From: a virus
Lineage: Duplodnaviria > Heunggongvirae > Uroviricota > Caudoviricetes
Strand: one strand, 5' to 3'
DNA length: 64,000 nt
IMG/VR virus record: IMGVR_UViG_3300042870_001427
Span: 100,147-164,146 of that record
Under the pieces are notes generated by a model, which had not been told where the DNA came from, did no database searches, and was given only the letters and a program-made list of their open reading frames with translations. This document shows, one piece after another, positions 1-64,000 of this stretch. How positions within the stretch are numbered: position 1 is the stretch's first letter; each line of letters begins with the position of its first letter. Both the position numbers and the translations under genes were made by a program.

Positions 1-3000
1 ACTCCATTACCCTTACTACTAATACGGCAAACGTTCAGTCAGCTGTAAACGTTGGTGCAAACGTTAATTTAACTACATCTAGTATTAATGTAGGTAATGC
101 TACAGTTAACTCTACTCTTAATTCTACTACCCTTACAACCAACACCGCCAATGTCCAATCGGATGTTAATGTAGGTGCAAACGTTAATTTAACTACTTCA
201 GGTATTAACGTAGGTAATGCAACAGTTAACACGTTTATTAATTCTGTATCAGTAAATTCAAACACTGTAAATGCTGCGAGTTTAATTAACGTTGGTGCTA
301 ACGTCAATCTATCTACATCTGATATAAACGTAGGTAATGCAACAGTTAACACGTTTATTAATTCCGTTACGGTTAATTCTAATACCATTAATGCAGCAAG
401 TATTGTAAATGTAGGTGCAAACGTAAATCTATCTACATCCAGCATTAATGTTGGTAATGCAACTGTAAACACGTTTATTAATTCAGTAGCAGTTAACTCT
501 AACACAGTTAATGCTGCAAGTGCTGTCAACGTTGGTGCAAACGTCAATCTAACTACTACTAGTATAAACATTGGCAACAGCACTGTTAACTCGTCTATAA
601 CTAGCGGGGAGATTCACACCGATGGTATATTAACAGTAGCTGGTAATACAACCATAAGTGCATCAGCTAATGTAGCAACTGCAGTCAATATCGGTTCTAA
701 TGTTAACTTAACCACCTCAAGTATTAACGTTGGCAATTCGACTGTTAATACCTTCATTAACTCCGATACAATTACTACTAATACTGCCAACGTTTCTAGT
801 GCAGTTAATGTTGGCGCAAATGTTAACTTAAGTACCACTAAAATAAATGTAGGTAATAGTACAGTTAATACTTCTATTAACTCTACCTCCATTGGCATAG
901 GATCAAACGTACAGATTAGTACGTCTAGTTTTAACGTTGGTAATAGTACTGTTAATACGGCTATTACAGCAACAAGCATTTCTTCGGGTACTATAAGTGT
1001 AGGTAATACTACTGTTAATGGATCTTTGGTTGCTAATAATACTAACATTATTGGTACAGCTAATATTTCTGGTCTTTTGACTGCTGCAAGTGCAACATTT
1101 AACGGCAATGTAGCGATCACCGGTAACCTAACTGTAACAGGTACTAGTGTAACCATTAATGCAACTAGCCTGGCCGTTCAAGATAACTTAATTTACTTAA
1201 ACTCAGGCAGCACCGTATCTAACCCCGATCTTGGATTTGCTGGTAACTATAACGATGGTACGTATCATCATGCTGGCTTCTTTAGAGATGCATCAGACGG
1301 GGTATGGAAGGTATTTGACAACTATCAACCAGAGCCAGATGTAAGTCCTTATATTGATACTGCAAACGCAACGTTTAGAATTGCAGATTTCCAATCTAAC
1401 AATACCACCACTGGTAACTTAACAGTAGTTGGTTCGGCTAATGCCTCGGCTGGATTTAATGCCGGTGCTAACGTCAATATCAGTACCAGTGTAATTAATG
1501 TAGGTAACTCAACAGTAAATACTTCGGTTAACTCTACTGCAGTATTTACCAGCGGTACAATTACAAGCGGTAATACAAATGTTACTGGTACGGCTAACGT
1601 CTCTGTTGGTATTAATGTTGGTGCAAATGTCAACTTAGGCACAACTTATATTAACGTAGGCAATTCAACCGTTAATACGACCATTACTAATATATCAGTA
1701 AGCACTAATACTGTTAGTGTAATTAGTGGGGTGAGTGTAGGGTCTAATGTAAGCGTTACTACCGGATCATTATTAATCGGTAATAGCACGGTTAATACAG
1801 TTGTAAATGCTACCTCTTTAAGCACCAATAATGCAACTGTTGATTACATTATTGCCAATACCGCCAACGTTGCCGGTATTGTTAACGTCGGTGCTAATGT
1901 AAATCTTACCACCAGTTCTATAAACGTTGGTAACAGTACTGTTAATACAGTTATTAATAATATTTCTGTTACTAGCAATACTGCTAATCTGGCAAGTGCC
2001 GTCAATGTAGGCGCTAATGTTAACTTAACAACCTCTAGTATCAGTGTTGGAAATTCTACAGTTAATACATTTATTAATTCTGTAGTAGTTAACTCCAATA
2101 CTGTTAATGCAGCAAGCGCCGTTAACGTAGGTGCTAATGTTGCATTGACTACATCAAGCGTTACTGTAGGTAATTCTACAGTCAATACTTTTATTAATTC
2201 AGTAGCGGTTAATTCTAATACAATAAATGCAGCAAGCGTTATTAATATTGGTGCAAACGTAAATCTTTCTACCAGTGCTATAAACGTTGGTAATAGTACA
2301 GTCAACACTGTAATTGATAGTAGTTCTGTTACCAGCAATACCGCCAATCTAACGTTTGCAGTCAATGTAGGTGCAAACGTTAGCCTGACTACATCAAGTG
2401 TAACTGTAGGTAATTCTACAGTCAATACTGTAGTTAATTCAAGCGTCATCACTACTACCTCGGCCAACTTGGCAACCGGTGTATTGTTTGTTGGTGCAAA
2501 CTTAACAGCTAATACTACTGCACTTAAGATAGGTAATACAACGGTCAATACTGTTATTACCAGTGAATCTATCACCACTAATGGAACACTATCGGCTTAT
2601 GGTAACGTTGTATTCTCAGCATACGCCAACGTTGGTACTCAGTTAAATGTCGGTAGTAATACAAATCTTACTGCCTCCCAGATTAATGTTGGTAATGCAA
2701 GCGGTAACTCAATTATTACGGCTACCTTAGTTTCATCAACTACTGCCAATTTAAGTTCTGAAGTTAATGTAGGTGCCAACGTTAACCTGAGCACCACCCA
2801 GATCAGTGTCGGTAATAGTACCGTTAATACTGTTATTACTAGTGCTGGGTTCACCACACCTAACGTTTCTATAACGTATGCAAACGTGGCCACCCAACTT
2901 AACGTTGGTGCTAACGTCAACCTGACTACAACCTACTTTAATGTTGGTAACAGTACAGTTAATACGTACATTACATCTTCAGGTATTATTACCAACACTG

Positions 3001-3503
3001 CCAACCTATCTAACATTCTGAATGTAGGTGCTAATGTTAACTTAGGTACATCTTACTTAAGTATCGGTAATAGTACAGTTAATACTTACCTGACATCGAC
3101 TGGTATTACTACCAATACTATTAATGCATACGCTATATTAAACGTAGGTGCAAACGTTAACATTGGTACCGGTTATATCAATATCGGTAACAGTACAGTT
3201 AATACCTACATTACCAGTTCTAGTATTTACACCACGGGTACTATTGAGACTACAGCTAATGCAATCTTCGGTGCACACGTCAATGTATCAACTCAGGTAA
3301 ACATTGGCTCTGTCATCGTAGGCAAAAATGAAATTAAGGTAGGTAACAGTACAGTCAATACAGTGATTACCTCCACCAGTATAAATACCAATGGAACGAT
3401 GACAGCGAATGTTATTTCTGTTGGTAATGTAGAACAGACACAAATCAACCTTCAAGTTGATCCTGCAGGAACAGCTTTCTTAAATGCTTTGATATACGGA
3501 TAA
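1..3503 (+). CDS. Tail fibre / receptor-binding protein, 5'-partial. Frame is open from position 3 and built from ~22-aa repeats (xNVGANVNLTTSxINVGNSTVNTxI).
   Basis: The frame of ORF 1026..3503 stays open back to the window start and translates into the same repeat unit. The DNA shows ~66-bp tandem periodicity. The gene sits in the gp12/wac position upstream of neck genes gp13-15. Confidence 0.6.
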   Translation, partial: SITLTTNTANVQSAVNVGANVNLTTSSINVGNATVNSTLNSTTLTTNTANVQSDVNVGANVNLTTSGINVGNATVNTFINSVSVNSNTVNAASLINVGANVNLSTSDINVGNATVNTFINSVTVNSNTINAASIVNVGANVNLSTSSINVGNATVNTFINSVAVNSNTVNAASAVNVGANVNLTTTSINIGNSTVNSSITSGEIHTDGILTVAGNTTISASANVATAVNIGSNVNLTTSSINVGNSTVNTFINSDTITTNTANVSSAVNVGANVNLSTTKINVGNSTVNTSINSTSIGIGSNVQISTSSFNVGNSTVNTAITATSISSGTISVGNTTVNGSLVANNTNIIGTANISGLLTAASATFNGNVAITGNLTVTGTSVTINATSLAVQDNLIYLNSGSTVSNPDLGFAGNYNDGTYHHAGFFRDASDGVWKVFDNYQPEPDVSPYIDTANATFRIADFQSNNTTTGNLTVVGSANASAGFNAGANVNISTSVINVGNSTVNTSVNSTAVFTSGTITSGNTNVTGTANVSVGINVGANVNLGTTYINVGNSTVNTTITNISVSTNTVSVISGVSVGSNVSVTTGSLLIGNSTVNTVVNATSLSTNNATVDYIIANTANVAGIVNVGANVNLTTSSINVGNSTVNTVINNISVTSNTANLASAVNVGANVNLTTSSISVGNSTVNTFINSVVVNSNTVNAASAVNVGANVALTTSSVTVGNSTVNTFINSVAVNSNTINAASVINIGANVNLSTSAINVGNSTVNTVIDSSSVTSNTANLTFAVNVGANVSLTTSSVTVGNSTVNTVVNSSVITTTSANLATGVLFVGANLTANTTALKIGNTTVNTVITSESITTNGTLSAYGNVVFSAYANVGTQLNVGSNTNLTASQINVGNASGNSIITATLVSSTTANLSSEVNVGANVNLSTTQISVGNSTVNTVITSAGFTTPNVSITYANVATQLNVGANVNLTTTYFNVGNSTVNTYITSSGIITNTANLSNILNVGANVNLGTSYLSIGNSTVNTYLTSTGITTNTINAYAILNVGANVNIGTGYINIGNSTVNTYITSSSIYTTGTIETTANAIFGAHVNVSTQVNIGSVIVGKNEIKVGNSTVNTVITSTSINTNGTMTANVISVGNVEQTQINLQVDPAGTAFLNALIYG

Positions 3504-3506
3504 CCC

Positions 3507-3827
3507 ATGGCCTCAACACAAACCAGTTTCGTTAACGATGCTATTGGCATTACAGCCAATACAATCTTTACAGCCAACAACACCACCGCCTTGGTAGGTG
3601 TTCAGATTGCTAATATTTCTAACAGTGCAATCACTATAGATCTTTACGTAACCAGAAGTGCTTCAAACTACTACCTGGTCAAAGGCGCAACGGTGGCAGT
3701 AGGTGGTGCGTTGGCCGCAATTGGTGGAGACGTTAAACACTTCCTGGTACTAAACGATGCATTAAAAGTCGTATCAAGCGCGGCTAACTCTGCCCACGCC
3801 CTGACGTCTGTAGCCGTAGGAGTCTAA
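3507..3827 (+). CDS. Small hypothetical protein between fibre genes; possible fibre assembly or adaptor protein.
   Basis: The ORF is tightly packed between two fibre genes, ending at 3827 with the next gene starting at 3828. Confidence 0.4.
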   Translation: MASTQTSFVNDAIGITANTIFTANNTTALVGVQIANISNSAITIDLYVTRSASNYYLVKGATVAVGGALAAIGGDVKHFLVLNDALKVVSSAANSAHALTSVAVGV

Positions 3828-6764
3828 ATGGCAACAATAGGTAATTCATTAGCACCGTACTTCACCGCTACCACCTCTGATGTATTCAGTGCAAATGGTT
3901 CCGGTACTACGTTTACTTTAACCCGTAGTATTTCAAATCTGGTTGATATTGAAGTACTGGTTAACAATATTCAGCAAAACCCATTTAATGGTGCGTATTC
4001 AGTTAATGGTAATACACTAACATTTTCTGAGGCACCTTCGGTAGGTGCTAATAATGTATTAGTAAATTATAGACAGGCGGTAATTGGTTCTTCTATTCCA
4101 ACCCCTAATACTGTTGCCTCTATCTCCTTACAGCGTGATCTTACCCTTGGCGGTAATACTACATCTAACGGTACCATGTTTACCCAGGCCTTGGTACCAA
4201 CGGCCAACGTCACATACGATATCGGTACCAGTACTTTAAGATACAAAGATATTTACCTGAGTGGTGCAACTATTAATCTTGGTGATGTTAGTCTTTCGGC
4301 ATCAGGTAACACATTTACTGTTGCCAATAGTACCGGTGGTACTTTACCATCCAGTATGGGTAATACCACAATTACTGGTACGGCCAACGTAACCGGTGAT
4401 ATGACCATTGGCGGTAATTTGACTGTTACCGGCACAATGACCTATATTAATACCACCGATTTAAATATTGGTGATGCAATCATATCATTGAATGCCGATC
4501 TAGCTGCTAATATTGCACCAACCGAAGATGCAGGCATTAGTATTAACCGCGGTGCTAGTACTAACGCCCAGTTCAAATGGATCGAGTCAACAGATAATTG
4601 GTCACTAGGTAATACAACAATTAGCGGTATCTTAACTTCTAACGATCATGTTATTACAGGTACTGCTAACGTAAGCAGCGCTATTAACGTAGGTGCAAAC
4701 GTTAATTTAAGCACCAGCCAGATTAATGTCGGTAATAGCACTGTTAATACGGTTATATCATCCTCAGCATTAACCACAACATCCAATACTGCTACATTTG
4801 GTACAGCTGTTTATATTGCCGCTAATGGTAACTTGGGTATTGGGATAGGTTCCCCAAGTTATCGAGGTCACTTCAGATCTACAGGAACTTCGTCAATTGT
4901 ACGAGCAGATAGGTCTGAAAACAACTCGTTATATCTTGAAATAGGTGCAGATGGTAACGGCGGCGTGGTTAACGGAAGTCCTGCTGTGTTGTTTCAAACT
5001 ACTGGGACAGAGCGCGCACGTATTGACTCTAGCGGTAACTTGGGTGTTGGCACTACAGCTCCGACCACGAGACTTTCAATTAATACGTCCACACAAAATA
5101 GTGAAGCGGCAACTATTGGCGGTATTGATTATAGCGGTACAAAGCGCGGTTTATCTATTAGAACATATCAAAGTCTTGGTGGCGATGACTGTGGTGTAGA
5201 GTTTAATGCTGCCCCTAGTAACTCAGGGTACGGCGCTTTTAAGTTCAGTGCGGCAAACACTACTCTTGCAATCCTCTCTGCTAACGGTAACTTAGGTATT
5301 GGGACGAGTTCTCCAGCTCAATTAGTTGACGCATATAAATCTGCAAATGCTGACGTTGTTTATCAAATAACCAACGATAACAGCGGTAGTTCTGCAACAG
5401 CTCAATTTTTCGCAAGCAATGGTTCTACTAGAACACAATTCTTCCACACCGGAGGAAGCTACAGCGGCGCTGGCGTATTAGCGTCTGCTCCCGGTATCGG
5501 AGGTATTTACAATACTACGGCTCAAGGACTTGCGTTAATTTCTGCTCATGCTTCTGGTGTAATTAAATTTGCTACAGGCTCTTCCAACACAGAGCGTATG
5601 CGTATTGACTCCAGCGGTAACTTAAGAATGCCATGGGGCAGCGGTAAAATTTCTTGGTATTATGACGGAAGTTATGAGATGGGTTTAGCGACCGATGCTA
5701 GTTCCAGATCTTTGTATATAGATAATAAATCTAGTGACAGTGGTGGCGCTATTATTTTTCGCAATACAATAAATGGTACCCTGTCAGAAAAAATGAGCCT
5801 CGACTCCAGCGGTAACTTGACAGTTGCTGGTAATATTCGTAGTTTTGTATCACCTTCCGGTATTACTCTAAATGCCAATCAATACACAGATATAATGTAT
5901 ATTGGTGCTGGCGGATATGGATCAATAATGTCCGGTATTCTAACAGTATACAGTACATATTCTGGAGCTGTAACACAAAATAGTTATTTTGTTAATGCAA
6001 TTGGTAACGGTGGTGGTACTGGAATTACCATGCTTGCAAATGGTAATTATAGTTCTCCAGCCACTACTATTCTTTATGATAGGGGAAATGGCGTATTAGG
6101 TGGAGGTAGTCGTGTTATTTCTGTGTATAACGCAACTGGTACTACTATTGTTATTTCGTTTAGCTTTACCCCGGTAGGACAGTATAATTCTGCAGCTTTT
6201 TATACATCAGCCATTAATGGTGTAACTGCTGGAGCCGGTACTGGGGTTCCATCATCAGACCCAGTTTACTTTGGCCAAAACTACGCCCAAGTAAAAGCAG
6301 CTAATATTATATTTCCTAGCTCTCAATCAGCATCAACTGACGCAAACTGCTTGGATGATTATGAAGAGGGTAATTGGACTCCAAATTTAACGGGATCCAT
6401 TGGCGGCACTTATACAATGGGCGGTAGTAATAGTGGTCGGTATGTAAAAATTGGAAAGATGATATTTGTAACAGCAACAGTCCATTGGACTGCGGTGTCG
6501 GCAGGATATTCTGGAAACCTTGTTGTTAGCGGGCTTCCTTATCCCTGTGGAACAAATAGAGCAGCTGGTACTGTGGGTGCTGTGAGTAGTGGATTAACTT
6601 TTACGGCAGGATATGGCGAATGGCATATAGTAATTGATCCAAATCAATTTTTCATTTACGTCATACAAAGTTCAACAACAGGATCTGGTTACGCACACAA
6701 TCCAACAGTCGGTTCTTCTGGCCTTGTTTACTCTATATCCCTAGTTTATGAAGCAGGAGCATAA
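3828..6764 (+). CDS. Tail fibre protein, paralogue 2 (978 aa).
   Basis: It shares the module NVTGDMTIGGNLTVTGTMTYINTTDLNIGDAIISLNADLAANIAPTEDAGISINRGASTNAQFKWIESTDNWSLGNT with ORF 12824. It also has the NVGANVNLSTSQINVGNSTVNTVI repeat and RIDSSGNLG motifs. Confidence 0.7.
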   Translation: MATIGNSLAPYFTATTSDVFSANGSGTTFTLTRSISNLVDIEVLVNNIQQNPFNGAYSVNGNTLTFSEAPSVGANNVLVNYRQAVIGSSIPTPNTVASISLQRDLTLGGNTTSNGTMFTQALVPTANVTYDIGTSTLRYKDIYLSGATINLGDVSLSASGNTFTVANSTGGTLPSSMGNTTITGTANVTGDMTIGGNLTVTGTMTYINTTDLNIGDAIISLNADLAANIAPTEDAGISINRGASTNAQFKWIESTDNWSLGNTTISGILTSNDHVITGTANVSSAINVGANVNLSTSQINVGNSTVNTVISSSALTTTSNTATFGTAVYIAANGNLGIGIGSPSYRGHFRSTGTSSIVRADRSENNSLYLEIGADGNGGVVNGSPAVLFQTTGTERARIDSSGNLGVGTTAPTTRLSINTSTQNSEAATIGGIDYSGTKRGLSIRTYQSLGGDDCGVEFNAAPSNSGYGAFKFSAANTTLAILSANGNLGIGTSSPAQLVDAYKSANADVVYQITNDNSGSSATAQFFASNGSTRTQFFHTGGSYSGAGVLASAPGIGGIYNTTAQGLALISAHASGVIKFATGSSNTERMRIDSSGNLRMPWGSGKISWYYDGSYEMGLATDASSRSLYIDNKSSDSGGAIIFRNTINGTLSEKMSLDSSGNLTVAGNIRSFVSPSGITLNANQYTDIMYIGAGGYGSIMSGILTVYSTYSGAVTQNSYFVNAIGNGGGTGITMLANGNYSSPATTILYDRGNGVLGGGSRVISVYNATGTTIVISFSFTPVGQYNSAAFYTSAINGVTAGAGTGVPSSDPVYFGQNYAQVKAANIIFPSSQSASTDANCLDDYEEGNWTPNLTGSIGGTYTMGGSNSGRYVKIGKMIFVTATVHWTAVSAGYSGNLVVSGLPYPCGTNRAAGTVGAVSSGLTFTAGYGEWHIVIDPNQFFIYVIQSSTTGSGYAHNPTVGSSGLVYSISLVYEAGA

Positions 6765-6773
6765 AGGAAAAAA

Positions 6774-7025
6774 ATGTCAATAATTAAAACAACCTCAATT
6801 GATCAAATTACAGTCACCGAAAATGGCGGTGTTCTCTATCGTGAAGCTACACGCATAATTGAAGATGGAAACGAATTAAGTAAAACTTATCATCGTTCAA
6901 GTCTAATGCCAGGCCAAGACCTAACAGGTGTTCCGGATAATGTCGTTGCTATCTGCAATCTTACATGGACCCCAGAAGTCATTGCTGCCTACCAGGCACA
7001 AATTGCAGCCCCTTTCGGAACTTAA
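6774..7025 (+). CDS. Hypothetical small protein (83 aa).
   Basis: ORF with an AGGAAA ribosome-binding site upstream, lying between fibre genes. Confidence 0.4.
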   Translation: MSIIKTTSIDQITVTENGGVLYREATRIIEDGNELSKTYHRSSLMPGQDLTGVPDNVVAICNLTWTPEVIAAYQAQIAAPFGT

Positions 7026-7038
7026 ATAAATATAAACC

Positions 7039-9855
7039 ATGCCATACATAGGTAACCAACCGTTCGGAAAGACAGTACGAACAGTAACCACAGAAACAAT
7101 CACCAGTGTTAAAACTGCCTATTATCCAAACGGTGGATACATGGCCGGTTACGTTGACGTATATGTCAACGGGGTACGTCTATCAGAATCTTTAGACTTC
7201 ACCGCCACCGATGGTTCATTAGTCACCTTACTTTATTCACCAAGCATAGGGGATACGGTAGAAATAGTAACGTATGGGTCGGTAGAAATTGCCAATGCCG
7301 TCAGACGTTCAGGTGATACTTTTTCTGGTAACGTCTATGTTGGTTCCAATGTATACATTTCTACCAGCACCATCAGTGTCGGTAATGCTACCGTTAACAC
7401 CCAGATAACCGCCGGTAACATAGCCTTAAACGGCTCCACATTGACCATTGGTAACAGTACCGTCAATACCGTGTTTACCGGGGATACGGTGACTGTTGGT
7501 GGTACATTGAGTCTAGGTAACACCTCCATTACTGGGACGGCCAATGTAACTACAGCCATCAACGTCGGTGCAAACGTGTCTATGAATACTACCTCTATAC
7601 GGGTTGGTAATAGCACGGTCAACACCTACATTGTTTCCGATACCATTTACGGTCCTTCGACTCTTTACATTGATCCAGCCGCCGCCGGCGACAATACCGG
7701 TCTGGTTATAGTAAAAGGTGACTTACAGGTTGACGGTACGACATTTACTATCAATAGTGCCAACGTTACGGTTAACGATAAGAATGTAGTGTTGGCCAGT
7801 GGTGCTATTAATAATGCTGCCACCGATGGGGCCGGGCTTACTATTTTCGGCACCAATGCTAACCTGACGTATAATGCCACAGGTAACAACTTTGAAATGT
7901 CTCGTGGGTTAAGCATCACCGGGACGGCAAACGTTTCTGTTGGATTGAATGTAGGTGCTAATGTCAATTTAAGTACCAGTCAAATTAACGTCGGTAATAG
8001 TACGGTTAATACAGTTATATCAGCTGCTTCTCTAACCACTACCTCAAATACCGTTTCATTAGGCACAGCTGCATACGTCGTATCCAATGGTAATGTAGGT
8101 ATCGCGACGAATTCACCTGCTACAAAACTTCACGTATCAGGTGGCACTATTAGAAACTCTGGAACAAATGGTGTTTTGCAGTTGATGGATGGCAATGTCA
8201 CTGGCGGTGTAAAAATTGCATCATATAACCCTGCTGCTAGTGCTGATGGATATTTAGCCTTTGAAGGCTACACCATAGAATACGGTAGATTTAATTCCAG
8301 CGGTAACTTGGGTATTGGTACAAGTTCACCGGAGGATAGGCTTCATGCTGTAGCGGCAGTGGCAGCAGGGTTGTCATTGCAAGCAAGTGGTACTGGTGGT
8401 AGCACATGGAGAATTCTATCTACAGATAATGCTGCTAGTTTGGGCGGTGGATATCTTGGGTTTAATAATGGTAGTTATCGCATGGTGCTCGACTCCAGCG
8501 GTAACTTGGGTTTAGGTACTACAAGTCCATATTCAGCAGCGGGATATTCTTCGCTTACATTGAATAATACTACTGGTTCTCAAATTCGGATGCGTTCTAG
8601 CGGAACTGATATTGGTTTGATTTTCAATACCGCAAGTTCATTCAATGTTTATACCAGCGGCGCTATACCTTTAGTTCTTTCAACAAACGACACAGAACGA
8701 GCCCGTATTGACTCCAGCGGTAACTTGGGCTTGGGAACTACAACACCTTCAACTGGTAAATTTAGCGATGCGTCATATGCGTTTTTAATTCAATCTGCAA
8801 GTACAAGCACAGGAACTAATATTTTTGCCAGCAATTCTGATAACTCAAAATTTGTTGGCTTCTGGAGTGGTCATTCGGGGGCAGAGCCTGCAGTTGGGGT
8901 TAAGACTGGTAATGCGTTTACATTTGGTAAATGGGCTGCAATAAACGGGACTGGCGGTTTTACCGAAAATATGCGTATCGACTCCAGCGGCAACTTGAGT
9001 ATAGGTGGTTTTTCTCCTAATGCCTGGAGTACTGGATATAGAGCCATAAATTTATTCAGTTCTAATTCATTAGGCTTAGCTGGTTCAGATTATGGGTCGC
9101 AATTAACTAACAATTGTTATTATTCTGCTGCAAATGAGTGGACAAGAGTAGGTGCGTCATATGGTGCAGGTAGGTATGAGCAGTTTAATGGATACCATGC
9201 TTGGTACGGTAATGCCGCAGGCGCCGCGGGAGCATTTACTCCTACGTTTAATATGATCCTATCAACCGCTGGTTACTTAGGTATAGGTACGTCTAATCCT
9301 TCTGAAAAAATACATGTATACGGTACGGCAGCATCTGGAAGCAACCAAGGTCCTCGCATTAATTTACAATATTCCGGTACTTCCGGGGCTGCTGAATCAT
9401 TAATAAACTTTTTGGACTTTAGAGGTGCAGTAAACGCGGCTATAGGTAATAACTTACAAGATGATGGAGTTGGAACAGCGGCTGCCCATATGGTATTTAA
9501 AACTGCCGTTAGCGGTACATTATATGAGCGCATGCGCTTGGATACTAGCGGCCAATTACAATTTCCTCTAACTTCTCATGGTACAGCACAAATATCAAAC
9601 GTTTATTCTTTAAACGTTGCAAGTGGTGGTACTGTTGACTTTGCAAATTTTTCTGGAATGATTATTGTAAATAATTGGAATCAAGGTTCAGTTTCTTTGT
9701 GGATAGCTGGTGGGGGTACATATACGTTAGTAGCTGGTATTGCTGCCTATTATGGTAGTCTTAGTTTTACTTCTGGATTCTATAGATGGACTTCTAACGC
9801 ACCTTCAACTATGACCTATACCTTTACGGCCATTCGCACCCGTACTAACGCATAA
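7039..9855 (+). CDS. Tail fibre protein, paralogue 3 (938 aa), with a repeated [MR]IDSSGNLG[IL]GTxSP motif.
   Basis: It shares the GTANVSVGLNVGANVNLSTSQINVGNSTVNTVISAASLTTTSNTVSLGTAAYV module with ORFs 3828 and 10208. The SSGNLG motif recurs more than 6 times. Confidence 0.7.
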   Translation: MPYIGNQPFGKTVRTVTTETITSVKTAYYPNGGYMAGYVDVYVNGVRLSESLDFTATDGSLVTLLYSPSIGDTVEIVTYGSVEIANAVRRSGDTFSGNVYVGSNVYISTSTISVGNATVNTQITAGNIALNGSTLTIGNSTVNTVFTGDTVTVGGTLSLGNTSITGTANVTTAINVGANVSMNTTSIRVGNSTVNTYIVSDTIYGPSTLYIDPAAAGDNTGLVIVKGDLQVDGTTFTINSANVTVNDKNVVLASGAINNAATDGAGLTIFGTNANLTYNATGNNFEMSRGLSITGTANVSVGLNVGANVNLSTSQINVGNSTVNTVISAASLTTTSNTVSLGTAAYVVSNGNVGIATNSPATKLHVSGGTIRNSGTNGVLQLMDGNVTGGVKIASYNPAASADGYLAFEGYTIEYGRFNSSGNLGIGTSSPEDRLHAVAAVAAGLSLQASGTGGSTWRILSTDNAASLGGGYLGFNNGSYRMVLDSSGNLGLGTTSPYSAAGYSSLTLNNTTGSQIRMRSSGTDIGLIFNTASSFNVYTSGAIPLVLSTNDTERARIDSSGNLGLGTTTPSTGKFSDASYAFLIQSASTSTGTNIFASNSDNSKFVGFWSGHSGAEPAVGVKTGNAFTFGKWAAINGTGGFTENMRIDSSGNLSIGGFSPNAWSTGYRAINLFSSNSLGLAGSDYGSQLTNNCYYSAANEWTRVGASYGAGRYEQFNGYHAWYGNAAGAAGAFTPTFNMILSTAGYLGIGTSNPSEKIHVYGTAASGSNQGPRINLQYSGTSGAAESLINFLDFRGAVNAAIGNNLQDDGVGTAAAHMVFKTAVSGTLYERMRLDTSGQLQFPLTSHGTAQISNVYSLNVASGGTVDFANFSGMIIVNNWNQGSVSLWIAGGGTYTLVAGIAAYYGSLSFTSGFYRWTSNAPSTMTYTFTAIRTRTNA

Positions 9856-9864
9856 GGAATTAAT

Positions 9865-10167
9865 ATGGAATACAAAAAAGTAAAAATTGACGGGCAACAG
9901 AATCACTTTGAAATTACCGTAGAAAAAGACGGCAAAGAAATTACATTTATTGCAGCCGTTGCATCTGAAGACCAATTGGATGAAGTTGTTCAATATCATT
10001 TGGATTCACTAGATAAACCAATCCCTGTATACACTCCTACCTACAGTGACTTACGTAGGTCAGAATACCCATCGTTTGCCGATCAATTTGATTTGCTGTA
10101 TCACGGCGGCTATGATGAATGGAAGGCAGCCATTGATACTATTAAAGCAAGATATCCTAAACCTTAA
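9865..10167 (+). CDS. Hypothetical protein (100 aa).
   Basis: ORF with a GGAAT ribosome-binding site, lying between fibre genes. Confidence 0.4.
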   Translation: MEYKKVKIDGQQNHFEITVEKDGKEITFIAAVASEDQLDEVVQYHLDSLDKPIPVYTPTYSDLRRSEYPSFADQFDLLYHGGYDEWKAAIDTIKARYPKP

Positions 10168-10207
10168 TTAACACTCTAGTTGACACCAACAACGATAAAT
10201 AACCAAA

Positions 10208-12784
10208 ATGACAAGAGCAAGAAACGTATCAAACCCCCAGGCAATTGACATACCTTTAACGGTATCGGCCAATCTTACTGCCAACGCCGTCATTACTGTA
10301 GGCAACTCCTCTGTAAACTCTGTCATTTCGTCTAATACGTACAGTATAGGCTCAAACGTCAGTCTAAACACATCCAGGTTATTCTTAGGCAACAGCACAG
10401 TTAATTCGGTGCATACTGCGTCCACATTAGACGTTGGTGCCAATGTTAACCTGAGTACTGTGGGCCTGAACGTCGGCAGTAATACCGTCAACGCCTATAT
10501 TAATTCTACATCTTTCGCCATCGGTAACAGTACGGTTAATACCGCCATTACTTCTACCACTATTACCAGTACGGCTTTACTGTCTATAGGTAATACAAAC
10601 GTTACAGGTACTGCTAACGTAAGTACAGGTATTAACGTCGGAGCCAACGTTAATCTTAGCACCAGTCAGATTAATGTCGGTAACAGTACAGTTAATACAG
10701 TCATATCAGCTGCCTCTTTAACCACAACCTCAAACACTGTTTCATTAGGCACTGCAGCATATGTTGTTGCTAACGGTAATGTAGGTGTTAATACAAGTTC
10801 CCCAGGATCTAAATTAGATATTTTAAGGTCAAGCACAACTACTGCCGTTTTTGATGAATCCCTAATTCGTGCAATCAACACCGGTGCGGCTACACTTAAT
10901 CAGCGTGTTGACATTGGAATGCGCTTTCAAGATGGTACCTATAACGGTATAGGTGGCATTTCCATGATTCGAGAATCTGCTACAGCCCGTTCTGGTGGGT
11001 TATCATTCTCTTCAATAGGCAGCGATGGTAATCCTACTAACGCCATGCGCCTTGATTCCAGCGGTAACTTGGGTATTGGGACTACTTCGCCTTCTGCCAA
11101 CTATGGACGTCTTACCGTATCTGGGACAGGTATTACCATTACTGCAGATACTTCTGCAAAATTACAAATTGGCAGATATGGTGAAGGCGCACCATTTAGC
11201 TACATTAAGATGGGGTCAACATCGTCTGGATTAAAAATTACAGACCCTACAGATTCATATGATTTAATGACTATTACTTCTGCAGGTAACTTGGGTGTAG
11301 GAAACACAAGCCCCTCCTACAAACTTGAAGTTACGGGTACGGCGCATATAAGCAGTTATGCATATATTGATAGTTTAGTTTCTGGATACATTCCACATAC
11401 CGGGGTTATCGGGTGGGGGTATACTGTAGGCGGTTCTCAAACTATTGCAAAACTTAAATGGGGTAGTTATGGTCGTATACAGCATACAAGTTTTGGTAAT
11501 ATACCGTTCTTAAGTTTTAATGCAGAACTCTATGAATCAGATTTTACCGGTAGTGGGTCGGGTCAATCAAACCGTAATTATTTTAGACCAGATTATAATT
11601 TAGGTCAGTATGCTATCTTATCTCACGGTAATGGAGGAGTTGCTTTTAATGTTGGAAATTGGTCTAGCAATAATTCTATTAGTTTAAGCGCTTTTAGTGA
11701 CCATACCAGTTATGCCGGTGGCGTGCTGCCAACCGGTAATTGGGAGATTAAAAATAGCATTGGTATAGGAACTAATACCCCTGATGCAAAATTATCTATT
11801 ATATCTGAAGCCGGCGGCGGGCCTATGCTTCAGATACGTAACTTTAGTACAACTGCAACAGGTGCATTTTTAGGAACATACGCAGCAGAGTTAAGAACTG
11901 CATCAACTGGTGCAACTGTACATGGAGTTAGAATTCATTTAAATGAAGCTAATAATGATAGAAGAACTCTAGATGTAGCGGATTATAATGGTGTTTTTGC
12001 CACCTTTGTTAACGGTAACGTAGGAATTGGTACTGTCTATCCCAGTACAAAATTAACAGTTGCTAAAGTTATTGATTCAGCTGCATATGGTTCTGGTACA
12101 AGAATGATTGATTTCAAATCATTCTACCCAGGATATGACGTTGATACGGTTAAAGCCTCATTGTATGCCGGGGTAGATAATACAGGCACCTTAAATACTG
12201 CCTCAGGCTATTTTGCAATTCAAACATCGCTAGCTGGTACATTGTATGAGCGCTTGCGTATTAACTCTCTTGGTAACGTATTAATAGGTACTACTACCAC
12301 TACAGACGCTAACCAAGCATTGCTTGTTCTTCAGTCATCTTATCCTAAGACTCGCATGGAGATTCGGAATGACGGACAAACTGCAGGTCTATACGCTATA
12401 ACATTTTATAATGCTAATGGACTTATAGGGAACATTACCCCAGGAGGCTCTGGAACTGCATATAATACAACCTCTGATTACCGATTAAAACGTGATGTGC
12501 AACCAATGACAGGTGCACTTACAAAAATACTAGCCATTAAGCCTGTGACATATAAGTGGAAAGCAGACGGCTCTGACGGCCAAGGGTTTATTGCTCACGA
12601 ATTGGCTGAAGTTTGTCCTGATGCTGTGACAGGAGTAAAGGATGAAGTAAATGAAGACGGGGCAATCAAACCTCAAGGTGTTGACACTTCATTCTTGGTA
12701 GCTACATTGACAGCTGCCATCCAAGAACAACAAGCCCTCATCACCCAATTACAGGCAGAAGTTGCCGAACTGAAATCTAGATAA
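10208..12784 (+). CDS. Tail fibre protein, paralogue 4 (858 aa), with a C-terminal intramolecular-chaperone, self-cleaving (peptidase S74-like) domain.
   Basis: The C-terminus reads YRLKRDVQPMTGALTKILAIKPVTYKWKADGSDGQGFIAHELAEVCPDAV...IQEQQALITQLQAEVAELKSR, typical of the endosialidase/tail-fibre chaperone domain. The shared fibre module lies upstream. Confidence 0.75.
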   Translation: MTRARNVSNPQAIDIPLTVSANLTANAVITVGNSSVNSVISSNTYSIGSNVSLNTSRLFLGNSTVNSVHTASTLDVGANVNLSTVGLNVGSNTVNAYINSTSFAIGNSTVNTAITSTTITSTALLSIGNTNVTGTANVSTGINVGANVNLSTSQINVGNSTVNTVISAASLTTTSNTVSLGTAAYVVANGNVGVNTSSPGSKLDILRSSTTTAVFDESLIRAINTGAATLNQRVDIGMRFQDGTYNGIGGISMIRESATARSGGLSFSSIGSDGNPTNAMRLDSSGNLGIGTTSPSANYGRLTVSGTGITITADTSAKLQIGRYGEGAPFSYIKMGSTSSGLKITDPTDSYDLMTITSAGNLGVGNTSPSYKLEVTGTAHISSYAYIDSLVSGYIPHTGVIGWGYTVGGSQTIAKLKWGSYGRIQHTSFGNIPFLSFNAELYESDFTGSGSGQSNRNYFRPDYNLGQYAILSHGNGGVAFNVGNWSSNNSISLSAFSDHTSYAGGVLPTGNWEIKNSIGIGTNTPDAKLSIISEAGGGPMLQIRNFSTTATGAFLGTYAAELRTASTGATVHGVRIHLNEANNDRRTLDVADYNGVFATFVNGNVGIGTVYPSTKLTVAKVIDSAAYGSGTRMIDFKSFYPGYDVDTVKASLYAGVDNTGTLNTASGYFAIQTSLAGTLYERLRINSLGNVLIGTTTTTDANQALLVLQSSYPKTRMEIRNDGQTAGLYAITFYNANGLIGNITPGGSGTAYNTTSDYRLKRDVQPMTGALTKILAIKPVTYKWKADGSDGQGFIAHELAEVCPDAVTGVKDEVNEDGAIKPQGVDTSFLVATLTAAIQEQQALITQLQAEVAELKSR

Positions 12785-12823
12785 AAGGACATTGATAGTC
12801 CACCAACAACGATAAATAAAAAC

Positions 12824-14746
12824 ATGGCCTTAGACAAAGTACTATCATCTTCGATTGCAAACGGCGCCGTTACTGCCGCCCTAATTTCTAACACCGCCAA
12901 CTTGGTGGTTAGTTCACTAACGGCCAACGTAATCACGATCACCACCATCAGTGGGTCGGCCAACGTTACCGGTGATATGACTGTTGGTGGCAATCTTACT
13001 ATATCAGGCACCACCACATATGTCAACACCACCGATTTAAACATTGGTGATGCAATCATATCTTTGAATGCCGATTTAGCAGCCAATGTGGCACCTACTG
13101 AAAATGCCGGTTTAAATATTAACCGAGGTGCCAGCACAAACGCTCAATTTGTATGGGTAGAGTCTACCGATAATTGGTCTTTGGGTAATACCAGTATTGG
13201 TGGTACCTTAGCAACTACTTCTAATACAGTCACCCTAGGAACTGCTGCATACTTTGTAGCTAACGGTAATGTAGGAATGGGTACTGATTCACCAGCTTAT
13301 AGATTAGATGTTAATGGTGATTTAAAAGTTGTAAACGCTGTTCGTTATTTTGTTGGCGCCACTCAATATGGTGTTACATTTGCCAACGCAGGTGCAGTAG
13401 GAACTGAAGCATATCAAGGAACATATATTTATTGGGGCACCGGAGCTAGTACATCTGCAACAGAACGCATGCGCCTTGATGCTAGTGGTAACTTGGGATT
13501 GGGTGTTACGCCTAGTACCTCAACATCTAATTATCGAACTTTGCAAATTGGCGGTTCTGCAAAATTTAGTATTTTTGGGCAGCGAGTTGGTGGCGCTTGT
13601 GAAACCTTGGTTGGATGGAATATCTATGGCGGCAGTAATACCACAACTGTTGGTACAGGTTATTACTACACAAACACAGGCGATGCCGCAACTTTATACA
13701 CTCAGACCGATAATCATCGTTGGTGGATAGCTCCCTCAGGTACAGCAGGAGCAAACGTTGCCTTCACCCAAGCAATGACCCTTGATGCAAGCGGTAACTT
13801 AGTTGTTGGAAATTCTACTGCGTGGTCACGCTTTCATGTTACTAAGTCAGTAAACAACACTAATACGGCAGCTACTAATATTACAGATTATCAAAATGCC
13901 GCATTTATCCTGCATAATCAAGATGATGCGGGTACCGGTAATAAAGCAGGCATGTTTTTTGCCTTTGCAGGCTCACCCGGTCTGTTAGCAGGAATGGACG
14001 GATATAAGGTAAGTGGCACCTGGGATACAGGTCTTCGTTGGTATACTAATAATCAAACAGGTGGTAACACTGGCACGTTATATGAACGTATGCGTATTGC
14101 TCCCGATGGCAGGGTGGGTATTGGTGTTACCTCACCTACTTGGAAGCTAGAAGTTGAAGGAAACCAAGAATCGCTGGCGTCATTTAGACCAAGTTCTAAT
14201 ACCAGTGCTGGATATGCTCGATTTATCAATGGAGGTGGCACATTCTATATAGGGATAGATTCTTCTACTGGTGGTAGAATCTCTGGGTCCGGGCTTGCTT
14301 ATGCTGCCTCTATGACTACCGAGGGAAATACAGCACTGACGTTTGGTACTAATAATACTAACCGTATGACCATTGACACTACCGGTCAATTGCTGGTAGG
14401 GACTACAACATCTGCGGGTGCTGTATCCAATACCAAAAGAATAGTTGGTGGATCATTTAGTTCGTTTAATGGTGTATTAAATTCAGTAAGCAGTGGTGTC
14501 GCATACACATTGTTTACCATGACTGCTGACTTTACATCTTATATGGTTACAGTTTCTGCTTTAGTTTCTACTGCGGCTTATTCAGAAACTGCAATAGTCC
14601 ATTTAAACAATACCTCCGTAAATGTAATAGTAATTGCTGGGGGGTCTGCTATTGCAATCCAAAATACAGGTATGGCTGTACAAGTTGTGCAAAGTTCAGG
14701 TGCAACAGTATCAGAGTTATTATGGTCTGCAATGCGAATAACTTAA
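12824..14746 (+). CDS. Tail fibre protein, paralogue 5 (640 aa).
   Basis: It shares the N-terminal module (NVTGDMTVGGNLTISGTTTYVNTTDLNIGDAIISLNADLAANVAPTENAGLNINRGASTNAQF) with ORF 3828. It also has ERMRLDASGNLG repeats. Confidence 0.65.
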   Translation: MALDKVLSSSIANGAVTAALISNTANLVVSSLTANVITITTISGSANVTGDMTVGGNLTISGTTTYVNTTDLNIGDAIISLNADLAANVAPTENAGLNINRGASTNAQFVWVESTDNWSLGNTSIGGTLATTSNTVTLGTAAYFVANGNVGMGTDSPAYRLDVNGDLKVVNAVRYFVGATQYGVTFANAGAVGTEAYQGTYIYWGTGASTSATERMRLDASGNLGLGVTPSTSTSNYRTLQIGGSAKFSIFGQRVGGACETLVGWNIYGGSNTTTVGTGYYYTNTGDAATLYTQTDNHRWWIAPSGTAGANVAFTQAMTLDASGNLVVGNSTAWSRFHVTKSVNNTNTAATNITDYQNAAFILHNQDDAGTGNKAGMFFAFAGSPGLLAGMDGYKVSGTWDTGLRWYTNNQTGGNTGTLYERMRIAPDGRVGIGVTSPTWKLEVEGNQESLASFRPSSNTSAGYARFINGGGTFYIGIDSSTGGRISGSGLAYAASMTTEGNTALTFGTNNTNRMTIDTTGQLLVGTTTSAGAVSNTKRIVGGSFSSFNGVLNSVSSGVAYTLFTMTADFTSYMVTVSALVSTAAYSETAIVHLNNTSVNVIVIAGGSAIAIQNTGMAVQVVQSSGATVSELLWSAMRIT

Positions 14747-14815
14747 TTTATCCAAGAACAACAAGCCCTCATCACCCAACTCACCGCCCGTATAACCGCC
14801 TTAGAGGATGTATAA
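14747..14815 (+). pseudogene. Remnant of a chaperone-domain C-terminal coding segment lying just after the stop of fibre 5.
   Basis: Read-through after TAA translates FIQEQQALITQLTARITALEDV. Its nucleotides ATCCAAGAACAACAAGCCCTCATCACCCAA duplicate positions 12716-12748 of fibre 4. Confidence 0.45.
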
Positions 14816-14895
14816 TCTGTACAGTTGACCTTTAAACCGTAAATATATACAATATAAATATCGTGCTGTAAAGCATTTTTAACTTTGGAGAAACC

Positions 14896-15081
14896 ATGAC
14901 TACAGAAAAAACAGTTGATTTGAATGTAAGCGTAAGCGTACTGAACGTAATTTTGGCCGCATTGGACGAGATTCCACATAAGACCGCACGTCCTATTTTT
15001 GATAACTTAGTTGGCCAAGCCCAACCCCAGTTACAGCAAGCCGAAGGTGGTGCAACCCCTCCTGCCGATCCTGCCCAGTAA
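14896..15081 (+). CDS. Small hypothetical protein (61 aa).
   Basis: A GGAGAAA ribosome-binding site lies 6 nt upstream. A TATAAATA late-promoter-like box is at 14853-14860. Confidence 0.35.
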   Translation: MTTEKTVDLNVSVSVLNVILAALDEIPHKTARPIFDNLVGQAQPQLQQAEGGATPPADPAQ

Positions 15082-15114
15082 CGTTCTCATAAATATGGCC
15101 ATATAGGAGAAAAT

Positions 15115-15858
15115 ATGGCCGTTCCTACAACACGAAGCGAATTTAGAGAGTATTGCCTGCGTAAGTTAGGCAAGCCGGTAATTGAGGTGAATGTCGACGA
15201 TGATCAAGTAGATGATCGCGTAGATGAAGCTTTAAAATATTACTACGACTATCACTTTGATGGGTCGGAAAAGATTTACTATAAGCATGCCGTTACCGAA
15301 ACTGATAAAGTAAACAAATATATTACTCTACCGGAAAACATTATAGGTGCCGTTAGAGTGTTTTCTATTGCCGATCCGTCTATTCGTTCTGATGATCTGT
15401 TCAATATTCGCTACCAGATCGCATTAAACGATCTGTATACACTAACATCGGTCAGCATGGTACCATATTTTATGGTCATGCAGCAATTGGCAACCATCAC
15501 CGAAATGCTCGTTGGTAAACAGCCAATCAGATACAACCGTCACACCAACAAATGCTATATCGATATGGACTGGAATTCTATCCAGACCGGTGAATTTATG
15601 TTGATTGAGGCATATGAGGTCATTAATCCAGATGTCTATACCGATGCCTGGGGCGATCGTTGGTTACAGTCTTATGCCTCGGCTAAAATTAAATATCAAT
15701 GGGGTACCAATCTTACCAAATTCACTGGTATGACCTTACCCGGTGGTGTTCAATTTAATGGTGAAAAGATCCTAGATGATGCCAGACAGGAAATCGACAA
15801 ATTAGAGGCAGAGATGATTTCTAGCTACAGTTTACCAGTGGCCGACATGGTGGGCTAA
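15115..15858 (+). CDS. gp13: Neck protein gp13-like.
   Basis: Position and size match T4 synteny (wac-13-14-15-16-17-18-19-20). A late-promoter-like CATAAATA box lies upstream. Confidence 0.55.
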   Translation: MAVPTTRSEFREYCLRKLGKPVIEVNVDDDQVDDRVDEALKYYYDYHFDGSEKIYYKHAVTETDKVNKYITLPENIIGAVRVFSIADPSIRSDDLFNIRYQIALNDLYTLTSVSMVPYFMVMQQLATITEMLVGKQPIRYNRHTNKCYIDMDWNSIQTGEFMLIEAYEVINPDVYTDAWGDRWLQSYASAKIKYQWGTNLTKFTGMTLPGGVQFNGEKILDDARQEIDKLEAEMISSYSLPVADMVG

Positions 15859-15859
15859 T

Positions 15860-16594
15860 ATGTCAACATCAGTTTTCTTTAATAACTTTCAATCCAGTCA
15901 GGAACAACTCCTGATAGAAGATTTGGTGCTTGAAAGCATCCGAATCTATGGTATTGATTTGTACTATCTACCAAGAACAAGAACGGCCTTTGATTCACTG
16001 TATGGTGAAGATACCTTGTCGGTGTTCTCTAGATATTACTTCGTTGATATGTACGTTAAGAATGTAGATGGATTTGATGGTGATGGGGACTTTATTTCTA
16101 AATTTGGTTTAGAGATAAGAGATAGAATGACATTAACTATTTCACGTCGTGTATTTAACGACGAGATAGGTAACTTAGAAAACATTCAAAGACCGCAGGA
16201 AGGCGATTTAATATTCTTCCCACTGAACAATAAGATCTTTGAAATAAAGTTTGTTGAACATGAATCGGTATTCTATCAGATGGGTGCCTTACAGACTTAT
16301 GATCTTACCTGTGAATTATTTGAATACGGTAGTGAGAAATTCGATACCGGTATTACTAATATTGACAGTCTGTATACTAAGAACTATCTTACCGACCTTA
16401 ATTATTCTACCGCTATTACCGACTTCTCCATTAAGACCGAATACATCTATGATGAATATCTAACAGATGAAGAGGGTAGACGTCTGTTGATCGAACAGTA
16501 CTTGGAAGTTGGTGATAGTGAAATTATTCAAAGTGAGTCCGATGGTTTCATAGACTTTAGTGAACTCAATCCTTTCAGTGAGGGAGTTTACTAA
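15860..16594 (+). CDS. gp14: Neck protein gp14-like.
   Basis: Synteny and size (244 aa). Translationally coupled to its neighbours. Confidence 0.55.
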   Translation: MSTSVFFNNFQSSQEQLLIEDLVLESIRIYGIDLYYLPRTRTAFDSLYGEDTLSVFSRYYFVDMYVKNVDGFDGDGDFISKFGLEIRDRMTLTISRRVFNDEIGNLENIQRPQEGDLIFFPLNNKIFEIKFVEHESVFYQMGALQTYDLTCELFEYGSEKFDTGITNIDSLYTKNYLTDLNYSTAITDFSIKTEYIYDEYLTDEEGRRLLIEQYLEVGDSEIIQSESDGFIDFSELNPFSEGVY

Positions 16595-17409
16595 TGTTTG
16601 GCCAAACGTACTATCATAAGACACTAAGAAAATATGTGTCACTATTTGGTACTCTATTTAATGATATTTACATTAATAGAACCGATTTAGAAAACAATGA
16701 CATTCAGACCTTAAAGGTGCCTATTACCTACGGTCCAAAGAATAAGGGACTGGCAAGACTGACCAGTGATCCTAAACTCAACCGTCCATTTGAAGTGCAA
16801 TCGCCAGTTATTTCCTTTGAAATGACCGGCATGACTTATGCCTCCGATAGAAAATTAAATACTATAAGAAAACACAGTATTAAGGTAGATGCAGGTAATT
16901 CAGAAAAGGTACAATTTGCATATAACCCTGTACCCTATGATATTAATTTCTCACTCTACGTATATACCAAGTATGCCGAAGATGGTACAAGGGTATTAGA
17001 ACAGATTCTTCCTTACTTTACCCCAGACTGGACTGCTACCATTAATTTGATTCCAGAACTGGATATCAAAATGGATATACCAGTTATTATTCAAAGTGTT
17101 AATTCTGAGGATTCTTATGAGGGTGCAGTTGACGAGAGAAGAATTATAGTATGGACATTAAACTTCGTCATGAAGGGCTATATGTTTGGTCGCGTTCGTA
17201 CTTCCGAAATCATTACATTGGCCAATACCAATTTCTATTCCGATCTTACCGCAACTCCTACATATGATAATATTACCATCATGCCAGGGTTACTGGCTAA
17301 TGGTTCTCCTACCACCAATTCATCTCTTTCTATCGATAGAAAGCAAATTGTAGAGACCGATGACTGGGCGTATATCATAACCAAGGATACGATTGAGAAA
17401 AATGGATGA
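16594..17409 (+). CDS. gp15: Tail completion / sheath stabiliser gp15-like (271 aa).
   Basis: Size and position match T4 gp15 (272 aa), immediately upstream of the terminase genes. Confidence 0.6.
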   Translation: MFGQTYYHKTLRKYVSLFGTLFNDIYINRTDLENNDIQTLKVPITYGPKNKGLARLTSDPKLNRPFEVQSPVISFEMTGMTYASDRKLNTIRKHSIKVDAGNSEKVQFAYNPVPYDINFSLYVYTKYAEDGTRVLEQILPYFTPDWTATINLIPELDIKMDIPVIIQSVNSEDSYEGAVDERRIIVWTLNFVMKGYMFGRVRTSEIITLANTNFYSDLTATPTYDNITIMPGLLANGSPTTNSSLSIDRKQIVETDDWAYIITKDTIEKNG

Positions 17410-17776
17410 TGAAATTAGTAAAGCACTGGGGCTCACCCAAATAGAATTGCCCGTGGCAGAGGTGCAGGAAATCCCCCAGATTGATTCCGACTATGAATAT
17501 GCCCGTGGTAATATGATTTCGGCTATTGAAAAGGGTCAAGAGGCGTTGAGTGGTATTTTGGAAGTTGCAGGCATGTCCCAGCATCCAAGAAGCTATGAGG
17601 TGGTGGCCAAGTTACTTGACTCCGTTACTAATGCTAACGAAAAACTTCTTGAACTTACAAAGAAGAAGATGGATATATCAGGTGAAATAGGTCAACCAAA
17701 GACCATTAATAATAATCTATTCGTAGGAAGTACAGCCGAATTACAAAGGCTAATTAAGTCCAATGGCAACGTCTGA
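17393..17776 (+). CDS. gp16: Terminase small subunit gp16-like.
   Basis: SDYEYARGNMISAIEKGQEALSGILEVAGMSQHPRSYEVVAKLLDSVTNANEKLLELTKKKMDI aligns with T4 gp16 (…RRNMHFQQQ…[32 protein letters not shown]). Confidence 0.65.
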   Translation: MRKMDDEISKALGLTQIELPVAEVQEIPQIDSDYEYARGNMISAIEKGQEALSGILEVAGMSQHPRSYEVVAKLLDSVTNANEKLLELTKKKMDISGEIGQPKTINNNLFVGSTAELQRLIKSNGNV

Positions 17777-19388
17777 GAATTATCAAGGTAATAGAAACCT
17801 TAAGAAATCAAATGTAGCCATAGCATGGTCCCAGGATCAGGTACAAGAGTATCTTAAGTGTGCTCGTGATCCGATATACTTCATCACCACTTACATTAAG
17901 ATCGTCAACGTTGACCTAGGTCTTATTCCTTTTGGCATGTATGATTTCCAAAAGGAGATGGTAGATACTGCCGTCAATAATCGTTTCGTTATCTGTAAGA
18001 TGCCTCGACAAGTTGGTAAAACAACTACTATTGCAGCCTTATTACTTTGGTATGTACTATTTCATGAGAATTATTCTGTAGCCTTACTTGCCCATAAGGA
18101 GGCACAGGCCATAGAAATTTTATCTAGAGTACAACTGGCGTATGAACATCTTCCAAAGTGGCTTCAACAGGGTATTGTTGAATGGAATAAGAAATCGGTT
18201 GAATTAGAAAATGGTTCAACCATTATAGCCTCTGCCACCTCTTCTTCCGCCATTCGCGGTACATCTCAAAACCTGGTATACTTGGACGAATTTGCTTTCG
18301 TTCCTAACAACTTACAAGAGTCGTTCTTTGCCTCTGTTTATCCTACCATTTCTTCTGGTAAAACTACCAAAGTATTAATTACATCTACACCTAACGGCTT
18401 AAACCAATTCTATAGAATATGGGCTAATTCCGAAAGAGGACAAAACGATTATAAGAGAGTCGATGTTCATTGGAGTAAGGTACCGGGTAGAGACGAGAAA
18501 TGGAAAGAAGAAACCATTCGTAATACATCTGAAGAACAATTCAGAGTTGAATATGAATGTGAATTTATAGGTTCTACTGATACATTAATATCGGCGGCTA
18601 AATTAAGTCGACTGGTATATAACGATCCAATCAGACAGACCGAACATTTAAAGGTATATGAAGAGCCTGATAAGGATAAGATATACGCAATCACGGTAGA
18701 TACTGCGAGAGGGGGTGGAAATGATTATTCTGCCTTCCAGGTCATGGACATATCTAAATCACCGTACACCCAGGTTGCACGTTACCTTAACAATACTGTC
18801 CCGGTAATGCTGTATCCAACCATTATTTGTGAGACCGCAAAGTATTATAATCACGCCATTATATTAGTTGAAACTAACGACATCGGAGGCCAGATTGCCG
18901 ACATGTTGGCTTATGACTTAGAATACGAAGGTGTTTTAAAAACGATAAGCAATCATAATAACACTGTTGAGTTATCAGCAGGTTTCGCCCCAGGCTCCAA
19001 GCTAGGCATCCGCACCACAAAGTCTACCAAGAGGGTGGGCTGTATGAACCTGAAGAACTTGGTAGAGAGTGATAAAGTAATACTTAACGACTATGAGACG
19101 ATAGATGAGCTGATGAGATTCTCCTACAACGGTACCTCCTATGAGGCCGAGGAAGGACATGATGACTTAACTATGGGATTGGTCCTGTTTGCATGGCTTG
19201 CAACTCAGAATTATTTCAAAGAGATAAGTAATAGTGATGTTCGCCGCGATCTTTTCACAGAAAATCTAAAGCGTATTGAAGAAGAGATGCTGCCTTTTGG
19301 CATGATTGAAGATGGAAATTTACAGATTCCCTCAAGCAGGATGGAGGACTTGGAGCATATGTCCTTTGACAGATGGATGGCAAGTTAA
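17763..19388 (+). CDS. gp17: Terminase large subunit gp17-like (ATPase + nuclease).
   Basis: Walker A motif VICKMPRQVGKTT and Walker B motif LVYLDEFAF are present. Size is 541 aa, and it sits between gp16 and the tail sheath gene. Confidence 0.85.
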   Translation: MATSENYQGNRNLKKSNVAIAWSQDQVQEYLKCARDPIYFITTYIKIVNVDLGLIPFGMYDFQKEMVDTAVNNRFVICKMPRQVGKTTTIAALLLWYVLFHENYSVALLAHKEAQAIEILSRVQLAYEHLPKWLQQGIVEWNKKSVELENGSTIIASATSSSAIRGTSQNLVYLDEFAFVPNNLQESFFASVYPTISSGKTTKVLITSTPNGLNQFYRIWANSERGQNDYKRVDVHWSKVPGRDEKWKEETIRNTSEEQFRVEYECEFIGSTDTLISAAKLSRLVYNDPIRQTEHLKVYEEPDKDKIYAITVDTARGGGNDYSAFQVMDISKSPYTQVARYLNNTVPVMLYPTIICETAKYYNHAIILVETNDIGGQIADMLAYDLEYEGVLKTISNHNNTVELSAGFAPGSKLGIRTTKSTKRVGCMNLKNLVESDKVILNDYETIDELMRFSYNGTSYEAEEGHDDLTMGLVLFAWLATQNYFKEISNSDVRRDLFTENLKRIEEEMLPFGMIEDGNLQIPSSRMEDLEHMSFDRWMAS

Positions 19389-19403
19389 CGACTTCTCTGA
19401 TTT

Positions 19404-19411
19404 TATAAATA
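19404..19411 (+). promoter_or_regulatory. T4-type late promoter box TATAAATA upstream of the sheath gene.
   Basis: An exact TATAAATA lies about 48 nt upstream of ATG 19459. The late sigma factor gp55 is encoded in this window. Confidence 0.45.
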
Positions 19412-19458
19412 AATTTAAGTTTCTTAGTTATAAATACAACCTCTGAAGGGAGATTCAT

Positions 19459-21579
19459 ATGCCATTTCAAGTAAGTCCAGGCGTAAATGTTTCTGAAATT
19501 GACCTGACTACTGTTGTCCCTGCCGTTTCTACAACCGAAGGCGCTATCGCCGGGTTGTTTAGATGGGGACCAGTAAACAAGCGTATTCTGATTGATTCAG
19601 AAGCCGCTTTAGCAGCTCGTTTTGGTAAACCTACCAATCACAACGCCGAAACATTTTTCACCGCCGCCAACTTCCTATCTTACGGTAATAAGCTGTATGT
19701 AGTTCGTACTGCAAATACTACTGATGCTGCAGGTACTACTGGTGTTTTATCAGCCTTTGCAAACGTTGGTTCAGTATCTTCCAACACCAAGATGATTGTT
19801 GCAAGTGACGATCTAATCGATAGTGCTACTGTTACTACCAATTTTGCTGATGAAACCAATGCTCGCTGGACAGCAAGATACCCTGGTGCATTAGGTAACT
19901 CATTAAAGATCTCTGTTTGCGATACTTCTGCAGCATACTTCTCTAATACATCCATCACCGGTGGAAATGCAAACCTTTCTGCAAACGGTGAGCTGACTTG
20001 TATCGTTGCAACCAACAACACAACAAACGTTGTAGTTAAGATTGCAAACTCAAGTTCAGGTACAGTATCTTCTGATTGCGTTGCACGTGCCAACACCCTC
20101 CTTCAGTTAATCACATCTGGTGACTTAGTTGAAGTTGGTAATAGTACAATTGGAACACAACTTCTAAAAGTTAGTGCTCTATCTTCTGTATCTACCAACA
20201 CCACTCACGCATTCTTTACCATTACTGCTGCCTCTAAGTACACATTAGCTGACTTTGGTAACGTGGCTACAGCTAACGTAAGTTCTGTAGATTCTGGTTA
20301 TCTGAAGCGTTACTGGGAGTATGCAACCAATGTTGATGTTGCACCAGGTACATCTACATACAATGCCAATTTTGGTAACTCATCAGCTGTTGATGAACTA
20401 CACGTTGTTGTAGCCGACAATGATGGTGCAATCACCGGCGTTCCAGGTACTGTGCTTGAAGCATACAAAGGGCTTTCAAGAGCAACCGATGCTAAATCAG
20501 AAGACGGCGCATCAAATTACTACAGAACTGTTATTAACCAGAATTCTAACTACGTATATCACGTTAACGTAAGAACATCTGGTTATGCTAATACAGCCTC
20601 TGCACTTACCTCTTTATCTAACAACCAACCACAGACCCTGAACTTTGATTTCGGTTCTGATGGTGCGGATGAGAGCAACGTAACAATTGGTATTATTCAA
20701 TCCGGTTACGACAATTTTGCATCTGCAGAAGATGTTGATGTTTCTCTTATCCTTCAAGGTAAGGCAAGAGGGGGTACAGCTAATACTCAATTGGCTAACT
20801 ACATCATCTCTAATATCTGCGAGTCAAGAAAAGATTGTGTTGCTTTCGTTTCTCCACAGAAGACCGCCGTTGTTCTTAATGCCGGAAGCACTGAGGTAAA
20901 TGATGTACTTACATTCCGAAATGCATTGACCTCTACTTCATACGCCGTTCTTGATTCTGGTTACAAGTATCAATACGACAAATACAATGACGTATATCGC
21001 TACATTCCTCTAAACGGGGATATGGCCGGTCTATGTGTACGTACCGATGATGCAAGAGATCCATGGTATTCACCAGCTGGGTTTAACCGCGGTATTATCA
21101 AGAACAGCATCCGTCTTGCCTATAACCCAGGTAAAGCCGATCGTGACCAACTGTACAAGAATGGTGTAAATCCTGTTGTTACATTCCCAGGTCAAGGCAC
21201 CCTACTATTTGGTGATAAGACATTGCTTGCCCGTCCAAGTGCATTCGATCGTATTAACGTACGTCGTCTGTTCATCGTTCTAGAAAAAGCAATTGCTACT
21301 GCTGCCAAGTTCGCCATCTTTGAATTCAATGATGAGTTTACTCGCGCCCAGTTCAAGAACTTAGTTGAACCTTTCCTACGTGATGTACAAGGTCGTCGTG
21401 GTATTTACGACTTCAGAGTTGTTTGCGATGAGACAAACAACACCGCTGGTGTCGTAGATAGAAATGAGTTCGTAGGTGATATCTACATTAAGCCAGCCAA
21501 GTCTATTAACTTTATCCAATTGAACTTCGTCGCGGTTAGAACAGGTGTTGAGTTCTCCGAAATCGTTGGACAGTTCTAA
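19459..21579 (+). CDS. gp18: Tail sheath protein gp18-like (706 aa).
   Basis: Size and position between gp17 and gp19 match T4. The conserved C-terminal region RINVRRLFIVLEKAIATAAKFAIFEFNDEFTRAQF is typical of sheath proteins. Confidence 0.8.
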   Translation: MPFQVSPGVNVSEIDLTTVVPAVSTTEGAIAGLFRWGPVNKRILIDSEAALAARFGKPTNHNAETFFTAANFLSYGNKLYVVRTANTTDAAGTTGVLSAFANVGSVSSNTKMIVASDDLIDSATVTTNFADETNARWTARYPGALGNSLKISVCDTSAAYFSNTSITGGNANLSANGELTCIVATNNTTNVVVKIANSSSGTVSSDCVARANTLLQLITSGDLVEVGNSTIGTQLLKVSALSSVSTNTTHAFFTITAASKYTLADFGNVATANVSSVDSGYLKRYWEYATNVDVAPGTSTYNANFGNSSAVDELHVVVADNDGAITGVPGTVLEAYKGLSRATDAKSEDGASNYYRTVINQNSNYVYHVNVRTSGYANTASALTSLSNNQPQTLNFDFGSDGADESNVTIGIIQSGYDNFASAEDVDVSLILQGKARGGTANTQLANYIISNICESRKDCVAFVSPQKTAVVLNAGSTEVNDVLTFRNALTSTSYAVLDSGYKYQYDKYNDVYRYIPLNGDMAGLCVRTDDARDPWYSPAGFNRGIIKNSIRLAYNPGKADRDQLYKNGVNPVVTFPGQGTLLFGDKTLLARPSAFDRINVRRLFIVLEKAIATAAKFAIFEFNDEFTRAQFKNLVEPFLRDVQGRRGIYDFRVVCDETNNTAGVVDRNEFVGDIYIKPAKSINFIQLNFVAVRTGVEFSEIVGQF

Positions 21580-21606
21580 TAAATAACAAGACAAGGAGAA
21601 ACAGAC

Positions 21607-22158
21607 ATGGCATTTAATGTAAATGAGATTAGAAGTCAACTGACCTTGGGAGGGGCTAGAAATAGCCTTTTCCAGGTAGTGATTCAAAATCCAGCCAATG
21701 GTGTTGCAGATATTAAAATACCTTTCATGGTTAAAGCAGCCCAAATTCCTGCCTCTACTTTAGGTCTTATCGAAGTACCATACTTCGGTCGTAAGATCAA
21801 ATTAGCAGGGGACAGAACATTTGGTGACTGGACAGTTACTGTCATTAACGATGAAGACTTTTTAGTTCGCAATGCAATGGAGCAATGGTCCAATTATATC
21901 CAAACGTTCCAGACCAACCTAAGACAATTTGGTTCTGCAAGCCCATCTGCTTATAAAGCACAGGCCCAGGTTACCCAATTCTCAAAGACCGGTGTACCTA
22001 TCAGAACATATACGTTCAACGGTATTTACCCATCTGAAATTGCACCTATTGAACTCGATTGGAACTCAACCGATACCATCGAAGAATTCACTGTGACCTT
22101 CCAATATGATTGGTGGGAAGTAAGTGGCGGTGTGACCGGCAATGCCGGCGGCGCTTAA
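21607..22158 (+). CDS. gp19: Tail tube protein gp19-like.
   Basis: KLAGDRTFGDWTVTVINDED and ELDWNSTDTIEEFTVTFQYDWWE match T4 gp19 (AGDRTFDDWTVTVMNDEA…LDWDSNNEIQTFEVTLALDYWE). Confidence 0.85.
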   Translation: MAFNVNEIRSQLTLGGARNSLFQVVIQNPANGVADIKIPFMVKAAQIPASTLGLIEVPYFGRKIKLAGDRTFGDWTVTVINDEDFLVRNAMEQWSNYIQTFQTNLRQFGSASPSAYKAQAQVTQFSKTGVPIRTYTFNGIYPSEIAPIELDWNSTDTIEEFTVTFQYDWWEVSGGVTGNAGGA

Positions 22159-22165
22159 AGTATGA

Positions 22166-22192
22166 GGCGGTGAACTTTCACCGCCATTTTTA
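22166..22192 (+). terminator. Rho-independent terminator after the tail tube gene.
   Basis: Hairpin GGCGGTGA-actt-TCACCGCC followed by ATTTTTATT. Confidence 0.6.
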
Positions 22193-22205
22193 TTGAGGAT
22201 AAAAG

Positions 22206-23801
22206 ATGGCCTTATTTGGTTTTGAAATACGCCGAAAGCAAGAAATTGCCCAGCAAACAAACCCCAACATCCAAACCTTCGCACCGGAGGCCAAAGATGA
22301 TGGGGCTGTTGTTGTTGCTGCAGGAGGTGCTTACGGTACGTACGTGGATATGGAAGGTTCTGCTAGGACAGAAGCCGATTTAGTTAACAAGTATAGAGAG
22401 ATAGCCCAGCACCCCGAGGTTGATGCTGCTATTGATGATATTGTTAATGAGGCTATTGTGTCGGAGCCTGAAGAGAAGGTAGTTCAAATTAACTTAGATG
22501 ATGTTGAACTATCATCAGGTGTTAAGAAGACTATAACTGCAGAGTTTAATGAAATCTTAGGGATGCTTAAATTTGAGCAACAACCCTACGATCTCTTTAG
22601 ACGTTGGTATGTAGATGGTAGATTGTACTACCATTTAGTAATTGATACTTCTAGACCCAATGAAGGTATTCAAGAGATTAGATATCTTGATCCTCGCAAG
22701 ATTAGAAAAATCAGGGAAATTAAAAAGAAAAAAGACCCTGGTACAAATGCATCGATTACCAAGACCCATTCTGAGTATTACATCTATAATGAAAAAGGTC
22801 TTAACAATACAAAGGCAAGTGCAGCAGCTGCATTTGACTCCCAGTCAACAACTGGGTTAAGAATTGCTAAAGATTCAATTGTCCATGTTACATCAGGTAT
22901 CATGGATGTTAACAGTACTATAGTTCTTTCTTATTTACATAAGGCCATTAAGCCTTTAAATCAATTAAGAACACTTGAAGACGCAACTGTCATCTATAGA
23001 GTTTCTCGTGCCCCAGAAAGAAGAATATTTTACATCGACGTAGGTAATCTTCCTAAGATGAAGGCCGAACAGTATCTGAGTGATATCATGACCAAGTTTA
23101 AAAATAGACTGGTATATGACTCATCAACAGGAGAAATTAGAGACGATAGAAAGTTTATGACCATGCTTGAGGACTTCTGGTTCCCAAGACGCGAAGGTGG
23201 AAGAGGTACAGAAGTCACAACCCTTCCTGCCGGTCAAAACCTTGGTGAGATGTCTGATGTAGAGTACTTTCAGAAGAAACTATACAACTCATTAAACGTA
23301 CCTGTGTCACGTCTTCAATCAGAGGGTAACCCGTTTGACGTAGGTAGATCTACACAGGTGTCTAGGGATGAGGTTAAATTTGCTAAGTTTGTAAATAGAC
23401 TTAGACTTCGTTTCTCCCAGATGTTCTTAAAGTGTCTAGAAAGACAACTAATACTTAAAGGCATTACAACTTCATCTGATTGGGAACAAATCTCCCAGAA
23501 GATCCGTTTTGATTATGCAAAAGATAATTACTTTGCAGAATTGAAGGAGTCAGAAATTCTTACCGGTAGATTGAATACTCTTAACTTAGCCGAGCCTTAT
23601 GCTGGTAAGTACTACTCACATGCCTGGATTCGTAAAAATATCCTTCGTCAAACAGAAGAAGATATTGAAGAAATGGATGAGGATATGGAGGAGGAAAAGG
23701 ATGATGAGAGATATAATCCTCCTATGGACGAACAAGGTAACCCAATGACCGGTGGCCCTGGTATTCCTAATCCTGGACAACCAAGTCCTAACGGACAATA
23801 A
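22206..23801 (+). CDS. gp20: Portal protein gp20-like.
   Basis: LYYHLVIDTS…FWFPRREGGRGTEVTTLPAGQNLGE is the hallmark region of T4 gp20. Size is 531 aa. Confidence 0.85.
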   Translation: MALFGFEIRRKQEIAQQTNPNIQTFAPEAKDDGAVVVAAGGAYGTYVDMEGSARTEADLVNKYREIAQHPEVDAAIDDIVNEAIVSEPEEKVVQINLDDVELSSGVKKTITAEFNEILGMLKFEQQPYDLFRRWYVDGRLYYHLVIDTSRPNEGIQEIRYLDPRKIRKIREIKKKKDPGTNASITKTHSEYYIYNEKGLNNTKASAAAAFDSQSTTGLRIAKDSIVHVTSGIMDVNSTIVLSYLHKAIKPLNQLRTLEDATVIYRVSRAPERRIFYIDVGNLPKMKAEQYLSDIMTKFKNRLVYDSSTGEIRDDRKFMTMLEDFWFPRREGGRGTEVTTLPAGQNLGEMSDVEYFQKKLYNSLNVPVSRLQSEGNPFDVGRSTQVSRDEVKFAKFVNRLRLRFSQMFLKCLERQLILKGITTSSDWEQISQKIRFDYAKDNYFAELKESEILTGRLNTLNLAEPYAGKYYSHAWIRKNILRQTEEDIEEMDEDMEEEKDDERYNPPMDEQGNPMTGGPGIPNPGQPSPNGQ

Positions 23802-23821
23802 ATAGAGAATGGAGAATAATT

Positions 23822-24052
23822 ATGTCTGAATATACAGTAGCCGATATGATTGGCAGCGTGCTTGAAAAACAACCAGATCAATTTAAATCAACCTTTAACG
23901 ACTTAATGGTTGATAAGATTACAGCGGCATTAGAGATTAAAAAGCAGGAAGTAGCAAAGGGATACTTTGATACTACTGAAGAAGAATCTGAAACAAATTT
24001 AGAAACAGAAACCGAGGAACAAGATGGCCAAGACTCTGAAACAGATGCTTGA
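23822..24052 (+). CDS. gp67: Prohead core protein gp67-like (76 aa, acidic C-terminal tail).
   Basis: Small protein with an EEESETNLETETEEQDGQDSETDA tail, immediately after the portal gene as in T4. Confidence 0.5.
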   Translation: MSEYTVADMIGSVLEKQPDQFKSTFNDLMVDKITAALEIKKQEVAKGYFDTTEEESETNLETETEEQDGQDSETDA

Positions 24053-25085
24053 AGTTTACAAGCCTAAAGCAGCTGACGAACAAAAGTTCGCCGATAAACA
24101 CATTGTTGCCAAACACAGTGATCCTAATGGCAACGGAGATGATGTGTTCCAAGGCACTAATGTGAAAAAGATCGACCGTAAAAAAGAACGTCACGGGTAT
24201 GATGCCGGAGATGACGAAAAGGTTTACGAAGCAAAAATGGATGATGCCGGCAAATATATTAAAGGCTTTGAAAAGTCAGATGCACCCCAGTTCCAAGGCA
24301 AGTCAAAAGAAAAGCGCCGTGTTATGGCAATCGCCGCCTTCCTTAATAACAAAAAAGGTATGAAGGAAGAAGTAGTGGTAGAGGAAGAAGGTAGTATTCC
24401 TAAGACACCTCGTGAAAAAGAACTAGCTGCAAAGCATGGCAATAAAAATCGTATTACCCACGGTGATGTACTTAAGGCACGTGGTGTTAGTATGAAAAAA
24501 GAAGAAACAGTTGGTGAAAGCATGCTAAACCAATTAAGAGATCGTGGTAATGTTGCTACAGGTAAAAAACAACAAGACCGTAAGAATTTTGATACAAATA
24601 CTGGCGCCTCATTAAAACCTAATAGCACAATTAGTGGTATTAGAGCTAAGATGCAAAATAAAGTCCAAGAAGAAAAAGAGCACCTAGAAGAAGGTGATGT
24701 AGCCCATGCCCAGTTCCAGCATTATCACAATGAGACAGCTAAACTGGTAAAAAACATTCATGGTGCTTTAGGCAAACACTTCGATGCTGTAACAGACAAA
24801 AAGAATTACATGAACGGGCAAGCCCATTGGGGTCATGTTGGTACAATTAAAGACATTCACCGCAGTTTACAAGACATTCATGATAGAGTTTTAGAGCAAG
24901 GTGAATATGCCAAGCCAGCAAAAGTCATGAAAGAAGAAGCAGAAATGGATTCTGAAGTTGACGTTACATTGTTAAATCTATACGTTAACTTAGATGAAGA
25001 CAATCGTGCATCTATGATGAAAATGTTAGACGAAGGTAGAAAAGAGGAGCTCCTTGAGTTTGCATCTACCTTAGGAGATGAATAA
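24024..25085 (+). CDS. Lys/Glu/His-rich hypothetical protein in the prohead-core position; candidate internal or core protein.
   Basis: 353 aa of low complexity, located between gp67 and gp21. Its start overlaps the gp67 C-terminus in a different frame. Confidence 0.4.
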   Translation: MAKTLKQMLEVYKPKAADEQKFADKHIVAKHSDPNGNGDDVFQGTNVKKIDRKKERHGYDAGDDEKVYEAKMDDAGKYIKGFEKSDAPQFQGKSKEKRRVMAIAAFLNNKKGMKEEVVVEEEGSIPKTPREKELAAKHGNKNRITHGDVLKARGVSMKKEETVGESMLNQLRDRGNVATGKKQQDRKNFDTNTGASLKPNSTISGIRAKMQNKVQEEKEHLEEGDVAHAQFQHYHNETAKLVKNIHGALGKHFDAVTDKKNYMNGQAHWGHVGTIKDIHRSLQDIHDRVLEQGEYAKPAKVMKEEAEMDSEVDVTLLNLYVNLDEDNRASMMKMLDEGRKEELLEFASTLGDE

Positions 25086-25462
25086 TGGCTACGTATAATA
25101 TTGTTACTAATAAAATAGGAACAAGAGCCGTTCTGAGAATTAACGGCAATACAAACATCTCTGTAAATGCTCTTTCAATAGGGGCAGGAGAGAATGTTAG
25201 AGCAGCCACCCTTACCTCTATCTTCTACACCAGTAACGGTACTGTAGCAGATGCATATTATCGTGCAAACACAGCAAACGTTGAAAATTGTATTGTAAGA
25301 TTGCTTCCAAACGATCATGCATACCTTGACTTTGCCGGTGTAGGAATGTCCCCAGACTTCGATAACAGAACAGCTAACATTGTGTTTGTAGTAAATGGCG
25401 CAAATAATGCAACCATTATAGCTGAATTTCATAAAATCTCTAGCGCTAATACGGATTACTAA
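25085..25462 (+). CDS. Hypothetical protein (125 aa), head-module position.
   Basis: Translationally coupled through ATGAATAATGG at the 25082 junction. Confidence 0.4.
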   Translation: MATYNIVTNKIGTRAVLRINGNTNISVNALSIGAGENVRAATLTSIFYTSNGTVADAYYRANTANVENCIVRLLPNDHAYLDFAGVGMSPDFDNRTANIVFVVNGANNATIIAEFHKISSANTDY

Positions 25463-25463
25463 A

Positions 25464-26114
25464 ATGAAATTAATGGCCGAGTTAGTTGAAGATGTAAAGT
25501 ACCTGGTCGAAGACAAGGGTAATGGTAAGAAGAATTACTTCATTGAAGGCATCTTCTTACAAGGTGATATTGAAAATAGAAACAAGAGAATGTATCGTAC
25601 AGAGACTCTTAATAAAGAGGTCGAAAGATACAACAAAGAGTACGTTAAGGAAAATAGAGCGTTTGGTGAGTTAGGCCATCCATCAGGTCCTACCCTAAAC
25701 CTTGAACGTGTCTCCCATATGATCAAGTCTTTAGAAAAAGACGGCGCCAACTTTGTTGGTAAGGCTAAGATCATGGATACACCTTACGGAAATATTGTTA
25801 AGAATTTAATGGATGAAGGTGCCAAATTAGGCGTTTCATCTCGCGGCATGGGTTCCCTTCAAATGAATAAAGAAGGTGTAATGGAAGTACAAGATGACTT
25901 CTTCCTTGCAACTGCCGCTGACATTGTAGCTGATCCTTCAGCCCCAGATGCCTTTGTAAGAGGTATTATGGAGGGGGTAGAGTGGATCTGGGATTCAGGT
26001 GTATTAAAAGCTCAAAAGCTAGATGAAATCAAAAAAGAAATCACCAATACCCCTTCCCGTCGTCTTGATGAAGCTAAGATGAATGCATTTAAGAAATTCT
26101 TAAACTCATTGTAA
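25464..26114 (+). CDS. gp21: Prohead core protease gp21-like.
   Basis: Size (216 aa, T4 gp21 is 212 aa) and position directly upstream of the scaffold and MCP genes. The assignment rests on position and size only. Confidence 0.5.
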   Translation: MKLMAELVEDVKYLVEDKGNGKKNYFIEGIFLQGDIENRNKRMYRTETLNKEVERYNKEYVKENRAFGELGHPSGPTLNLERVSHMIKSLEKDGANFVGKAKIMDTPYGNIVKNLMDEGAKLGVSSRGMGSLQMNKEGVMEVQDDFFLATAADIVADPSAPDAFVRGIMEGVEWIWDSGVLKAQKLDEIKKEITNTPSRRLDEAKMNAFKKFLNSL

Positions 26115-26122
26115 TATAAATA
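26115..26122 (+). promoter_or_regulatory. Late promoter box TATAAATA upstream of the scaffold gene.
   Basis: An exact TATAAATA lies about 29 nt upstream of ATG 26151. Confidence 0.45.
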
Positions 26123-26150
26123 AAATTACATTCCTAATAGGAGAAATTTA

Positions 26151-27116
26151 ATGGACCAAAAAAAGAAGACTGATCTACAAGAAAAAGCTTCTGACCCTGT
26201 AGGTGGAGGTGAAACTGGAGTTTCCAAATCAGCCGAGCCAACAGGTGTAAGATCTAAAGCACCTGGTAATTCAAAAGACCAAGGTGACAAGGCATCAGGC
26301 AAGCTTGCTGGTGAGCAGATGGATACTGATTCAGAAAACAATACCAAGGCTACTGGTGATACTTCAGCTAAAAACAAAGCATCTGTCTCTATGAAAGAAG
26401 ACATGGCTGTTATGTTTGATGGTGAAGAATTATCAGAAGAATTCAAAGAGAAAGCAACCACCTTCTTCGAAGCTGCCGTTCACGCACGCCTACAAGAAGA
26501 AGTTACTCGTATTGAAGAAGAATATAGCACCAAACTAGAAGAACAAGTTACAGAGATTGCTGAAGAGCTTTCAACCAAACTTAACGACTACATGGATTAT
26601 GTTGTTCAAGAGTGGATGACAGAGAATGAAGTAGCTATTACCTCATCACTTCGTTCAGACATTACCGAAGAATTCATTGAAGGTCTGAAGAAACTATGTG
26701 AAGATCACTACATTGATCTACCAGAAGACAAGGTAGACGTGGTAGAAGAGTTATCAGCACAAGTAGAAGAACTGACCGCTAAGTTAAACGGTTCTATTGA
26801 AGAACAAATCGAACTTAAAAAACAAATTGATGAACAGACCAAGCAACTAGTATTTGCTGAAGTCTCTGAAGGTCTAGCTGACACCCAAGCCGATAAGTTC
26901 AAAACCTTAGCCGAAGGTGTTGAGTACTCTGATGCTGACTCATACAAACACAAACTAGAGATCGTTAAGGAAAGCTATTTTACCGGTAAAAAGCCTGCCC
27001 AGTTGATCGTAGAGAGTGAGATTGATAGCGCAGAACCTGGCGAAGCTCCAGCACCTGTCGTTGCTCCTTCCGTTGCTAATTACGTAAGAGCAATTTCTCG
27101 CACAGTCAAGAAATAA
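26151..27116 (+). CDS. gp22: Prohead scaffold protein gp22-like (acidic, coiled-coil).
   Basis: Highly acidic, E/K-rich and heptad-like (EEVTRIEEEYSTKLEEQVTEIAEEL…), lying directly upstream of the MCP gene as in T4. Confidence 0.55.
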   Translation: MDQKKKTDLQEKASDPVGGGETGVSKSAEPTGVRSKAPGNSKDQGDKASGKLAGEQMDTDSENNTKATGDTSAKNKASVSMKEDMAVMFDGEELSEEFKEKATTFFEAAVHARLQEEVTRIEEEYSTKLEEQVTEIAEELSTKLNDYMDYVVQEWMTENEVAITSSLRSDITEEFIEGLKKLCEDHYIDLPEDKVDVVEELSAQVEELTAKLNGSIEEQIELKKQIDEQTKQLVFAEVSEGLADTQADKFKTLAEGVEYSDADSYKHKLEIVKESYFTGKKPAQLIVESEIDSAEPGEAPAPVVAPSVANYVRAISRTVKK

Positions 27117-27124
27117 GTATTATA

Positions 27125-27132
27125 AATAAACT
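27125..27132 (+). promoter_or_regulatory. Late promoter box TATAAATA upstream of the major capsid gene.
   Basis: An exact TATAAATA lies about 37 nt upstream of ATG 27169. Confidence 0.5.
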
Positions 27133-27168
27133 TAACCCGATAATTTTTAAACGGAAGGAAAAAACTCT

Positions 27169-28533
27169 ATGTTAACTGAAGAAATTCAAAGAAAATGGGC
27201 TCCAGTATTAGAGCACGAAGATCTTGTAGCAATTAAAGATCCTCACAAGCGTGCTGTTACTGCTCAAATCTTAGAGAATACCGAAAGAGCTCTTCGCGAA
27301 AGCGGCGGCTACGGCGGTCAGTCTCTATTAGAAGCCAATCAGCCTGCTAACGCTATTCAAGCCCAAGGCGGTTCAAGCAATATCGATACATTCGATCCTG
27401 TTTTAATCAGCTTGGTTCGTCGTGCAATGCCTAACCTAATGGCCTATGATGTTTGCGGTGTACAGCCAATGACAGGTCCTACAGGTTTGATCTTTGCAAT
27501 GCGTGCACGTTACAGCAACAACTCTGGAACCGAAACATTCTACGGTGAAGTCAACACTGCATTCTCCTCAGTCCTATCTGGTGCTAACACCTTTGGTCTG
27601 AAGAACGCAGGAAACATTCCAGGTAACACCTCTGTTACTCTTGGTGCTGACATGGTCTCCAACGGCCTGTACAACACCGGTACTGGTATGTCTACAGCTT
27701 CTGCTGAGAACCTTGGTTCTAACGCATCTCTGGTATTCCCAGAAATGGCCTTCTCTATCGAGAAAGTAACTGTTACTGCTAAGTCACGTGCTCTGAAAGC
27801 TGAATACTCAATGGAACTAGCGCAAGACTTGCGTGCTGTTCACGGTCTGGATGCTGAGACAGAATTGTCAAATATTCTTTCTTCTGAAATCCTAGCCGAA
27901 ATCAATCGTGAAGTTATCCGTACAATCAATATCACCTCTACCCGCGGTGCTACTGAGAACGTAACAACTTCTGGTGTTTTCGATCTTGACACCGACTCTA
28001 ACGGTCGTTGGTCAGTTGAGAAGTTCAAAGGCCTGATGTTCCAAGTCGAGCGTGAAGCAAATCAAATTGCTAAAGCAACTCGTCGTGGTAAAGGTAACAT
28101 CATCATCTGTTCATCTGACGTAGCTTCTGCTCTTCAAATGGCTGGTGTTCTTGATTACGCTCCAGCCCTGAACAGCAACAACCTGAACGTTGATGACACA
28201 GGTAACACTTTCGCTGGTGTTCTAAACGGTCGTATTCGTGTTTACATCGATCCATATGCTGGTGGTCAAAACAGTGCCTCTGGTCAATATCTGACCGTAG
28301 GTTACAAAGGCTCTAGCGCATTCGATGCTGGTCTATTCTATTGCCCATATGTTCCTCTACAAATGGTTCGTGCAGTTGATCAAGACACATTCCAACCAAA
28401 GATTGGCTTCAAGACCCGTTACGGAATGGTTGCAAACCCATTCAGTGATGGTGCTACAGCAGCCGGTACTGGTGCATTGACCGCTGACTCCAACGTGTAC
28501 TACAGACGTGTTATCGTTGCTAACTTAATGTAA
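27169..28533 (+). CDS. gp23: Major capsid protein gp23-like.
   Basis: VCGVQPMTGPTGLIFAMRA, SRALKAEYSMELAQDLRAVHGLDAETELSNILSSEILAEINREV, FAGVLNGRIRVYIDPYA, TVGYKGSSAFDAGLFYCPYVPL and GFKTRYG correspond to blocks of T4 gp23. Confidence 0.92.
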   Translation: MLTEEIQRKWAPVLEHEDLVAIKDPHKRAVTAQILENTERALRESGGYGGQSLLEANQPANAIQAQGGSSNIDTFDPVLISLVRRAMPNLMAYDVCGVQPMTGPTGLIFAMRARYSNNSGTETFYGEVNTAFSSVLSGANTFGLKNAGNIPGNTSVTLGADMVSNGLYNTGTGMSTASAENLGSNASLVFPEMAFSIEKVTVTAKSRALKAEYSMELAQDLRAVHGLDAETELSNILSSEILAEINREVIRTINITSTRGATENVTTSGVFDLDTDSNGRWSVEKFKGLMFQVEREANQIAKATRRGKGNIIICSSDVASALQMAGVLDYAPALNSNNLNVDDTGNTFAGVLNGRIRVYIDPYAGGQNSASGQYLTVGYKGSSAFDAGLFYCPYVPLQMVRAVDQDTFQPKIGFKTRYGMVANPFSDGATAAGTGALTADSNVYYRRVIVANLM

Positions 28534-28574
28534 TCAAAATAAAAATAATAATAGATTGCATTTTGTAGACTTAA

Positions 28575-28599
28575 AAGGGCTCTTCGGAGCCCTTTTTTT
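28575..28599 (+). terminator. Rho-independent terminator after the MCP gene.
   Basis: Hairpin AAGGGCTC-ttcg-GAGCCCTT followed by TTTTTTT. Confidence 0.75.
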
Positions 28600-28629
28600 A
28601 TTGCCGATAAATACTCATAAGGAGATATT

Positions 28630-29148
28630 ATGGCTGCTATAGATAGATTACCTACGAATAAGAACTTCCTATCACCACTTGGGTTCAATTTCTCAATTTA
28701 CAAGACACCTGGCGTTAATTTCTTTGTACAGAGTGCAAGTATTCCTTCCTTAAATATTGGAAGGGCAGAAGTTAACACCCCATTCAACACATTGAAGTAT
28801 CCTGGTGATAAGATTGACTACGGTGATATGAACATTACATTTCGTGTTGATGAAGAACTTCGTAATTACTACGAACTGTATACCTGGCTAACTAAGATTA
28901 CTCGTAATGAAGGCTTTACTGGTTATAATTCGTTAGTAAACGCCAATCCAGGAGAAGGGGTGTTCTCCGATGCCACCCTTACCATTCTCTCCAGTTCTAA
29001 GAAGCCTATCGCACTGTGCAAGTTCAAGAACCTATATCCATCAGCCTTATCTGAACTAGTGTTTGACACCCGTATGACAGACATAGATTACATTGATGCT
29101 GTCGCCACCTTTACCTATCAATCTTTCGATCTGGAATACTTGATTTAA
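28630..29148 (+). CDS. Tail-tube-fold paralogue (gp19-like family, 172 aa).
   Basis: PGDKIDYGDMNITFRVDEELRNYYELYTWL resembles the gp19 block AGDRTFxDWTVTVxNDE. It has a good ribosome-binding site (AAGGAGA). Confidence 0.4.
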   Translation: MAAIDRLPTNKNFLSPLGFNFSIYKTPGVNFFVQSASIPSLNIGRAEVNTPFNTLKYPGDKIDYGDMNITFRVDEELRNYYELYTWLTKITRNEGFTGYNSLVNANPGEGVFSDATLTILSSSKKPIALCKFKNLYPSALSELVFDTRMTDIDYIDAVATFTYQSFDLEYLI

Positions 29149-29196
29149 GAATACGATTACATTATAATACATTTGTTGTGCATACAGTGAGGTGAT

Positions 29197-29631
29197 ATGA
29201 AGTTAGAAGAGATAGAGGCATTGTGGGAAAGAGACTCATGCGTTGACCGTACTGAGTTAGGTGAAGAGTCCCTACGCATTCCCCAACTACATTCCAAGTA
29301 CTACAAGATCTACTCCCAGGAAAGAACCACTCTAAGGAACTGGGAAAGAGATTATAAACGGTTATACAAGGAAAAATTCGAATACTATAACGGAACACTG
29401 AGTGAGGAAGAACTACGGGCAAATCAATGGGAGCCCTTTAGTCTCCGTATTTTAAAGACCGATATATCTACCTACATGGAAGCTGATAAGGATATCTCCA
29501 AGGCCAAGGCCATGATAAGCCTCCAGGCCGATAAGGTAGAGTTTGTTGAGTCAATTATTAAATCATTACCTTCCCGGGGCTATCAAATAAAAGCTGCAAT
29601 CGATTGGGAAAAGTTTAAAGTAGGTGCATGA
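29197..29631 (+). CDS. uvsY: Recombination mediator UvsY-like.
   Basis: LHSKYYKIY, EYYNGTL and the C-terminal PSRGYQIKAAIDWEKFKVGA parallel T4 UvsY (LYSKWLNKH…DYYSGRG…KSRGFAIKHIQDMRAFEAGK). Size is 144 aa. Confidence 0.6.
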   Translation: MKLEEIEALWERDSCVDRTELGEESLRIPQLHSKYYKIYSQERTTLRNWERDYKRLYKEKFEYYNGTLSEEELRANQWEPFSLRILKTDISTYMEADKDISKAKAMISLQADKVEFVESIIKSLPSRGYQIKAAIDWEKFKVGA

Positions 29632-31103
29632 GTACACTAGTTATAACACGTATAGATGATGTTTACATAAAGATACAATGTGATCCTGATGTAGCATATG
29701 AACTGAGTGCATACTTTACGTTTAGTGTACCCGGGGCTAAATTCACACCCATGTACCGTAATAAGATGTGGGATGGGAAGATACGTCTATACAACATTAT
29801 GACTAAGAGGATCTATGCCGGTCTTCGTTTGTATGTGGAGATATTTGCACGTGAAAGGGAGTATGAGATAGAGTATGATAATCATAATTCTTTCCTGGAT
29901 GAAGATTACTCACTCGTAGATGCAAACATAGATGTAAAGAGATACATTAAGAGACCGGATATTGAGGTGAGGGATTATCAGGTAGAATCCTATACCCATG
30001 CTGTAAGAACTAAACGTGCATTATTTGTATCACCAACGGCCTCGGGCAAGTCCTTGATGATCTTTTCTATCGTAATGCAGTTATTGAGTAGAAATCCAAA
30101 TAGACCGGCACTCATCATCGTCCCTACCACCTCCCTGGTACACCAAATGGCTACCGACTTTGGTGATTATATGCAGGACGATCCCAATAAACTATGCCAC
30201 AGAATATTGGCCGGGGCAGAAAAAGACTCCAATAAACCTATTTACATCTGCACCTGGCAATCCATATACAAGTTACCTAAAGAATGGTTTAAGAGATTTG
30301 GTATAGTGGTAGGGGACGAGGCCCATCTGTTTAAGGCCAAAAGTCTAACTGACATTATGAGTAAAATGACCGATTGTCAATATCGGTTTGGCTTTACCGG
30401 TACATTGGATGGTACTGAGACCCATAAACTGGTCCTTGAAGGATTATTTGGCCCGGTTAAGAAAGTCACTACAACAGCTAAGTTAATTGAGAACAATACA
30501 TTATCAAAGTTTAAGATCAAAGCCATAGTACTCAACCACTCAGAAGAGACCAGGAAATTAGTAAAGGGGATGCAATATGCAGATGAGATTAATTTTATCA
30601 CTACTAGCCAGCATCGTAATAAATTTGTTACTAATCTCGCTCTTTCTCTAAAAGGTAACAGCCTGGTATTGTTCAGACATAAGGCCCATGGCAAGGCCAT
30701 CTACGATATGCTTAAAGATAAAATGGACGGTAGACAACTCTACTACGTAGATGGGGACGTTGATGGGGAGATAAGAGAAGATATTAGGAAAGAGGTTGAA
30801 GATATACAAGACGGTATCATTGTAGCCTCCCTAGGTACATTCTCCACAGGGATAAATATTAAGAATTTACATAATGTTATATTTGCAAGTCCATCAAAGT
30901 CTAGAATCAAAGTTCTTCAATCCATTGGACGCGGTCTTAGGAAGTTGTTTAGCAAGAGTATGTTTACATTATATGACATTGCTGACGACTTGAGCTGGAA
31001 GTCAAAGAAGAATCATACTATACTACACTTCGTTGAACGTATTAAGATGTACAACGAAGAAAAGTTCGACTATAAAATATATAACGTTGAACTAAGGAGC
31101 TAA
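29628..31103 (+). CDS. uvsW: UvsW-like SF2 DNA helicase.
   Basis: Walker A motif SPTASGKSLM and DEAH-like motif VGDEAHL are present. It directly follows uvsY as in T4, at 491 aa. Confidence 0.75.
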   Translation: MSTLVITRIDDVYIKIQCDPDVAYELSAYFTFSVPGAKFTPMYRNKMWDGKIRLYNIMTKRIYAGLRLYVEIFAREREYEIEYDNHNSFLDEDYSLVDANIDVKRYIKRPDIEVRDYQVESYTHAVRTKRALFVSPTASGKSLMIFSIVMQLLSRNPNRPALIIVPTTSLVHQMATDFGDYMQDDPNKLCHRILAGAEKDSNKPIYICTWQSIYKLPKEWFKRFGIVVGDEAHLFKAKSLTDIMSKMTDCQYRFGFTGTLDGTETHKLVLEGLFGPVKKVTTTAKLIENNTLSKFKIKAIVLNHSEETRKLVKGMQYADEINFITTSQHRNKFVTNLALSLKGNSLVLFRHKAHGKAIYDMLKDKMDGRQLYYVDGDVDGEIREDIRKEVEDIQDGIIVASLGTFSTGINIKNLHNVIFASPSKSRIKVLQSIGRGLRKLFSKSMFTLYDIADDLSWKSKKNHTILHFVERIKMYNEEKFDYKIYNVELRS

Positions 31104-31104
31104 A

Positions 31105-31491
31105 TTGGTTACAGTACTAAGGTTATCATCAGGGACGGAAATTGTAGGGAGTATAGTTAAAGAGGATTACGAAAGTATCACCGTTAACAATCCATTACAA
31201 ATTCTGTACATACATAGGGCTAATGGACCACCATCCATTACTTTACAGCGTTACATTCCTTTTACATCTGATGAGAACCTTAGGGTACAAAGACATTGTG
31301 TTGAGACAACTTGTAACCCAATCCAGGGATTGCCTGAGTACTACGATAGTGCACTCAAAGCAATACAAGAACACATCGACCCAAGTCTGGTGGCCGATTT
31401 GATGGAGGCGGTGGAGCCAAGAAAACCAGCTAATTATGATAGCTATCTTGCTATGTTAGAGAGACATATGGCTAAGAAGCCTTTGAACTAA
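31105..31491 (+). CDS. Hypothetical protein (128 aa) downstream of uvsW.
   Basis: ORF coupled to the uvsW stop (TAAATTGG). Confidence 0.4.
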   Translation: MVTVLRLSSGTEIVGSIVKEDYESITVNNPLQILYIHRANGPPSITLQRYIPFTSDENLRVQRHCVETTCNPIQGLPEYYDSALKAIQEHIDPSLVADLMEAVEPRKPANYDSYLAMLERHMAKKPLN

Positions 31492-31498
31492 GGATATT

Positions 31499-32077
31499 AT
31501 GAGTGAACCCAATCATTATGTAGACAATAAGAAATTATTGGCCGCAGTTGTTGAATATAGAAATGCTGTTATTGAGTCAAGGGCAAATAATACAGAAAAA
31601 CCACGCATCCCTAATTACATTGGGCATTGTATGTTAATGATTGCCCAAAGGCTTTCATATAAGCCTAACTTTATTAACTACTCGTATAGAGAAGAGATGA
31701 TAAGTGATGGTATTGAAAACTGTATTAGCTATATTGATAATTTTGACCCTAGTAAATCTGATAATCCTTTTGCGTATTTCACGCAAATCATCTACTACGC
31801 CTTCCTTAGACGCATCCAAAAAGAGAAGAAACAACTCTACATCAAACACAAAGTATTAGGTAACTCCTTACTCATGAATACACTCATTGAGCAGGGGGAG
31901 CATGATGATGGGGAGTTTACCCCGGCATACATTGATATGGAAAACGAGAATATGAATGATTTTATTCTCAACTTCGAAGAGAACTTAGATAAGAAGAAAA
32001 AGCTTCGTAAAAAAGGTCTTGAGAAATTTATTGAAGAGGAAGAGCCGGTAGATGAAGATAGCGATACTCGGGGATAG
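31499..32077 (+). CDS. gp55: Late-transcription sigma factor gp55-like.
   Basis: YVDNKKLLAAVVEYRN…IGHCMLMIAQRLSYKPNFINYSYREEMISDGIENCI aligns with T4 gp55 (YVNNKELLQAIIDWK…[38 protein letters not shown]). Confidence 0.8.
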   Translation: MSEPNHYVDNKKLLAAVVEYRNAVIESRANNTEKPRIPNYIGHCMLMIAQRLSYKPNFINYSYREEMISDGIENCISYIDNFDPSKSDNPFAYFTQIIYYAFLRRIQKEKKQLYIKHKVLGNSLLMNTLIEQGEHDDGEFTPAYIDMENENMNDFILNFEENLDKKKKLRKKGLEKFIEEEEPVDEDSDTRG

Positions 32078-33137
32078 TCATTTCGGTGCTAGAGGTGATA
32101 GCCCACACTTTCATAAGCACTTTAAGAAATTTTATGATGAGGTATTCTTTCCTTATCTAAAACAAAATGGAATAACAAACGTTATTCAACTTGGTGATGT
32201 GTTTGACAGGCGTAAGTATATTAACTTTCAGACGTTGAAGCATTGCAGTGAGTATTTTTTTGAACCTTTGAATCACCCATCGGGACCAAACCCTCAATGG
32301 TATAAAAGTTGGCTGCTTGTTGGCAATCACGATACTTACTACAAAAATACAAACGAAGTCAACTCACTTGACTTACTTTTAAAACAATACCCTAATATAA
32401 ACCAGGTGCAGATACCAATGGAGTACGACTTCAATGGTACGAGTATACTAATGGTGCCTTGGATATGTCAGGAGAATGAGGTAGAGGTGCTTAAGGCAAT
32501 GGAAATGTCAACAGCACAAATCTGTATAGGTCATTTTGAGATCAGTGGGTTTGAAATGCACAAAGGTGCTGTATGTGATACTGGGTTAGATAAGGGCATA
32601 TTCGATAAGTTCGATATGGTTATATCTGGCCATTTCCATACCCGTAGTAAAAGAGGTAACATTGTCTATACCGGTACCCCCTATCAGATGACATGGTCAG
32701 ACTTTGAAGATGCAAAAGGATTCCATATACTGGATACCAATACCAGGGAGTTAGAGTTTGTACCTAACCCCAATGTTATGTTCCATAAAATATGGTATGA
32801 TGATCTTAATAAGAGCATGTCTGACGTTATCGTAGATGACTATAATCAATATAAGGATAGTATAGTTAAGGTCATCATCAAGAACAAAACTAATCCATAC
32901 TGGTTTGATTTGTTTATTGAGAGATTGGAAAGAGGGGGCCTGTTAGACTTACAGGTAGTAGAAGATCACCTTAACCTCAACTTAGAAGATGACGCCGATA
33001 TTGTTAATGAGGCAGAAGATACCTTAACTATACTTAACAAGTTTGTGGATCAATTAGAACTCAAAGTAGATAAACCAAAGTTGGAAAATCTACTCCGTAA
33101 CCTATACAATGAAGCGTTAAGTATGGAGATTGCGTGA
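32052..33137 (+). CDS. gp47: Recombination nuclease subunit gp47-like (Mre11 family phosphoesterase).
   Basis: N-terminal MKIAILGDSHFG, then VIQLGDVFD and GNHD phosphoesterase motifs. It is paired with the Rad50-like gene downstream. Confidence 0.8.
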   Translation: MKIAILGDSHFGARGDSPHFHKHFKKFYDEVFFPYLKQNGITNVIQLGDVFDRRKYINFQTLKHCSEYFFEPLNHPSGPNPQWYKSWLLVGNHDTYYKNTNEVNSLDLLLKQYPNINQVQIPMEYDFNGTSILMVPWICQENEVEVLKAMEMSTAQICIGHFEISGFEMHKGAVCDTGLDKGIFDKFDMVISGHFHTRSKRGNIVYTGTPYQMTWSDFEDAKGFHILDTNTRELEFVPNPNVMFHKIWYDDLNKSMSDVIVDDYNQYKDSIVKVIIKNKTNPYWFDLFIERLERGGLLDLQVVEDHLNLNLEDDADIVNEAEDTLTILNKFVDQLELKVDKPKLENLLRNLYNEALSMEIA

Positions 33138-34849
33138 TATACTTTAAGACGATAAGATGGAAGAACTTTCTTTCAACCGGAAATACATTTACTGAGATTG
33201 ACTTTACCAAACATAAGTCAACACTCATTGTGGGTGAGAATGGGGCAGGTAAGTCTACACTGCTGGATGCCCTGTGTTACTCACTCTACGGCAAGCCGTT
33301 CCGTAAAATAAACAAACCACAACTCATCAACTCCATCAACAGCAAGGGGTTGGAGGTGGAGGTGGAATTCTCTATTGGTAAGAGGGAATACAAAGTAAGA
33401 AGAGGTATGAAGCCTTCTATCTTTGAGATCCTACAAGACGGCAAACCAATAAATCAAGATGCAGAGGCTCGCGACTACCAGGAAATGTTTGAACGTAGCA
33501 TACTTAAGTTAAGTCATAAATCATTTTCGCAAATTGTAATCCTTGGTAGTGCAGCCTTTGTACCTTTCATGCAGCTATCGGCCCAGCACCGTAGAGATGT
33601 TATTGAGGATTTGTTAGATATTCAAATCTTCTCCACCATGAATACCTTACTCAAGGGTAAGCTAACGGCTAATAGAGATACTATAATCGCAACCGATTTC
33701 AATACTAAGGCGGTAGGGGAGAAGATAGAGTTATACAAGAAACATATCGACTCACTTAAACAAAATAACGAAGAGTTAGTAAAGCAGAAGGAGGCAAAAG
33801 TAAATGAACTCACTACCAACATCCAGCATACGAATGCCTCTATCGAAAAGCTACAAACTGAAATCGAAAAAAAGTCTAGTGACATTGGCGATCAAGACAA
33901 GGTACGGGGTAGGTTGGAGAAAATCCGCGATATTGCAAGACAAGTTGATCTCCGATTGGAAAAGCTTCGCAAGGAGACGCAATTCTTTTCATCATATGAT
34001 GATTGTCCAACTTGTCGTCAAGGAATCGCCCACGAACACAAAGCCACTATTATTGAGAAAAGCAATTCACAGATTACTGAAATTGAATCAGGTAAGGGAA
34101 AAATTGCTGAAGAATTGGATAGTATTAATAGCAGGCTTACCGAAATCTCAAATATATCCTTTGACATATCTACTAAAAACAGAGAAGTTTCCGACTTAAA
34201 CGTCCAGTGTCGTACCTGGGCAAGTTTTATTGCCGATATTAATAAAGAGATAGATTTACTAAAAACAACCAACAAGCAGATTGAGTCTAATAATGAGGAA
34301 TTAAAGACTCTTAAAGATGAGTTAAAAGAGTTGATTGCATCCAAGGAAGCATTGATAATAGACAAGCAAGTACTTGACATTGCCAATACTCTTCTAAAGG
34401 ATACTGGTATTAAGACTAAGATCATTAAGCAGTACGTTCCTATCATGAACAAACTGATTAACAAGTATCTTGCATCCATGGACTTCTTCGTTAACTTTGA
34501 ACTTAACGAAGGATTTGAAGAAACAATTAAATCGAGGTTTAGAGATGAATTTAGTTATGAGTCTTTTAGTGAAGGTGAAAAGTCTCGCATTGACCTGGCT
34601 TTGTTATTTACCTGGAGAGCTGTGGCTAAGCTGCGCAATAGTGCTTCAACAAATCTTCTTATATTGGACGAAGTATTCGACAGCTCTATGGACGTACAAG
34701 GAAGTGATGAGTTGATGAAGATCTTACAAACATTAGCTGGTGACACTAATGTATTTGTAATCAGTCATAAGACCGATCAATTAGTAGATAAATTTGCTAA
34801 TGTGATACGGTTTGAGAAGCATAAGAATTTTTCAAGGTGTGCAACATGA
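33134..34849 (+). CDS. gp46: Recombination endonuclease subunit gp46-like (Rad50/SbcC family ATPase).
   Basis: N-terminal Walker A motif LIVGENGAGKSTLLDA, a long coiled-coil middle with a CPTC zinc hook, and C-terminal signature/Walker B motifs SEGEKSRIDLAL…LILDEVFD. Confidence 0.85.
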   Translation: MIYFKTIRWKNFLSTGNTFTEIDFTKHKSTLIVGENGAGKSTLLDALCYSLYGKPFRKINKPQLINSINSKGLEVEVEFSIGKREYKVRRGMKPSIFEILQDGKPINQDAEARDYQEMFERSILKLSHKSFSQIVILGSAAFVPFMQLSAQHRRDVIEDLLDIQIFSTMNTLLKGKLTANRDTIIATDFNTKAVGEKIELYKKHIDSLKQNNEELVKQKEAKVNELTTNIQHTNASIEKLQTEIEKKSSDIGDQDKVRGRLEKIRDIARQVDLRLEKLRKETQFFSSYDDCPTCRQGIAHEHKATIIEKSNSQITEIESGKGKIAEELDSINSRLTEISNISFDISTKNREVSDLNVQCRTWASFIADINKEIDLLKTTNKQIESNNEELKTLKDELKELIASKEALIIDKQVLDIANTLLKDTGIKTKIIKQYVPIMNKLINKYLASMDFFVNFELNEGFEETIKSRFRDEFSYESFSEGEKSRIDLALLFTWRAVAKLRNSASTNLLILDEVFDSSMDVQGSDELMKILQTLAGDTNVFVISHKTDQLVDKFANVIRFEKHKNFSRCAT

Positions 34850-35079
34850 CAAAGTTTCTTTCAGAGTATACAGATGGTGGACCAGGGTGTATGAGGGATG
34901 ACTGTATGATACAGGAGAATGGTCCTAGTACTACTACCTCTATGTCCTACCCTCCAACATACAACAAACAAGGGGTAAATTTAAACCCCGATATGAATAT
35001 AACTACGACCAATAAGAGATGTCTCTCCTGTGGTAAGAGTTGGTCGGAAAGGTGGCAGAATGGTATTAAAATTAGTTGA
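34846..35079 (+). CDS. Small hypothetical Cys-containing protein.
   Basis: ORF overlapping the gp46 stop; contains CLSCGKSW. Confidence 0.3.
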   Translation: MTKFLSEYTDGGPGCMRDDCMIQENGPSTTTSMSYPPTYNKQGVNLNPDMNITTTNKRCLSCGKSWSERWQNGIKIS

Positions 35080-35578
35080 TCCGAGTAACGAATTATTACA
35101 CAATAAGATTCCTACTTTTGACTTTAAGGATCCACCTACCGACCCGGTTATGCTTGCCCGTGACTTACTTGAGACATTAATTGAACGTAAGTGTATAGGC
35201 CTATCGGCTAACGAATGTGGGCTACCTTATCGTGTATGCGTCTTTCATACCCAAGACCCATTAGTGATCTTTAATCCAAAGTTGATTGACGAAACAACCG
35301 AACATATCATATTAGAAGAGACATGTGCCTCTAACACTAACATGGTTGTTAAGATTAAGAGACCAAAAATAATAAAGGTAAGGTATCAAGATGTAACAGG
35401 TGAGTTTCATACAGAGAAATTTATCGGTATGACAGCCCGTGCCATCTTACACGAACTTGATCATTTAAATGGGATCAGCTATACTAAAAGAGCTAACCCT
35501 GTGCACCTACAACGGGCACTTAATAAGAAGAAGCAACTCGATAGACAACATGCACGTGAACTAAAACAAGCTATATAA
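35060..35578 (+). CDS. def: Peptide deformylase-like protein.
   Basis: The three PDF motifs are present: GLSANECG (GxGxAAxQ-like), EETCAS (EGCLS-like) and HELDHLNG (HExxH metal site). The start was chosen at MVLKLVDP. Confidence 0.7.
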   Translation: MVLKLVDPSNELLHNKIPTFDFKDPPTDPVMLARDLLETLIERKCIGLSANECGLPYRVCVFHTQDPLVIFNPKLIDETTEHIILEETCASNTNMVVKIKRPKIIKVRYQDVTGEFHTEKFIGMTARAILHELDHLNGISYTKRANPVHLQRALNKKKQLDRQHARELKQAI

Positions 35579-35608
35579 TCTATCGTGCCCTTCCACGTAT
35601 AACTAGGA

Positions 35609-36466
35609 GTGTTAATGTCGAAATTAAAAGTATCGGAGTTGTTCTACTCCATTCAAGGTGAGGGTCGCTATATGGGCGTACCTTCTGTCTTTCTAAGAAC
35701 CTTTGGCTGTAATTTTACCTGTGATGGCTTTGGTATGCCGGCTGGTGAGAAGAGTCAAGAAAGAGAAGTGATAGCACACAATGCAGACAATTACAAGACT
35801 TATAAAAGTCTCCCTCTTGTTTCTACTGGTTGTGATTCATATGCTTCTTGGGATGTTCGTTTTAAGCATCTCAGTCCTGTTATCCCTACTGACTCATTGG
35901 CCGATTCGATTGTGGATCTCCTACCGTACAAGCAATGGGAAGACGAACATCTCGTAATCACTGGCGGTGAGCCCTTACTGGGATGGCAACGAGCATACCC
36001 TGATCTCCTATCCCATCCTAAAATGGACACTCTAAAAGAGTTGACATTTGAGACAAATGGCACCCAGGAACTATCACAGGAGTTCTATAACTACCTCGGT
36101 GAATGGACATTTGCAAGAGGCATGTATGAGAACCTAACCTTCTCTGTCTCCCCCAAGCTATCGGCATCAGGCGAGAAATGGGAAGATGCAATTAAACCCG
36201 ATATTGTGGCACAATACTCTATGATTGGTTATACCTACCTTAAGTTTGTAGTAAGTGATATGCTTCACGTGCAAGAAGCAGAGGAGGCAGTTAATGAGTA
36301 TCGCAAAAAAGGCTTTGATGGCCCTGTTTACCTTATGCCTGTTGGTGGGGTTGAACGGGTGTACGCTCTTAATAATAGACAGGTTGCTGAATACGCCATG
36401 AAAAAAGGATGGAGATATAGTGACCGTTTACAAGTACCGCTATTTAAAAATGAATGGGGAACCTAA
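35609..36466 (+). CDS. queE: 7-carboxy-7-deazaguanine synthase QueE-like (radical SAM).
   Basis: ELFYSIQGEGRYMGVPSVFLRTFGCNFTCDGFG corresponds to the QueE N-terminal signature (FxSIQGEG…FxRxxGCNLxC). Confidence 0.8.
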   Translation: MLMSKLKVSELFYSIQGEGRYMGVPSVFLRTFGCNFTCDGFGMPAGEKSQEREVIAHNADNYKTYKSLPLVSTGCDSYASWDVRFKHLSPVIPTDSLADSIVDLLPYKQWEDEHLVITGGEPLLGWQRAYPDLLSHPKMDTLKELTFETNGTQELSQEFYNYLGEWTFARGMYENLTFSVSPKLSASGEKWEDAIKPDIVAQYSMIGYTYLKFVVSDMLHVQEAEEAVNEYRKKGFDGPVYLMPVGGVERVYALNNRQVAEYAMKKGWRYSDRLQVPLFKNEWGT

Positions 36467-36942
36467 TGGCAAAATATATTTCAACAAAGACCTACAGACA
36501 CTTAGGACCTGTAGCATATAGACAGTGGAGGGCTGATAGTCATTGTAATCTGATTCACGGATATGCTCTATCCTTCCATTTTGAATTCGAATGTGATACC
36601 TTGGATGCCCGTAACTGGTGCGTTGACTTTGGTGGTCTAAAGGATCTAAAGTATAACTTAGAAGACTGGTTCGATCATACGTTGTTGGTTGCACAAGATG
36701 ACCCCCAGCGTGAGGAGTTACTGAAACTAGGTAAACTAGGATTGGCTAAAATCACCGAGGTAGAGAAGACCGGATGTGAAGGATTGGCTGACTTCCTATA
36801 CGAATACATCAACACAATCATGCTACCGGGCTGGGGTGAAGAAGCCAAACGTGTATGGTGTAGCAGGGTTGAGGTGAGGGAGACGGACTCAAACATGGCA
36901 ATGAGAGTCGGTCATAGAGAAGATAATGAATTTGTGGGATAA
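36454..36942 (+). CDS. queD: 6-carboxytetrahydropterin synthase QueD-like.
   Basis: CNLIHGYALSFHFEFEC corresponds to the QueD CxxxHGH zinc motif. Size is 162 aa. Confidence 0.8.
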   Translation: MGNLMAKYISTKTYRHLGPVAYRQWRADSHCNLIHGYALSFHFEFECDTLDARNWCVDFGGLKDLKYNLEDWFDHTLLVAQDDPQREELLKLGKLGLAKITEVEKTGCEGLADFLYEYINTIMLPGWGEEAKRVWCSRVEVRETDSNMAMRVGHREDNEFVG

Positions 36943-36944
36943 TT

Positions 36945-37637
36945 ATGGAACGATATTTTTCTGATGTGTTACGTGAGAGAATGAAGCAAGACGGTAAACG
37001 GTTCTTTGCTTGTGATAATATTTCTGAATACCTTGACGATCATGGTCGAGAGTTTTTAGTGAATGAGTTAACAGAGAAGTTCAATGGTGTATTAAGTTCC
37101 TTACTCATTGATACCGAGAATGATCCTAATAGTAAGGGTACGGGGAAGCGTCTGGCTAAGATGTATGTAGACGAGATCATGTCCGGTCGCTATTACCCCG
37201 AACCAGACTCTACTGCATTTCCTAACGACGGAACAGAACGCTATACAGGTATGCTGGTGGTGAGGGCAGAACTTAAATCAATGTGTTCCCATCACCATCA
37301 ACCGGTAAGGGGGATTGCATACATTGGTATCATTCCAGGTAATAAGGTGATTGGTCTGTCCAAGTATGCACGGGTGGCTCAATGGCATGCACGTAGAGGT
37401 ACATTACAGGAAGAACTGTGTACCCATATTGCTAACTCTATCATGAAATCGACTGAATCACCTGACGTTGCAGTATACATTGCCGCACGTCACGGGTGTT
37501 GTGAGAATAGAGGAATCAATGCCCATTCCTCCCTCACCCAGACAACCGTCCTTCACGGTCAATTCCATCAGGCAGACGTAAAGAAAGAGTTCTTCGATAA
37601 CATTGCCTTACAGCAAACATATAACGAAAAACTTTAA
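36945..37637 (+). CDS. folE: GTP cyclohydrolase I FolE-like.
   Basis: MCSHHHQPVRGIAYIGIIPGNKVIGLSKYARVAQWHARRGTLQEELCTHIANSI aligns with the FolE core (MCEHHLVPF…IPNGKVIGLSKLARIV…RRLQVQERLT). Confidence 0.85.
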   Translation: MERYFSDVLRERMKQDGKRFFACDNISEYLDDHGREFLVNELTEKFNGVLSSLLIDTENDPNSKGTGKRLAKMYVDEIMSGRYYPEPDSTAFPNDGTERYTGMLVVRAELKSMCSHHHQPVRGIAYIGIIPGNKVIGLSKYARVAQWHARRGTLQEELCTHIANSIMKSTESPDVAVYIAARHGCCENRGINAHSSLTQTTVLHGQFHQADVKKEFFDNIALQQTYNEKL

Positions 37638-37692
37638 TTGCCTTAAATTACATAAGTGGCTATAATAGATTATCTTAACTTTGGAGATGACT

Positions 37693-37842
37693 ATGAGTTG
37701 CAATGGTGAGTGCTATGAAGGCCGCTGGTGTGATTGTAAGGATGAAGTAATGAAAGATATCGACGAAAGAATGTATGCATATGCTATTTCGTTTGTCTTC
37801 TGTATGTTTGTAGGAGTGATAGCATGGCTGATTCGATAACTC
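37693..37842 (+). CDS. Small Cys-rich membrane peptide (49 aa).
   Basis: MSCNGECYEGRWCDCKDE… followed by a hydrophobic tail. The ribosome-binding site TTTGGAGA recurs at 14880. A TATAAT box lies upstream. Confidence 0.3.
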
Positions 37843-38093
37843 AATCAAGCTCCAAGCCAAGGGTCAAGAAAGATACTATTGGTGAGGAGGCAATGACCGA
37901 ACTGTTCAAGGCACTAGAAACGGCCGATCTTGAAGAGTTTAAGTCTATGTGCTATGATATTATTGAAAGTTCAAGCGCATCTTCTACTACAAAGACTAAA
38001 TTTATTAAGATTATAGGTCAATCAGAGTCTAAGAAGTTATTGGTGTTTACTATGACTAACTATTTTCTAGCTGGTGAAGGGAAAGGTGTATGA
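37824..38093 (+). CDS. Hypothetical protein (89 aa).
   Basis: ORF in the same orientation, coupled to its neighbours. Confidence 0.35.
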   Translation: MADSITQSSSKPRVKKDTIGEEAMTELFKALETADLEEFKSMCYDIIESSSASSTTKTKFIKIIGQSESKKLLVFTMTNYFLAGEGKGV

Positions 38094-38491
38094 ACGGTAA
38101 GATGTACTTAGCACGCTTTACTAATAAGCAGACCAAAGAGGTTGATTTCTTTAAGTTTGGGCATACCTCCTCATACGATGCAATGGATAGGTTTACCTAT
38201 GATCCCGAACAGTATAATAAATGGGATATCAAGATCATGAAGACCGTTTATGGTCCATTGGAGGAGATGAAGGGTGTGGAGGAGACATTTAAAGCATTCT
38301 ATCCTAAGAACTTATGGATTGAAGATAAGGTATCAGGAGTAACAGAGATTGTTAAATTAACTAGACCGGAGATTGATCGTATCATCGATCGTATGACCTG
38401 GCTCAATACTGTATACTATCAAAAGCGTGAGCGTGAAAAGGCTCAAGAAACTAAAAAACTATTAGAGGTATTTGATGAAAATCGCCCATGA
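38090..38491 (+). CDS. Hypothetical protein (133 aa).
   Basis: ORF coupled through GTATGAACGG. Confidence 0.4.
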   Translation: MNGKMYLARFTNKQTKEVDFFKFGHTSSYDAMDRFTYDPEQYNKWDIKIMKTVYGPLEEMKGVEETFKAFYPKNLWIEDKVSGVTEIVKLTRPEIDRIIDRMTWLNTVYYQKREREKAQETKKLLEVFDENRP

Positions 38492-39260
38492 AGCACCCCT
38501 GTGTATCTTTAACCGTGTACAAGAGGTTACAGATTATGACTATGCCCTTGTTCATCTGTTTGAAGAGAATGAGGAGTATTGGGATAAGTTTGTACGTGCT
38601 AAGGAGATAGGTCGAGAGATTATTCTTGATAACTCTATCTTTGAGTTGGGTGAGGCCTTTGAGGCTGATAAATTTTATCCTTGGATTGAAAAACTACAAC
38701 CTACTTACTATGTCATACCTGATGCATTGGAGAATGCTGAGAAGACAGTCGCTAATGCCAAAAGTTGGAAGCCAGTTAACGGGTGTAAGTCTATCGGAGT
38801 AGTGCAGGGTAAGACATATGAGGAGATTAAATGGTGTTACCAGGAAGTAGAACCATTGGTTGATAAGGTTGCTATCTCCTTTGACTATAGTTTCTTTATT
38901 AACCCTGAACTCAATGGCTATCTTCCTACAAAGTACCATCACTACATGTATGGGCGAGATGCACTCATCCATCGTCTACTAACTGATAACGTTATCAACA
39001 CCGATAAGCCCCATCACCTACTTGGTTGCGGACTGCCACAGGAGTTCGATAGCTATTCTGATTACGAATGGATTGATAGCGTAGATACATCTAACCCAGT
39101 AGTTGCCGCTATCAAGGGAATGAGGTATAATGGTAGGAACGGACTAGAAGATAAACCTTCCCAGAAACTCCATACCATGATCGATAGTAAACTTAGTTCA
39201 TACGAACTACAATTGGTACTCTATAACATCGAATGCTTTAGGGCTATTTGTAATGGCTAA
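38472..39260 (+). CDS. dpdA: DpdA-like 7-deazaguanine DNA transglycosylase (tRNA-guanine transglycosylase superfamily).
   Basis: HHLLGCGLPQEF resembles the TGT motif (Y)LMGVGKPED. DSVDTSNP resembles the TGT D(M)FDCV(M)PTR region. It lies inside the Que gene cluster. Confidence 0.55.
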   Translation: MMKIAHEAPLCIFNRVQEVTDYDYALVHLFEENEEYWDKFVRAKEIGREIILDNSIFELGEAFEADKFYPWIEKLQPTYYVIPDALENAEKTVANAKSWKPVNGCKSIGVVQGKTYEEIKWCYQEVEPLVDKVAISFDYSFFINPELNGYLPTKYHHYMYGRDALIHRLLTDNVINTDKPHHLLGCGLPQEFDSYSDYEWIDSVDTSNPVVAAIKGMRYNGRNGLEDKPSQKLHTMIDSKLSSYELQLVLYNIECFRAICNG

Positions 39261-39807
39261 GAAGTGGATTGCATTCTTTAGTCAGACAGGTTCGGAGATA
39301 GTCAACCTATCTTATGCCCTGGGCGTCAAGCCAGACCTCATTGTTACTAATAACATGCTAGAGGATAAGTGGAAATACCATCCCGATCTCAGAACTATGG
39401 GTACTATCATGGCAGCCAAGCATGATAGGTTGATGGCTTATATGATGGATAACGTGATCTATAATCCAGATGATGTTATAATCACCCTCCATGGCTATCT
39501 TAGAATCATTCCAGCCGAGGTGTGTGGTAAGTATAAGATGCTCAATGGGCATCCAGGTGCAATCGATTTGTATCCAGATTTAAAAGGTAAGGATCCCCAG
39601 GAGAGAACATGGGAGAACAAAGGGAACTATAAGTTCTTAGGCAGCGTAGTACATGAGGTTGTACCAGAGGTAGATGCAGGTAAAATCATAAAGAGCGTTC
39701 ACCTTACCAATAATGCGATCTCATTAGAAGAAACATTTGCTATGTTAAAGAGCACATCCCTAGCGGCATGGATATTTGCAATGAAGGAAATGGGTATATG
39801 CGTATAG
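39253..39807 (+). CDS. Formyltransferase-family protein (PurN/Fmt-like catalytic domain); candidate DpdN-type deazaguanine formyltransferase.
   Basis: IAFFSQTGSEIVNL matches the PurN N-terminal iavliSGsGSNL motif. MLNGHPGAIDLYPDLKG matches the iNiHPSLLPxfxG motif, and HEVVPEVDAGKII matches the HxVxexvDxGpii motif. Confidence 0.5.
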   Translation: MAKKWIAFFSQTGSEIVNLSYALGVKPDLIVTNNMLEDKWKYHPDLRTMGTIMAAKHDRLMAYMMDNVIYNPDDVIITLHGYLRIIPAEVCGKYKMLNGHPGAIDLYPDLKGKDPQERTWENKGNYKFLGSVVHEVVPEVDAGKIIKSVHLTNNAISLEETFAMLKSTSLAAWIFAMKEMGICV

Positions 39808-40337
39808 GTATAACGGGTGCTCAATCAGTAGGTAAGACTACTCTATTGAATGCTTTACGTTCGGAGAAACTATTCTCTGAAAATAACTTTGTTATATGCG
39901 ATGAGGTTACTCGCCGGGTGAAGAGTTATGGGTTACCTATCAATGAGAGTGGGACTGATACAACCCAGCGCCTCATTATGAATGAGCATATCGTAAATGT
40001 ATTCATGCATGAAAGAATGCTTACCGATCGTACTGCATTGGATGGGTTGGTCTATACTACCTATTTGTATAAGCATGCAAAGGTCAATATGCAAACGGTT
40101 GCCTATGCTACTGAAGTGTTCAATAAGGTATGGAAGCAATACAATCACGTATTCTATATTGAGCCAGAATTTGATATAGTAGATGATGGAGTACGTAGTG
40201 TAGATATAGACTTTAGAAACGAGATAGCAGATATGTTTGAGTCTATTATCGTTAATAAGAAACTATCCATGCATCGAGTTAAAGGTTCTGTTCGTAACAG
40301 AGTCAATTCGATTATGGATTTACTAGAAGGAAGATAA
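39768..40337 (+). CDS. Deoxynucleoside-kinase-like P-loop kinase.
   Basis: Walker A motif GITGAQSVGKTTLLNAL, followed by HERMLTDRTALDGLVY, which resembles the dNK ERSxxSDR motif. Confidence 0.5.
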   Translation: MDICNEGNGYMRIGITGAQSVGKTTLLNALRSEKLFSENNFVICDEVTRRVKSYGLPINESGTDTTQRLIMNEHIVNVFMHERMLTDRTALDGLVYTTYLYKHAKVNMQTVAYATEVFNKVWKQYNHVFYIEPEFDIVDDGVRSVDIDFRNEIADMFESIIVNKKLSMHRVKGSVRNRVNSIMDLLEGR

Positions 40338-41260
40338 TGAATAATCAAGATGAATTAAATAAACTAGTATCCGTTCACCTGGGTAAAGCCGGTGATGGTA
40401 CTGTAGTTAAACCATATGTAACACCAGATGAAGTCGATCCAAGCCTTCTAGTATCTGTACCCCGTTCACTTAATCGTGAACAGTATGGTATTGAGGAAGG
40501 TAACTTGCCCTTTGCTGGATGTGATGCATGGAATGCATATGAGTTTTCTACTCTATTGAAGAACGGGTTCCCTGTATCGGGTTGGCTTAAGTTCTCTTAC
40601 AGTTCCAGCACACCCAATATTGTAGAGAGTAAGTCAGTTAAGTTGTATCTTAACTCCTATAACATGGCATGTGTTGTAGAAGAGCTGCAAGACCTTTGGA
40701 GGTTAGAGGACAAGATTGCCGCCGATCTATCAAGGGCTGTTGGTGGGGAGGTTGACGTCTGTCTGTTCCTAGGTGATGTAGATACAACACGCCCGATCAT
40801 TGGCGATTTTACAGCACTAGAAACATACTGTAATGTAGGTGGTATGGAGTTCAATAACTATAACGAGAGTGCAGATATTCTTGAAGTGGTTCCAAGCATA
40901 GGTAGATACGAGAGATGGCGTTCGAACTCACTTCGTTCCAATTGCCGAGTTACTAATCAACCGGACTGGGGCGATGTATACATTCACATCAAGGGCGATC
41001 AATCAGTAACACCCGAATCGTTACTCCGATATATTATCTCTATGAGACGTGAGAATCATTTCCATGAAGAGATTTGTGAATGTATTTACAAGCGTATTAA
41101 AGACTTAATCAATCCTAAAGAGTTGTTTGTAGCATGTCTGTATACACGCCGGGGTGGTATTGATATTAATCCAGTACGTGCAACTGATAGCCGACTCATG
41201 CATGTATACGGTTCAATTGTTAACGCAGGGCTTCCTTGCACTAAAACGGCGAGACAATAA
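40337..41260 (+). CDS. queF: NADPH-dependent 7-cyano-7-deazaguanine reductase QueF-like (bimodular YqcD type).
   Basis: The QueF motif VESKSVKLYLNSY (E-S/L-K-S-x-K-L-Y) is present. The catalytic Cys motif CRVTNQPDWG matches CPVTGQPDF. Size is 307 aa. Confidence 0.8.
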   Translation: MNNQDELNKLVSVHLGKAGDGTVVKPYVTPDEVDPSLLVSVPRSLNREQYGIEEGNLPFAGCDAWNAYEFSTLLKNGFPVSGWLKFSYSSSTPNIVESKSVKLYLNSYNMACVVEELQDLWRLEDKIAADLSRAVGGEVDVCLFLGDVDTTRPIIGDFTALETYCNVGGMEFNNYNESADILEVVPSIGRYERWRSNSLRSNCRVTNQPDWGDVYIHIKGDQSVTPESLLRYIISMRRENHFHEEICECIYKRIKDLINPKELFVACLYTRRGGIDINPVRATDSRLMHVYGSIVNAGLPCTKTARQ

Positions 41261-41496
41261 TGGAATTTGAAACACAGCCTATTGATAAGAATGTAGAAGC
41301 CGTTCGTAAGTTACTTTGGCAGCGTATGGGCGCAGGGTATGCAAAGTACGGCACCACTACTGAACGAACTGATATTGATATGTTAGGATGGCTACAGCAC
41401 CTACAAGAAGAACTGTTAGATGCTGCAGTATATGTTGAAAGGTTAAAAGATGAACTTAGAACAAGCGCTAGCAAAGCTCCCAGAAACGCCATTTAA
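41260..41496 (+). CDS. Hypothetical protein (78 aa), overlapping the queC start.
   Basis: ORF coupled at TAATGG. Its 3' end overlaps queC by about 47 nt, so the call is uncertain. Confidence 0.3.
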   Translation: MEFETQPIDKNVEAVRKLLWQRMGAGYAKYGTTTERTDIDMLGWLQHLQEELLDAAVYVERLKDELRTSASKAPRNAI

Positions 41497-42199
41497 TGTT
41501 GTATCGGTCCTATCTGGAGGACTTGATTCAACTATCCTCACCTATATCTTAGTTAAGAAGTATGGTAAGGATAGAGTGTTCGCACTCTCATATGACTATG
41601 GACAAAAGCAGGTACGTGAATTGGCTATGGCAGCAGCTACTTGTAGTCACTTAAACATACCACATAAGATTTTACATCTTGGCATCCTTGGTGATATTGT
41701 AAAGAACGTATCTGCTAACATTGGCGGTACAAGTGTTGCAATGCCAACGATCAAAGACGTGCTTGGTGACCCACAACCAAAGACGTACGTGCCGTTTCGT
41801 AATATGATCCTTAACTCACTGGCATTCTCATTCGCGGAATCTAATAAGGCATCTCATGTCTTTACCGGCTTGCAGGTGCATGACGAATATGGCTACTGGG
41901 ATACATCTCAACGCTTTGTCGATAGTATGAATGCTGTTGCCGAACAAAACCGTTCGCATAAGGTTAGACTGGAGGCACCATTCTCTACCCTATCCAAGTA
42001 CGATGAGTTGATGATTGCCAACGAGCTGGGCAATGTCGAGCTATCATATACCTTGACATGCTATAACCCAGACTCGGCAGGTAAGAGTTGTGGTAAGTGT
42101 CCTTCATGTAGTGAACGTATTGCCAACTTTGCCAAAGCTGGCATTAAAGATCCAATTCCGTATAATGTTGATATACCTTGGGACAAGTTAATTAAATAA
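41450..42199 (+). CDS. queC: 7-cyano-7-deazaguanine synthase QueC-like.
   Basis: PP-loop motif VVSVLSGGLDSTI and C-terminal zinc cluster CYNP…CGKCPSCSER are present. Size is 249 aa. Confidence 0.85.
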   Translation: MNLEQALAKLPETPFNVVSVLSGGLDSTILTYILVKKYGKDRVFALSYDYGQKQVRELAMAAATCSHLNIPHKILHLGILGDIVKNVSANIGGTSVAMPTIKDVLGDPQPKTYVPFRNMILNSLAFSFAESNKASHVFTGLQVHDEYGYWDTSQRFVDSMNAVAEQNRSHKVRLEAPFSTLSKYDELMIANELGNVELSYTLTCYNPDSAGKSCGKCPSCSERIANFAKAGIKDPIPYNVDIPWDKLIK

Positions 42200-42828
42200 T
42201 GTGTGCAATTATAGGATCGTTTAATAAAGACAAACTGATTGAGTTGATAGATCTTAATAGCTATCGAGGCAGTCATTCGTTTTCTTTTTCTGTTATACCG
42301 TTGCATGGTGACTTACATGTGATGGTTAAAGGAATGGGCACATTAGATAAAAACTTACTTGATCTAATACAGGATGGGGGCTATGGTATCGTTCACATAC
42401 AGGCGCCAACTACAGAGGCAAAAGACTTTGATAGTGTTCATCCGGCAAGGGAGTGGTTTACTGCTCTCTGGCATAACGGTATCATAAAGGCAAATTATGT
42501 TAAAGAGATGCAAGCACGCTTTGGCAACGATACGAACTGGGATACGCAATTGTTACTTCGAGCTGTCAATACGTCTAGAGATGAAATTAACAACGTGGAC
42601 GGATCTTTTAGTTGTCTGTGGTATGACGGGGCTGGAGCTTATCTTTTTAGGAATGATATTAGCCCTATGTTCTTCGATAATGAGTTAAACATTTCATCAA
42701 CGAAGTTTGAAGGTAGTATACCAACACCACCAAATAAGTTTTTGTTTATGGACTTTGAGACCAAGGCGCTATATAATAGAGGTGAGTTTAAAACGGTAGA
42801 AAATCCGTACTATTTTGGAGATGATTAA
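42199..42828 (+). CDS. Class-II (Ntn) glutamine amidotransferase-like protein, stand-alone, adjacent to queC.
   Basis: It begins MCAIIG, and Cys2 is the hallmark Ntn nucleophile of GATase-2 / asparagine-synthase N-domains. Its start overlaps the queC stop (TAATGTG). Confidence 0.55.
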   Translation: MCAIIGSFNKDKLIELIDLNSYRGSHSFSFSVIPLHGDLHVMVKGMGTLDKNLLDLIQDGGYGIVHIQAPTTEAKDFDSVHPAREWFTALWHNGIIKANYVKEMQARFGNDTNWDTQLLLRAVNTSRDEINNVDGSFSCLWYDGAGAYLFRNDISPMFFDNELNISSTKFEGSIPTPPNKFLFMDFETKALYNRGEFKTVENPYYFGDD

Positions 42829-42830
42829 GC

Positions 42831-43331
42831 ATGAAGCATATCTTAGGACCAGATTCAAGGTCTACCCTAACTGCTGTCCAAGAAGGCGACAGCCAACCCA
42901 ACGCCATTGACCTAAGGGTCGACAAAGTATTCAAAGTTAATGATGGACTATTCGAAGTATCAAACGAACACAAAAAGCACAGAGGATCAATCGAGATCAA
43001 ACCTGACTTGGAAGGATACTTTAACCTACCCATCGGCCATTACGAGGTCGTTATGGAGAACATTATCAGTGTGGGACAAGGCGAGGCAGGATGGGTCATT
43101 ACCCGCAGCACTCTTAACCGTAACGGTCTTTTTCTTACATCTGGCTTGTACGATAGCGGCTATCATGGTGCTATGGCCGGTATGCTTCACGTTACAATTG
43201 GCCAGGCTAGGATTAAAAAGGGTACGAGGATAGGACAGTATTTAAGTTTTGATGCAGAGTCATTAGGAATGTATGATGGTGACTATGGTATTAATAAAGA
43301 GCATGATAAAAAATATGGAGTAACACAATGA
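42831..43331 (+). CDS. dCTP deaminase/dUTPase-fold protein.
   Basis: NAIDLRV and GLYDSGYHGAMAGMLHV match the dUTPase/DCD motifs (xIDLR, GxIDxGYxG). Confidence 0.55.
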   Translation: MKHILGPDSRSTLTAVQEGDSQPNAIDLRVDKVFKVNDGLFEVSNEHKKHRGSIEIKPDLEGYFNLPIGHYEVVMENIISVGQGEAGWVITRSTLNRNGLFLTSGLYDSGYHGAMAGMLHVTIGQARIKKGTRIGQYLSFDAESLGMYDGDYGINKEHDKKYGVTQ

Positions 43332-44173
43332 AAATAGAAGTACAGATTGCAGAATTACAGAAGAAGAAACTCTTCGTTGCCACACCCATGTACGGGGGTC
43401 AGTGCGCTGGTATGTATTGCCGTTCAGTTGCTGACTTGTCTGCATTCTGCGCCAAGTACAACATCCCCTTACAGCTTTACTATCTCTTTAATGAGTCGTT
43501 GATCACCCGGGCACGTAACTATTGTGTGGATGAGTTCATGCGCAGTGATGCTACTCACTTGATGTTTATTGATAGTGATATTGGCTTTAACCCCCAAGAC
43601 GTTATCGCCTTGATGGCGTTGATGACAGACGAGAGTGACTATGACGTCATTGGCGGTCCATATCCTAAGAAATGTATCAGCTGGGAGAAGATTAAACTGG
43701 CTGTTGATAAGGGTGTAGCTGACGAGGATGCTAACCTATTAGAGAAATACGTAGGTGACTATGTGTTTAATCCTAAAGGTGGGCAGAAGGAGATCCCATT
43801 AGGTGAGCCTGTAGAGGTGTTAGAAATTGGTACCGGGTTCATGATGGTACGCAAAGAAACATTCACCAAGTATGCAGCTGCCTATCCTGAGCTGAGCTAC
43901 AAACCCGATCACGTTCGTACAGAGCACTTCGATGGTAGTAGAGAGATCCATGCATACTTTGATTGTATCATTGATCCTGAAAGCAAACGTTATCTGTCTG
44001 AGGACTATAACTTCTGTTATCATGCCCAGAAAATTGGATTGAGAGTCTGGTTCTGTCCTTGGATGCAACTCCAGCACGTTGGTAGTTATATCTTCGGTGG
44101 TAGCTTGGCTGACCTGGCAACCATTGGTGCCTCTGCTACTGCTGACTCTAGTCAATTGAAAAAGAAAAAGTAA
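43328..44173 (+). CDS. Glycosyltransferase-like protein (GT-A fold, DxD).
   Basis: LFVATPMYGG…LITRARN…HLMFIDSDIGF gives a Rossmann-like N-terminal region with a DSD metal motif. Confidence 0.45.
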   Translation: MKIEVQIAELQKKKLFVATPMYGGQCAGMYCRSVADLSAFCAKYNIPLQLYYLFNESLITRARNYCVDEFMRSDATHLMFIDSDIGFNPQDVIALMALMTDESDYDVIGGPYPKKCISWEKIKLAVDKGVADEDANLLEKYVGDYVFNPKGGQKEIPLGEPVEVLEIGTGFMMVRKETFTKYAAAYPELSYKPDHVRTEHFDGSREIHAYFDCIIDPESKRYLSEDYNFCYHAQKIGLRVWFCPWMQLQHVGSYIFGGSLADLATIGASATADSSQLKKKK

Positions 44174-44188
44174 ACTGAAAGTTATATT

Positions 44189-44848
44189 ATGAAATTAGAA
44201 TCAAGAACGATTCAAATATTGAAAAGCTTTTCCTCTATCAATCCTTCAATGGCATTTAGACCCGGGAGCACCCTTAGTACGGTCTCCCCTCTTAAGACCG
44301 TTATGGCAAAGGCAACTATTGGGGAGGTCATTCCTAGTAGCTTTGCCATCTATGATCTGTCTAAGTTTCTTGGGGTACTTTCTCTCTTTGAATCACCTCA
44401 ATTGACCATTGGTGATAGGAGTATGGACATTGCCGGAGGCCATCAAAGGGTGAGCTATACCTTTGCTGCCGAGAACATGATCGTATCTCCTAGCGACAAA
44501 GAAGTAAAGATGCCCGATAGTGAGATACAATTCAGATTCACTACTGATGATCTGTCTAAGGTTATGAAGGCAATGGGGGTGTTGCAGTTACCAGAGATCG
44601 CCGTTACCGGGGACGGATCTAGCATGCACATTGAAGCTATCGACTCAAAGAACCCATCGAGTGATAACTATAAAGTTCGTCTGGGTGATACCTCTCTTAC
44701 CTTCAAGATGATTTTTAAATCAGAAAATATTAAAATTATGCCAGGTGACTATGATGTGCAGATATCATCTAAGGGTATTGCATATTTTAAGGGTACTGAT
44801 GTTGAGTACTGGATTGCAACTGAGGCATCTAGTACATTTGAACAATGA
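44189..44848 (+). CDS. gp45: Sliding clamp gp45-like.
   Basis: MKLESRTIQILKSFSSIN…FAIYDLSKFLGVLSLF parallels T4 gp45 (MKLSKDTTALLKNFATINSG…VAIYDLNGFLGILSLV). Size is 219 aa. Confidence 0.8.
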   Translation: MKLESRTIQILKSFSSINPSMAFRPGSTLSTVSPLKTVMAKATIGEVIPSSFAIYDLSKFLGVLSLFESPQLTIGDRSMDIAGGHQRVSYTFAAENMIVSPSDKEVKMPDSEIQFRFTTDDLSKVMKAMGVLQLPEIAVTGDGSSMHIEAIDSKNPSSDNYKVRLGDTSLTFKMIFKSENIKIMPGDYDVQISSKGIAYFKGTDVEYWIATEASSTFEQ

Positions 44849-45072
44849 AGAACAACCTACTCATCATCACCTACCTCATCTACTGTATAGTATATGAATT
44901 GATGGTGTGGGGTGGGGGTATGTACATTATTCTAAATTATGATTGGTCTGCATGGTGGATAGTATTCATTGCTATCCTATCTGGATCACAAATTAAACCT
45001 GAAAACTGGCGAAACTTATATTATGATGAATCACTTCCTATGGGTGGAAAAATATCGGCCACAGACAATTGA
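44845..45072 (+). CDS. Possible small hydrophobic protein overlapping the gp45/gp44 junction.
   Basis: 75-aa ORF with two hydrophobic stretches. It starts at the ATGA overlapping the gp45 stop and overlaps the gp44 start in another frame, so the call is weak. Confidence 0.2.
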   Translation: MKNNLLIITYLIYCIVYELMVWGGGMYIILNYDWSAWWIVFIAILSGSQIKPENWRNLYYDESLPMGGKISATDN

Positions 45073-45961
45073 GGATGCGATCTTACCGGAAGATCTAAAG
45101 AAGACCTTCCAACAATTTGTAGATGATGGGAGCGTTCCTAATCTACTACTGACCGGGCGCGCAGGCATTGGTAAGACGACTGTAGCACGTGCCATGCTCG
45201 AACAACTCGATTGTGACTACATCGTCATTAACGGGTCGATGAATGGTAATATTGATACTTTGCGTAACGAGATAAAGGCATTCGCCTCTTCTGTCTCCTT
45301 ACAAGGCGGGCGCAAATATGTTATCTTAGATGAGGCTGACTATCTTAACCCCAACAGCACTCAACCCGCCCTCCGTAACTTCATGGAAGAGTTTAGTAAG
45401 AATTGTGGCTTCATCCTTACATGCAATTTTAAGAATCGTATCATTGAACCTCTACATTCTCGCTGCAGTGTGGTTGAGTTTAAGATCGAGGGCAAAGACA
45501 AATCAAAGATGGCTATGCAATTCCTCAGCAGGGTATGTGGCATCCTTGATGGAGAGGGTGTGGAGTATGATAAAAAGGTTCTAGCTGAGTTAATCATTAA
45601 GTTCATACCTGATTGGAGAAGGGTACTCAATGAGTTGCAAAGGTATGCTGCAACTGGCAAGATCGATACTGGCATCCTATCTAACTTCCATGACGATAAC
45701 GTTCGTAACTTGATCAAGCTATTGAAGGAGAAGAACTTTACCGATATGCGTAAGTGGGTTGGGTCCAATAGCGATATCGATAGCGCATCGTTCTTTCGTA
45801 AGTTGTATGATGTGGCAGCTGAGTACCTAACACCTAACACCATTCCCATCTTGGTGCTTAAGATTGCTGACTATCAATACAAATCGGCCTTTGTTGCCGA
45901 TCAAGAGATCAATATGGCTGCCTGTCTGACTGAACTGATGGTTGAATGTGAATTTAAATGA
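45023..45961 (+). CDS. gp44: Clamp loader large subunit gp44-like (AAA+).
   Basis: WVEKYRPQTIEDAILPED, Walker A motif LLLTGRAGIGKTT, DEAD box motif ILDEAD and sensor motif LTCN are present. The start was chosen at MMNHF (45023); the ORF track's first in-frame Met (44969) is the alternative. Confidence 0.8.
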   Translation: MMNHFLWVEKYRPQTIEDAILPEDLKKTFQQFVDDGSVPNLLLTGRAGIGKTTVARAMLEQLDCDYIVINGSMNGNIDTLRNEIKAFASSVSLQGGRKYVILDEADYLNPNSTQPALRNFMEEFSKNCGFILTCNFKNRIIEPLHSRCSVVEFKIEGKDKSKMAMQFLSRVCGILDGEGVEYDKKVLAELIIKFIPDWRRVLNELQRYAATGKIDTGILSNFHDDNVRNLIKLLKEKNFTDMRKWVGSNSDIDSASFFRKLYDVAAEYLTPNTIPILVLKIADYQYKSAFVADQEINMAACLTELMVECEFK

Positions 45962-46128
45962 GATCACTTTGGTCACTCTGGGCTAAGGCTTTAGGTGAGA
46001 AAGCATCACCTGATAATAATGTGGTTGCAGACAGAGTTGCAATCATTCGTACTTTGATAGTATTATCATACATCATCACAAATTGTTTCATTGTCGCCGG
46101 TGTCATCCGGCATTGGTAAGGAGTTAGA

Positions 46129-46572
46129 ATGAATGGACGTAGAAATTTTGTTAAGGGCTTTGGTCTGCTCTCTGCTGCTCTTGCAGGGGGTGTTGCTGCT
46201 GGTGCACAAGGTAGAGATGCCTCAATGGGCAGCCCCGTTGTATCTAATCCTAATATCACTCCTGCTATCCCGCCCATTGATCCTTCCATACTTGCCCAGT
46301 TAGAGGAAGAATCAACTAATCTATGTCTGAATAGAAGTTATGGTGAGATAGCACCTCCTGAGCCCCAGCCCTCAGGCCATTATTTTTTTAGCGGATCATC
46401 CGGGGAGGAGGTAATGAGGCTTAGTTCAGATGGTGGGTTAATGATTGGAGGGTCTAGAAAGAAGTTTGTGCCAGGGACAGAGAATCAGGTGAGTGTTAAG
46501 ATGGCACCAGGTCCTGATGGTGAGTTATACCTCAACATCAAAGGCAAATGGAAGAGGGTGCTTACGACATGA
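46129..46572 (+). CDS. Exported protein with a twin-arginine-like signal peptide (147 aa).
   Basis: A strong ribosome-binding site (GGTAAGGAG) lies upstream. The N-terminus reads MNGRRNFVKGFGLLSAALAGGVAAGAQG (RRxFVK followed by an h-region and AxA). The mature part is Pro-rich. Confidence 0.5.
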   Translation: MNGRRNFVKGFGLLSAALAGGVAAGAQGRDASMGSPVVSNPNITPAIPPIDPSILAQLEEESTNLCLNRSYGEIAPPEPQPSGHYFFSGSSGEEVMRLSSDGGLMIGGSRKKFVPGTENQVSVKMAPGPDGELYLNIKGKWKRVLTT

Positions 46573-46856
46573 TAGAACTGTTTAGACCAACTTTTGATTG
46601 GATTAAAGATGATTATGCTTCTAATCGCATTCGTTTTACTGTTGAGTTGTTGGCTTGGGCTATTAGTATTGGGTGCTCAATTACTATGGCAACTACCGTA
46701 CCTACTCCACCTCTTCTCACTCTGTATCCTATATGGATTGTTGGTTGTGCTATGTACGCTTGGGCTGCTTATACTCGGCAATCATTTGGGATGCTTGCTA
46801 ACTACATCCTGCTCACATCTATTGATACCATTGGCCTTATAAGGATGTTGACGTGA
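46548..46856 (+). CDS. Small integral membrane protein (102 aa, about 3 TM segments).
   Basis: Hydrophobic segments LLAWAISIGCSITMA, LYPIWIVGCAMYAWAAY and LANYILLTSIDTIGL are present. It is coupled to the preceding gene. Confidence 0.4.
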   Translation: MEEGAYDMIELFRPTFDWIKDDYASNRIRFTVELLAWAISIGCSITMATTVPTPPLLTLYPIWIVGCAMYAWAAYTRQSFGMLANYILLTSIDTIGLIRMLT

Positions 46857-47275
46857 ACCCATTTGACTATGTAACCTCCATCAGTCACAGCAAGGCCGAT
46901 CTGATGACCGATGAGTTGGAGGAGAAGAGTTACCCAGCCTTCTTAGTCAATAAAGGACTATCCTACTTTACCGATACCATTCTTTATGCCAATGAGATGA
47001 ACCAGCGTGGCCAACTCGATAACAGACTTCAATATTCCTATCTCCTAAATAGTATAAGACCGGCAAAGAGATTTGCCAAATGGGTCAAGAGAGAAGATAG
47101 TAATGATCTGGATGCTGTTAAAGAATACTATGGCTATAGCAATGAAAAAGCCTCGCATGCACTAAGCATACTATCATCTGATGAACTCGGCATGATAAAA
47201 GAACAATTACAAAGAGGTGGGGTACATGAGTCTGGTAGACAATCTAATCGAGGTGCACCTAAAGAACGAAGATGA
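46853..47275 (+). CDS. gp62: Clamp loader small subunit gp62-like.
   Basis: NSIRPAKRFAKWVKREDSNDLDAVKEYYG parallels T4 gp62 (AAVPRGKRYGKWAKLVEDSTEVL). It sits in the T4 position before regA. Confidence 0.55.
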   Translation: MNPFDYVTSISHSKADLMTDELEEKSYPAFLVNKGLSYFTDTILYANEMNQRGQLDNRLQYSYLLNSIRPAKRFAKWVKREDSNDLDAVKEYYGYSNEKASHALSILSSDELGMIKEQLQRGGVHESGRQSNRGAPKERR

Positions 47276-47624
47276 TTTCCTTAAAGTTAGAGAGACTCTG
47301 ACCAGGATTGGGGTTGCCTCTAAGAAGGACAAGATGCTCTACCAATCTTGCCATATCCTCCACAAACAAGGCAAGTACTACATTGTTCATTTCAAAGAAC
47401 TATTTCTCCTAGACGGGAAGCCATCCAGCTTTGGTGAGGAAGATGTAGGAAGACGGAACACCATCACCAACTTGCTTGCCGAATGGGGATTGATTGACAT
47501 AGTTGATCCTACCAAGACAAAGGAACCAATCGCCCTCCTATCCCAGATCAAAGTCCTTCCATACAAAGAGAAGGAAGAGTGGAATCTAGTCGCCAAATAC
47601 AATATAGGACGTAAGATTAACTGA
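47226..47624 (+). CDS. regA: Translational repressor RegA-like.
   Basis: EDDFLKVRETLTRIGVASKKDKMLYQSCHILHKQGKYYIVHFKELF…WGLIDIV is nearly collinear with T4 RegA (EDFLKVKETLTRMGIANNKDKVLYQSCHILQKKGLYYIVHFKEML…WGLIEIV). Confidence 0.88.
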   Translation: MSLVDNLIEVHLKNEDDFLKVRETLTRIGVASKKDKMLYQSCHILHKQGKYYIVHFKELFLLDGKPSSFGEEDVGRRNTITNLLAEWGLIDIVDPTKTKEPIALLSQIKVLPYKEKEEWNLVAKYNIGRKIN

Positions 47625-47627
47625 ACA

Positions 47628-47652
47628 AAGCCACTGTAGAGTGGCTTTTTTT
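47628..47652 (+). terminator. Rho-independent terminator after regA.
   Basis: Hairpin AGCCACT-gtag-AGTGGCT followed by TTTTTTT. Confidence 0.7.
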
Positions 47653-47689
47653 ATGGATAGCTGGTATAATTCATGTACACTTAGGAGAG

Positions 47690-48196
47690 ATGTGCATGTT
47701 TGAGATTTGTAATACTGATAAATGGGTTGCTACTGGCATCTATGCTTCAGGCTTTGCCTATTATAATAAGCAATTGAAGGGCAAGACAGCGTTTGCTGCC
47801 CAGATTATCTCTAAGACTCTGCCTGAGTTTAGAAAACTCCTTAATATCCCTAAGGATGTTGTATTTCGCATTGCACCCATCAAGGGTAAGGCGCTGGGTC
47901 GATATAACTCTACCGATCGAATTGCTGTCATTGATCCTCGTCAGGATTTCTTCTCCTTACTTAACTGCATTGCCCATGAGTTGGTGCATGCCGAGCAATA
48001 CCATGAGAATCGATTAGACATTACCTATGTCAGGGGCAAGGGCTATCTTCATATGTGGAATGGTGATAAGATTAATAACAAAGGCACTACCTATAAAGCC
48101 TATCGTAACCAGCCTTGGGAGATAGAGGCATTCTCCCGTCAAGCATCACTAGCCGAAAAGGTATCTGATGCCTTAGATCTTCAAACTACATCTTGA
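47690..48196 (+). CDS. Putative zinc metallopeptidase (HExxH; SprT/WLM-like).
   Basis: CIAHELVHAEQYH contains the HExxH motif. Size is 168 aa. Confidence 0.45.
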   Translation: MCMFEICNTDKWVATGIYASGFAYYNKQLKGKTAFAAQIISKTLPEFRKLLNIPKDVVFRIAPIKGKALGRYNSTDRIAVIDPRQDFFSLLNCIAHELVHAEQYHENRLDITYVRGKGYLHMWNGDKINNKGTTYKAYRNQPWEIEAFSRQASLAEKVSDALDLQTTS

Positions 48197-48232
48197 TAAA
48201 TATCTTATCGATTTATAGTAAGAAGGATAGGT

Positions 48233-49537
48233 ATGAATCCATACGAACCACTTGAAGAAGAAAAAGATTACTCTAAACCAATCAACTCATTGAAAGATAA
48301 GTTGATGGCGATGAAGAAAGATCTATCAACTGTTACTAAGGCCCATGCCAAGATGGCCAAGGAAGAGGAGAAGGAAAAGGATAAGATGAATCAGGCACCA
48401 ACTCCTGAAGACCATCAAGCCGCCCTATCTCATTTCAAGAATCAGTACATGAACGCCAAGAGAAACAAGGATGATGCTGGGGCCACAGATGCTGCCAGAG
48501 GCTATCATGACTATTCCAACAAACTGGCCGATATCTATCAAAGAAAACTAAAGGAAGACATGAATAATCCTTATTCGAACCAATATAGCTTAGATGAGGC
48601 AGTCACTGTCGATAAGAAGAAATACTCCTGGGGCAAGATGGTAACTGTCCATCGCGGGAGTGATACCTCCTTCCCATTGCATCCAGAGCACCAAGCGGCC
48701 ATCAAGAAGTTAAGACCTGGTATGAAGACCACATTCAAAGACGAGACCGGGCGTCAAATTCATGCCCATCGTGAAGGTGATGATGTTCATTTAGTTCATC
48801 ACAACACCGGCTCTAGTACTGCCAAGAAGACTACAGTAGGATATCATCACTTTGATGAAGGTTACACCGAGGATGATATTGCTAGAGGGGGGACGGTGAT
48901 CTATAAGCATGGTGGGAAGCACTACATGTCCAAGGTATCCCACATGACCGGGGGCGGGGCAGGTACAAAGATCCATACCACATCTAAACTTGGTCACGAG
49001 GTCAAACTCAATCATGTAGTCTCTACTGATGCCTCCGATTGGAAAAGGTTTAAGGACAAGACAGTAAACGAGGCCAAGGATCCTGGGGAATATGACCAGG
49101 AAGGTGACATGGCCATGACCCAGTTAAGAAGCATTGCCTATCATGCCAAACAATTGCATGATCAACTAAAACCAAACGACAATCTACCTGAATGGGTACA
49201 ATCCAAGATTACTCTTGCCCAAGACTATATGCAAACGGCCCATGACTACATGGTGTCACAGATGAATGAGGGAGCATATGAGGGGGATCGTGCCAATAAA
49301 TTGGTTAAGCATTCCCAGGAGCTGTTCAACAAGTCTAAGACAGAGGCCGATCCAGATAAAAAAGCACATTTACAGAAGATGTCTTCAAAGGCCCATAAGA
49401 TCTACGGCAAGGCTGTTGCCCAGCATTTCAAGAGAAAGCCTGAAGAATACGAGAAGTTCAAGGCACACATCATGTCTTCGGCCGCAGTTGATTACAACAA
49501 ACCTGCCAGAATGGGTGGGAACTGGACAGGGGACTGA
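48233..49537 (+). CDS. His/Lys-rich hypothetical protein (434 aa).
   Basis: Long ORF with AAGGATAGG ribosome-binding site. Low-complexity, K/H/D-rich composition. Confidence 0.5.
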   Translation: MNPYEPLEEEKDYSKPINSLKDKLMAMKKDLSTVTKAHAKMAKEEEKEKDKMNQAPTPEDHQAALSHFKNQYMNAKRNKDDAGATDAARGYHDYSNKLADIYQRKLKEDMNNPYSNQYSLDEAVTVDKKKYSWGKMVTVHRGSDTSFPLHPEHQAAIKKLRPGMKTTFKDETGRQIHAHREGDDVHLVHHNTGSSTAKKTTVGYHHFDEGYTEDDIARGGTVIYKHGGKHYMSKVSHMTGGGAGTKIHTTSKLGHEVKLNHVVSTDASDWKRFKDKTVNEAKDPGEYDQEGDMAMTQLRSIAYHAKQLHDQLKPNDNLPEWVQSKITLAQDYMQTAHDYMVSQMNEGAYEGDRANKLVKHSQELFNKSKTEADPDKKAHLQKMSSKAHKIYGKAVAQHFKRKPEEYEKFKAHIMSSAAVDYNKPARMGGNWTGD

Positions 49538-49538
49538 T

Positions 49539-49967
49539 ATGATATCGTTCAAAGATTTTTTAGAAGAGAAGATAGGCTTGTGGGACAGGATACATGCCAA
49601 GCGTGCACGCATCAAAGCCGGTTCTGGTGAAAGGATGAGGAAACCTGGATCGGAAGGCGCCCCAACCAAACAAAACTTCATTGATGCCCAGGAATCGGCG
49701 GCATGGCAGAGAAAAGAGGGCAAATCAGAATCTGGTGGTCTCAATCAAAAGGGCATTGCCTCGTACAGAAGAGAGAACCCGGGGTCAAAACTTTCAATGG
49801 CGGTAACGACCAAGCCTTCTAAACTTAAGAAAGACTCAAAGGCGGCTAATAGAAGGAAATCATTCTGTGCTAGAATGGGTGGGATGAAGAGATCGAGAAC
49901 TAGTGCAAAGACGGCCAGAGACCCTGATTCAAGAATCAACAAAGCACTAAGGAAATGGAATTGTTAA
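49539..49967 (+). CDS. Basic (Arg/Lys-rich) hypothetical protein (~142 aa).
   Basis: Coupled through TGATATGATA. It is the 3' part of track ORF 49266..49967; the upstream part of that frame overlaps the 434-aa gene and is judged noncoding. Confidence 0.4.
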   Translation: MISFKDFLEEKIGLWDRIHAKRARIKAGSGERMRKPGSEGAPTKQNFIDAQESAAWQRKEGKSESGGLNQKGIASYRRENPGSKLSMAVTTKPSKLKKDSKAANRRKSFCARMGGMKRSRTSAKTARDPDSRINKALRKWNC

Positions 49968-50152
49968 GTTTCAAACAATTCAACGAGAACTTCCAAGACG
50001 GAAGAAACCCCCAGGACAAGGGCGATATGGGAAGGCATGGACTGAGGGGCAAATCTATCTCTCAATTGAAGAAGATAAGATCATCATCAAATGCCTCACC
50101 AAGAAAGAAACAACTCGCCCATTGGTACATCAACATGCATTCTAAAGACTGA
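49955..50152 (+). CDS. Small basic hypothetical protein (65 aa).
   Basis: ORF overlapping the preceding stop. Confidence 0.3.
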   Translation: MELLSFKQFNENFQDGRNPQDKGDMGRHGLRGKSISQLKKIRSSSNASPRKKQLAHWYINMHSKD

Positions 50153-50669
50153 ACATCTTACCAAACTCCAAATCAGGATTGCGCCCCCATAGCATTCCTT
50201 CAGGCAGTATCTCTTTGCGATACTCCTTCCCAGTAATAGGATCATAACACCATTTCTTTCCAACATTACGTTTATGGCCGGTTGCACGTAAGGCCATAAC
50301 GTTACGTGTGTTCACGGAATGTCTTTTGCCGGTATGATTACCTCTTTTGCCGGTCTTACCCTCACTTATACGTTTTTTCTGATGTTCAGATAATGGACGA
50401 CCGGCACGGGTCTTAGACATCATAGAACGGTATAATAACTTCTGTTCTTCAGTAAAATACTTCCACCCCATCTTCTTCTTTATCTTATAGTCCAGTATGA
50501 CGTCCTCGGTACGATACTGTTTCTTCATCTTGTTGATGATGGGGGTAAGGTTGGAATCATCTTTGACAAAGGCAATCTGTTCAAAGGACGAACCATACTT
50601 GGCTTTAAACTCCTTATCAGATTGATTGTATACAACGATAGTGTTGTTGTGAAAGAACAGCTTAAACAT
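50142..50669 (-). mobile_element. Free-standing homing-endonuclease-like gene (NUMOD3-type DNA-binding repeats), opposite strand.
   Basis: SEHQKKRISEGKTGKRGNHTGKRHSVNTRNV and GHKRNVGKKWCYDPITGKEYR resemble NUMOD3/NUMOD1 modules of seg/mob-type HEGs. It is the only minus-strand gene in the window, in an intergenic position. The catalytic motif was not recognised. Confidence 0.5.
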
Positions 50670-50832
50670 GGGGCTCCCAATGATTAGATATAGGTTTATA
50701 TAGGGGAAGAACTATTTGGAGTAAAATTAAAAAGAGTTTTACGATGCAAAACGGATATTTTGCGATGCAAAACGTAAAGAACGCAGGAAAGGGGTAACTA
50801 GTTCATTTGCATAAGGGCCTGCAACATTTCGC

Positions 50833-50861
50833 TTGACTTAATTTCCGAATATTACTACAAT
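50833..50861 (+). promoter_or_regulatory. Early sigma70-like promoter cassette (TTGACT-N17-TACAAT) with conserved leader.
   Basis: gcTTGACTtaatttccgaatattacTACAATagggCATCAACAGGAGgaaac…ATG. Member of a repeated promoter family. Confidence 0.6.
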
Positions 50862-50887
50862 AGGGCATCAACAGGAGGAAACACGAC

Positions 50888-51193
50888 ATGTTTAAGCGTA
50901 TGAAGGATGAGTATCTGCCTACCGGGCTTTGGTTTGAATTGCCTACTGTGACCAATGCTATGGTCAGGGCCAAGTTCGGTACCGGGATGGTTAGTCAAGA
51001 CCGGGAGAAGTACAGTGATAGCATTCAGATCAAATCCGATATGACCGGGGTGAAGTACTCACTCTACAAATGCTATGGGGTTTGGCGGGTTGGCCGTGTT
51101 GCCGGTACCGGTAATGCCACCCAGGAGGCCTTTGATCGTGCTGAAATCCATAAGTTGTTTGGGGTTGAAGAAGTAACCAGTAATAGTTACTGA
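50888..51193 (+). CDS. Hypothetical early protein (101 aa).
   Basis: Sits downstream of the promoter cassette and shared leader. Confidence 0.45.
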   Translation: MFKRMKDEYLPTGLWFELPTVTNAMVRAKFGTGMVSQDREKYSDSIQIKSDMTGVKYSLYKCYGVWRVGRVAGTGNATQEAFDRAEIHKLFGVEEVTSNSY

Positions 51194-51220
51194 AATATCG
51201 GTTGACTTAATTACGGAATA
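51192..51220 (+). promoter_or_regulatory. Early promoter cassette (TTGACT-N17-TATAAT).
   Basis: gTTGACTtaattacggaatattacTATAATtggtaCATCAACAGGAGAAAAC. Confidence 0.6.
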
Positions 51221-51229
51221 TTACTATAA

Positions 51230-52141
51230 TTGGTACATCAACAGGAGAAAACAAAGATGCATCAGCTCAAACAAGTCAACGGTTACTATGTTGGTTACAT
51301 CAACGGGGAAGAAGTAGTGAAGTCTAAGTCTAAGTACTACGCCGAGAGAAAGCTTTATAACACCTCGGCTCCGGCTTTCAAGGCACCGGAGACTGTTGTC
51401 GAATCTGCAGTCGAATTCCCCATTAACCAACGCTTTGGCTTTGTTACCGATCTGGTCTCTATGGTGGCCAATGGTGCGACTCCTTCCTGCATCGTATCCG
51501 GTGAAGGCGGCCTGGGCAAGACCTTTACCGTGATCCAGGCACTCGAGGCCGCCGGTCTTCGCAACATCACCGAAGTCCCTGTTGGTGAGGTGGTGCCTCC
51601 GAAGTCTACCTACCGGGTGGTTAAGGGCTACAGTACTCCTAAGGGTCTCTATCGCATCTTGGCCGAAAACGCCAATTCAATCATCGTGTTTGACGATTGT
51701 GATAGCGTACTGAAGGATGACAATGCCCTGAACATCCTGAAGGGTGCTTTGGATACCTTTGATAAACGCATCATCTCCTGGAACTCTTCTAAAGACGAGG
51801 ACGATGTGCCCCGTTGGTTCCAGTTCAAGGGTGGCATCATCTTCATCTCCAACATGCCTCTCCATAAGATGGAACAGGCCGTTCGTTCACGCGCCATGTG
51901 TGTTGATCTCTCTATGACCCTGTCCCAGAAGATCGAACGTATGGCCGTTATCATGAATGATGATGGGTTTATGCCTGAGGTTGCCATGTCGGTGAAGAAG
52001 GCGGCCTTGGCCTTGGTTGATGAACTGAAGGAGAAATCCAAAGAAGTTAGCCTTCGTACGCTGATCAAGACGGCAAAGATTGCCAACTCCAAGTCTGCCA
52101 ATTGGAAGTCCTTGGCCGAATACATGCTGATTCAGGGCTAA
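51230..52141 (+). CDS. P-loop ATPase (Walker A + B), function unknown.
   Basis: Walker A motif VSGEGGLGKTFTV and Walker B motif SIIVFDDCDS are present. Size is 303 aa. Confidence 0.5.
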   Translation: MVHQQEKTKMHQLKQVNGYYVGYINGEEVVKSKSKYYAERKLYNTSAPAFKAPETVVESAVEFPINQRFGFVTDLVSMVANGATPSCIVSGEGGLGKTFTVIQALEAAGLRNITEVPVGEVVPPKSTYRVVKGYSTPKGLYRILAENANSIIVFDDCDSVLKDDNALNILKGALDTFDKRIISWNSSKDEDDVPRWFQFKGGIIFISNMPLHKMEQAVRSRAMCVDLSMTLSQKIERMAVIMNDDGFMPEVAMSVKKAALALVDELKEKSKEVSLRTLIKTAKIANSKSANWKSLAEYMLIQG

Positions 52142-52158
52142 ATTTTGCATCGTAAAAC

Positions 52159-52176
52159 GTAACTAGGAATAGTTAC
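52159..52176 (+). promoter_or_regulatory. Conserved palindrome GTAACTA-N4-TAGTTAC upstream of an early promoter; terminator-like stem-loop or operator.
   Basis: GTAACTAggaaTAGTTAC followed by TTTTTTT, then the -35 box. Copies recur at 52801, 53642, 56039 and 63927. Confidence 0.45.
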
Positions 52177-52186
52177 TTTTTTTCAG

Positions 52187-52215
52187 TTGACTTTATTACG
52201 GAATATGTCTATAAT
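52187..52215 (+). promoter_or_regulatory. Early promoter cassette (TTGACT-N17-TATAAT).
   Basis: agTTGACTttattacggaatatgtcTATAATaagaCATCAACAGGAGAAAAC. Confidence 0.6.
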
Positions 52216-52239
52216 AAGACATCAACAGGAGAAAACGAT

Positions 52240-52497
52240 ATGAAAGAACTCAAAGAATACGTAGATCAAAAGAACCCGTGGAAGGGGATCTTCGAGAACA
52301 AAGGCCTGAACCTTGCATCCGCTGTAGACCGCCAGAGCATTGCCGATATGATCGACTCAGACCTGTCTCCGGAGAACATCACATGCAATGGCTGGCGCAC
52401 CCGTAGCATGGTGATTGCCCGTCGCAAGCAACTGACCATTATTGCAAAGCAACTCTTGGCACTAGACCCCAGCGTTAAGTTCTACGAATTCGCTTAA
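52240..52497 (+). CDS. Hypothetical early protein (85 aa).
   Basis: Sits downstream of the cassette. Confidence 0.45.
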   Translation: MKELKEYVDQKNPWKGIFENKGLNLASAVDRQSIADMIDSDLSPENITCNGWRTRSMVIARRKQLTIIAKQLLALDPSVKFYEFA

Positions 52498-52583
52498 GGA
52501 AACAACATGGATATGATCGATTTGGCCACCATTGCTTTTGCCCTCGTAGGCATTGTGTACTTGATTGTTGAAGGAGAACTGTT

Positions 52584-52805
52584 ATGAATGACGTATCTGC
52601 TTGTGTGTTCAGTGATATGCGATACACGTTGATTGAGATGGGGGAGCGGGCTGCTGATGACATCTCTGCTGACGTCTTCCATGTGATGGCCGATAGCCTC
52701 CTCTACCCCCCTGCAACCAATGGGGAATGGGGTGGGTGGACGGCCAAGGATATCGCCGATTTCGAACGCTATAATGACCAATCCAGTGAGTTCGATCCTA
52801 CGTAA
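52584..52805 (+). CDS. Hypothetical acidic protein (73 aa).
   Basis: Coupled ORF with GGAGAA upstream. Confidence 0.4.
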   Translation: MNDVSACVFSDMRYTLIEMGERAADDISADVFHVMADSLLYPPATNGEWGGWTAKDIADFERYNDQSSEFDPT

Positions 52806-52849
52806 CTATAACTAGTTACATTTTGCATCGTAAAACGTGCAAAATAACG

Positions 52850-52878
52850 GTTGACTTTATTACGTAGCTGGACTATAA
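52850..52878 (+). promoter_or_regulatory. Early promoter cassette.
   Basis: gTTGACTttattacgtagctggacTATAATtggaCATCAACAGGAGAAAAC. It is preceded by the palindrome GTAACTAtaacTAGTTAC at 52801-52818. Confidence 0.6.
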
Positions 52879-52903
52879 TTGGACATCAACAGGAGAAAAC
52901 GAT

Positions 52904-53179
52904 ATGACAGAATTCGAAACCAAGTGCTACGGGATGTCCGAGGCCGATATCCGCGAACAGTACATCCATAGCATCACCGCCCGCTTCAGCGGAATTGAGA
53001 TGGTGGTGATGGGTTTGTTGTCCGATGCCCAGGAGCTGCTGACCTTTGGTCATGCCCAGGCCCTGGACCAGTCTCGGAAGAACATGAACATTGCCAAATT
53101 CATCTTGTCTGATATGATGGAGCAACGTGATGAGTTGCTTGCAAACAATGCCCGCAAATCACATAAGGTGGCAAAATGA
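52904..53179 (+). CDS. Hypothetical early protein (91 aa).
   Basis: Sits downstream of the cassette. Confidence 0.45.
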   Translation: MTEFETKCYGMSEADIREQYIHSITARFSGIEMVVMGLLSDAQELLTFGHAQALDQSRKNMNIAKFILSDMMEQRDELLANNARKSHKVAK

Positions 53180-53346
53180 GTAGAATGGCTGAATTGTATC
53201 AGGACATGGTGGACATGATAGAGGGTGGGGTTGATTCTACAGAGATCGCCTATGACCTGGAGTGTAGGTTTGGTGTGCCATTTCTGGACGGTATAGCGAT
53301 GGCCGAACGTTTGGCTGCCGAAATCAAATCATTGGAGGATATATGA
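53176..53346 (+). CDS. Small hypothetical protein (~56 aa), translationally coupled.
   Basis: ATGA overlaps at both ends (53176 and 53343). Below the 60-aa cut-off of the ORF track. Confidence 0.3.
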   Translation: MSRMAELYQDMVDMIEGGVDSTEIAYDLECRFGVPFLDGIAMAERLAAEIKSLEDI

Positions 53347-53633
53347 GATTTGGATTTAACGACTATTGTGATCAGGTCCAGCGCCTGATTGATGCCTGCA
53401 TCGCCGAATCTGTGGACTTGGTAGAATGCATGGATGAGGATAGCCCAGAAAATGAGGTGGAGAACCGCACCCGTGCCCAATACCGTAAGATGATTAGTGA
53501 TACCGCAGTTGATTGCTTTAAGCGTGCCCTGGATCCAGAAGACTATGATACGGTGACGATACCTGATACTCTCATCTTGGCCATCTTTGACCGGGTTAAG
53601 GTAGGGGTGGCCCTTCGTGCGTACGTTTTATAA
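53343..53633 (+). CDS. Hypothetical protein (96 aa).
   Basis: Coupled ORF. Confidence 0.45.
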   Translation: MRFGFNDYCDQVQRLIDACIAESVDLVECMDEDSPENEVENRTRAQYRKMISDTAVDCFKRALDPEDYDTVTIPDTLILAIFDRVKVGVALRAYVL

Positions 53634-53670
53634 TGCAAAACGTAACTAGTATTAGTTACTAAAATAACAG

Positions 53671-53699
53671 TTGACTTTATTACGGATATTGACTATAAT
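53671..53699 (+). promoter_or_regulatory. Early promoter cassette, preceded by the palindrome at 53642-53659.
   Basis: agTTGACTttattacggatattgacTATAATtacgtATG. The -10 box lies only 5 nt before ATG 53705. Confidence 0.55.
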
Positions 53700-53728
53700 T
53701 ACGTATGAACAATGAAAAGGAACAGACC

Positions 53729-54124
53729 ATGAACTACTTCTTCAACGACGTTAAGGTGACTGAGGCTGAGTATCACAAGTTGATCGAAGACGCCGAATCC
53801 CATCACCAGTTGTTGGCTGATGCCAAGGCCAAGCAAGTGGCCGCAGACAAGGAACTGGCCAAGGCAAAACCCAAGGCTAAGTCCCGTAAGGTGGCTAAGA
53901 TGCCTGCCCCGGTGGATCTCAACAAAGTGACCATCAAGGGCATGGCCGATAAGGTGGAGGCTCCTAAGAAAGGCTCCAAAACCGCCGTAGCTGCCGAATG
54001 CATGGTGAAGGTTGGTGTGGAGAACAAGGTCGGATGTGTTGAGGCTATCATGGTGGCCTTGGGTGTTACTAAGGGTAACGCAACCTGCTACTACTTCAAC
54101 GTGATGAAAAAAGGGTTGATTTAA
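53729..54124 (+). CDS. Basic hypothetical protein. The track start 53705 is probably too early; an internal Met at 53729 has a ribosome-binding site.
   Basis: AAAGGAACAGACC-ATG at 53729. The upstream ATG at 53705 sits inside the promoter's transcription-start zone. Confidence 0.4.
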   Translation: MNYFFNDVKVTEAEYHKLIEDAESHHQLLADAKAKQVAADKELAKAKPKAKSRKVAKMPAPVDLNKVTIKGMADKVEAPKKGSKTAVAAECMVKVGVENKVGCVEAIMVALGVTKGNATCYYFNVMKKGLI

Positions 54125-54145
54125 ATAGTAGGATTGGCCTATAAT
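54116..54145 (+). promoter_or_regulatory. Sigma70-like promoter (TTGATT-N18-TATAAT) driving a noncoding region.
   Basis: ggTTGATTtaaatagtaggattggccTATAATaagg. No ribosome-binding site or ORF follows. Confidence 0.5.
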
Positions 54146-54149
54146 AAGG

Positions 54150-54735
54150 CATAGGGTGAGGGGATCGGATCCCCAAGCCGCCAGTTGAAAAATTACTGGC
54201 AACTATAACCCCTGATTCCACGCAGGTTAAGGCGTGGAAGTCCTATCCCAAGGATCACCTAGGCTAGAACCTAGGGCCGATGAGCATCGCAAGCCCTACC
54301 ACGGGTGCCGATGGACGATGAATTTGGGAAGCAGTAGTTAGCAGTGGGAGGTGTAGGCCTAACCAAGTATAGAGATTTTAAGGAGAGGCGCTGCGAGGCG
54401 CGGGCTGCGAAGCTACTCTTAAACGACCTGTAGAACACTCAGGCGTCCTTAATCTGATCCTGTTACCATTTCTCGTTAAAATGGCGTTTGATTAGCGATA
54501 GAGATCCGGTGGCAGAAAACCGTTAGCGAGAGAAATACTCAGACTCTGATAGGCAGAATCCTAACTGCACACAGAATAAAATGGATGGACAGGGTAACCA
54601 CTCAAGTAGGGGCGAACATGGAAAAACGTAGCCTACAACTAACTTTTCGCCATAGGATGTAATGGAGTGCGGTTTGCTTCAACCTCTGGTACCGGGGGTT
54701 ATCTTGCGTGGGTTCGAATCCCACATGGCGAGCCA
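54150..54735 (+). ncRNA. GC-richer structured noncoding RNA region ending in a tRNA-like module.
   Basis: No ORF over ~590 nt. Multiple GC hairpins are present (GGGGATCgGATCCCC, GGCGCTGCGAGGCGCGGGCTGCGAAGC). It is downstream of the promoter and ends with the tRNA-like element. Confidence 0.45.
54647..54735 (+). tRNA. tRNA-like element: 7-bp acceptor helix, canonical T-arm, discriminator and encoded CCA. The D-arm is non-canonical, so a genuine tRNA is unproven.
   Basis: 5' strand TCGCCAT … T-arm GTGGG-TTCGAAT-CCCAC … 3' strand ATGGCGA-G-CCA. A possible anticodon-like hairpin is cCTC-tggtacc-GGGg. Confidence 0.4.
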
Positions 54736-54751
54736 ATACATAGGGATAGAC

Positions 54752-54907
54752 ATGCAGTACATCATTGAATGGATTCTCCGCCTTCTGGGCTGGTGTCTGA
54801 CGGCTGTGGCCCTGTTTGGCATGTCCATCCTCCTCATCGTGCTCGCCGGTATGACGTACGGTGGATACGTGGAATTCATGAAGTACATAAAAATAGTTAC
54901 TTCTTGA
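54752..54907 (+). CDS. Small hydrophobic peptide (~51 aa).
   Basis: MQYIIEWILRLLGWCLTAVALFGMSILLIVLAGM… sits 3' of the tRNA-like element. Its ribosome-binding site (AGGGA) is weak. Confidence 0.25.
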   Translation: MQYIIEWILRLLGWCLTAVALFGMSILLIVLAGMTYGGYVEFMKYIKIVTS

Positions 54908-54910
54908 CCA

Positions 54911-54939
54911 GTTGACTTTATTACGGGTATAGCCTATAA
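54911..54939 (+). promoter_or_regulatory. Early promoter cassette.
   Basis: agTTGACTttattacgggtatagccTATAATaaggCATCAACAGGAGAAAAg. Confidence 0.6.
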
Positions 54940-54965
54940 TAAGGCATCAACAGGAGAAAAGATAG

Positions 54966-55148
54966 ATGAAACCAACTGAACGCTACTTTGATAAGACCCT
55001 CAATGCCTGGGTCAACATCTACGAAGAACAAAAAGTCAAGCGCATTCCTTGGCAAAGGGGTGAGGCCTATCTGGCCATGAAGATGCGCATCCCTTCCGAT
55101 ACCGGCATGATCATGCACCAATTCACTCGTAAAAACGGAAAGTACTGA
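54966..55148 (+). CDS. Hypothetical protein (60 aa).
   Basis: Sits downstream of the cassette. Confidence 0.4.
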   Translation: MKPTERYFDKTLNAWVNIYEEQKVKRIPWQRGEAYLAMKMRIPSDTGMIMHQFTRKNGKY

Positions 55149-55149
55149 A

Positions 55150-55323
55150 ATGAATAACCCTATACCTCGTTCGAGTCTCTTTGTGACCCCGGAGTCATTG
55201 GCTGATCTAGATGAGATGATCCGTCAATTGCCTGCCACTGAACGTGCCACCGTATACCAATACGTCATGTTTGCCTTTAACCTTGCCCATAAACTCATTG
55301 AAGAAAGCAAAGAAAATGCCTAA
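55150..55323 (+). CDS. Small hypothetical protein (57 aa).
   Basis: Coupled (TGAAATGA); below the track cut-off. Confidence 0.3.
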   Translation: MNNPIPRSSLFVTPESLADLDEMIRQLPATERATVYQYVMFAFNLAHKLIEESKENA

Positions 55324-55519
55324 TCTAGGACAAAGAGAATACCAAGTACTCATTGACCAGTTCATTGATGCCTCTGTTGCCAAGTATGGATCCCATTCCT
55401 ATGCCGCCGGCTGGTTGGGTGCTACGTTGGCGGCATCCATGGCCCATCCATCCAAGGATTCATCAGACACCGTCACACGATTTTTGTTGAGAGCCATCGA
55501 TGGACTTAAATCGCCATAA
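55316..55519 (+). CDS. Small hypothetical protein (67 aa).
   Basis: Starts at AAAATGCCTAA, overlapping the previous stop. Confidence 0.35.
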   Translation: MPNLGQREYQVLIDQFIDASVAKYGSHSYAAGWLGATLAASMAHPSKDSSDTVTRFLLRAIDGLKSP

Positions 55520-55685
55520 GTGCCAAGTATGTGAACACGAGTACGACGAAGGTGCCAAGGATAAACATGGTCTACCCATGTATACCGATAAGATACCTTC
55601 GTGTCCGGAATGCTGGAACCAGTTTCTACTGAAAATTGGTCATGGTTATATTACTCTAAGGAAAAATGATGAGACAGAAGATTGA
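55500..55685 (+). CDS. Small zinc-ribbon-like protein (61 aa).
   Basis: Contains CQVCEH…CPEC. Confidence 0.4.
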   Translation: MDLNRHKCQVCEHEYDEGAKDKHGLPMYTDKIPSCPECWNQFLLKIGHGYITLRKNDETED

Positions 55686-55872
55686 ATTGACGGAAGAACT
55701 CAAAGAACAGGTGTTTGGCTTTTTGGATGCCTTCCGTGAAACCGGCCATATCAACATGTTCGGTTCCGGCCCCCTGGTCCAGGAGGCGTATGGTGTGGAT
55801 CGCTACCAGGCCAAAGAACTGGTGCTGGAATGGATGGACACCTTTGCCTCACGTCACTATAGTGGTGCATGA
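55666..55872 (+). CDS. Hypothetical protein (68 aa).
   Basis: Coupled ORF. Confidence 0.4.
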   Translation: MMRQKIELTEELKEQVFGFLDAFRETGHINMFGSGPLVQEAYGVDRYQAKELVLEWMDTFASRHYSGA

Positions 55873-56030
55873 TGGATAAATCTGTAGTAGCTGTGTGCAT
55901 CAGCATCACCCTCTTCATTACCGTCATGTTTGGAACTATTGTATACAATAACTCCCAGTTGCATGAATGCCGTAAGATTGGCATGGAACGTTCCATGTCT
56001 GCCATCGATATCCAGGCTATCTGTAGGTGA
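55869..56030 (+). CDS. Small membrane-anchored peptide (53 aa).
   Basis: ATGATGG overlap with the previous stop; a TM segment VAVCISITLFITVMFGTIVY is present. Confidence 0.3.
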   Translation: MMDKSVVAVCISITLFITVMFGTIVYNNSQLHECRKIGMERSMSAIDIQAICR

Positions 56031-56038
56031 AAGAAAGG

Positions 56039-56056
56039 GTAACTAGAAATAGTTAC
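56039..56056 (+). promoter_or_regulatory. Palindrome GTAACTA-N4-TAGTTAC followed by a T-run, then a promoter.
   Basis: GTAACTAgaaaTAGTTACTTTTT. Confidence 0.45.
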
Positions 56057-56066
56057 TTTTTAGGAG

Positions 56067-56095
56067 TTGCTTTAATTACGAAAACGGACTATAAT
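56067..56095 (+). promoter_or_regulatory. Early promoter (TTGCTT-N17-TATAAT).
   Basis: agTTGCTTtaattacgaaaacggacTATAATaacg. Confidence 0.5.
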
Positions 56096-56123
56096 AACGT
56101 ATGTTCAGTAAGAAAGGTAGTAT

Positions 56124-56480
56124 ATGAAACTCGTCATCGAAACCCAGTATATGGAGAACTACGGTGCCCATGATTGGGATGGTGAAAGCTTTGGCCCTTG
56201 TCCCCAGTACTGGAAGATGAAGGGTGGGTACTCCTACGTGGCCGAGAATATTGAGCATTCCATTAAAGGTGGGGAGTTCTTTGAGAAGAGATGTCAGATG
56301 ATCGTCGATAGTGTTCGTGATAAGATAGAACATGATACCTTCTATTCGCGTGAGTATATCATCGGATGGTCGGTGCAACCGGATGACTGGATGTCCGAGT
56401 TTGAGAAGTCCCAGTTAGAGTACGAAGGCTCTATTACCCATAAAGAACCACGCATTGATCTAGAAGGCAACCGTCTATGA
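56124..56480 (+). CDS. Hypothetical protein (118 aa).
   Basis: AAAGGTAG ribosome-binding site upstream. Confidence 0.45.
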   Translation: MKLVIETQYMENYGAHDWDGESFGPCPQYWKMKGGYSYVAENIEHSIKGGEFFEKRCQMIVDSVRDKIEHDTFYSREYIIGWSVQPDDWMSEFEKSQLEYEGSITHKEPRIDLEGNRL

Positions 56481-56653
56481 AAATCATCTATGTGGTCAAC
56501 ATTAACGTGGCAGAAGACTCCCTGGGTCTTACTTGGGAACCCGTGAGAGCCTATACAACACGGTTGGCGGCTGCAAAGCACATAGAATGGTGCTGGCAGG
56601 AATACGGTCATGAGCTTGAATACTGCATTGAGGAATTGGAATTGTATGAATGA
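56477..56653 (+). CDS. Small hypothetical protein (58 aa).
   Basis: Coupled at CTATGA; its end overlaps array member A1 (TATGAATGA). Confidence 0.3.
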   Translation: MKIIYVVNINVAEDSLGLTWEPVRAYTTRLAAAKHIEWCWQEYGHELEYCIEELELYE

Positions 56654-56846
56654 CCGAATTAAAGAACTTGCTGAACAATGTCGTGGTAATCCAATGACTT
56701 CTGAGTTTGAACCTTTGTTTGATAAAGCAAAGTTCGCCGAGTTGATTGTAAGAGAATGTGCCGAAATTGCATTGACGGAAGCACAATCAAATGGTAATTT
56801 TGACACATTCAATAAAATTGTAAAACATTTCGGAATTAAAGCATAA
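56646..56846 (+). CDS. Paralogue array member A1 (MNDRIKELAEQ…KFAELIVREC…KHFGIKA).
   Basis: Family signature with N-terminal MNERIKEL, central KFAELIV-EC and C-terminal HFGV. Confidence 0.55.
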   Translation: MNDRIKELAEQCRGNPMTSEFEPLFDKAKFAELIVRECAEIALTEAQSNGNFDTFNKIVKHFGIKA

Positions 56847-56856
56847 GGAGTTAGAA

Positions 56857-57219
56857 ATGAGTTTGTATAATATGGTGTTTGGTGAGAATGGTTCACAAAA
56901 AGAATTCTTGTTTAGTTTGCTAGACAAAGGTCAACAAGATTTTGGTCGTTATCGTGACATTTATGTTACTGATACTCACATTGTTGTCCATACCCGTAAT
57001 GGTGGCGGCAACCGTGAAGACTATCAGGATGTATTTGATGAGATGTTTCATCACCCATTGTATGATTATGATGAGGATGATGATTTTGATTGCACCTATG
57101 CCAATATTTACTTTAAACACCCAGAGGGTTATTCTGAGGTTTTGAAAGAGATGGCAGAAGGTACTATCACGCCTAGTGAGAAGTGGCAGATGCTATTTGC
57201 CGCATTGGAGAAGAAATGA
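56857..57219 (+). CDS. Cargo gene: acidic hypothetical protein (120 aa).
   Basis: AAGGAG ribosome-binding site upstream. Its stop overlaps the ATG of A2. Confidence 0.45.
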   Translation: MSLYNMVFGENGSQKEFLFSLLDKGQQDFGRYRDIYVTDTHIVVHTRNGGGNREDYQDVFDEMFHHPLYDYDEDDDFDCTYANIYFKHPEGYSEVLKEMAEGTITPSEKWQMLFAALEKK

Positions 57220-57473
57220 ACGAACGATTTAAACAACTTGCTAAACAATGCTATGAAACTGGACCGCTGGGTAAAGATGGGTGGCCAGAATATACAAAAT
57301 TTAATGAAGTGAAGTTCGCCGAGTTGATTGTTCAAGAATGTGCTAAAATTGCTAGGGCCACTCCTTGTCCTTATGAAGAAGATGAAGTAAGACAACGACT
57401 TGGCCATACCTGGGATATGGCTTGTATTGAATCTGGGCGTGAAATTGTAAAGCATTTCGGAGTTGGAAAATGA
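57216..57473 (+). CDS. Array member A2 (MNERFKQLAKQC…KFAELIVQEC…KHFGVGK).
   Basis: Family signature. Confidence 0.55.
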   Translation: MNERFKQLAKQCYETGPLGKDGWPEYTKFNEVKFAELIVQECAKIARATPCPYEEDEVRQRLGHTWDMACIESGREIVKHFGVGK

Positions 57474-57730
57474 AGTGTGATAAATGCGGAGTTTCCGATA
57501 ACGGCACCGGTGACTGGGCTCATGTGTGCGGACCGGTGAAGGTTAAGGAATACGATGTTGTCATAGATGTGTTACAAAAGCATCGTGAGAAACTGTGGAT
57601 GATGACAAACCTGAACATGAATGCCGATTCGTTCAATATGATGGATCAGATTCGCCTAGAACAAATTGACCAGTTGGATAAAGCAATCATAATGTGGTTG
57701 AACAGCATTTCGGAGTTGAAGAATGAATGA
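57470..57730 (+). CDS. Cargo gene: Cys-rich zinc-ribbon-like protein (86 aa). Its 3' end reads the family junction sequence in a different frame.
   Basis: CDKCGVSDNGTGDWAHVCGP. Its terminal nucleotides CATTTCGGAGTTGAAGAATGAATGA translate as NSISELKNE. Confidence 0.45.
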   Translation: MKCDKCGVSDNGTGDWAHVCGPVKVKEYDVVIDVLQKHREKLWMMTNLNMNADSFNMMDQIRLEQIDQLDKAIIMWLNSISELKNE

Positions 57731-57929
57731 TCGAATCAAAGAACTTTTTGAACAGGTCAAGGCAGAATCTAACCAATGGCTTGGTAGTAAACCTGGTATT
57801 GCCATAACTTATGATGAACTTGGAAAACTCGCCGAGTTGATTGTCAAGGAGTGTATTGACAGAGCCGAACGATATGGTCTTGGATCTGATGCTGTTGAAC
57901 AAATGAAGGAAGATTTCGGAGTTGAATGA
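57723..57929 (+). CDS. Array member A3 (MNDRIKELFEQ…LAELIVKEC…EDFGVE).
   Basis: Family signature. Confidence 0.55.
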   Translation: MNDRIKELFEQVKAESNQWLGSKPGIAITYDELGKLAELIVKECIDRAERYGLGSDAVEQMKEDFGVE

Positions 57930-58114
57930 TGAACACAGAAGATGACTACTATGATGGTGATATGAGTGATGCAGAATATCGCCAGAGAATTAAGCGAGAG
58001 GAAGAATCTGAACGATATTATGCCCATCAGCGAGAGTTATACAAACAAAAACAATCATCTAATAAGGTCTACTATTCACCTTCTGAGAATGAAGATAGTG
58101 GGAGTATGTGGTGA
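57926..58114 (+). CDS. Cargo gene: acidic/Tyr-rich small protein (62 aa).
   Basis: ATGATGA coupling. Confidence 0.35.
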   Translation: MMNTEDDYYDGDMSDAEYRQRIKREEESERYYAHQRELYKQKQSSNKVYYSPSENEDSGSMW

Positions 58115-58371
58115 ACGAACGAATTAAAGAACTTGCTGAACAGGCTACATCAATTGTAGAAATGGTAGGACCCGAAGGTTATACCAGCAGTTATGCCAAC
58201 TTTGATAGGGAAAAGTTCGCCGAGTTGATTGTGAAGGAATGTTTAGCACATGGTAAGTTGACTCAATCACAGGCAGTGGTGAACGGATCAGAAGAATATA
58301 ATGCTGGCAGAGAGATGGGCATTGAAGTTTTTATGAATCAGATTAAACTACATTTTGGAGTTGAAGAATGA
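58108..58371 (+). CDS. Array member A4 (VNERIKELAEQ…KFAELIVKEC…LHFGVEE); GTG start.
   Basis: Family signature. Confidence 0.5.
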   Translation: MVNERIKELAEQATSIVEMVGPEGYTSSYANFDREKFAELIVKECLAHGKLTQSQAVVNGSEEYNAGREMGIEVFMNQIKLHFGVEE

Positions 58372-58574
58372 ACGAACGAATTGAAAAACTTGCTGAACAA
58401 TGCTATCATCGGTACAGTGTGCACTACATTGATTTAGAAAAGTTCGCCGAGTTGATTGTGAAAGAATGTGCCAAGTCTTTGTGGACCGAAGAATGCCATA
58501 ACAGTGACCTGGCATTAGAAGAATTTGAAAGAAACAGTGCTAAGATTAAAGAACATTTCGGAGTTGATGAATGA
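58368..58574 (+). CDS. Array member A5 (MNERIEKLAEQC…KFAELIVKEC…EHFGVDE).
   Basis: Family signature. Confidence 0.55.
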   Translation: MNERIEKLAEQCYHRYSVHYIDLEKFAELIVKECAKSLWTEECHNSDLALEEFERNSAKIKEHFGVDE

Positions 58575-58759
58575 ACGAACAAGATAAACTATGGATTGAT
58601 AATGCATCCTATGAGGATCTGCTACGTAAATGGCGGTACGCTCCTTTGGGGGACCATATGCTCCAGGGCGAAACTGGTGAGTATTTTAGTAAGGTCATGT
58701 TTGCAAAGAAGAAGAATTGTGACCATGTTCAGGCATCAAAGAATGTAGGTTGGGAATGA
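58571..58759 (+). CDS. Cargo gene sharing only the junction codons (MNEQ… …VGWE).
   Basis: Its body is unrelated, flanked by GAATGAACGAAC and GGGAATGAACAAACGA junctions. Confidence 0.4.
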   Translation: MNEQDKLWIDNASYEDLLRKWRYAPLGDHMLQGETGEYFSKVMFAKKKNCDHVQASKNVGWE

Positions 58760-58965
58760 ACAAACGACTAGAACAACTTGCTGAACTAGCTACTGATATA
58801 GTAGAAACGGTAAACCCACAAGGCTATACCAGCAGCTATGCAAAATTTGACCGTGAAATGTTTGCCCTGTTGATTATTCGGGAATGTGCTGACTTCTTGA
58901 AAGATACAATGGATGATCATTTTGCAGCAGAGCAGTTATTGGAACTTTTCGGAGTTGATGAATGA
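58756..58965 (+). CDS. Array member A6 (MNKRLEQLAELA…MFALLIIREC…ELFGVDE).
   Basis: Family signature. Confidence 0.5.
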   Translation: MNKRLEQLAELATDIVETVNPQGYTSSYAKFDREMFALLIIRECADFLKDTMDDHFAAEQLLELFGVDE

Positions 58966-59138
58966 ATAAAATGATTTTAGCTTTTGCTGTTGTATTTTTG
59001 CTATTCTTTTACGGTATCAAAGCCGTTAGAGAATTGACCGGAAAAGAAATGTTAGGTTTGGTAAAGCTCTTGACTTACAGTGCAGGTTGTGCTATAATTA
59101 CCATTGTTAGTTTAGTCTCCCTTGTGATACTTTTTTAA
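58962..59138 (+). CDS. Cargo gene: small 2-TM membrane peptide (58 aa) with an embedded promoter.
   Basis: MNKMILAFAVVFLLFFYG… The motif TTGACT-N18-TATAAT at 59070-59099 lies inside the ORF. Confidence 0.35.
   Translation: MNKMILAFAVVFLLFFYGIKAVRELTGKEMLGLVKLLTYSAGCAIITIVSLVSLVILF
59070..59099 (+). promoter_or_regulatory. Sigma70-like promoter upstream of the SPFH lipoprotein gene.
   Basis: cTTGACTtacagtgcaggttgtgcTATAATtacc. Confidence 0.45.
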
Positions 59139-59144
59139 GGATGT

Positions 59145-59942
59145 ATGATGAAAAAATTTGCTCTTACTGGTTTGGTTGTTGCTTCAATTCTCGCCTCGGG
59201 TTGTACCCGTATCGAAACGGGTGAAGTAGGTGTCCGTGTTGGCTTTGACAAACAGGTCCAGCAAGGTGAACTTTTGCCAGGTTCCTTCAATCAGGTACTG
59301 ATCGGTGATGTTCTTACATTCCCTATCAAGGACGTTAATGTCAAACTAGATGACATGACCCCGGTGGCTAAAGATAACAGCACCATGAAAGACTTTGATG
59401 CCGTGGTCATCTATAACATTAATCAGGCCCAGGTTGCCGAACTATACAGCCAAAAGAGCCAGGCATTCCATGCCCGCCATAACGGCGACATCTACTTGAT
59501 GTATAACTACATGGTTCAAACCACCCGTAATGCCATCTACAAAGAAGCCCGTAAGTACGAGGCGCTAGACATGGCCGATAGTCGTCAAGCTATGGAACAG
59601 GCCATCAAAGAACAAATTCAAAAGAGTTTGGCCGACGAAAAGCTTGACGGTAGTCTAATGGTTGGTCAAGTGTTGATTCGTAACATTGTGCCTGCAGACT
59701 CTGTGGTTGCTAGTGCAAACGAATTGGTTCGTGCCAAGAATGAATTGAAACAAAAAGAAGTTGAAGTAAAGACTGCTAAGATGGAGGCTGAACGTATGCA
59801 GGCTTTGAGCAACCAAGGTGCCCAGAGCATTGCTTACATGCAGGCCCAGGCTATGATGAATATCTCAGAAGGTATCAAGAACGGTCGTGTGCAAACGATT
59901 GTTGTGCCTGCAAACTTCAATGCGCTGATGCTGCAAAAATGA
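59145..59942 (+). CDS. SPFH/band-7 (stomatin-prohibitin-HflK/C-like) lipoprotein.
   Basis: Signal peptide with lipobox LASGC. The SPFH core GEVGVRVGF… is followed by an Ala/Glu-rich coiled-coil tail. AAGGA ribosome-binding site upstream. Confidence 0.6.
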   Translation: MMKKFALTGLVVASILASGCTRIETGEVGVRVGFDKQVQQGELLPGSFNQVLIGDVLTFPIKDVNVKLDDMTPVAKDNSTMKDFDAVVIYNINQAQVAELYSQKSQAFHARHNGDIYLMYNYMVQTTRNAIYKEARKYEALDMADSRQAMEQAIKEQIQKSLADEKLDGSLMVGQVLIRNIVPADSVVASANELVRAKNELKQKEVEVKTAKMEAERMQALSNQGAQSIAYMQAQAMMNISEGIKNGRVQTIVVPANFNALMLQK

Positions 59943-60166
59943 ACGAACGAATTAAAGAACTTTGGTCGCAGGCTGGAGGTCACTATGATAGCGGCAATCA
60001 GCACACTTGGCCACAATATACAATTGACGATCCAGAAAGGTTCGCCGAGTTGATTGTTCGAGAATGTTTAGACATTGTAAATAGGAAAGAGTATAGTTAT
60101 CATGAGACCGACCCACTTTGGGAAACAGCACAATTGATTAAAGAACATTTCGGAGTTGAAGAATGA
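59939..60166 (+). CDS. Array member A7 (MNERIKELWSQ…RFAELIVREC…EHFGVEE).
   Basis: Family signature. Confidence 0.55.
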   Translation: MNERIKELWSQAGGHYDSGNQHTWPQYTIDDPERFAELIVRECLDIVNRKEYSYHETDPLWETAQLIKEHFGVEE

Positions 60167-60333
60167 ACATACTGATTAGGATTCTACATACTATACCGTT
60201 TGTACATTTCTATGATAAATGGTCTGATACCGGAACTTGTTCTGGTTATGATGGTGAAGAACGCCAGCAAAGATTCTGTATTATCTGCAATAAGAAACAA
60301 TACCGTACCATAACCAATAGTCCCATAATCTGA
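60163..60333 (+). CDS. Cargo gene: small Cys-containing protein (56 aa).
   Basis: Flanked by junction sequences; below the track cut-off. Confidence 0.3.
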   Translation: MNILIRILHTIPFVHFYDKWSDTGTCSGYDGEERQQRFCIICNKKQYRTITNSPII

Positions 60334-60336
60334 CAA

Positions 60337-60594
60337 ATGAACGAACGAATTAAACAACTTGCTATCGAAGCCAGGCTACTAACTGGGTGGCCAGTAGGTG
60401 AAGTCGAGTATCAAAAGTTCGCCGAGTTGATTGTGCAGGAATGTATTGGCATTTTAGAGGCAGAGATTGAATTAGAAAAAGGATATAAATCTACTGCCTG
60501 TAATGACTTTGATGTCCGCTGGCATCAAGGTAAGATCGAACACTTTGCCAAACTGGTAGAAAAGAGTAAGAAACATTTCGGAGTTGAAGAATGA
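60337..60594 (+). CDS. Array member A8 (MNERIKQLAIEA…KFAELIVQEC…KHFGVEE).
   Basis: Family signature. Confidence 0.55.
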   Translation: MNERIKQLAIEARLLTGWPVGEVEYQKFAELIVQECIGILEAEIELEKGYKSTACNDFDVRWHQGKIEHFAKLVEKSKKHFGVEE

Positions 60595-60779
60595 ACGAAC
60601 GAATTCAGGAACTTTGGGAACAAGCTGTTCGGGGTGATGGACCCCATGCATCAGTGATTGCAGATTTCGCTGAGTTGATTGTTCAGGAATGTATTGACAT
60701 TGCCCGCGATGAAGAAGGCCATTCGCCTTTCGAGGGTCCTGTAGAAACTAAGATTAAACAACATTTCGGAGTTAAATGA
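60591..60779 (+). CDS. Array member A9 (MNERIQELWEQ…FAELIVQEC…QHFGVK).
   Basis: Family signature. Confidence 0.55.
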   Translation: MNERIQELWEQAVRGDGPHASVIADFAELIVQECIDIARDEEGHSPFEGPVETKIKQHFGVK

Positions 60780-60979
60780 TGATTAAAGTTGGAGCCACAA
60801 CCTTTGTACTGCTGATTGCCCTAGCCCTTCTTGCCCCCTTTGCATACCTGTGGGCTTTGAATACTCTGTTCCCAGTACTAGAACTTGAGTACAGCTTTGT
60901 TAACTATATCGCCATCTGTCTGGTACATGCATTCCTACGTGCTGATATAGGTATAAGAAAAAATGAACGAACAGATTAA
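60776..60979 (+). CDS. Cargo gene: 2-TM membrane protein (67 aa).
   Basis: TM segments TTFVLLIALALLAPFAYLWAL and YIAICLVHAFL are present. Confidence 0.4.
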   Translation: MMIKVGATTFVLLIALALLAPFAYLWALNTLFPVLELEYSFVNYIAICLVHAFLRADIGIRKNERTD

Positions 60980-61184
60980 ACTATTCGCCGAACAAGCCGG
61001 CTTTATGATGTGGGAAGATGAACCGTGGAATCCCGGGGACGTAGTTGACTGGAGTGCACGCTATGATACTGAACTGGAAAAGTTTGCTAACATGATTATA
61101 TTCGAATGTTTCAAGCTGGCAGTATTCAATGGTAATCACGTAACAGCAAAAGCAATCAAAGAACATTTTGGAGTTGGAGAATGA
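60963..61184 (+). CDS. Array member A10 (MNEQIKLFAEQ…KFANMIIFEC…EHFGVGE).
   Basis: Family signature (diverged). Confidence 0.5.
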   Translation: MNEQIKLFAEQAGFMMWEDEPWNPGDVVDWSARYDTELEKFANMIIFECFKLAVFNGNHVTAKAIKEHFGVGE

Positions 61185-61549
61185 AAGTAGTGATCAACGG
61201 TGACTTCGGGGGCTTTAGCCTTTCGGATGAGGCATTTGAAAAGTTTTTACATCGTAAGGGCATTGCCTGGGAGAAGAGTATCAACAAATATGATATGATG
61301 GATTACTACCATGCCCGCCACCTCGATAGTGATGAACATTATTTGGCCCAGCATGAAGTTTTGCATAACCGGGCCGATCCCGATCTGGTGGCAGTGGTGG
61401 AGGAGATGGGCCATAAAGCCAATGGTCAGTATGCCAATCTGGTGATTGTGGAGATACCTGACGACGTTCAATGGCACCTGGCCGAATACGATGGCGTTGA
61501 ACATATTGCCGAAAACCACAGAACCTGGGGGCCAGGATATGAGCCTTGA
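61181..61549 (+). CDS. Hypothetical protein (122 aa).
   Basis: Coupled to A10 (GAATGAAAG). Confidence 0.45.
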   Translation: MKVVINGDFGGFSLSDEAFEKFLHRKGIAWEKSINKYDMMDYYHARHLDSDEHYLAQHEVLHNRADPDLVAVVEEMGHKANGQYANLVIVEIPDDVQWHLAEYDGVEHIAENHRTWGPGYEP

Positions 61550-61880
61550 TGTTGATTTAATGGTGACCCAGCCTACCTCTGTATACAGTGGTAACATTAC
61601 CCATAACCTTGGTTTTATGGCTAAGGAAGTCGTTCTCAGAAACGGTCTGACTTTATACCAGGTTCTTTGGCGTCCGGATGAGTGTAATTTGCTGTTTGCA
61701 AGAAATATCTCCAAATTGTTGGATGAGGGGTGGAATATTCTTTTATCTGATCCAGAACGTTTTCAGAAATTTGATCCTCCCAATGGATGGGGCTCATATG
61801 AAGGACTATGTGACTTTGTTTATAAGTACAGGAATGCGTGTTGGGATAATCCTGATGCTGAACTTAGAATATCTAGATAG
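61539..61880 (+). CDS. Hypothetical protein (~113 aa).
   Basis: Starts at the internal Met of track ORF 61446..61880 (ATGAGCCTTGA), overlapping the previous stop. Confidence 0.4.
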   Translation: MSLDVDLMVTQPTSVYSGNITHNLGFMAKEVVLRNGLTLYQVLWRPDECNLLFARNISKLLDEGWNILLSDPERFQKFDPPNGWGSYEGLCDFVYKYRNACWDNPDAELRISR

Positions 61881-61886
61881 AGAAAA

Positions 61887-62105
61887 ATGTACCAACTAGT
61901 CCTACTCACATTCCTAGTCACTAACGGCAAGTTAGAAATTCAACAAAACAAAATTGATATCTTCTATACGGCATCTGAATGTGAGAGGTTTAAAGTAGTG
62001 CTTGAAAAAAATACCCTGATAAGCTACAATCAAATACTACCAATGCCGCCATTGTATTTGAATGTAGGAGGGAGATATGAAAAGGAACTGGAAAGATTCT
62101 GCTGA
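61887..62105 (+). CDS. Hypothetical small protein (72 aa).
   Basis: ORF. Confidence 0.35.
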   Translation: MYQLVLLTFLVTNGKLEIQQNKIDIFYTASECERFKVVLEKNTLISYNQILPMPPLYLNVGGRYEKELERFC

Positions 62106-62307
62106 TGATTGCCATTACTATTATAATGAAGAAGATGGTAGGATCATTGGTCAAGTAAACAAGATAGCGTTTACTAAAGTGTTTATTGCAAAAATTATTA
62201 GAAATCATAATGATGAGGCGTTTCTTGGGCAATTCATATCTTGTGCGTTTGCCCAATCCGCAGTTCAACTTTTTTGGGATGCCCAAGATAGGACGTTTAT
62301 AGAATGA
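62077..62307 (+). CDS. Hypothetical small protein (76 aa).
   Basis: GGAGGGAG ribosome-binding site upstream. Confidence 0.4.
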   Translation: MKRNWKDSADDCHYYYNEEDGRIIGQVNKIAFTKVFIAKIIRNHNDEAFLGQFISCAFAQSAVQLFWDAQDRTFIE

Positions 62308-62726
62308 GAGCAGAACTAGATAGGGAGCTTTGTGAAAAGTATCCTAAGATGATGGTCAACCGTCATAAAGATATGAAGGAGACCACCATGTGCTGGGGCT
62401 TTGAAGTTGGTGATGGATGGTATAACATCATTAGAAATCTTATGAGCCAGATCCAACATCATATTGATTGGAAAAACCGAGACAGTGAAGTTGTTCAGCA
62501 AGTCACACTTGACCAGGTCAAAGAAAAATTTGGTACCCTTCGTTTCTATTATACCGGGGGCGATGACCGTATTCGTGGCATGGTGACTATGGCAGAGGCT
62601 ATGTCCGCCGTTACCTGTGAGGTGTGCGGGAATGCAGGTAAGTTCCGAGGCCGGAACTGGTATTATACCTCTTGTGAGGAACATGCCAGGGAAGAAGATA
62701 AACTCCCAGTGGAAAATATGTCTTGA
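62304..62726 (+). CDS. Hypothetical Cys-containing protein (140 aa).
   Basis: Coupled ORF containing CEVCGN…CEEH. Confidence 0.45.
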   Translation: MRAELDRELCEKYPKMMVNRHKDMKETTMCWGFEVGDGWYNIIRNLMSQIQHHIDWKNRDSEVVQQVTLDQVKEKFGTLRFYYTGGDDRIRGMVTMAEAMSAVTCEVCGNAGKFRGRNWYYTSCEEHAREEDKLPVENMS

Positions 62727-62751
62727 CTTAATTTCCGTAATATACTATAAT
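62723..62751 (+). promoter_or_regulatory. Early promoter cassette.
   Basis: cTTGACTtaatttccgtaatatacTATAATtgtc. Confidence 0.55.
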
Positions 62752-62776
62752 TGTCTTATATCAACTAGGAGTTATT

Positions 62777-63196
62777 ATGACAATGCCAGCCGGTAAGTAT
62801 TATGTGGGTGATTTGTGCTATGTGATGCATGAATGTTGGGATGAGGTATGTGGCCTGTTCTTCAAAGGTCGTACCGACCATGGTTGTAACGAAGGTGAGT
62901 TCGTACTCAAGGACGGCCGCCGGTTTGTATCCATTAATACGAAATACGGTGACGGTAGTTATCACGATCAATATGGTAACGAGTACGGTGTTGATGCCGG
63001 TCTCATTGGCTGTATCCTTATCAACGACATTAACTTCAACTCCGATGGTAACGGTACCGAAGGTGGTAATGTAGTTAACTTTGAGCACCCGTTCGATTGC
63101 GGTGGTGGCCGAAATAAAGGTCGTGACTGGGATGGTAATATCCATATAGGTCATCTGGTTATTGAAACCGACCCTGTCTGCGAGTACGACGAATGA
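62777..63196 (+). CDS. Hypothetical Gly/Asp/Cys-rich protein (139 aa).
   Basis: TAGGAG ribosome-binding site upstream. Confidence 0.45.
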   Translation: MTMPAGKYYVGDLCYVMHECWDEVCGLFFKGRTDHGCNEGEFVLKDGRRFVSINTKYGDGSYHDQYGNEYGVDAGLIGCILINDINFNSDGNGTEGGNVVNFEHPFDCGGGRNKGRDWDGNIHIGHLVIETDPVCEYDE

Positions 63197-63513
63197 GAAA
63201 AAGACAGATAGCAAGATTGATACAAGCCAAAGAAATGGGCAATAGCATGAACAACAGTCAAACAGAAATTTTAAATATCCTGCAGGAAGAGTGTGCCGAA
63301 GTCATTCAGGCCGTTTCTAAGATTCGCCGGTTTGGTGAAGAGACTAACCGCTTTGGTTTCATTCAGGAACTAGCCGACCTACAATGCATGATTAACTTGT
63401 GTTACGAATTTGGTATTGTAGGTGAGGAGGATGCATTGGATAAACTCATTGACGCCAAACGAGACAAGTTGAAGATATACAGCAATATTTTTGAAGAGGA
63501 AGAACAATCATGA
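63193..63513 (+). CDS. MazG-like nucleotide pyrophosphohydrolase-fold protein (small).
   Basis: LQEECAEVIQA carries the EExxE motif of the MazG/HisE all-alpha NTP-PPase fold. Size is 106 aa. Confidence 0.4.
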   Translation: MRKRQIARLIQAKEMGNSMNNSQTEILNILQEECAEVIQAVSKIRRFGEETNRFGFIQELADLQCMINLCYEFGIVGEEDALDKLIDAKRDKLKIYSNIFEEEEQS

Positions 63514-63704
63514 TGCCCAGCCTTATCGATGTAAAGACAGTCAACAATACCCGTTACACTCTTTGGCAAAAGAGTGATTACAATTACGAGATTGATATCT
63601 CTAAACAAGGCGTTCGTACTACTATCGAATTCAATGAAAAGCCTTTTGAGTATGCCAAGGGCGTTTTTGATACCCTGGGGTCAGAAGTGGACGTGTACGC
63701 ATGA
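63510..63704 (+). CDS. Hypothetical small protein (64 aa).
   Basis: Coupled ORF. Confidence 0.35.
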   Translation: MMPSLIDVKTVNNTRYTLWQKSDYNYEIDISKQGVRTTIEFNEKPFEYAKGVFDTLGSEVDVYA

Positions 63705-63886
63705 GGTACTGGACATATTGCTTTTCTGATGGTGAGAATGCAGTAGATGGGGTAGAGACTCTATCAGAAAAAGAAATTCTAGATAGTTACTTTCCCCACT
63801 GGTTGTCACTCATGGCCAAGGCAGGAAAAGATCTTCCCCCTAATGCCGAACAAGTATGCATTGACGATTGGGTGGTTGTTCACTAG
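63701..63886 (+). CDS. Hypothetical small protein (61 aa).
   Basis: Coupled ORF. Confidence 0.35.
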   Translation: MRYWTYCFSDGENAVDGVETLSEKEILDSYFPHWLSLMAKAGKDLPPNAEQVCIDDWVVVH

Positions 63887-63926
63887 GCAATAGAATCTGA
63901 TGCCAATGGTGTTATGCTGGATAAAC

Positions 63927-63973
63927 GTAACTAGTAATAGTTACTTGACTTATTTACGGATATAGACTATAAT
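63927..63973 (+). promoter_or_regulatory. Palindrome GTAACTAgtaaTAGTTAC abutting an early promoter TTGACT-N17-TATAAT.
   Basis: GTAACTAgtaaTAGTTAC-TTGACTtatttacggatatagacTATAAT. Confidence 0.55.
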
Positions 63974-64000
63974 ATCCGTATGAGCACTTATCACATTGGC

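Follow-up and report, generated by a model that had tools for sequence, protein, structure and literature searches.

In the T-even tail-fibre adhesin gp38, glycine-rich motifs (GRMs) separate hypervariable segments (Trojet et al. 2011, PMC3157838; Tetart et al. 1998), and exchanges in or near these conserved motifs lead to chimeras drawn from a cross-phage pool (PMC3157838). Modular shuffling in the hyperplastic regions of T4-like phages has been described for promoter-early stem-loops, PeSLs (Arbiol et al. 2010; Comeau et al. 2014, PMC4122927). The internal protein (IP) locus of T-even phages is polymorphic, and some IPs counter host defences (PMC4122927). For polymorphic toxin systems, Zhang et al. 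(2012, PMC3482391) describe standalone cassettes that recombine with the conserved part. Here we analyse an array of small genes at 56646-61184 on the + strand of a T4-like phage; the window is the full 64,000-nt stretch of DNA.

The gene family and the layout of the array

The initial annotation had claimed at least ten related small genes, and the ten + strand open reading frames of 62-87 aa in the array do form one family. The other members are 33-51% identical to member 1 in pairwise comparison, and all ten have the residues N2, A, I, E, C, F and G in common. Three blocks are common to the members, a 5' block (ATGAACGAACGAATTAAAGAACTT), a central block (TTCGCCGAGTTGATTGT..GAATGT) and a 3' block (CATTTCGGAGTTGAAGAATGA), which reads ..CAT TTC GGA GTT GAA GAA TGA. 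The gap between the 5' and the central block is the hypervariable segment V1, that between the central and the 3' block is V2. Eight unrelated genes are interleaved with the members, and the cargo originally listed, a zinc-ribbon-like gene, two membrane peptides, an SPFH lipoprotein and acidic proteins, was correct.

56039..56100, + strand: PeSL-like element upstream of the array; stem-loop GTAACTAGAAATAGTTAC, then TTGCTT-17-TATAAT
56646..56846, + strand: member 1, 66 aa; stop TAA; GGAG, then 10 nt before the next start
56857..57219, + strand: cargo, acidic 120-aa protein without a family match
57216..57473, + strand: member 2, 85 aa
57470..57730, + strand: cargo, zinc-ribbon-like gene, 86 aa
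57723..57929, + strand: member 3, 68 aa
57926..58114, + strand: cargo, acidic 62-aa protein
58111..58371, + strand: member 4, 86 aa, GTG start (87 aa if read from the GTG at 58108)
58368..58574, + strand: member 5, 68 aa; its start is a direct family-to-family junction with member 4
58571..58759, + strand: cargo, 62-aa gene, protein MNEQ..
58756..58965, + strand: member 6, 69 aa; same V1 type as member 4, different V2
58962..59138, + strand: cargo, 58-aa membrane peptide; promoter-like TTGACT-17-TATAAT inside (59070-59098)
59145..59942, + strand: cargo, SPFH/Band_7 lipoprotein, 265 aa (PF01145, E 5.6e-17; phrog_200)
59939..60166, + strand: member 7, 75 aa
60163..60333, + strand: cargo, 56-aa gene
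60337..60594, + strand: member 8, 85 aa
60591..60779, + strand: member 9, 62 aa; its start is a direct family-to-family junction with member 8
60776..60979, + strand: cargo, 67-aa membrane peptide; 17-nt overlap with the start of member 10
60963..61184, + strand: member 10, 73 aa; the copy diverging most
63927..63973, + strand: PeSL-like element downstream of the region; stem-loop, then TTGACT-17-TATAAT

The protein of member 4 is identical to database protein P0002. The last ~30 nt of the zinc-ribbon-like gene are the family 3' end in another frame; read in the family frame they encode ..VVEQHFGVEE and a stop, and at 57709-57726 there is a perfect orphan copy of the 3' block (0 mismatches). 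Unrelated genes are embedded between family ends as proposed, one of them keeping a frame-shifted family 3' end. The opening 10 nt of the family 5' block (ATGAACGAAC) also begin the cargo gene at 58571..58759, and 15 orphan 3' blocks were found on non-family genes. The SPFH gene and the 58-aa membrane peptide form one module that matches the loci L024 and L029 (85% nt, 95% aa), with a similarity bounded by a family 3' block at one end and a family 5' block at the other. In these two loci the SPFH protein is 95% identical to that of the window, but the identity of the adjoining family members does not exceed 46%, and their number and position differ from those in the window. Gene content shows a much faster turnover in the array than in the flanking backbone.

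A stop/start overlap at each member and a near-invariant junction had been described. The overlap (ATGA) is present at 9/10 members but not at member 1, with its TAA and 10-nt gap. The full junction of ~50 nt, consisting of 3' and 5' block, occurs only at two family-to-family positions (58371/58368 and 60594/60591) and one cargo-to-family position (57706-57746), the other members having non-family genes between them; it is rare because only 24% of the family genes have another member directly behind them. Altogether, 188/266 family genes end in the ATGA overlap. In the window, GGAG is located at -11 of each gene behind a family member, and the 3' block gives GGAG, a 7-nt spacer and ATGA to the downstream gene, family or not. 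Since GGAG sits 7 nt before the ATGA overlap, any gene behind a family member would be translationally coupled to that member, so that the family would offer a ready docking site for cargo. The suggested use of the conserved end as a coupling signal is consistent with this arrangement.

Early-type promoters and PeSL-like elements are present on both sides of the array, and the upstream element is likely the early promoter of the first transcription unit. No late promoter (TATAAATA) was detected within the array; the six of the window are all located in the structural region. We infer that the array would be transcribed early.

A search of metagenome assemblies, from which all comparative data derive, revealed at least 7,993 family matches, none with a Pfam domain, and at least 8,561 clusters at 50% identity (cluster representatives matching at E<=1e-3, all of 65-160 aa). 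The hosts of the family are uncultured T4-like and larger phages, mostly from freshwater. Arrays occur frequently and reach 13 copies per 12 kb. Comparison with Pfam, PHROG and NCBIfam models gave no match, no member was found in cultured phages and no description in the literature searched; to this extent the family is undescribed, as had been supposed. No partner gene is linked to the family, the commonest neighbour being present in 13/76 loci (6 kb each side). Block identity is the same within one locus as between loci (0.68, 0.76 and 0.82), and the window members, 33-51% identical mutually, are equally distant from metagenome homologues. The earlier description as a paralogous tandem array does not agree with these values: because likeness within a genome is no higher than between genomes, the copies look as if they were drawn from a shared pool and not duplicated locally.

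AlphaFold2 models were obtained for member 4 (pLDDT 92.5) and member 5 (pLDDT 90). The models predict that the blocks form the three core helices, with V1 as an insert between helices 1 and 2 (loop or beta-hairpin) and V2 at the tip of the hairpin made by helices 2 and 3. Fold searches gave no informative match. With a median pI of 4.9, the family is predicted to consist of new, small, acidic helical proteins of about 70 aa. It is tempting to speculate that they are a set of binders, host-directed or anti-defence, in which the scaffold stays constant and two recognition segments can be exchanged; the acidic helical nature of these small proteins, the likely early context and the fast turnover are circumstantial evidence bearing on the candidate diversity or anti-defence role suggested at the outset.

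Conservation of the blocks and mosaic genes

The block motifs of the window are all located on the + strand, in numbers far above chance: the 3' motif was found 10 times (0.02 expected), the 5' motif 8 times (0 expected) and the central motif 8 times plus one chance match (0.16 expected). Where residues are identical, the codon identity of the window members amounts to 0.77-0.84 in the blocks; 0.41-0.45 would be expected from the codon usage of this phage, and the variable parts reach 0.56. Tested in this way against codon-level conservation, the claimed junction identity holds, and the conservation of the blocks goes beyond that of the encoded protein. Beyond the window the comparison covered 261 homologues on 83 other uncultured-phage contigs. 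The rare codons CGA, GGA, TTG and GCC are fixed in the window blocks and in these homologues. At the 83 other loci we counted Arg CGA in 174/215 cases (background 13%), Leu CTT in 156/233 (19%), Ala GCC in 195/241 (19%), Glu GAG in 187/216 (29%), Leu TTG in 215/250 (25%), Gly GGA in 216/234 (20%) and Val GTT in 186/208 (37%). The fixation also holds in 139 members left out of locus finding. The synonymous conservation could reflect selection on RNA or translation, and not recombination or selection for it.

Among 211 non-redundant members there are 161 types of V1 and 176 of V2, which form 208 different combinations. Almost all V1 types with at least two members (27/29) occur with two or more V2 types, as do 25/28 recurrent V2 types with two or more V1 types. 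V1 is at least 60% and V2 less than 25% identical in 63 pairs, the reverse is true for 34 pairs, and both halves are alike in 29; the correlation of V1 and V2 identity is r=0.13. Judged from these sequences, the two segments assort independently. Among the endpoints of high-identity matches between loci (HSPs), 224/237 are located inside blocks, which is partly expected because BLAST matches run through conserved blocks by construction; the informative part is that similarity fails to enter the next variable segment or the adjoining gene. By span, 29 HSPs cover a 5'-to-central half and 21 a central-to-3' half, 112 are junction-only and 0 cover a whole gene. Member 1 is 97% identical to L004 over the 104 nt of the 5'-to-central half and unrelated thereafter, V1 of member 2 is 84% identical to V1 in L001 and L014 members with an unrelated V2, and member 5 matches L083 in its central-to-3' half (94% identity, 139 nt) with an unrelated V1.

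The metagenome haplotype L104 is 99.7% identical to the window at 58210-59414 and unrelated upstream of the central block, and appears to be a natural recombinant with the switch in the central block of member 4 (58213-58240). Assemblers may mis-join at shared segments, but this concern is eased by the exact match at the switch point, which is only 23 nt, and by the recurrence of the window arrangement at 100% identity in six independent contigs. The comparisons show that between-genome similarity begins and ends at the blocks. Half-genes (V1/V2) and modules of unrelated genes flanked by members seem to be exchanged among otherwise dissimilar phages, the unit apparently being half a gene in most cases. 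The conserved sequences had been proposed as exchange boundaries, and both the endpoints and the L104 switch bear this out; the role of the conserved ends stands, whereas the central block, listed as a protein motif only, turned out to be the most informative exchange point.

Probable exchange at the blocks and alternative explanations

The independent V1 and V2, the endpoints in the blocks and L104 therefore point to a recombination-shuffled cassette family in an early-promoter region. We consider it probable that the locus represents a very large uncharacterised family with block-bounded exchange of half-genes and cargo, a coupling 3' block and an early array. The three DNA-conserved blocks would act as crossover points, so that variable segments and neighbouring genes would be swapped between phages. 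As no dedicated recombinase is linked to the arrays, exchange may proceed by general homologous recombination of the phage on 20-60 nt of shared sequence during co-infection. In a second role, GGAG and ATGA of the 3' block would couple the inserted cargo. It is conceivable, though rather unlikely, that the blocks are instead kept by selection at the mRNA level, acting on the 3' Shine-Dalgarno (SD) sequence with its spacer, on SD-independent 5' initiation and perhaps on a repressor or nuclease operator, and that recombination there is a passive by-product. The GGAG, 7 nt and ATGA received by each downstream gene would fit, as would the frequent lack of an own SD in members behind cargo (7 after the SPFH gene, 8 after the 56-aa gene, 10 after the 67-aa gene), according to which the invariant 5' block may itself drive initiation. 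Orphan 3' blocks retain GGAGTTGAAGAATGA with varying upstream bases, and the junctions are unstructured (z -0.97, -0.75 and +0.35), as for initiation regions. However, the central block (GCC GAG TTG ATT) is equally conserved at synonymous sites although it has neither start codon nor SD function and no significant RNA structure, and the 5' block codons (AAC over AAT, CGA over AGA) are not simply AT-rich. Since mRNA selection accounts for the block likeness but not for the exchange pattern, it overlaps with recombinational shuffling and does not replace it.

Ordinary tandem duplication, with a core kept by purifying selection and DNA likeness caused by codon bias or recent duplication, is improbable and already largely refuted. 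The copies are clustered in the same orientation with a common fold, and one V1 type is common to members 4 and 6. However, this genome makes little use of the codons that are fixed (CGA 6%, GGA 16%, TTG 16%), block identity within the locus does not exceed that between loci, the window members are as distant mutually (33-51%) as from metagenome homologues, V1 and V2 assort independently, and the syntenic relative has other members at other positions. Dedicated mobile cassettes, integron-like or homing-like, whose ends are sites of a site-specific recombinase or homing endonuclease, are still less probable. Such cassettes would explain the sharp boundaries, the members at new positions in relatives (L024 7984-8292, between genes adjoining in the window) and a T5orf172/GIY-YIG-type gene ~9 kb from a member in L001; against them speak the absence of a linked gene (at most 13/76 loci, 6 kb either side) and of inverted repeats or attC-like hairpins at the unfolded junction, the occurrence of the motifs on one strand only and in the protein frame, and exchange at an internal block, unexpected for end-recognising enzymes. 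We give hardly any credence to a polymorphic injected set resembling internal proteins, with MNERIKELAE as a capsid-targeting sequence (CTS) that ends in an L/I-x-E prohead-protease site, as in T4 IPI-III. MNERIKELAE has a superficial resemblance to the T4 CTS MKTYQEFIAE. L/I-x-E is found at positions 5-7 or 8-10 in 195/271 members, and polymorphism is known from the T-even IP locus (PMC4122927). Yet Glu10 is present in only 113/271 and Glu7 in 148/271 members, the array has no late promoter, and in the predicted fold the N-terminal block forms a core helix and not a detachable tag. The T4 IPs are basic, whereas the family is acidic.

Comparison with known systems

With gp38 the family shares short conserved motifs that form the structural core, hypervariable segments between them, exchange at the motifs and a shared pool. 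There is no relationship in sequence or fold: gp38 is a virion adhesin, whereas the family consists of acidic helical proteins of ~70 aa, probably encoded in an early region; unlike gp38, it is multi-copy (arrays of up to 13) and bears the ribosome-binding site of the next gene in its 3' block. Like PeSLs, the blocks are repeated conserved sequences between variable genes, serve as exchange points between unrelated sequences and supply expression signals to whatever inserts, and genuine PeSL-like elements flank the array. PeSLs, however, are non-coding terminator/promoter composites, whereas the blocks are coding, lack hairpin and promoter, carry translation instead of transcription signals and include one intragenic crossover point. 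The IP locus likewise encodes polymorphic small phage proteins with a conserved N-terminal sequence and variable bodies, but its capsid-targeting and protease-site features are not conserved in the family, charge and promoter type differ, and the family has central and C-terminal constant blocks as well. In polymorphic toxin systems (PMC3482391), recombination of a conserved part with arrays of alternative cassettes similarly diversifies the variable part; these toxins are bacterial, large, secreted and accompanied by immunity genes, and have no homology to the family. Taken together, the logic of the locus is that of the gp38 motifs and the PeSLs, but implemented in a new small acidic helical protein.

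Family genes in the window and in other phages

The source phage is T4-like. The ORF at 27169-28533 encodes a gp23-type major capsid protein with 71% identity to Stenotrophomonas phage DLP_6, and almost all ORFs of at least 150 aa in the window are located on the + strand. Between 56646 and 61184 ten ORFs of 62-87 aa on this strand could be aligned as one family (members 1 to 10), with pairwise identities of 33-51% to member 1 (56646-56846). Every member contains the protein motifs MNERIKELAEQ at the N-terminus, (E)KFAELIVxEC in the center and HFGVEE at the C-terminus. These three motifs are equivalent to three nucleotide blocks, which occur in the window on the + strand only and far above chance expectation.

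Occurrence of the three nucleotide blocks in the window (motif count)
Block; sequence; strand; occurrences; expected
3' block; TTCGGAGTTGAAGAATGA; +; 10; 0.02
5' block; ATGAACGAACGAATTAAAGAACTT; +; 8; 0
central block; TTCGCCGAGTTGATTGT; +; 8 and one chance hit; 0.16

The initial annotation had described a tandem array with conserved junctions and a stop/start overlap at each member. The family and its blocks were borne out, but direct contact between family genes exists at two junctions only (58371/58368 and 60594/60591). The remaining members are split by eight unrelated small genes (cargo), and for this reason the complete junction of about 50 nt is the exception. The overlap is present as ATGA in nine of the ten members, whereas member 1 ends with TAA and is followed by a gap of 10 nt. 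The further proposal that cargo uses the same junctions is supported, and one cargo gene, the zinc-ribbon-like ORF at 57470-57730, terminates in a perfect family 3' block in another frame, and translation of this end in the family frame yields ..VVEQHFGVEE and a stop codon.

A profile of the ten members matched at least 7,993 proteins of metagenome collections, none of them with a Pfam domain, and, at E<=1e-3, 8,561 representatives of 50%-identity clusters, all 65-160 aa long. A few of these representatives are apparent two-domain read-throughs. The database proteins P0121, P0126, P0131 and P0173 (116-158 aa) contain two profile-matching stretches each and resemble read-through fusions of adjacent members. 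No member reached the curated cut-off of a Pfam-A model; the best scores were 19.9 bits for DUF6798 with member 10 (cut-off 26.9) and 15.4 bits for Fungal_TACC with member 5 (cut-off 27). PHROGs v4 and NCBIfam 20 returned zero matches for any member, and the best match among PDB sequences, to designed repeat proteins, had an E-value of 0.12. Near-identity and protein searches of 50,697 GenBank phage records gave only marginal matches to two metagenome records from Manatee Spring, both labeled 'Caudoviricetes sp.'. In a scan of bacterial genomes the family was absent from isolate genomes and matched only contigs in freshwater MAGs, and a literature text search for the family motifs found no paper. 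This is an undescribed, very large, multi-copy family of small proteins with framework codons conserved across phages. Freshwater viromes are rich in it (at least 8,561 clusters at 50% identity), yet it is invisible to Pfam, PHROGs and NCBIfam; without a model in these libraries, all copies are labeled 'hypothetical' by annotation pipelines.

For comparison, all ORFs of 80 IMG/VR and three ENA loci were searched with an HMM of the window members, which yielded 271 family genes in 84 sources. The largest array contains 13 copies (locus L049), followed by 8 copies each in L018, L023 and L065. The next gene is also a member for only 24% of the family genes, and therefore arrays interspersed with other genes are the norm across loci. 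Orphan blocks on non-family genes amounted to 15/167 for the 3' block, 2/179 for the central block and 2/161 for the 5' block. Cargo genes with a family-type MNE(R/Q/K) start are rare (13/1,655), and their enrichment after family genes is only weak (p=0.07), which makes N-terminal chimeras the exception and not the rule. Zinc-ribbon genes showed no enrichment beside family members (6/22, p=0.26).

Codon fixation and putative translation signals

The initial annotation would have been contradicted by junctions no more identical than expected from codon-level conservation. At columns with the same residue the window members share the same codon in 77-84% of the cases within the blocks, compared with 56% in the variable parts and an expectation of 41-45% from the codon usage of the phage itself. 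The codons fixed in the window blocks include the rare codons CGA (6% of Arg codons), GGA (16% of Gly codons) and TTG (16% of Leu codons). The block codons of 261 non-window members match these choices, and the fixation persists in 139 members other than those used for locus retrieval. Nucleotide conservation of the blocks exceeds coding conservation.

Codon choice in the blocks of 261 non-window members (background: share of the codon in those loci)
Codon; count; background
CGA; 174/215; 13%
CTT; 156/233; 19%
GCC; 195/241; 19%
GAG; 187/216; 29%
TTG; 215/250; 25%
GGA; 216/234; 20%
GTT; 186/208; 37%

Block identity between copies of one locus (0.68, 0.76 and 0.82 for the three blocks) equals the value between loci. 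There is thus no sign of local gene conversion, and concerted evolution within a genome is not supported. The copies of a genome seem to have been drawn from a common pool and do not look like local duplicates.

In the 3' block CAT TTC GGA GTT GAA GAA TGA, a GGAG is separated by 7 nt from ATGA. In the window, GGAG is located at -11 (or -8) before each gene behind a member, no matter if this gene belongs to the family or to the cargo, and member 1 provides an equivalent GGAG signal across its 10-nt gap. The spacing agrees with other genes of the phage (5-8 nt in most cases), and the ATGA terminus was found in 188 of 266 family genes across loci. These features suggest that the family C-terminus doubles as ribosome-binding site and coupling signal for the following gene, and we infer that the 3' end of the family is a portable translational-coupling signal. 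Such a role would explain part of the nucleotide conservation as well as the persistence of orphan copies. One small gene would then be a universal adaptor that equips any gene behind it with a ribosome-binding site and a stop/start overlap. Folding of the junction RNA gave z-scores of -0.97, -0.75 and +0.35, none of them significant, and an Rfam search of junction and array revealed no RNA family.

The members located after cargo (59939, 60337, 60963 and 58756) show no Shine-Dalgarno-like sequence in the upstream 20 nt. Because such members often lack this signal, our guess is that the invariant 5' block itself may support Shine-Dalgarno-independent initiation or re-initiation.

Exchange of gene segments at the blocks

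Each member was divided into N block, variable segment V1, central block, variable segment V2 and C block. The identities of V1 and V2 are nearly uncorrelated (r=0.13): 63 member pairs combine V1 identity of at least 60% with V2 identity below 25%, 34 pairs show the reverse, and only 29 are alike in both. The 211 non-redundant members comprise 161 V1 types and 176 V2 types in 208 combinations. Several V2 partners were found for 27 of the 29 V1 types with at least two members, and several V1 partners for 25 of 28 V2 types. Some of the shared segments with unrelated partners beside them are 100% identical along 15-29 residues, so that convergence is excluded.

Of the 237 ends of inter-locus DNA matches (at least 88% identity over at least 60 nt), 224 were located inside the three blocks. 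The matches extended from the N to the central block (29), from the central to the C block (21) or covered the junction alone (112), and none covered exactly one whole gene. Explicit alignments revealed that member 1 is identical to a gene of locus L004 from the 5' block as far as the central block and unrelated beyond it, and that member 5 (58368-58574) and a gene of L083 are unrelated in V1, with identity beginning at the central block and reaching the 3' block. Apart from short conserved-junction matches, the resemblance of both loci to the window is limited to these half-genes, which argues that half-genes have moved between otherwise dissimilar genomes. The best single recombinant case is L104, a contig from another sample with 99.7% identity to window positions 58210-59414. 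Upstream of the central block of member 4 (58111-58371) this contig is unrelated, with a different V1 and a different upstream gene; the window arrangement is repeated at 100% identity in six other contigs from independent samples. Apart from L104, the short contigs compared were pieces of the same phage with 100% identity. These alignments indicate that the blocks serve as intragenic as well as intergenic crossover points. The evidence would fit the synonymous conservation of the blocks as cause and equally as effect.

At positions 77-424 of L104 a 34-codon zinc-ribbon-like N-terminal extension (MKQITCPHCGDTYPDFDVAHVC..) is joined in frame to a family member (MNKRIGQLAEQ..). The arrangement may reflect a genuine fusion or a pair of genes with no stop codon between them.

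The loci L024 and L029 are syntenic relatives. Identity to the window is 95% for their SPFH lipoprotein, 63% for the 122-aa gene and 81% for the 114-aa gene; the members around these genes show at most 46% identity to any window member. Between the SPFH gene and the 122-aa gene they contain two members, compared with four in the window, and in one place a member separates two genes that are direct neighbours in the window. The DNA of membrane peptide and SPFH gene, 85% identical, corresponds to window positions 58962-59962, from the 3' block of member 6 (58756-58965) to the 5' block of member 7 (59939-60166). Relatives of the flanking genes 56124-56480, 61181-61549, 61536-61880 and 62304-62726 recur beside the L024/L029 arrays, where they form a slower-evolving backbone. 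The flanking genes 61181-61549 and 62777-63196 belong to the PHROG families phrog_16527 and phrog_20074.

Plain duplication followed by divergence is contradicted by the rare fixed codons, by within-genome identities that equal those between genomes and by the mosaic genes. Selection on translation signals is complementary to exchange at the blocks and not an alternative to it: such selection accounts for the 3' block and possibly for the 5' block, but offers nothing for the central block. Nothing supports a dedicated recombinase or homing system: no consistently linked partner or recombinase gene was found near the family across loci, hairpins are missing and one crossover point is internal to the gene. 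The whole recombination picture is drawn from metagenome assemblies, and the mosaics could be assembly artefacts. Such artefacts would themselves need shared segments present in different contexts, and the blocks are short, with an exact match of 23 nt at the L104 switch.

Probable expression, predicted structure and relation to known systems

The array is located among small genes with strong sigma70-type sites TTGACT-17-TATAAT, most of them preceded by the stem-loop GTAACTAGnAATAGTTAC. The composite element consists of this stem-loop, TTGACT(TT)ATTACGG..TATAAT and, in most copies, CATCAACAGGAGAAAAC before the start codon. These elements look like the promoter-early stem-loops (PeSLs) of T4-like phages, and the true PeSL-like elements are all located outside the family genes.

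Promoter-like elements in the window
51173-51230, PeSL-like, stem-loop GTAACTAGnAATAGTTAC and promoter-like site
52159-52215, PeSL-like, stem-loop GTAACTAGnAATAGTTAC and promoter-like site
52802-52880, PeSL-like, stem-loop GTAACTAGnAATAGTTAC and promoter-like site
53642-53699, PeSL-like, stem-loop GTAACTAGnAATAGTTAC and promoter-like site
54883-54940, further copy of the repeated composite element, stem-loop GTAACTAGnAATAGTTAC and promoter-like site
56039-56100, + strand, PeSL-like, stem-loop and promoter-like site, flanking the gene array
63927-63973, + strand, PeSL-like, stem-loop and promoter-like site, flanking the gene array
59070, promoter-like site without hairpin
62723, promoter-like site without hairpin

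Six copies of the T4 late-promoter motif TATAAATA are present in the window, always within 3380-27121 and never in the array. Together with the early-type promoters around the array this makes its early transcription likely. The strong promoter-like sequence at 59070-59098 (TTGACT-17-TATAAT with a TG extension) lies inside the gene of the 58-aa membrane peptide, just upstream of the SPFH gene, and may divide the array into two units of transcription.

The + strand region 54146-54740, downstream of a promoter-like site at 54116-54145, is free of ORFs, has a high GC content (0.47) and ends like a tRNA, with T-arm, acceptor and CCA (GGGTTCGAATCCCACATGGCGAGCCA). A weak tmRNA match at 54580-54725 was obtained with Rfam in E-value mode (16.9 bits, gathering score 47, E 1.3e-4), and ARAGORN predicted nothing with default and a tRNA-Gly at about 54647-54735 with relaxed settings. 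The region may encode a phage tmRNA-like or tRNA-like non-coding RNA.

Confident AlphaFold2 models of members 5 and 4 were obtained with an alignment of 130 sequences. The model of member 5 (pLDDT 90) consists of helices 3-16, 23-36 and 47-64 with a short turn at 42-45, and that of member 4 (pLDDT 92.5) of helix 3-11, a beta-hairpin at 13-31 and helices 33-52 and 61-82. In both models the constant blocks form the three helices; V1 is predicted as an insert between helices 1 and 2, and V2 as the tip of the hairpin of helices 2 and 3. Structure searches returned only generic helical bundles or uncharacterised uncultured-phage proteins of the same family. The proteins have a median length of 71 aa and are acidic, with a median pI of 4.9. 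The idea of a capsid-targeted T4 internal protein was rejected on the basis of cleavage-motif conservation, charge and promoter type; L/I-x-E is conserved at neither site, with 109 of 271 members carrying it at positions 8-10 and 140 of 271 at positions 5-7. Indirect evidence on packaging in the virion comes from the lack of late promoters in the array and from the acidic charge.

Given the size and charge of the proteins, their likely timing and their turnover, a role directed at the host or against its defences would be a reasonable guess. A more far-reaching reading, which we consider unlikely, is a repertoire system in which a three-helix scaffold is kept the same at the nucleotide level for the combinatorial shuffling of two recognition segments and the capture of cargo, and early proteins each neutralise or redirect a different host target, e.g. 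a defence system. The small sample already contains at least 161 x 176 types of the two variable segments. If this reading were true, phage counter-defence would possess a germline-style diversification across co-infecting phages that needs no dedicated enzyme. Should the proteins be binders of host targets or anti-defence factors, the arrays would offer a rich, naturally diversified source of them, and a constant scaffold with two exchangeable inserts would be of interest for protein engineers.

Among known systems, integron-type cassettes carry an attC hairpin each and have a linked integrase; they were rejected, as the junctions here have no significant secondary structure and no recurrent neighbouring gene. 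A target of a diversity-generating retroelement, which would vary by adenine-specific substitutions in a repeat of fixed length, templated by a nearby repeat and a reverse transcriptase, is improbable as well: V1 (9-33 aa) and V2 (10-41 aa) are replaced wholesale, identical segments exist in other genomes, and no recurrent gene was found near the arrays. In the gp38 adhesin of T-even phages, the core is made of conserved motifs, which are separated by hypervariable segments and are the places of exchange (PMC3157838). The family likewise alternates conserved motifs with hypervariable segments and shows exchanges in the conserved motifs. In contrast to gp38, its blocks are helical in the predicted models and not glycine-rich, the Pfam-A, PHROGs and NCBIfam libraries returned no gp38 or adhesin model, and the locus lies among small genes with early-type promoters, outside the tail-fibre module. 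PeSLs are repeated regulatory sequences that act as exchange points in hyperplastic regions (PMC4122927). They are non-coding, combine a stem-loop terminator with an early sigma70-type promoter between genes, and delimit indels and replacements between related phages. Here the likeness is functional only, in that inter-locus similarity starts and stops in the family blocks; the family junction is a coding sequence that lacks promoter hexamers, stem-loop and terminator. The family belongs to neither group, because it lacks homology to gp38 and its blocks are coding sequences without the promoter and terminator that define PeSLs. The old 'linker' idea holds that phage mosaicism is directed by short conserved sequences located at module boundaries, and it has few clean examples. 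The family is an unusually clear and statistically tractable case of it: its natural variants run into the thousands, its crossover blocks are three in number and well defined, and a breakpoint inside the gene shuffles two protein segments independently.

Follow-up and report, generated by a model that had tools for sequence, protein, structure and literature searches.

Organization of the locus

The window, that is, the whole 64-kb stretch of DNA that was analysed, belongs to a T4-like myophage, as indicated by its genes for terminase, sheath, portal, major head protein, a UvsW-like helicase and a gp46-like protein. The locus of interest comprises two consecutive genes, a short ORF for a two-helix membrane hairpin and an ORF for an SPFH/band-7 protein with a lipoprotein signal, and a promoter embedded in the first of them. 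The early region around the pair is hypervariable and contains small genes of the kind typically used in host take-over. The locus includes the following features:

58962..59138, + strand: ORF for a predicted two-helix membrane hairpin of 58 aa, MNKMILAFAVVFLLFFYGIKAVRELTGKEMLGLVKLLTYSAGCAIITIVSLVSLVILF; conserved partner 5' of the SPFH gene
59070..59098, + strand: sigma-70-type promoter, TTGACT-N17-TGcTATAAT, with an extended -10 element, inside the hairpin gene
59137..59141, + strand: Shine-Dalgarno sequence AAGGA, read from the sequence, 3 or 6 nt before the two candidate ATG codons
59145..59942, + strand: gene for the SPFH/band-7 putative lipoprotein, 265 aa (264 aa with the start at 59148)
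59145..59204, + strand: predicted signal peptide and lipobox, aa 1-20, with the Cys20 codon at 59202-59204
59223..59690, + strand: SPFH alpha/beta core, aa 27-182 (Pfam residues 22-214, AlphaFold secondary structure and Foldseek)
59697..59879, + strand: A/E/Q/K-rich helices CC1 (aa 185-223) and CC2 (aa 226-245), from AlphaFold
59880..59939, + strand: C-terminal tail ending in GRVQTIVVPANFNALMLQK, with a conserved 'TIVVP' strand motif whose P255 is invariant in alignment A2

The AAGGA element overlaps the TAA stop codon of the hairpin gene (59136-59138) and stands at a better distance from the second in-frame ATG (59148) than from the ATG at 59145; the resulting 264 aa is also the length of the SPFH protein in many gene-caller outputs.

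The SPFH/band-7 protein and its predicted export

The first-pass annotation had read the downstream ORF as a phage-encoded SPFH/band-7 gene, and this assignment is borne out by the T4-like structural genes of the window, by Pfam Band_7 (PF01145; 62.8 bits against a cut-off of 23.6, E 5.6e-17, residues 22-214) and by the PHROG 200 'lipoprotein' profile (E 2.4e-31, residues 1-239). The Pfam score above threshold and the fold match described below establish membership at the level of the superfamily. Homologues fall into 5298 clusters at E<=1e-5 and form a very abundant uncultured freshwater clade, and a second search with a diverse 8-sequence profile retrieved essentially the same close relatives; thousands of conserved homologues rule out a chance ORF. 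A spanin or holin role was also discarded, given the early promoter and the lack of both a C-terminal transmembrane (TM) segment and a late motif. The NCBIfam search of the protein gave only an insignificant Phr_nterm match and no HflK/HflC model, the PADLOC anti-phage defence profiles gave 0 families at E<=1, and phmmer found no match among PDB sequences. The family profile, rather than the single sequence, weakly reaches stomatin, prohibitin and HflK in the PDB, with HflK scoring no better than the other two.

The lipoprotein signal that had been reported at the N-terminus was found again on re-analysis. It consists of MMKKFALTGLVVASILASG followed by the cysteine; the n-region has two lysines (K3, K4), the hydrophobic core spans 13 residues, and the lipobox (A-S-G-C20) satisfies the PROSITE-type rule with a permissive, non-canonical Ala at the -3 position. 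All sequences of alignment A2 have Cys20, which in A3 is conserved at 90% or above, and the mature N-terminus, CTRIETGEVG, hardly varies across the family. A lipobox is present in 71 of the 83 full-length representatives at 50% clustering, and most of the other 12 begin with a hydrophobic N-terminal stretch. The predicted lipid anchor stands in the place of an N-terminal TM helix. In E. coli, lipoproteins without Asp after the lipidated Cys are sorted to the outer membrane, and the Lol-avoidance rules vary among bacterial groups. The residue after Cys20 is Thr, and Asp occurs there in none of the 71 lipobox-bearing representatives, so that the E. coli rule predicts the outer membrane. Both lipidation and the choice of membrane are predictions from the sequence.

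The AlphaFold2 monomer (pLDDT 89.5, pTM 0.75) comprises the SPFH core and two long helices, which match the A/E/Q-rich C-terminal coiled coil noted at first inspection and align with the wall helices of the prohibitin, HflK/C, stomatin, erlin and QmcA cages. Foldseek against the PDB returned 57 matches at E<=1e-3, the top ones being full-length cage subunits (PHB1/2, HflK/C, stomatin, erlin, QmcA-YbbJ and flotillin) with probability 1.0 over 240-300 aligned columns. In the monomer the tail is modelled as coil, with a pLDDT that is low at its very end, and the tail motif aligns with the C-terminal 'tivfP' segment of stomatin in the comparison of the profile with the PDB. The likeness to HflK/C, YqiK and QmcA that had been proposed holds at the superfamily level and no further, as there is no NCBIfam HflK/HflC match and the Foldseek identity is 12-19% to every SPFH subfamily. 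Recent cryo-EM work has established that SPFH proteins form closed cages over membrane patches, and, by analogy, the phage protein may be expected to assemble in the same way.

The hairpin gene and its internal promoter

The small ORF that precedes the SPFH gene, mentioned at first inspection only as the site of the promoter, is more than one further cassette gene: it encodes a conserved 58-aa membrane-hairpin partner. AlphaFold predicts helices at residues 2-25 and 31-57 (pLDDT 74), and homologues of 58 aa ending in ..V[VI]LF are located 3-13 nt 5' of the SPFH gene in nearly all of about 78 metagenomic viral loci. The hairpin search yielded 208 protein clusters at E<=1e-3, nearly all of those listed being exactly 58 aa, and the relatives amount to 55 distinct nucleotide sequences that conserve M1, I19, R23, G27, K28, E29, W31, K35, Y39, S40, V55 and F58. 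Neither Pfam nor PHROG matched the window hairpin or the flanking 'MNERIKEL' genes, and Pfam also failed to match six analogous phage hairpins, for which reason an NfeD identity (PF01957, OB-fold) of the hairpin was rejected; of the hairpins searched, the Kuttervirus one alone has a PHROG match, phrog_11680, of unknown function. The mean identity to the window copy is 41% for the hairpin vs 86% for the SPFH protein, with a correlation of 0.43. The hairpin is diverging much faster than its neighbour, which tight co-evolution would not predict.

The promoter consists of TTGACT (59070-59075), a 17-nt spacer and TATAAT (59093-59098), preceded by TG (59090-59091), an 11/12 match from which transcription would start near 59105. 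The exact TTGACT-N17-TATAAT pattern occurs eight times in the window against 0.01 expected, invariably on the + strand and between 51 and 64 kb, whereas the TATAAATA late-motif sites all lie at 3-27 kb, upstream of structural genes. The seven other promoters have a common spacer, TT[AT]ATT[AT]CGG.ATAT..AC, which is absent from the SPFH promoter, where the spacer (TACAGTGCAGGTTGTGC) is coding sequence. In 36 of the 55 distinct relatives, the hairpin ORF contains hexamers 17 nt apart that score 10/12 or better at one of two fixed registers (nt 97 or nt 109); nine of the matches among relatives are perfect, and the other 19 relatives are without a good internal promoter. The codons at the hexamer positions are biased, namely TTG for Leu33 (33/36 vs a background of 26%, p 7e-15), AGT for Ser40 (p 5e-9) and ATA for Ile41 (p 6e-14), p values that, like the whole range of 1e-7 to 1e-15, are optimistic because the sequences are related. 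On this comparative evidence, the promoter is under selection beyond the needs of the protein sequence, and a hairpin-internal promoter is also found in a second T4-like lineage (Bhz15, L172). Of the earlier proposal that the SPFH gene has its own promoter inside the upstream ORF, the sigma-70-type element is retained, but the exclusivity is not: the next gene overlaps the SPFH stop codon (ATGA at 59939), and no terminator-like site was found on the + strand from 59939 to the next strong promoter at 62723.

Distribution of the pair in phages and bacteria

The converse search, starting from the hairpin, found three homologues in eight places, each followed directly by a Band_7 gene of 264-265 aa, and these places span three different neighbourhoods. 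An analogous hairpin is located directly upstream in 11 of 12 cultured or more distant phage contexts, against a baseline of 2 out of 58 window genes with such a two-TM upstream ORF. Specifically, a two-TM ORF of 53-93 aa lies immediately 5' of the SPFH gene in BUCT-ZZ01, Bhz15, SilasIsHot/CBA120, Bue1, nACB1, Bphi-R2919, S-CREM1, B3, L172 and L173; Herod is the sole exception. These contexts span the Kuttervirus CBA120, Bue1, Acinetobacter T4-like, N4-like and Obolenskvirus phages, and cyanophages. BLASTP detected no similarity between the window hairpin and that of BUCT-ZZ01, so that the pairing of these two rests on position, size and topology, not on homology.

At the nucleotide level, blastn similarity to other phages is limited to 58962-59943 and ends at the borders of the pair, and megablast of 58000-61500 against phage genomes gave no match. 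At the protein level, 191 of the 193 records matched by tblastn align with the SPFH protein at 24-46% identity over at least 95% of its length, the nearest homologue in a cultured phage being 46% identical, and viral scans that took the Bhz15 or the BUCT protein as a single query led to 2 and 4 loci, respectively. Genes annotated as 'superinfection exclusion' adjoin or lie near the pair in Kuttervirus and Bue1. SPFH ORFs were already noted in 2006 in the T4-like phages 44RR, Aeh1 and RB43, and the literature on phage SPFH proteins in anti-phage, superinfection-exclusion or phage-encoded settings yielded genome-annotation mentions only. A phage SPFH lipoprotein is of a known kind; what is new is the conserved two-gene anatomy with its embedded promoter.

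Chromosomal homologues, 51-69% identical, occur in Bdellovibrio/Bacteriovorax and in Burkholderiales, in neighbourhoods that are of the housekeeping kind in Bdellovibrio, Polaromonas, Rhodoferax, Massilia and Roseateles. They resemble the phage copy in length, in the lipobox and in the CTRIETGEVG mature N-terminus, and differ in being mostly stand-alone, without the hairpin; Roseateles/Mitsuaria is the only bacterial group with a two-TM ORF (60 aa) 5' of the SPFH gene. Since most bacterial homologues are without the hairpin, the SPFH protein can work without it, and the presence of this lipoprotein clade on Bdellovibrio and Burkholderiales chromosomes suggests that the phage gene is probably of cellular origin.

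A putative two-gene envelope module

The reading that best accommodates these observations, to which a probability of roughly 45% is assigned, is that the pair constitutes an early envelope module of a T4-like phage in which an SPFH cage holds the hairpin as its client. The hairpin is predicted to be an inner-membrane protein whose Lys/Arg-rich turn faces the cytoplasm and whose two termini lie on the periplasmic side. The SPFH protein would be secreted and lipid-anchored, and its subunits, held together by the two helices and the C-terminal strand, would build a closed dome or ring on the membrane, as expected from every structurally solved full-length SPFH protein, and the dome would stand on the periplasmic side, as in HflK/C. 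The hairpin would likely be a resident of the dome or an adaptor to it, a minimal counterpart of NfeD or of FtsH clients. Moreover, the promoter in the 3' half of the hairpin gene would provide extra SPFH transcription on top of read-through, which fits a cage of many subunits around few clients. Functionally, the module would most probably isolate or stabilise a patch of the host envelope early in infection, for example in immunity to secondary infection or in membrane integrity.

Some observations count against such a module. The Thr after Cys20 directs the protein, by the E. coli rule, to the outer membrane and away from a hairpin in the inner membrane; the absence of the hairpin next to most bacterial homologues, its divergence and the 19 of 55 relatives without a good promoter weigh in the same direction.

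A more far-reaching version, possible yet doubtful, is that the pair is an unrecognised and widespread phage envelope system in which the cage corrals the hairpin, acting as a gate, pore or immunity determinant, and thereby controls early passage across the inner membrane. Such control might, for instance, exclude the DNA of competing phages or neutralise membrane-attacking defence effectors. The system would extend over T4-like, Vi1-like and N4-like phages, Obolenskvirus and cyanophages, with very high abundance in freshwater viromes, and would be a viral minimal analogue of the FtsH-HflK/C and NfeD-SPFH assemblies.

Alternative explanations

Conversely, the SPFH protein may work alone as an outer-membrane lipoprotein on the inner side of that membrane, with, for example, a T5 Llp/Cor-like role in masking a receptor or in stabilising the outer membrane, an explanation that appears rather unlikely; in that case the hairpin, also an early membrane protein, would act separately and be linked to it only genetically. 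The lack of Asp after the lipidated Cys anywhere in the family points to this location, and the 'superinfection exclusion' genes near the pair in Kuttervirus and Bue1 are consistent with such a role, as is, by description, a prophage-encoded HflK/C-like protein of 25-35 kDa in Pasteurella multocida outer-membrane vesicles (PMC9872710). The pairing with an inner-membrane-type hairpin, however, is tight and bidirectional, Pfam and PHROG show no similarity to the Llp or Cor families, and a dome of 12-26 subunits would need room between peptidoglycan and outer membrane. The sorting argument itself is weakened by the variation of Lol-avoidance rules among bacterial groups.

The SPFH protein could also mimic HflK/C, forming a periplasmic ring that either traps the FtsH of the host or pushes it aside, with or without the hairpin as a small FtsH-modulating peptide, and altering FtsH-dependent proteolysis in the infected cell. 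HflK/C cages are known to enclose FtsH hexamers, and the signal peptide would orient the phage protein towards the periplasm like HflK/C, whose chains hold Foldseek ranks 2 and 5 and whose HflK is matched by the family profile over residues 7-224 (E ~1e-4). This mimicry is nonetheless improbable, as the window protein is at least as close to prohibitin and stomatin as to HflK/C, matches no NCBIfam HflK/HflC model, has a predicted lipid anchor in place of the N-terminal TM helix, and is encoded by one gene instead of the HflK and HflC pair.

An explanation devoid of any role in conflict is that of a host-derived auxiliary gene, resupplying an envelope lipoprotein after host shut-off and keeping the envelope intact until lysis. 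The 51-69% identical homologues in housekeeping neighbourhoods argue for it, together with the strong conservation of the mature protein among phages (73-96%) and a GC content slightly above that of the flanks. Its likelihood is nevertheless low, as the phage copies have gained a partner that is missing beside most bacterial copies, and reside in the hypervariable early region among small genes of the take-over type.

Lastly, a virion-associated or entry factor that aids adsorption or DNA entry, as suggested for phage GIB1 (PMC13239085) and consistent with the few SPFH peptides detected in virion samples from a Vi01-like phage (3 spectra) and from Erwinia jumbo phages, is highly improbable, because the gene has a promoter of the sigma-70 early type, lies in the early region and is without a late TATAAATA motif, the Sec/lipoprotein signal leads out of the cytoplasm, where capsids assemble, and trace spectral counts fit membrane contamination.

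Implications and comparison with known systems

The conserved pairing gives what had been a bare annotation the form of a defined and portable two-gene unit with an embedded promoter, and its exact counterparts in genetically tractable phages, such as orf127A-orf126 of CBA120 (E. coli O157) and those of Acinetobacter T4-like phages, ease knockout, localisation and structural work. A role in exclusion or membrane protection, if true, would define a new class of phage-phage or phage-defence conflict system, and the cage, if it forms, would offer a simple homo-oligomeric model of how SPFH cages handle a client.

Among known proteins, the PHROG 200-type phage lipoproteins (CBA120 orf126, Vi01, SFP10, Herod, AbTZA1, nACB1, BUCT-ZZ01 and S-CREM1) resemble the window protein in length (~260-275 aa), in the lipobox and in the two-TM small ORF upstream, whereas the window copy differs from those of cultured phages in its strict 58-aa hairpin type that carries an internal promoter. 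Herod, AbTZA1 and nACB1 are Acinetobacter phages, and BUCT-ZZ01 and S-CREM1 are Synechococcus phages. T4 Imm and Sp and T5 Llp are early, small inner-membrane or periplasmic/lipoprotein products by which virulent phages exclude superinfection; the pair has no sequence or profile similarity to them in Pfam or PHROG and resembles them in timing and location only.

The E. coli HflK/HflC-FtsH cage has periplasm-facing SPFH domains (Foldseek probability 1.0) and the same order of parts, namely a membrane anchor, the SPFH core, two wall helices and a C-terminal strand. It differs in sequence (15-17% identity), in its TM anchor as opposed to the lipid predicted here, and in being built from two adjacent paralogues, whereas the window holds a single SPFH gene with unrelated small genes on either side. 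The SPFH-NfeD operons (QmcA-YbbJ, PDB 8z5g; YqiK-YqiJ; Pyrococcus PH1511-PH1510) likewise combine an SPFH protein with a small membrane protein, and in the solved QmcA-YbbJ complex, whose QmcA matches the window protein in Foldseek (E 4.5e-9), the small partner lies under the cage. QmcA, however, faces the cytoplasm while the phage protein is predicted to be exported, and the phage partner is only a 58-aa hairpin without the NfeD/OB-fold domain; the likeness to the SPFH-NfeD systems is one of operon organisation, not of partner homology.

The SPFH lipoprotein and its hairpin partner

Two adjacent genes of the window form the pair.
58962-59138, + strand: conserved gene for the hairpin, a 58-aa predicted two-helix membrane protein
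59145-59942, + strand: SPFH gene, ORF of 265 aa

The window belongs to a T4-like myophage, with genes for the large terminase, sheath, portal, major head protein, a UvsW-like helicase and a gp46-like protein; four consecutive large ORFs at 3828-14746 (+; 978, 938, 858 and 640 aa), all matching the tail-fibre PHROGs 18345 and 9942, are a run of paralogous fibre genes. Amid these phage genes, the SPFH/band-7 lipoprotein proposed by the first-pass annotation is confirmed as described, with matches to Pfam Band_7/SPFH well above threshold (62.8 bits, threshold 23.6; E 5.6e-17; residues 22-214) and to PHROG 200, named "lipoprotein" (E 2.4e-31). On re-analysis, the N-terminus MMKKFALTGLVVASILASG-C20 shows the three elements of an SPase II substrate (charged region, hydrophobic stretch and lipobox), with a permissive, not canonical, Ala at -3; the lipobox Cys is invariant across the closer homologues, and the lipobox is present in 71 of 83 full-length clade representatives. 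An alternative start, the ATG at 59148, has more favourable spacing to the AAGGA at 59137-59141, and the protein is given as 264 aa in many database entries. Phmmer against 1.84 billion representatives returned no more than 320 clusters at E<=1e-3, whose complete members are almost all 260-290 aa long, which places the protein in a small, distinct lipoprotein clade. SPFH ORFs of T4-like phages were tabulated in 2006, when 44RR ORF097c, carrying an N-methylation motif, was seen to adjoin the SPFH ORF098c (PMC1524935), and their role in phages is reported as unknown (PMC7760394, PMC13239085). The gene belongs to this known, functionally uncharacterised phage family; within the incompletely covered searchable literature, no paper was found on the hairpin partner or the embedded promoter, and the useful new information is the anatomy of the module, namely hairpin, embedded promoter and SPFH gene.

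The small upstream ORF in which the first-pass annotation placed the promoter is itself a conserved gene, a point which that annotation missed. At nearly all of 78 loci on viral contigs, where the SPFH protein shares 73-95% identity with that of the window, an ORF of 58 aa with the ending ..V[VI]LF precedes the SPFH gene by 3-13 nt. The hairpin family comprises 208 clusters in a large protein collection, nearly all exactly 58 aa among the matches listed, with conserved M1, I19, R23, G27, K28, E29, W31, K35, Y39, S40, V55 and F58, and no Pfam domain was found in it. The protein is modelled as a helix-turn-helix hairpin, whose Lys/Arg-rich turn should face the cytoplasm by the positive-inside rule. 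In blastn comparisons with other loci, similarity starts and stops at the pair (58962-59943) between unrelated flanks, and the hairpin diverges much faster, with a mean identity of 41% versus 86% for the SPFH protein. A look-up from the hairpin side returned three divergent homologues at eight places in three unrelated neighbourhoods, and at every place the very next gene is a Band_7 gene encoding 264-265 aa. The arrangement recurs in cultured phages and in viral contigs further removed, with SPFH proteins 24-64% identical to that of the window: a two-TM ORF of 53-93 aa lies directly 5' of the SPFH gene, Herod being the sole exception.

Two-TM ORFs upstream of SPFH genes (L-numbers, compared loci)
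BUCT-ZZ01: 58 aa
Bhz15: 90 aa
SilasIsHot gp55 and CBA120 orf127A: 72 and 69 aa
Erwinia phage Bue1: 64 aa, uncalled
nACB1: 85 aa
Bphi-R2919: 83 aa
S-CREM1: 53 aa
B3: 54 aa
L172 and L173: present

Since only 2 of 58 larger genes in the window have such an upstream ORF, the association is far from chance. A phage-type pair (58-aa hairpin ending in IVILF, plus SPFH) also occurs on a 38-kb contig labelled as a Candidatus Saccharibacteria MAG (L132); the contig may be phage DNA that was assigned to a bacterial MAG during binning. In some relatives, at the loci below (locus-internal coordinates), the two genes are separated by about 86 nt of inserted sequence with a single-TM micro-ORF of 28-31 aa (e.g. 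MINDFWLRPLYFAMGFVVCFYLFSTGVI), absent from the window.
L004, 5916-6000; L183, 2187-2273
L022, L038, L040, L049, L075, L080, L083, L086

Ten paralogous small genes (56610-61184, +; 62-96 aa) flank the pair on both sides; their products have MNERIKELAEQ at the N-terminus, FAELIV.EC in the middle and HFGV[ED]E at the C-terminus in common. ATGA overlaps with the following gene occur in several of them, and the two members scanned gave no Pfam or PHROG match. Within this array, 3' of the SPFH gene, lies a 67-aa small membrane ORF, hydrophobic in its N-terminal two-thirds (60776-60979, +).

The embedded promoter and the early region

59070-59098, + strand: promoter TTGACT-N17-TATAAT with TG extension, within the hairpin gene
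51202, 52187, 52851, 53671, 54912, 62723, 63945, + strand: seven other promoters
3380, 14853, 19404, 19429, 26115, 27121, + strand: T4-type late-promoter motif TATAAATA, just 5' of, e.g., the sheath and major head protein genes

The exact pattern TTGACT-N17-TATAAT occurs at eight sites in the window (0.01 expected), all on the + strand and at 51-64 kb. The seven other promoters have a common spacer, TT[AT]ATT[AT]CGG.ATAT..AC, and are a phage-specific early-promoter family; the site at 59070-59098 lacks this spacer because it lies within coding sequence. The six late motifs, whose count alone is not above chance and whose placement is the striking part, are all on the + strand at 3-27 kb, before structural genes, and the two distributions together identify the SPFH region as early.

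Among 55 distinct relatives of the hairpin ORF, 36 match the promoter at 10 or more of 12 positions across a spacer of 17 nt (nine of them perfectly), in two fixed registers at nt 97 or nt 109, and 19 lack it. Codon choice at the hexamers is extremely skewed, with Leu33 as TTG in 33/36 (26% elsewhere), Ser40 as AGT in 35/43 and Ile41 as ATA in 23/27; the direction of this bias is clear, although its p values overstate independence since the relatives share ancestry. Conserved registers and codon bias settle the promoter question. A similarly placed promoter is found in an independent T4-like Acinetobacter lineage (Bhz15, L172); the pairs of Kuttervirus, N4-like phages and cyanophages have none. 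The embedded promoter claimed by the first-pass annotation thus stands, but it is not exclusive to the SPFH gene: the 3' gene overlaps the end of the SPFH gene at its stop codon, and from there to the strong promoter at 62723 the + strand has no terminator-like site.

Chromosomal homologues

When one genome of each prokaryotic species was scanned, chromosomal homologues were found that have the mature N-terminus CTRIETGEVG of the phage protein; they are 66-69% identical in Bdellovibrio and Bacteriovorax and 51-58% in many Burkholderiales, including Polaromonas, Rhodoferax, Aquabacterium, Massilia and Roseateles. Their neighbours are housekeeping, not prophage, genes in the two inspected loci. 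Most of the chromosomal loci lack the hairpin; in a Roseateles/Mitsuaria group, a two-TM ORF of 60 aa precedes the SPFH gene. Copies from phages, Bdellovibrio and Burkholderiales are 62-68% identical to one another, Comamonadaceae and Oxalobacteraceae copies 91-94% (L116, L123 and L131, from Polaromonas, Rhodoferax and Undibacterium), and Bdellovibrio copies 62-67% identical to these three. The identities across groups indicate horizontal movement of the gene and suggest recent transfer of these lipoproteins among freshwater bacteria. The GC content of the SPFH gene is slightly above that of its flanks.

Proposed function

All solved full-length SPFH proteins form a closed ring or dome on the membrane, enclosing client membrane proteins. 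By homology, the phage protein should form such a structure on the periplasmic side, where it would be held to the membrane by its lipid; as client or adaptor, the obvious candidate is the hairpin encoded beside it. Through the embedded promoter, more SPFH protein than hairpin would be made, as fits a many-subunit cage. Early timing, envelope location, the hypervariable region and certain neighbour genes suggest a role in the exclusion of secondary infection or the protection of membrane integrity. In Ackermannviridae, a gene annotated "superinfection exclusion" stands beside the pair in Kuttervirus (106 aa, soluble) and about 1 kb downstream in Bue1. On a 370-kb contig (L185/L186), the pair is flanked by genes for a Gad2-domain (anti-Gabija) protein, a protein with a prepilin-type N-methylation motif and a D-Ala-D-Ala carboxypeptidase.
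L180 975-1295 (CBA120 orf127), L008 1975-2295, L179 2924-3144: "superinfection exclusion" genes, by annotation only
L185/L186 978-1640 and 3018-3293: genes flanking the pair

The inner-membrane partner and the analogy to HflK/C argue for an inner-membrane location. The residue after the lipobox Cys, however, is Thr, and never Asp in the clade, and by the E. coli sorting rules this would place the protein in the outer membrane. Rival explanations of its role are control of FtsH, an outer-membrane role independent of the hairpin, and a plain replacement of a host function. A virion role fits poorly with the signal peptide and the early promoter.

Relation to characterised SPFH subfamilies

The AlphaFold2 model of the SPFH protein, built from an 81-sequence alignment, is confident (pLDDT 89.5, pTM 0.75). 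In it a signal helix precedes the alpha/beta core (aa 27-182), which is followed by two long helices (185-223 and 226-245) and then by the C-terminal tail. The family profile matches the PDB sequences of stomatin (4e-8), prohibitin (1.5e-5) and HflK (3e-5 to 1e-4), none of which was matched by the single sequence. The likeness to HflK/C, YqiK and QmcA noted earlier holds for the fold and not for orthology: the top Foldseek matches in the PDB are all SPFH proteins (PHB1/2, HflK/C, stomatin, erlin, QmcA-YbbJ and flotillin; probability 1.0 over 240-300 columns), at 12-19% identity, and an NCBIfam search found no HflK/C, QmcA or YqiK match, so that an orthologue of any of the three was rejected. 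As modelled, the protein is a full-architecture SPFH subunit, about equally far from all characterised subfamilies.
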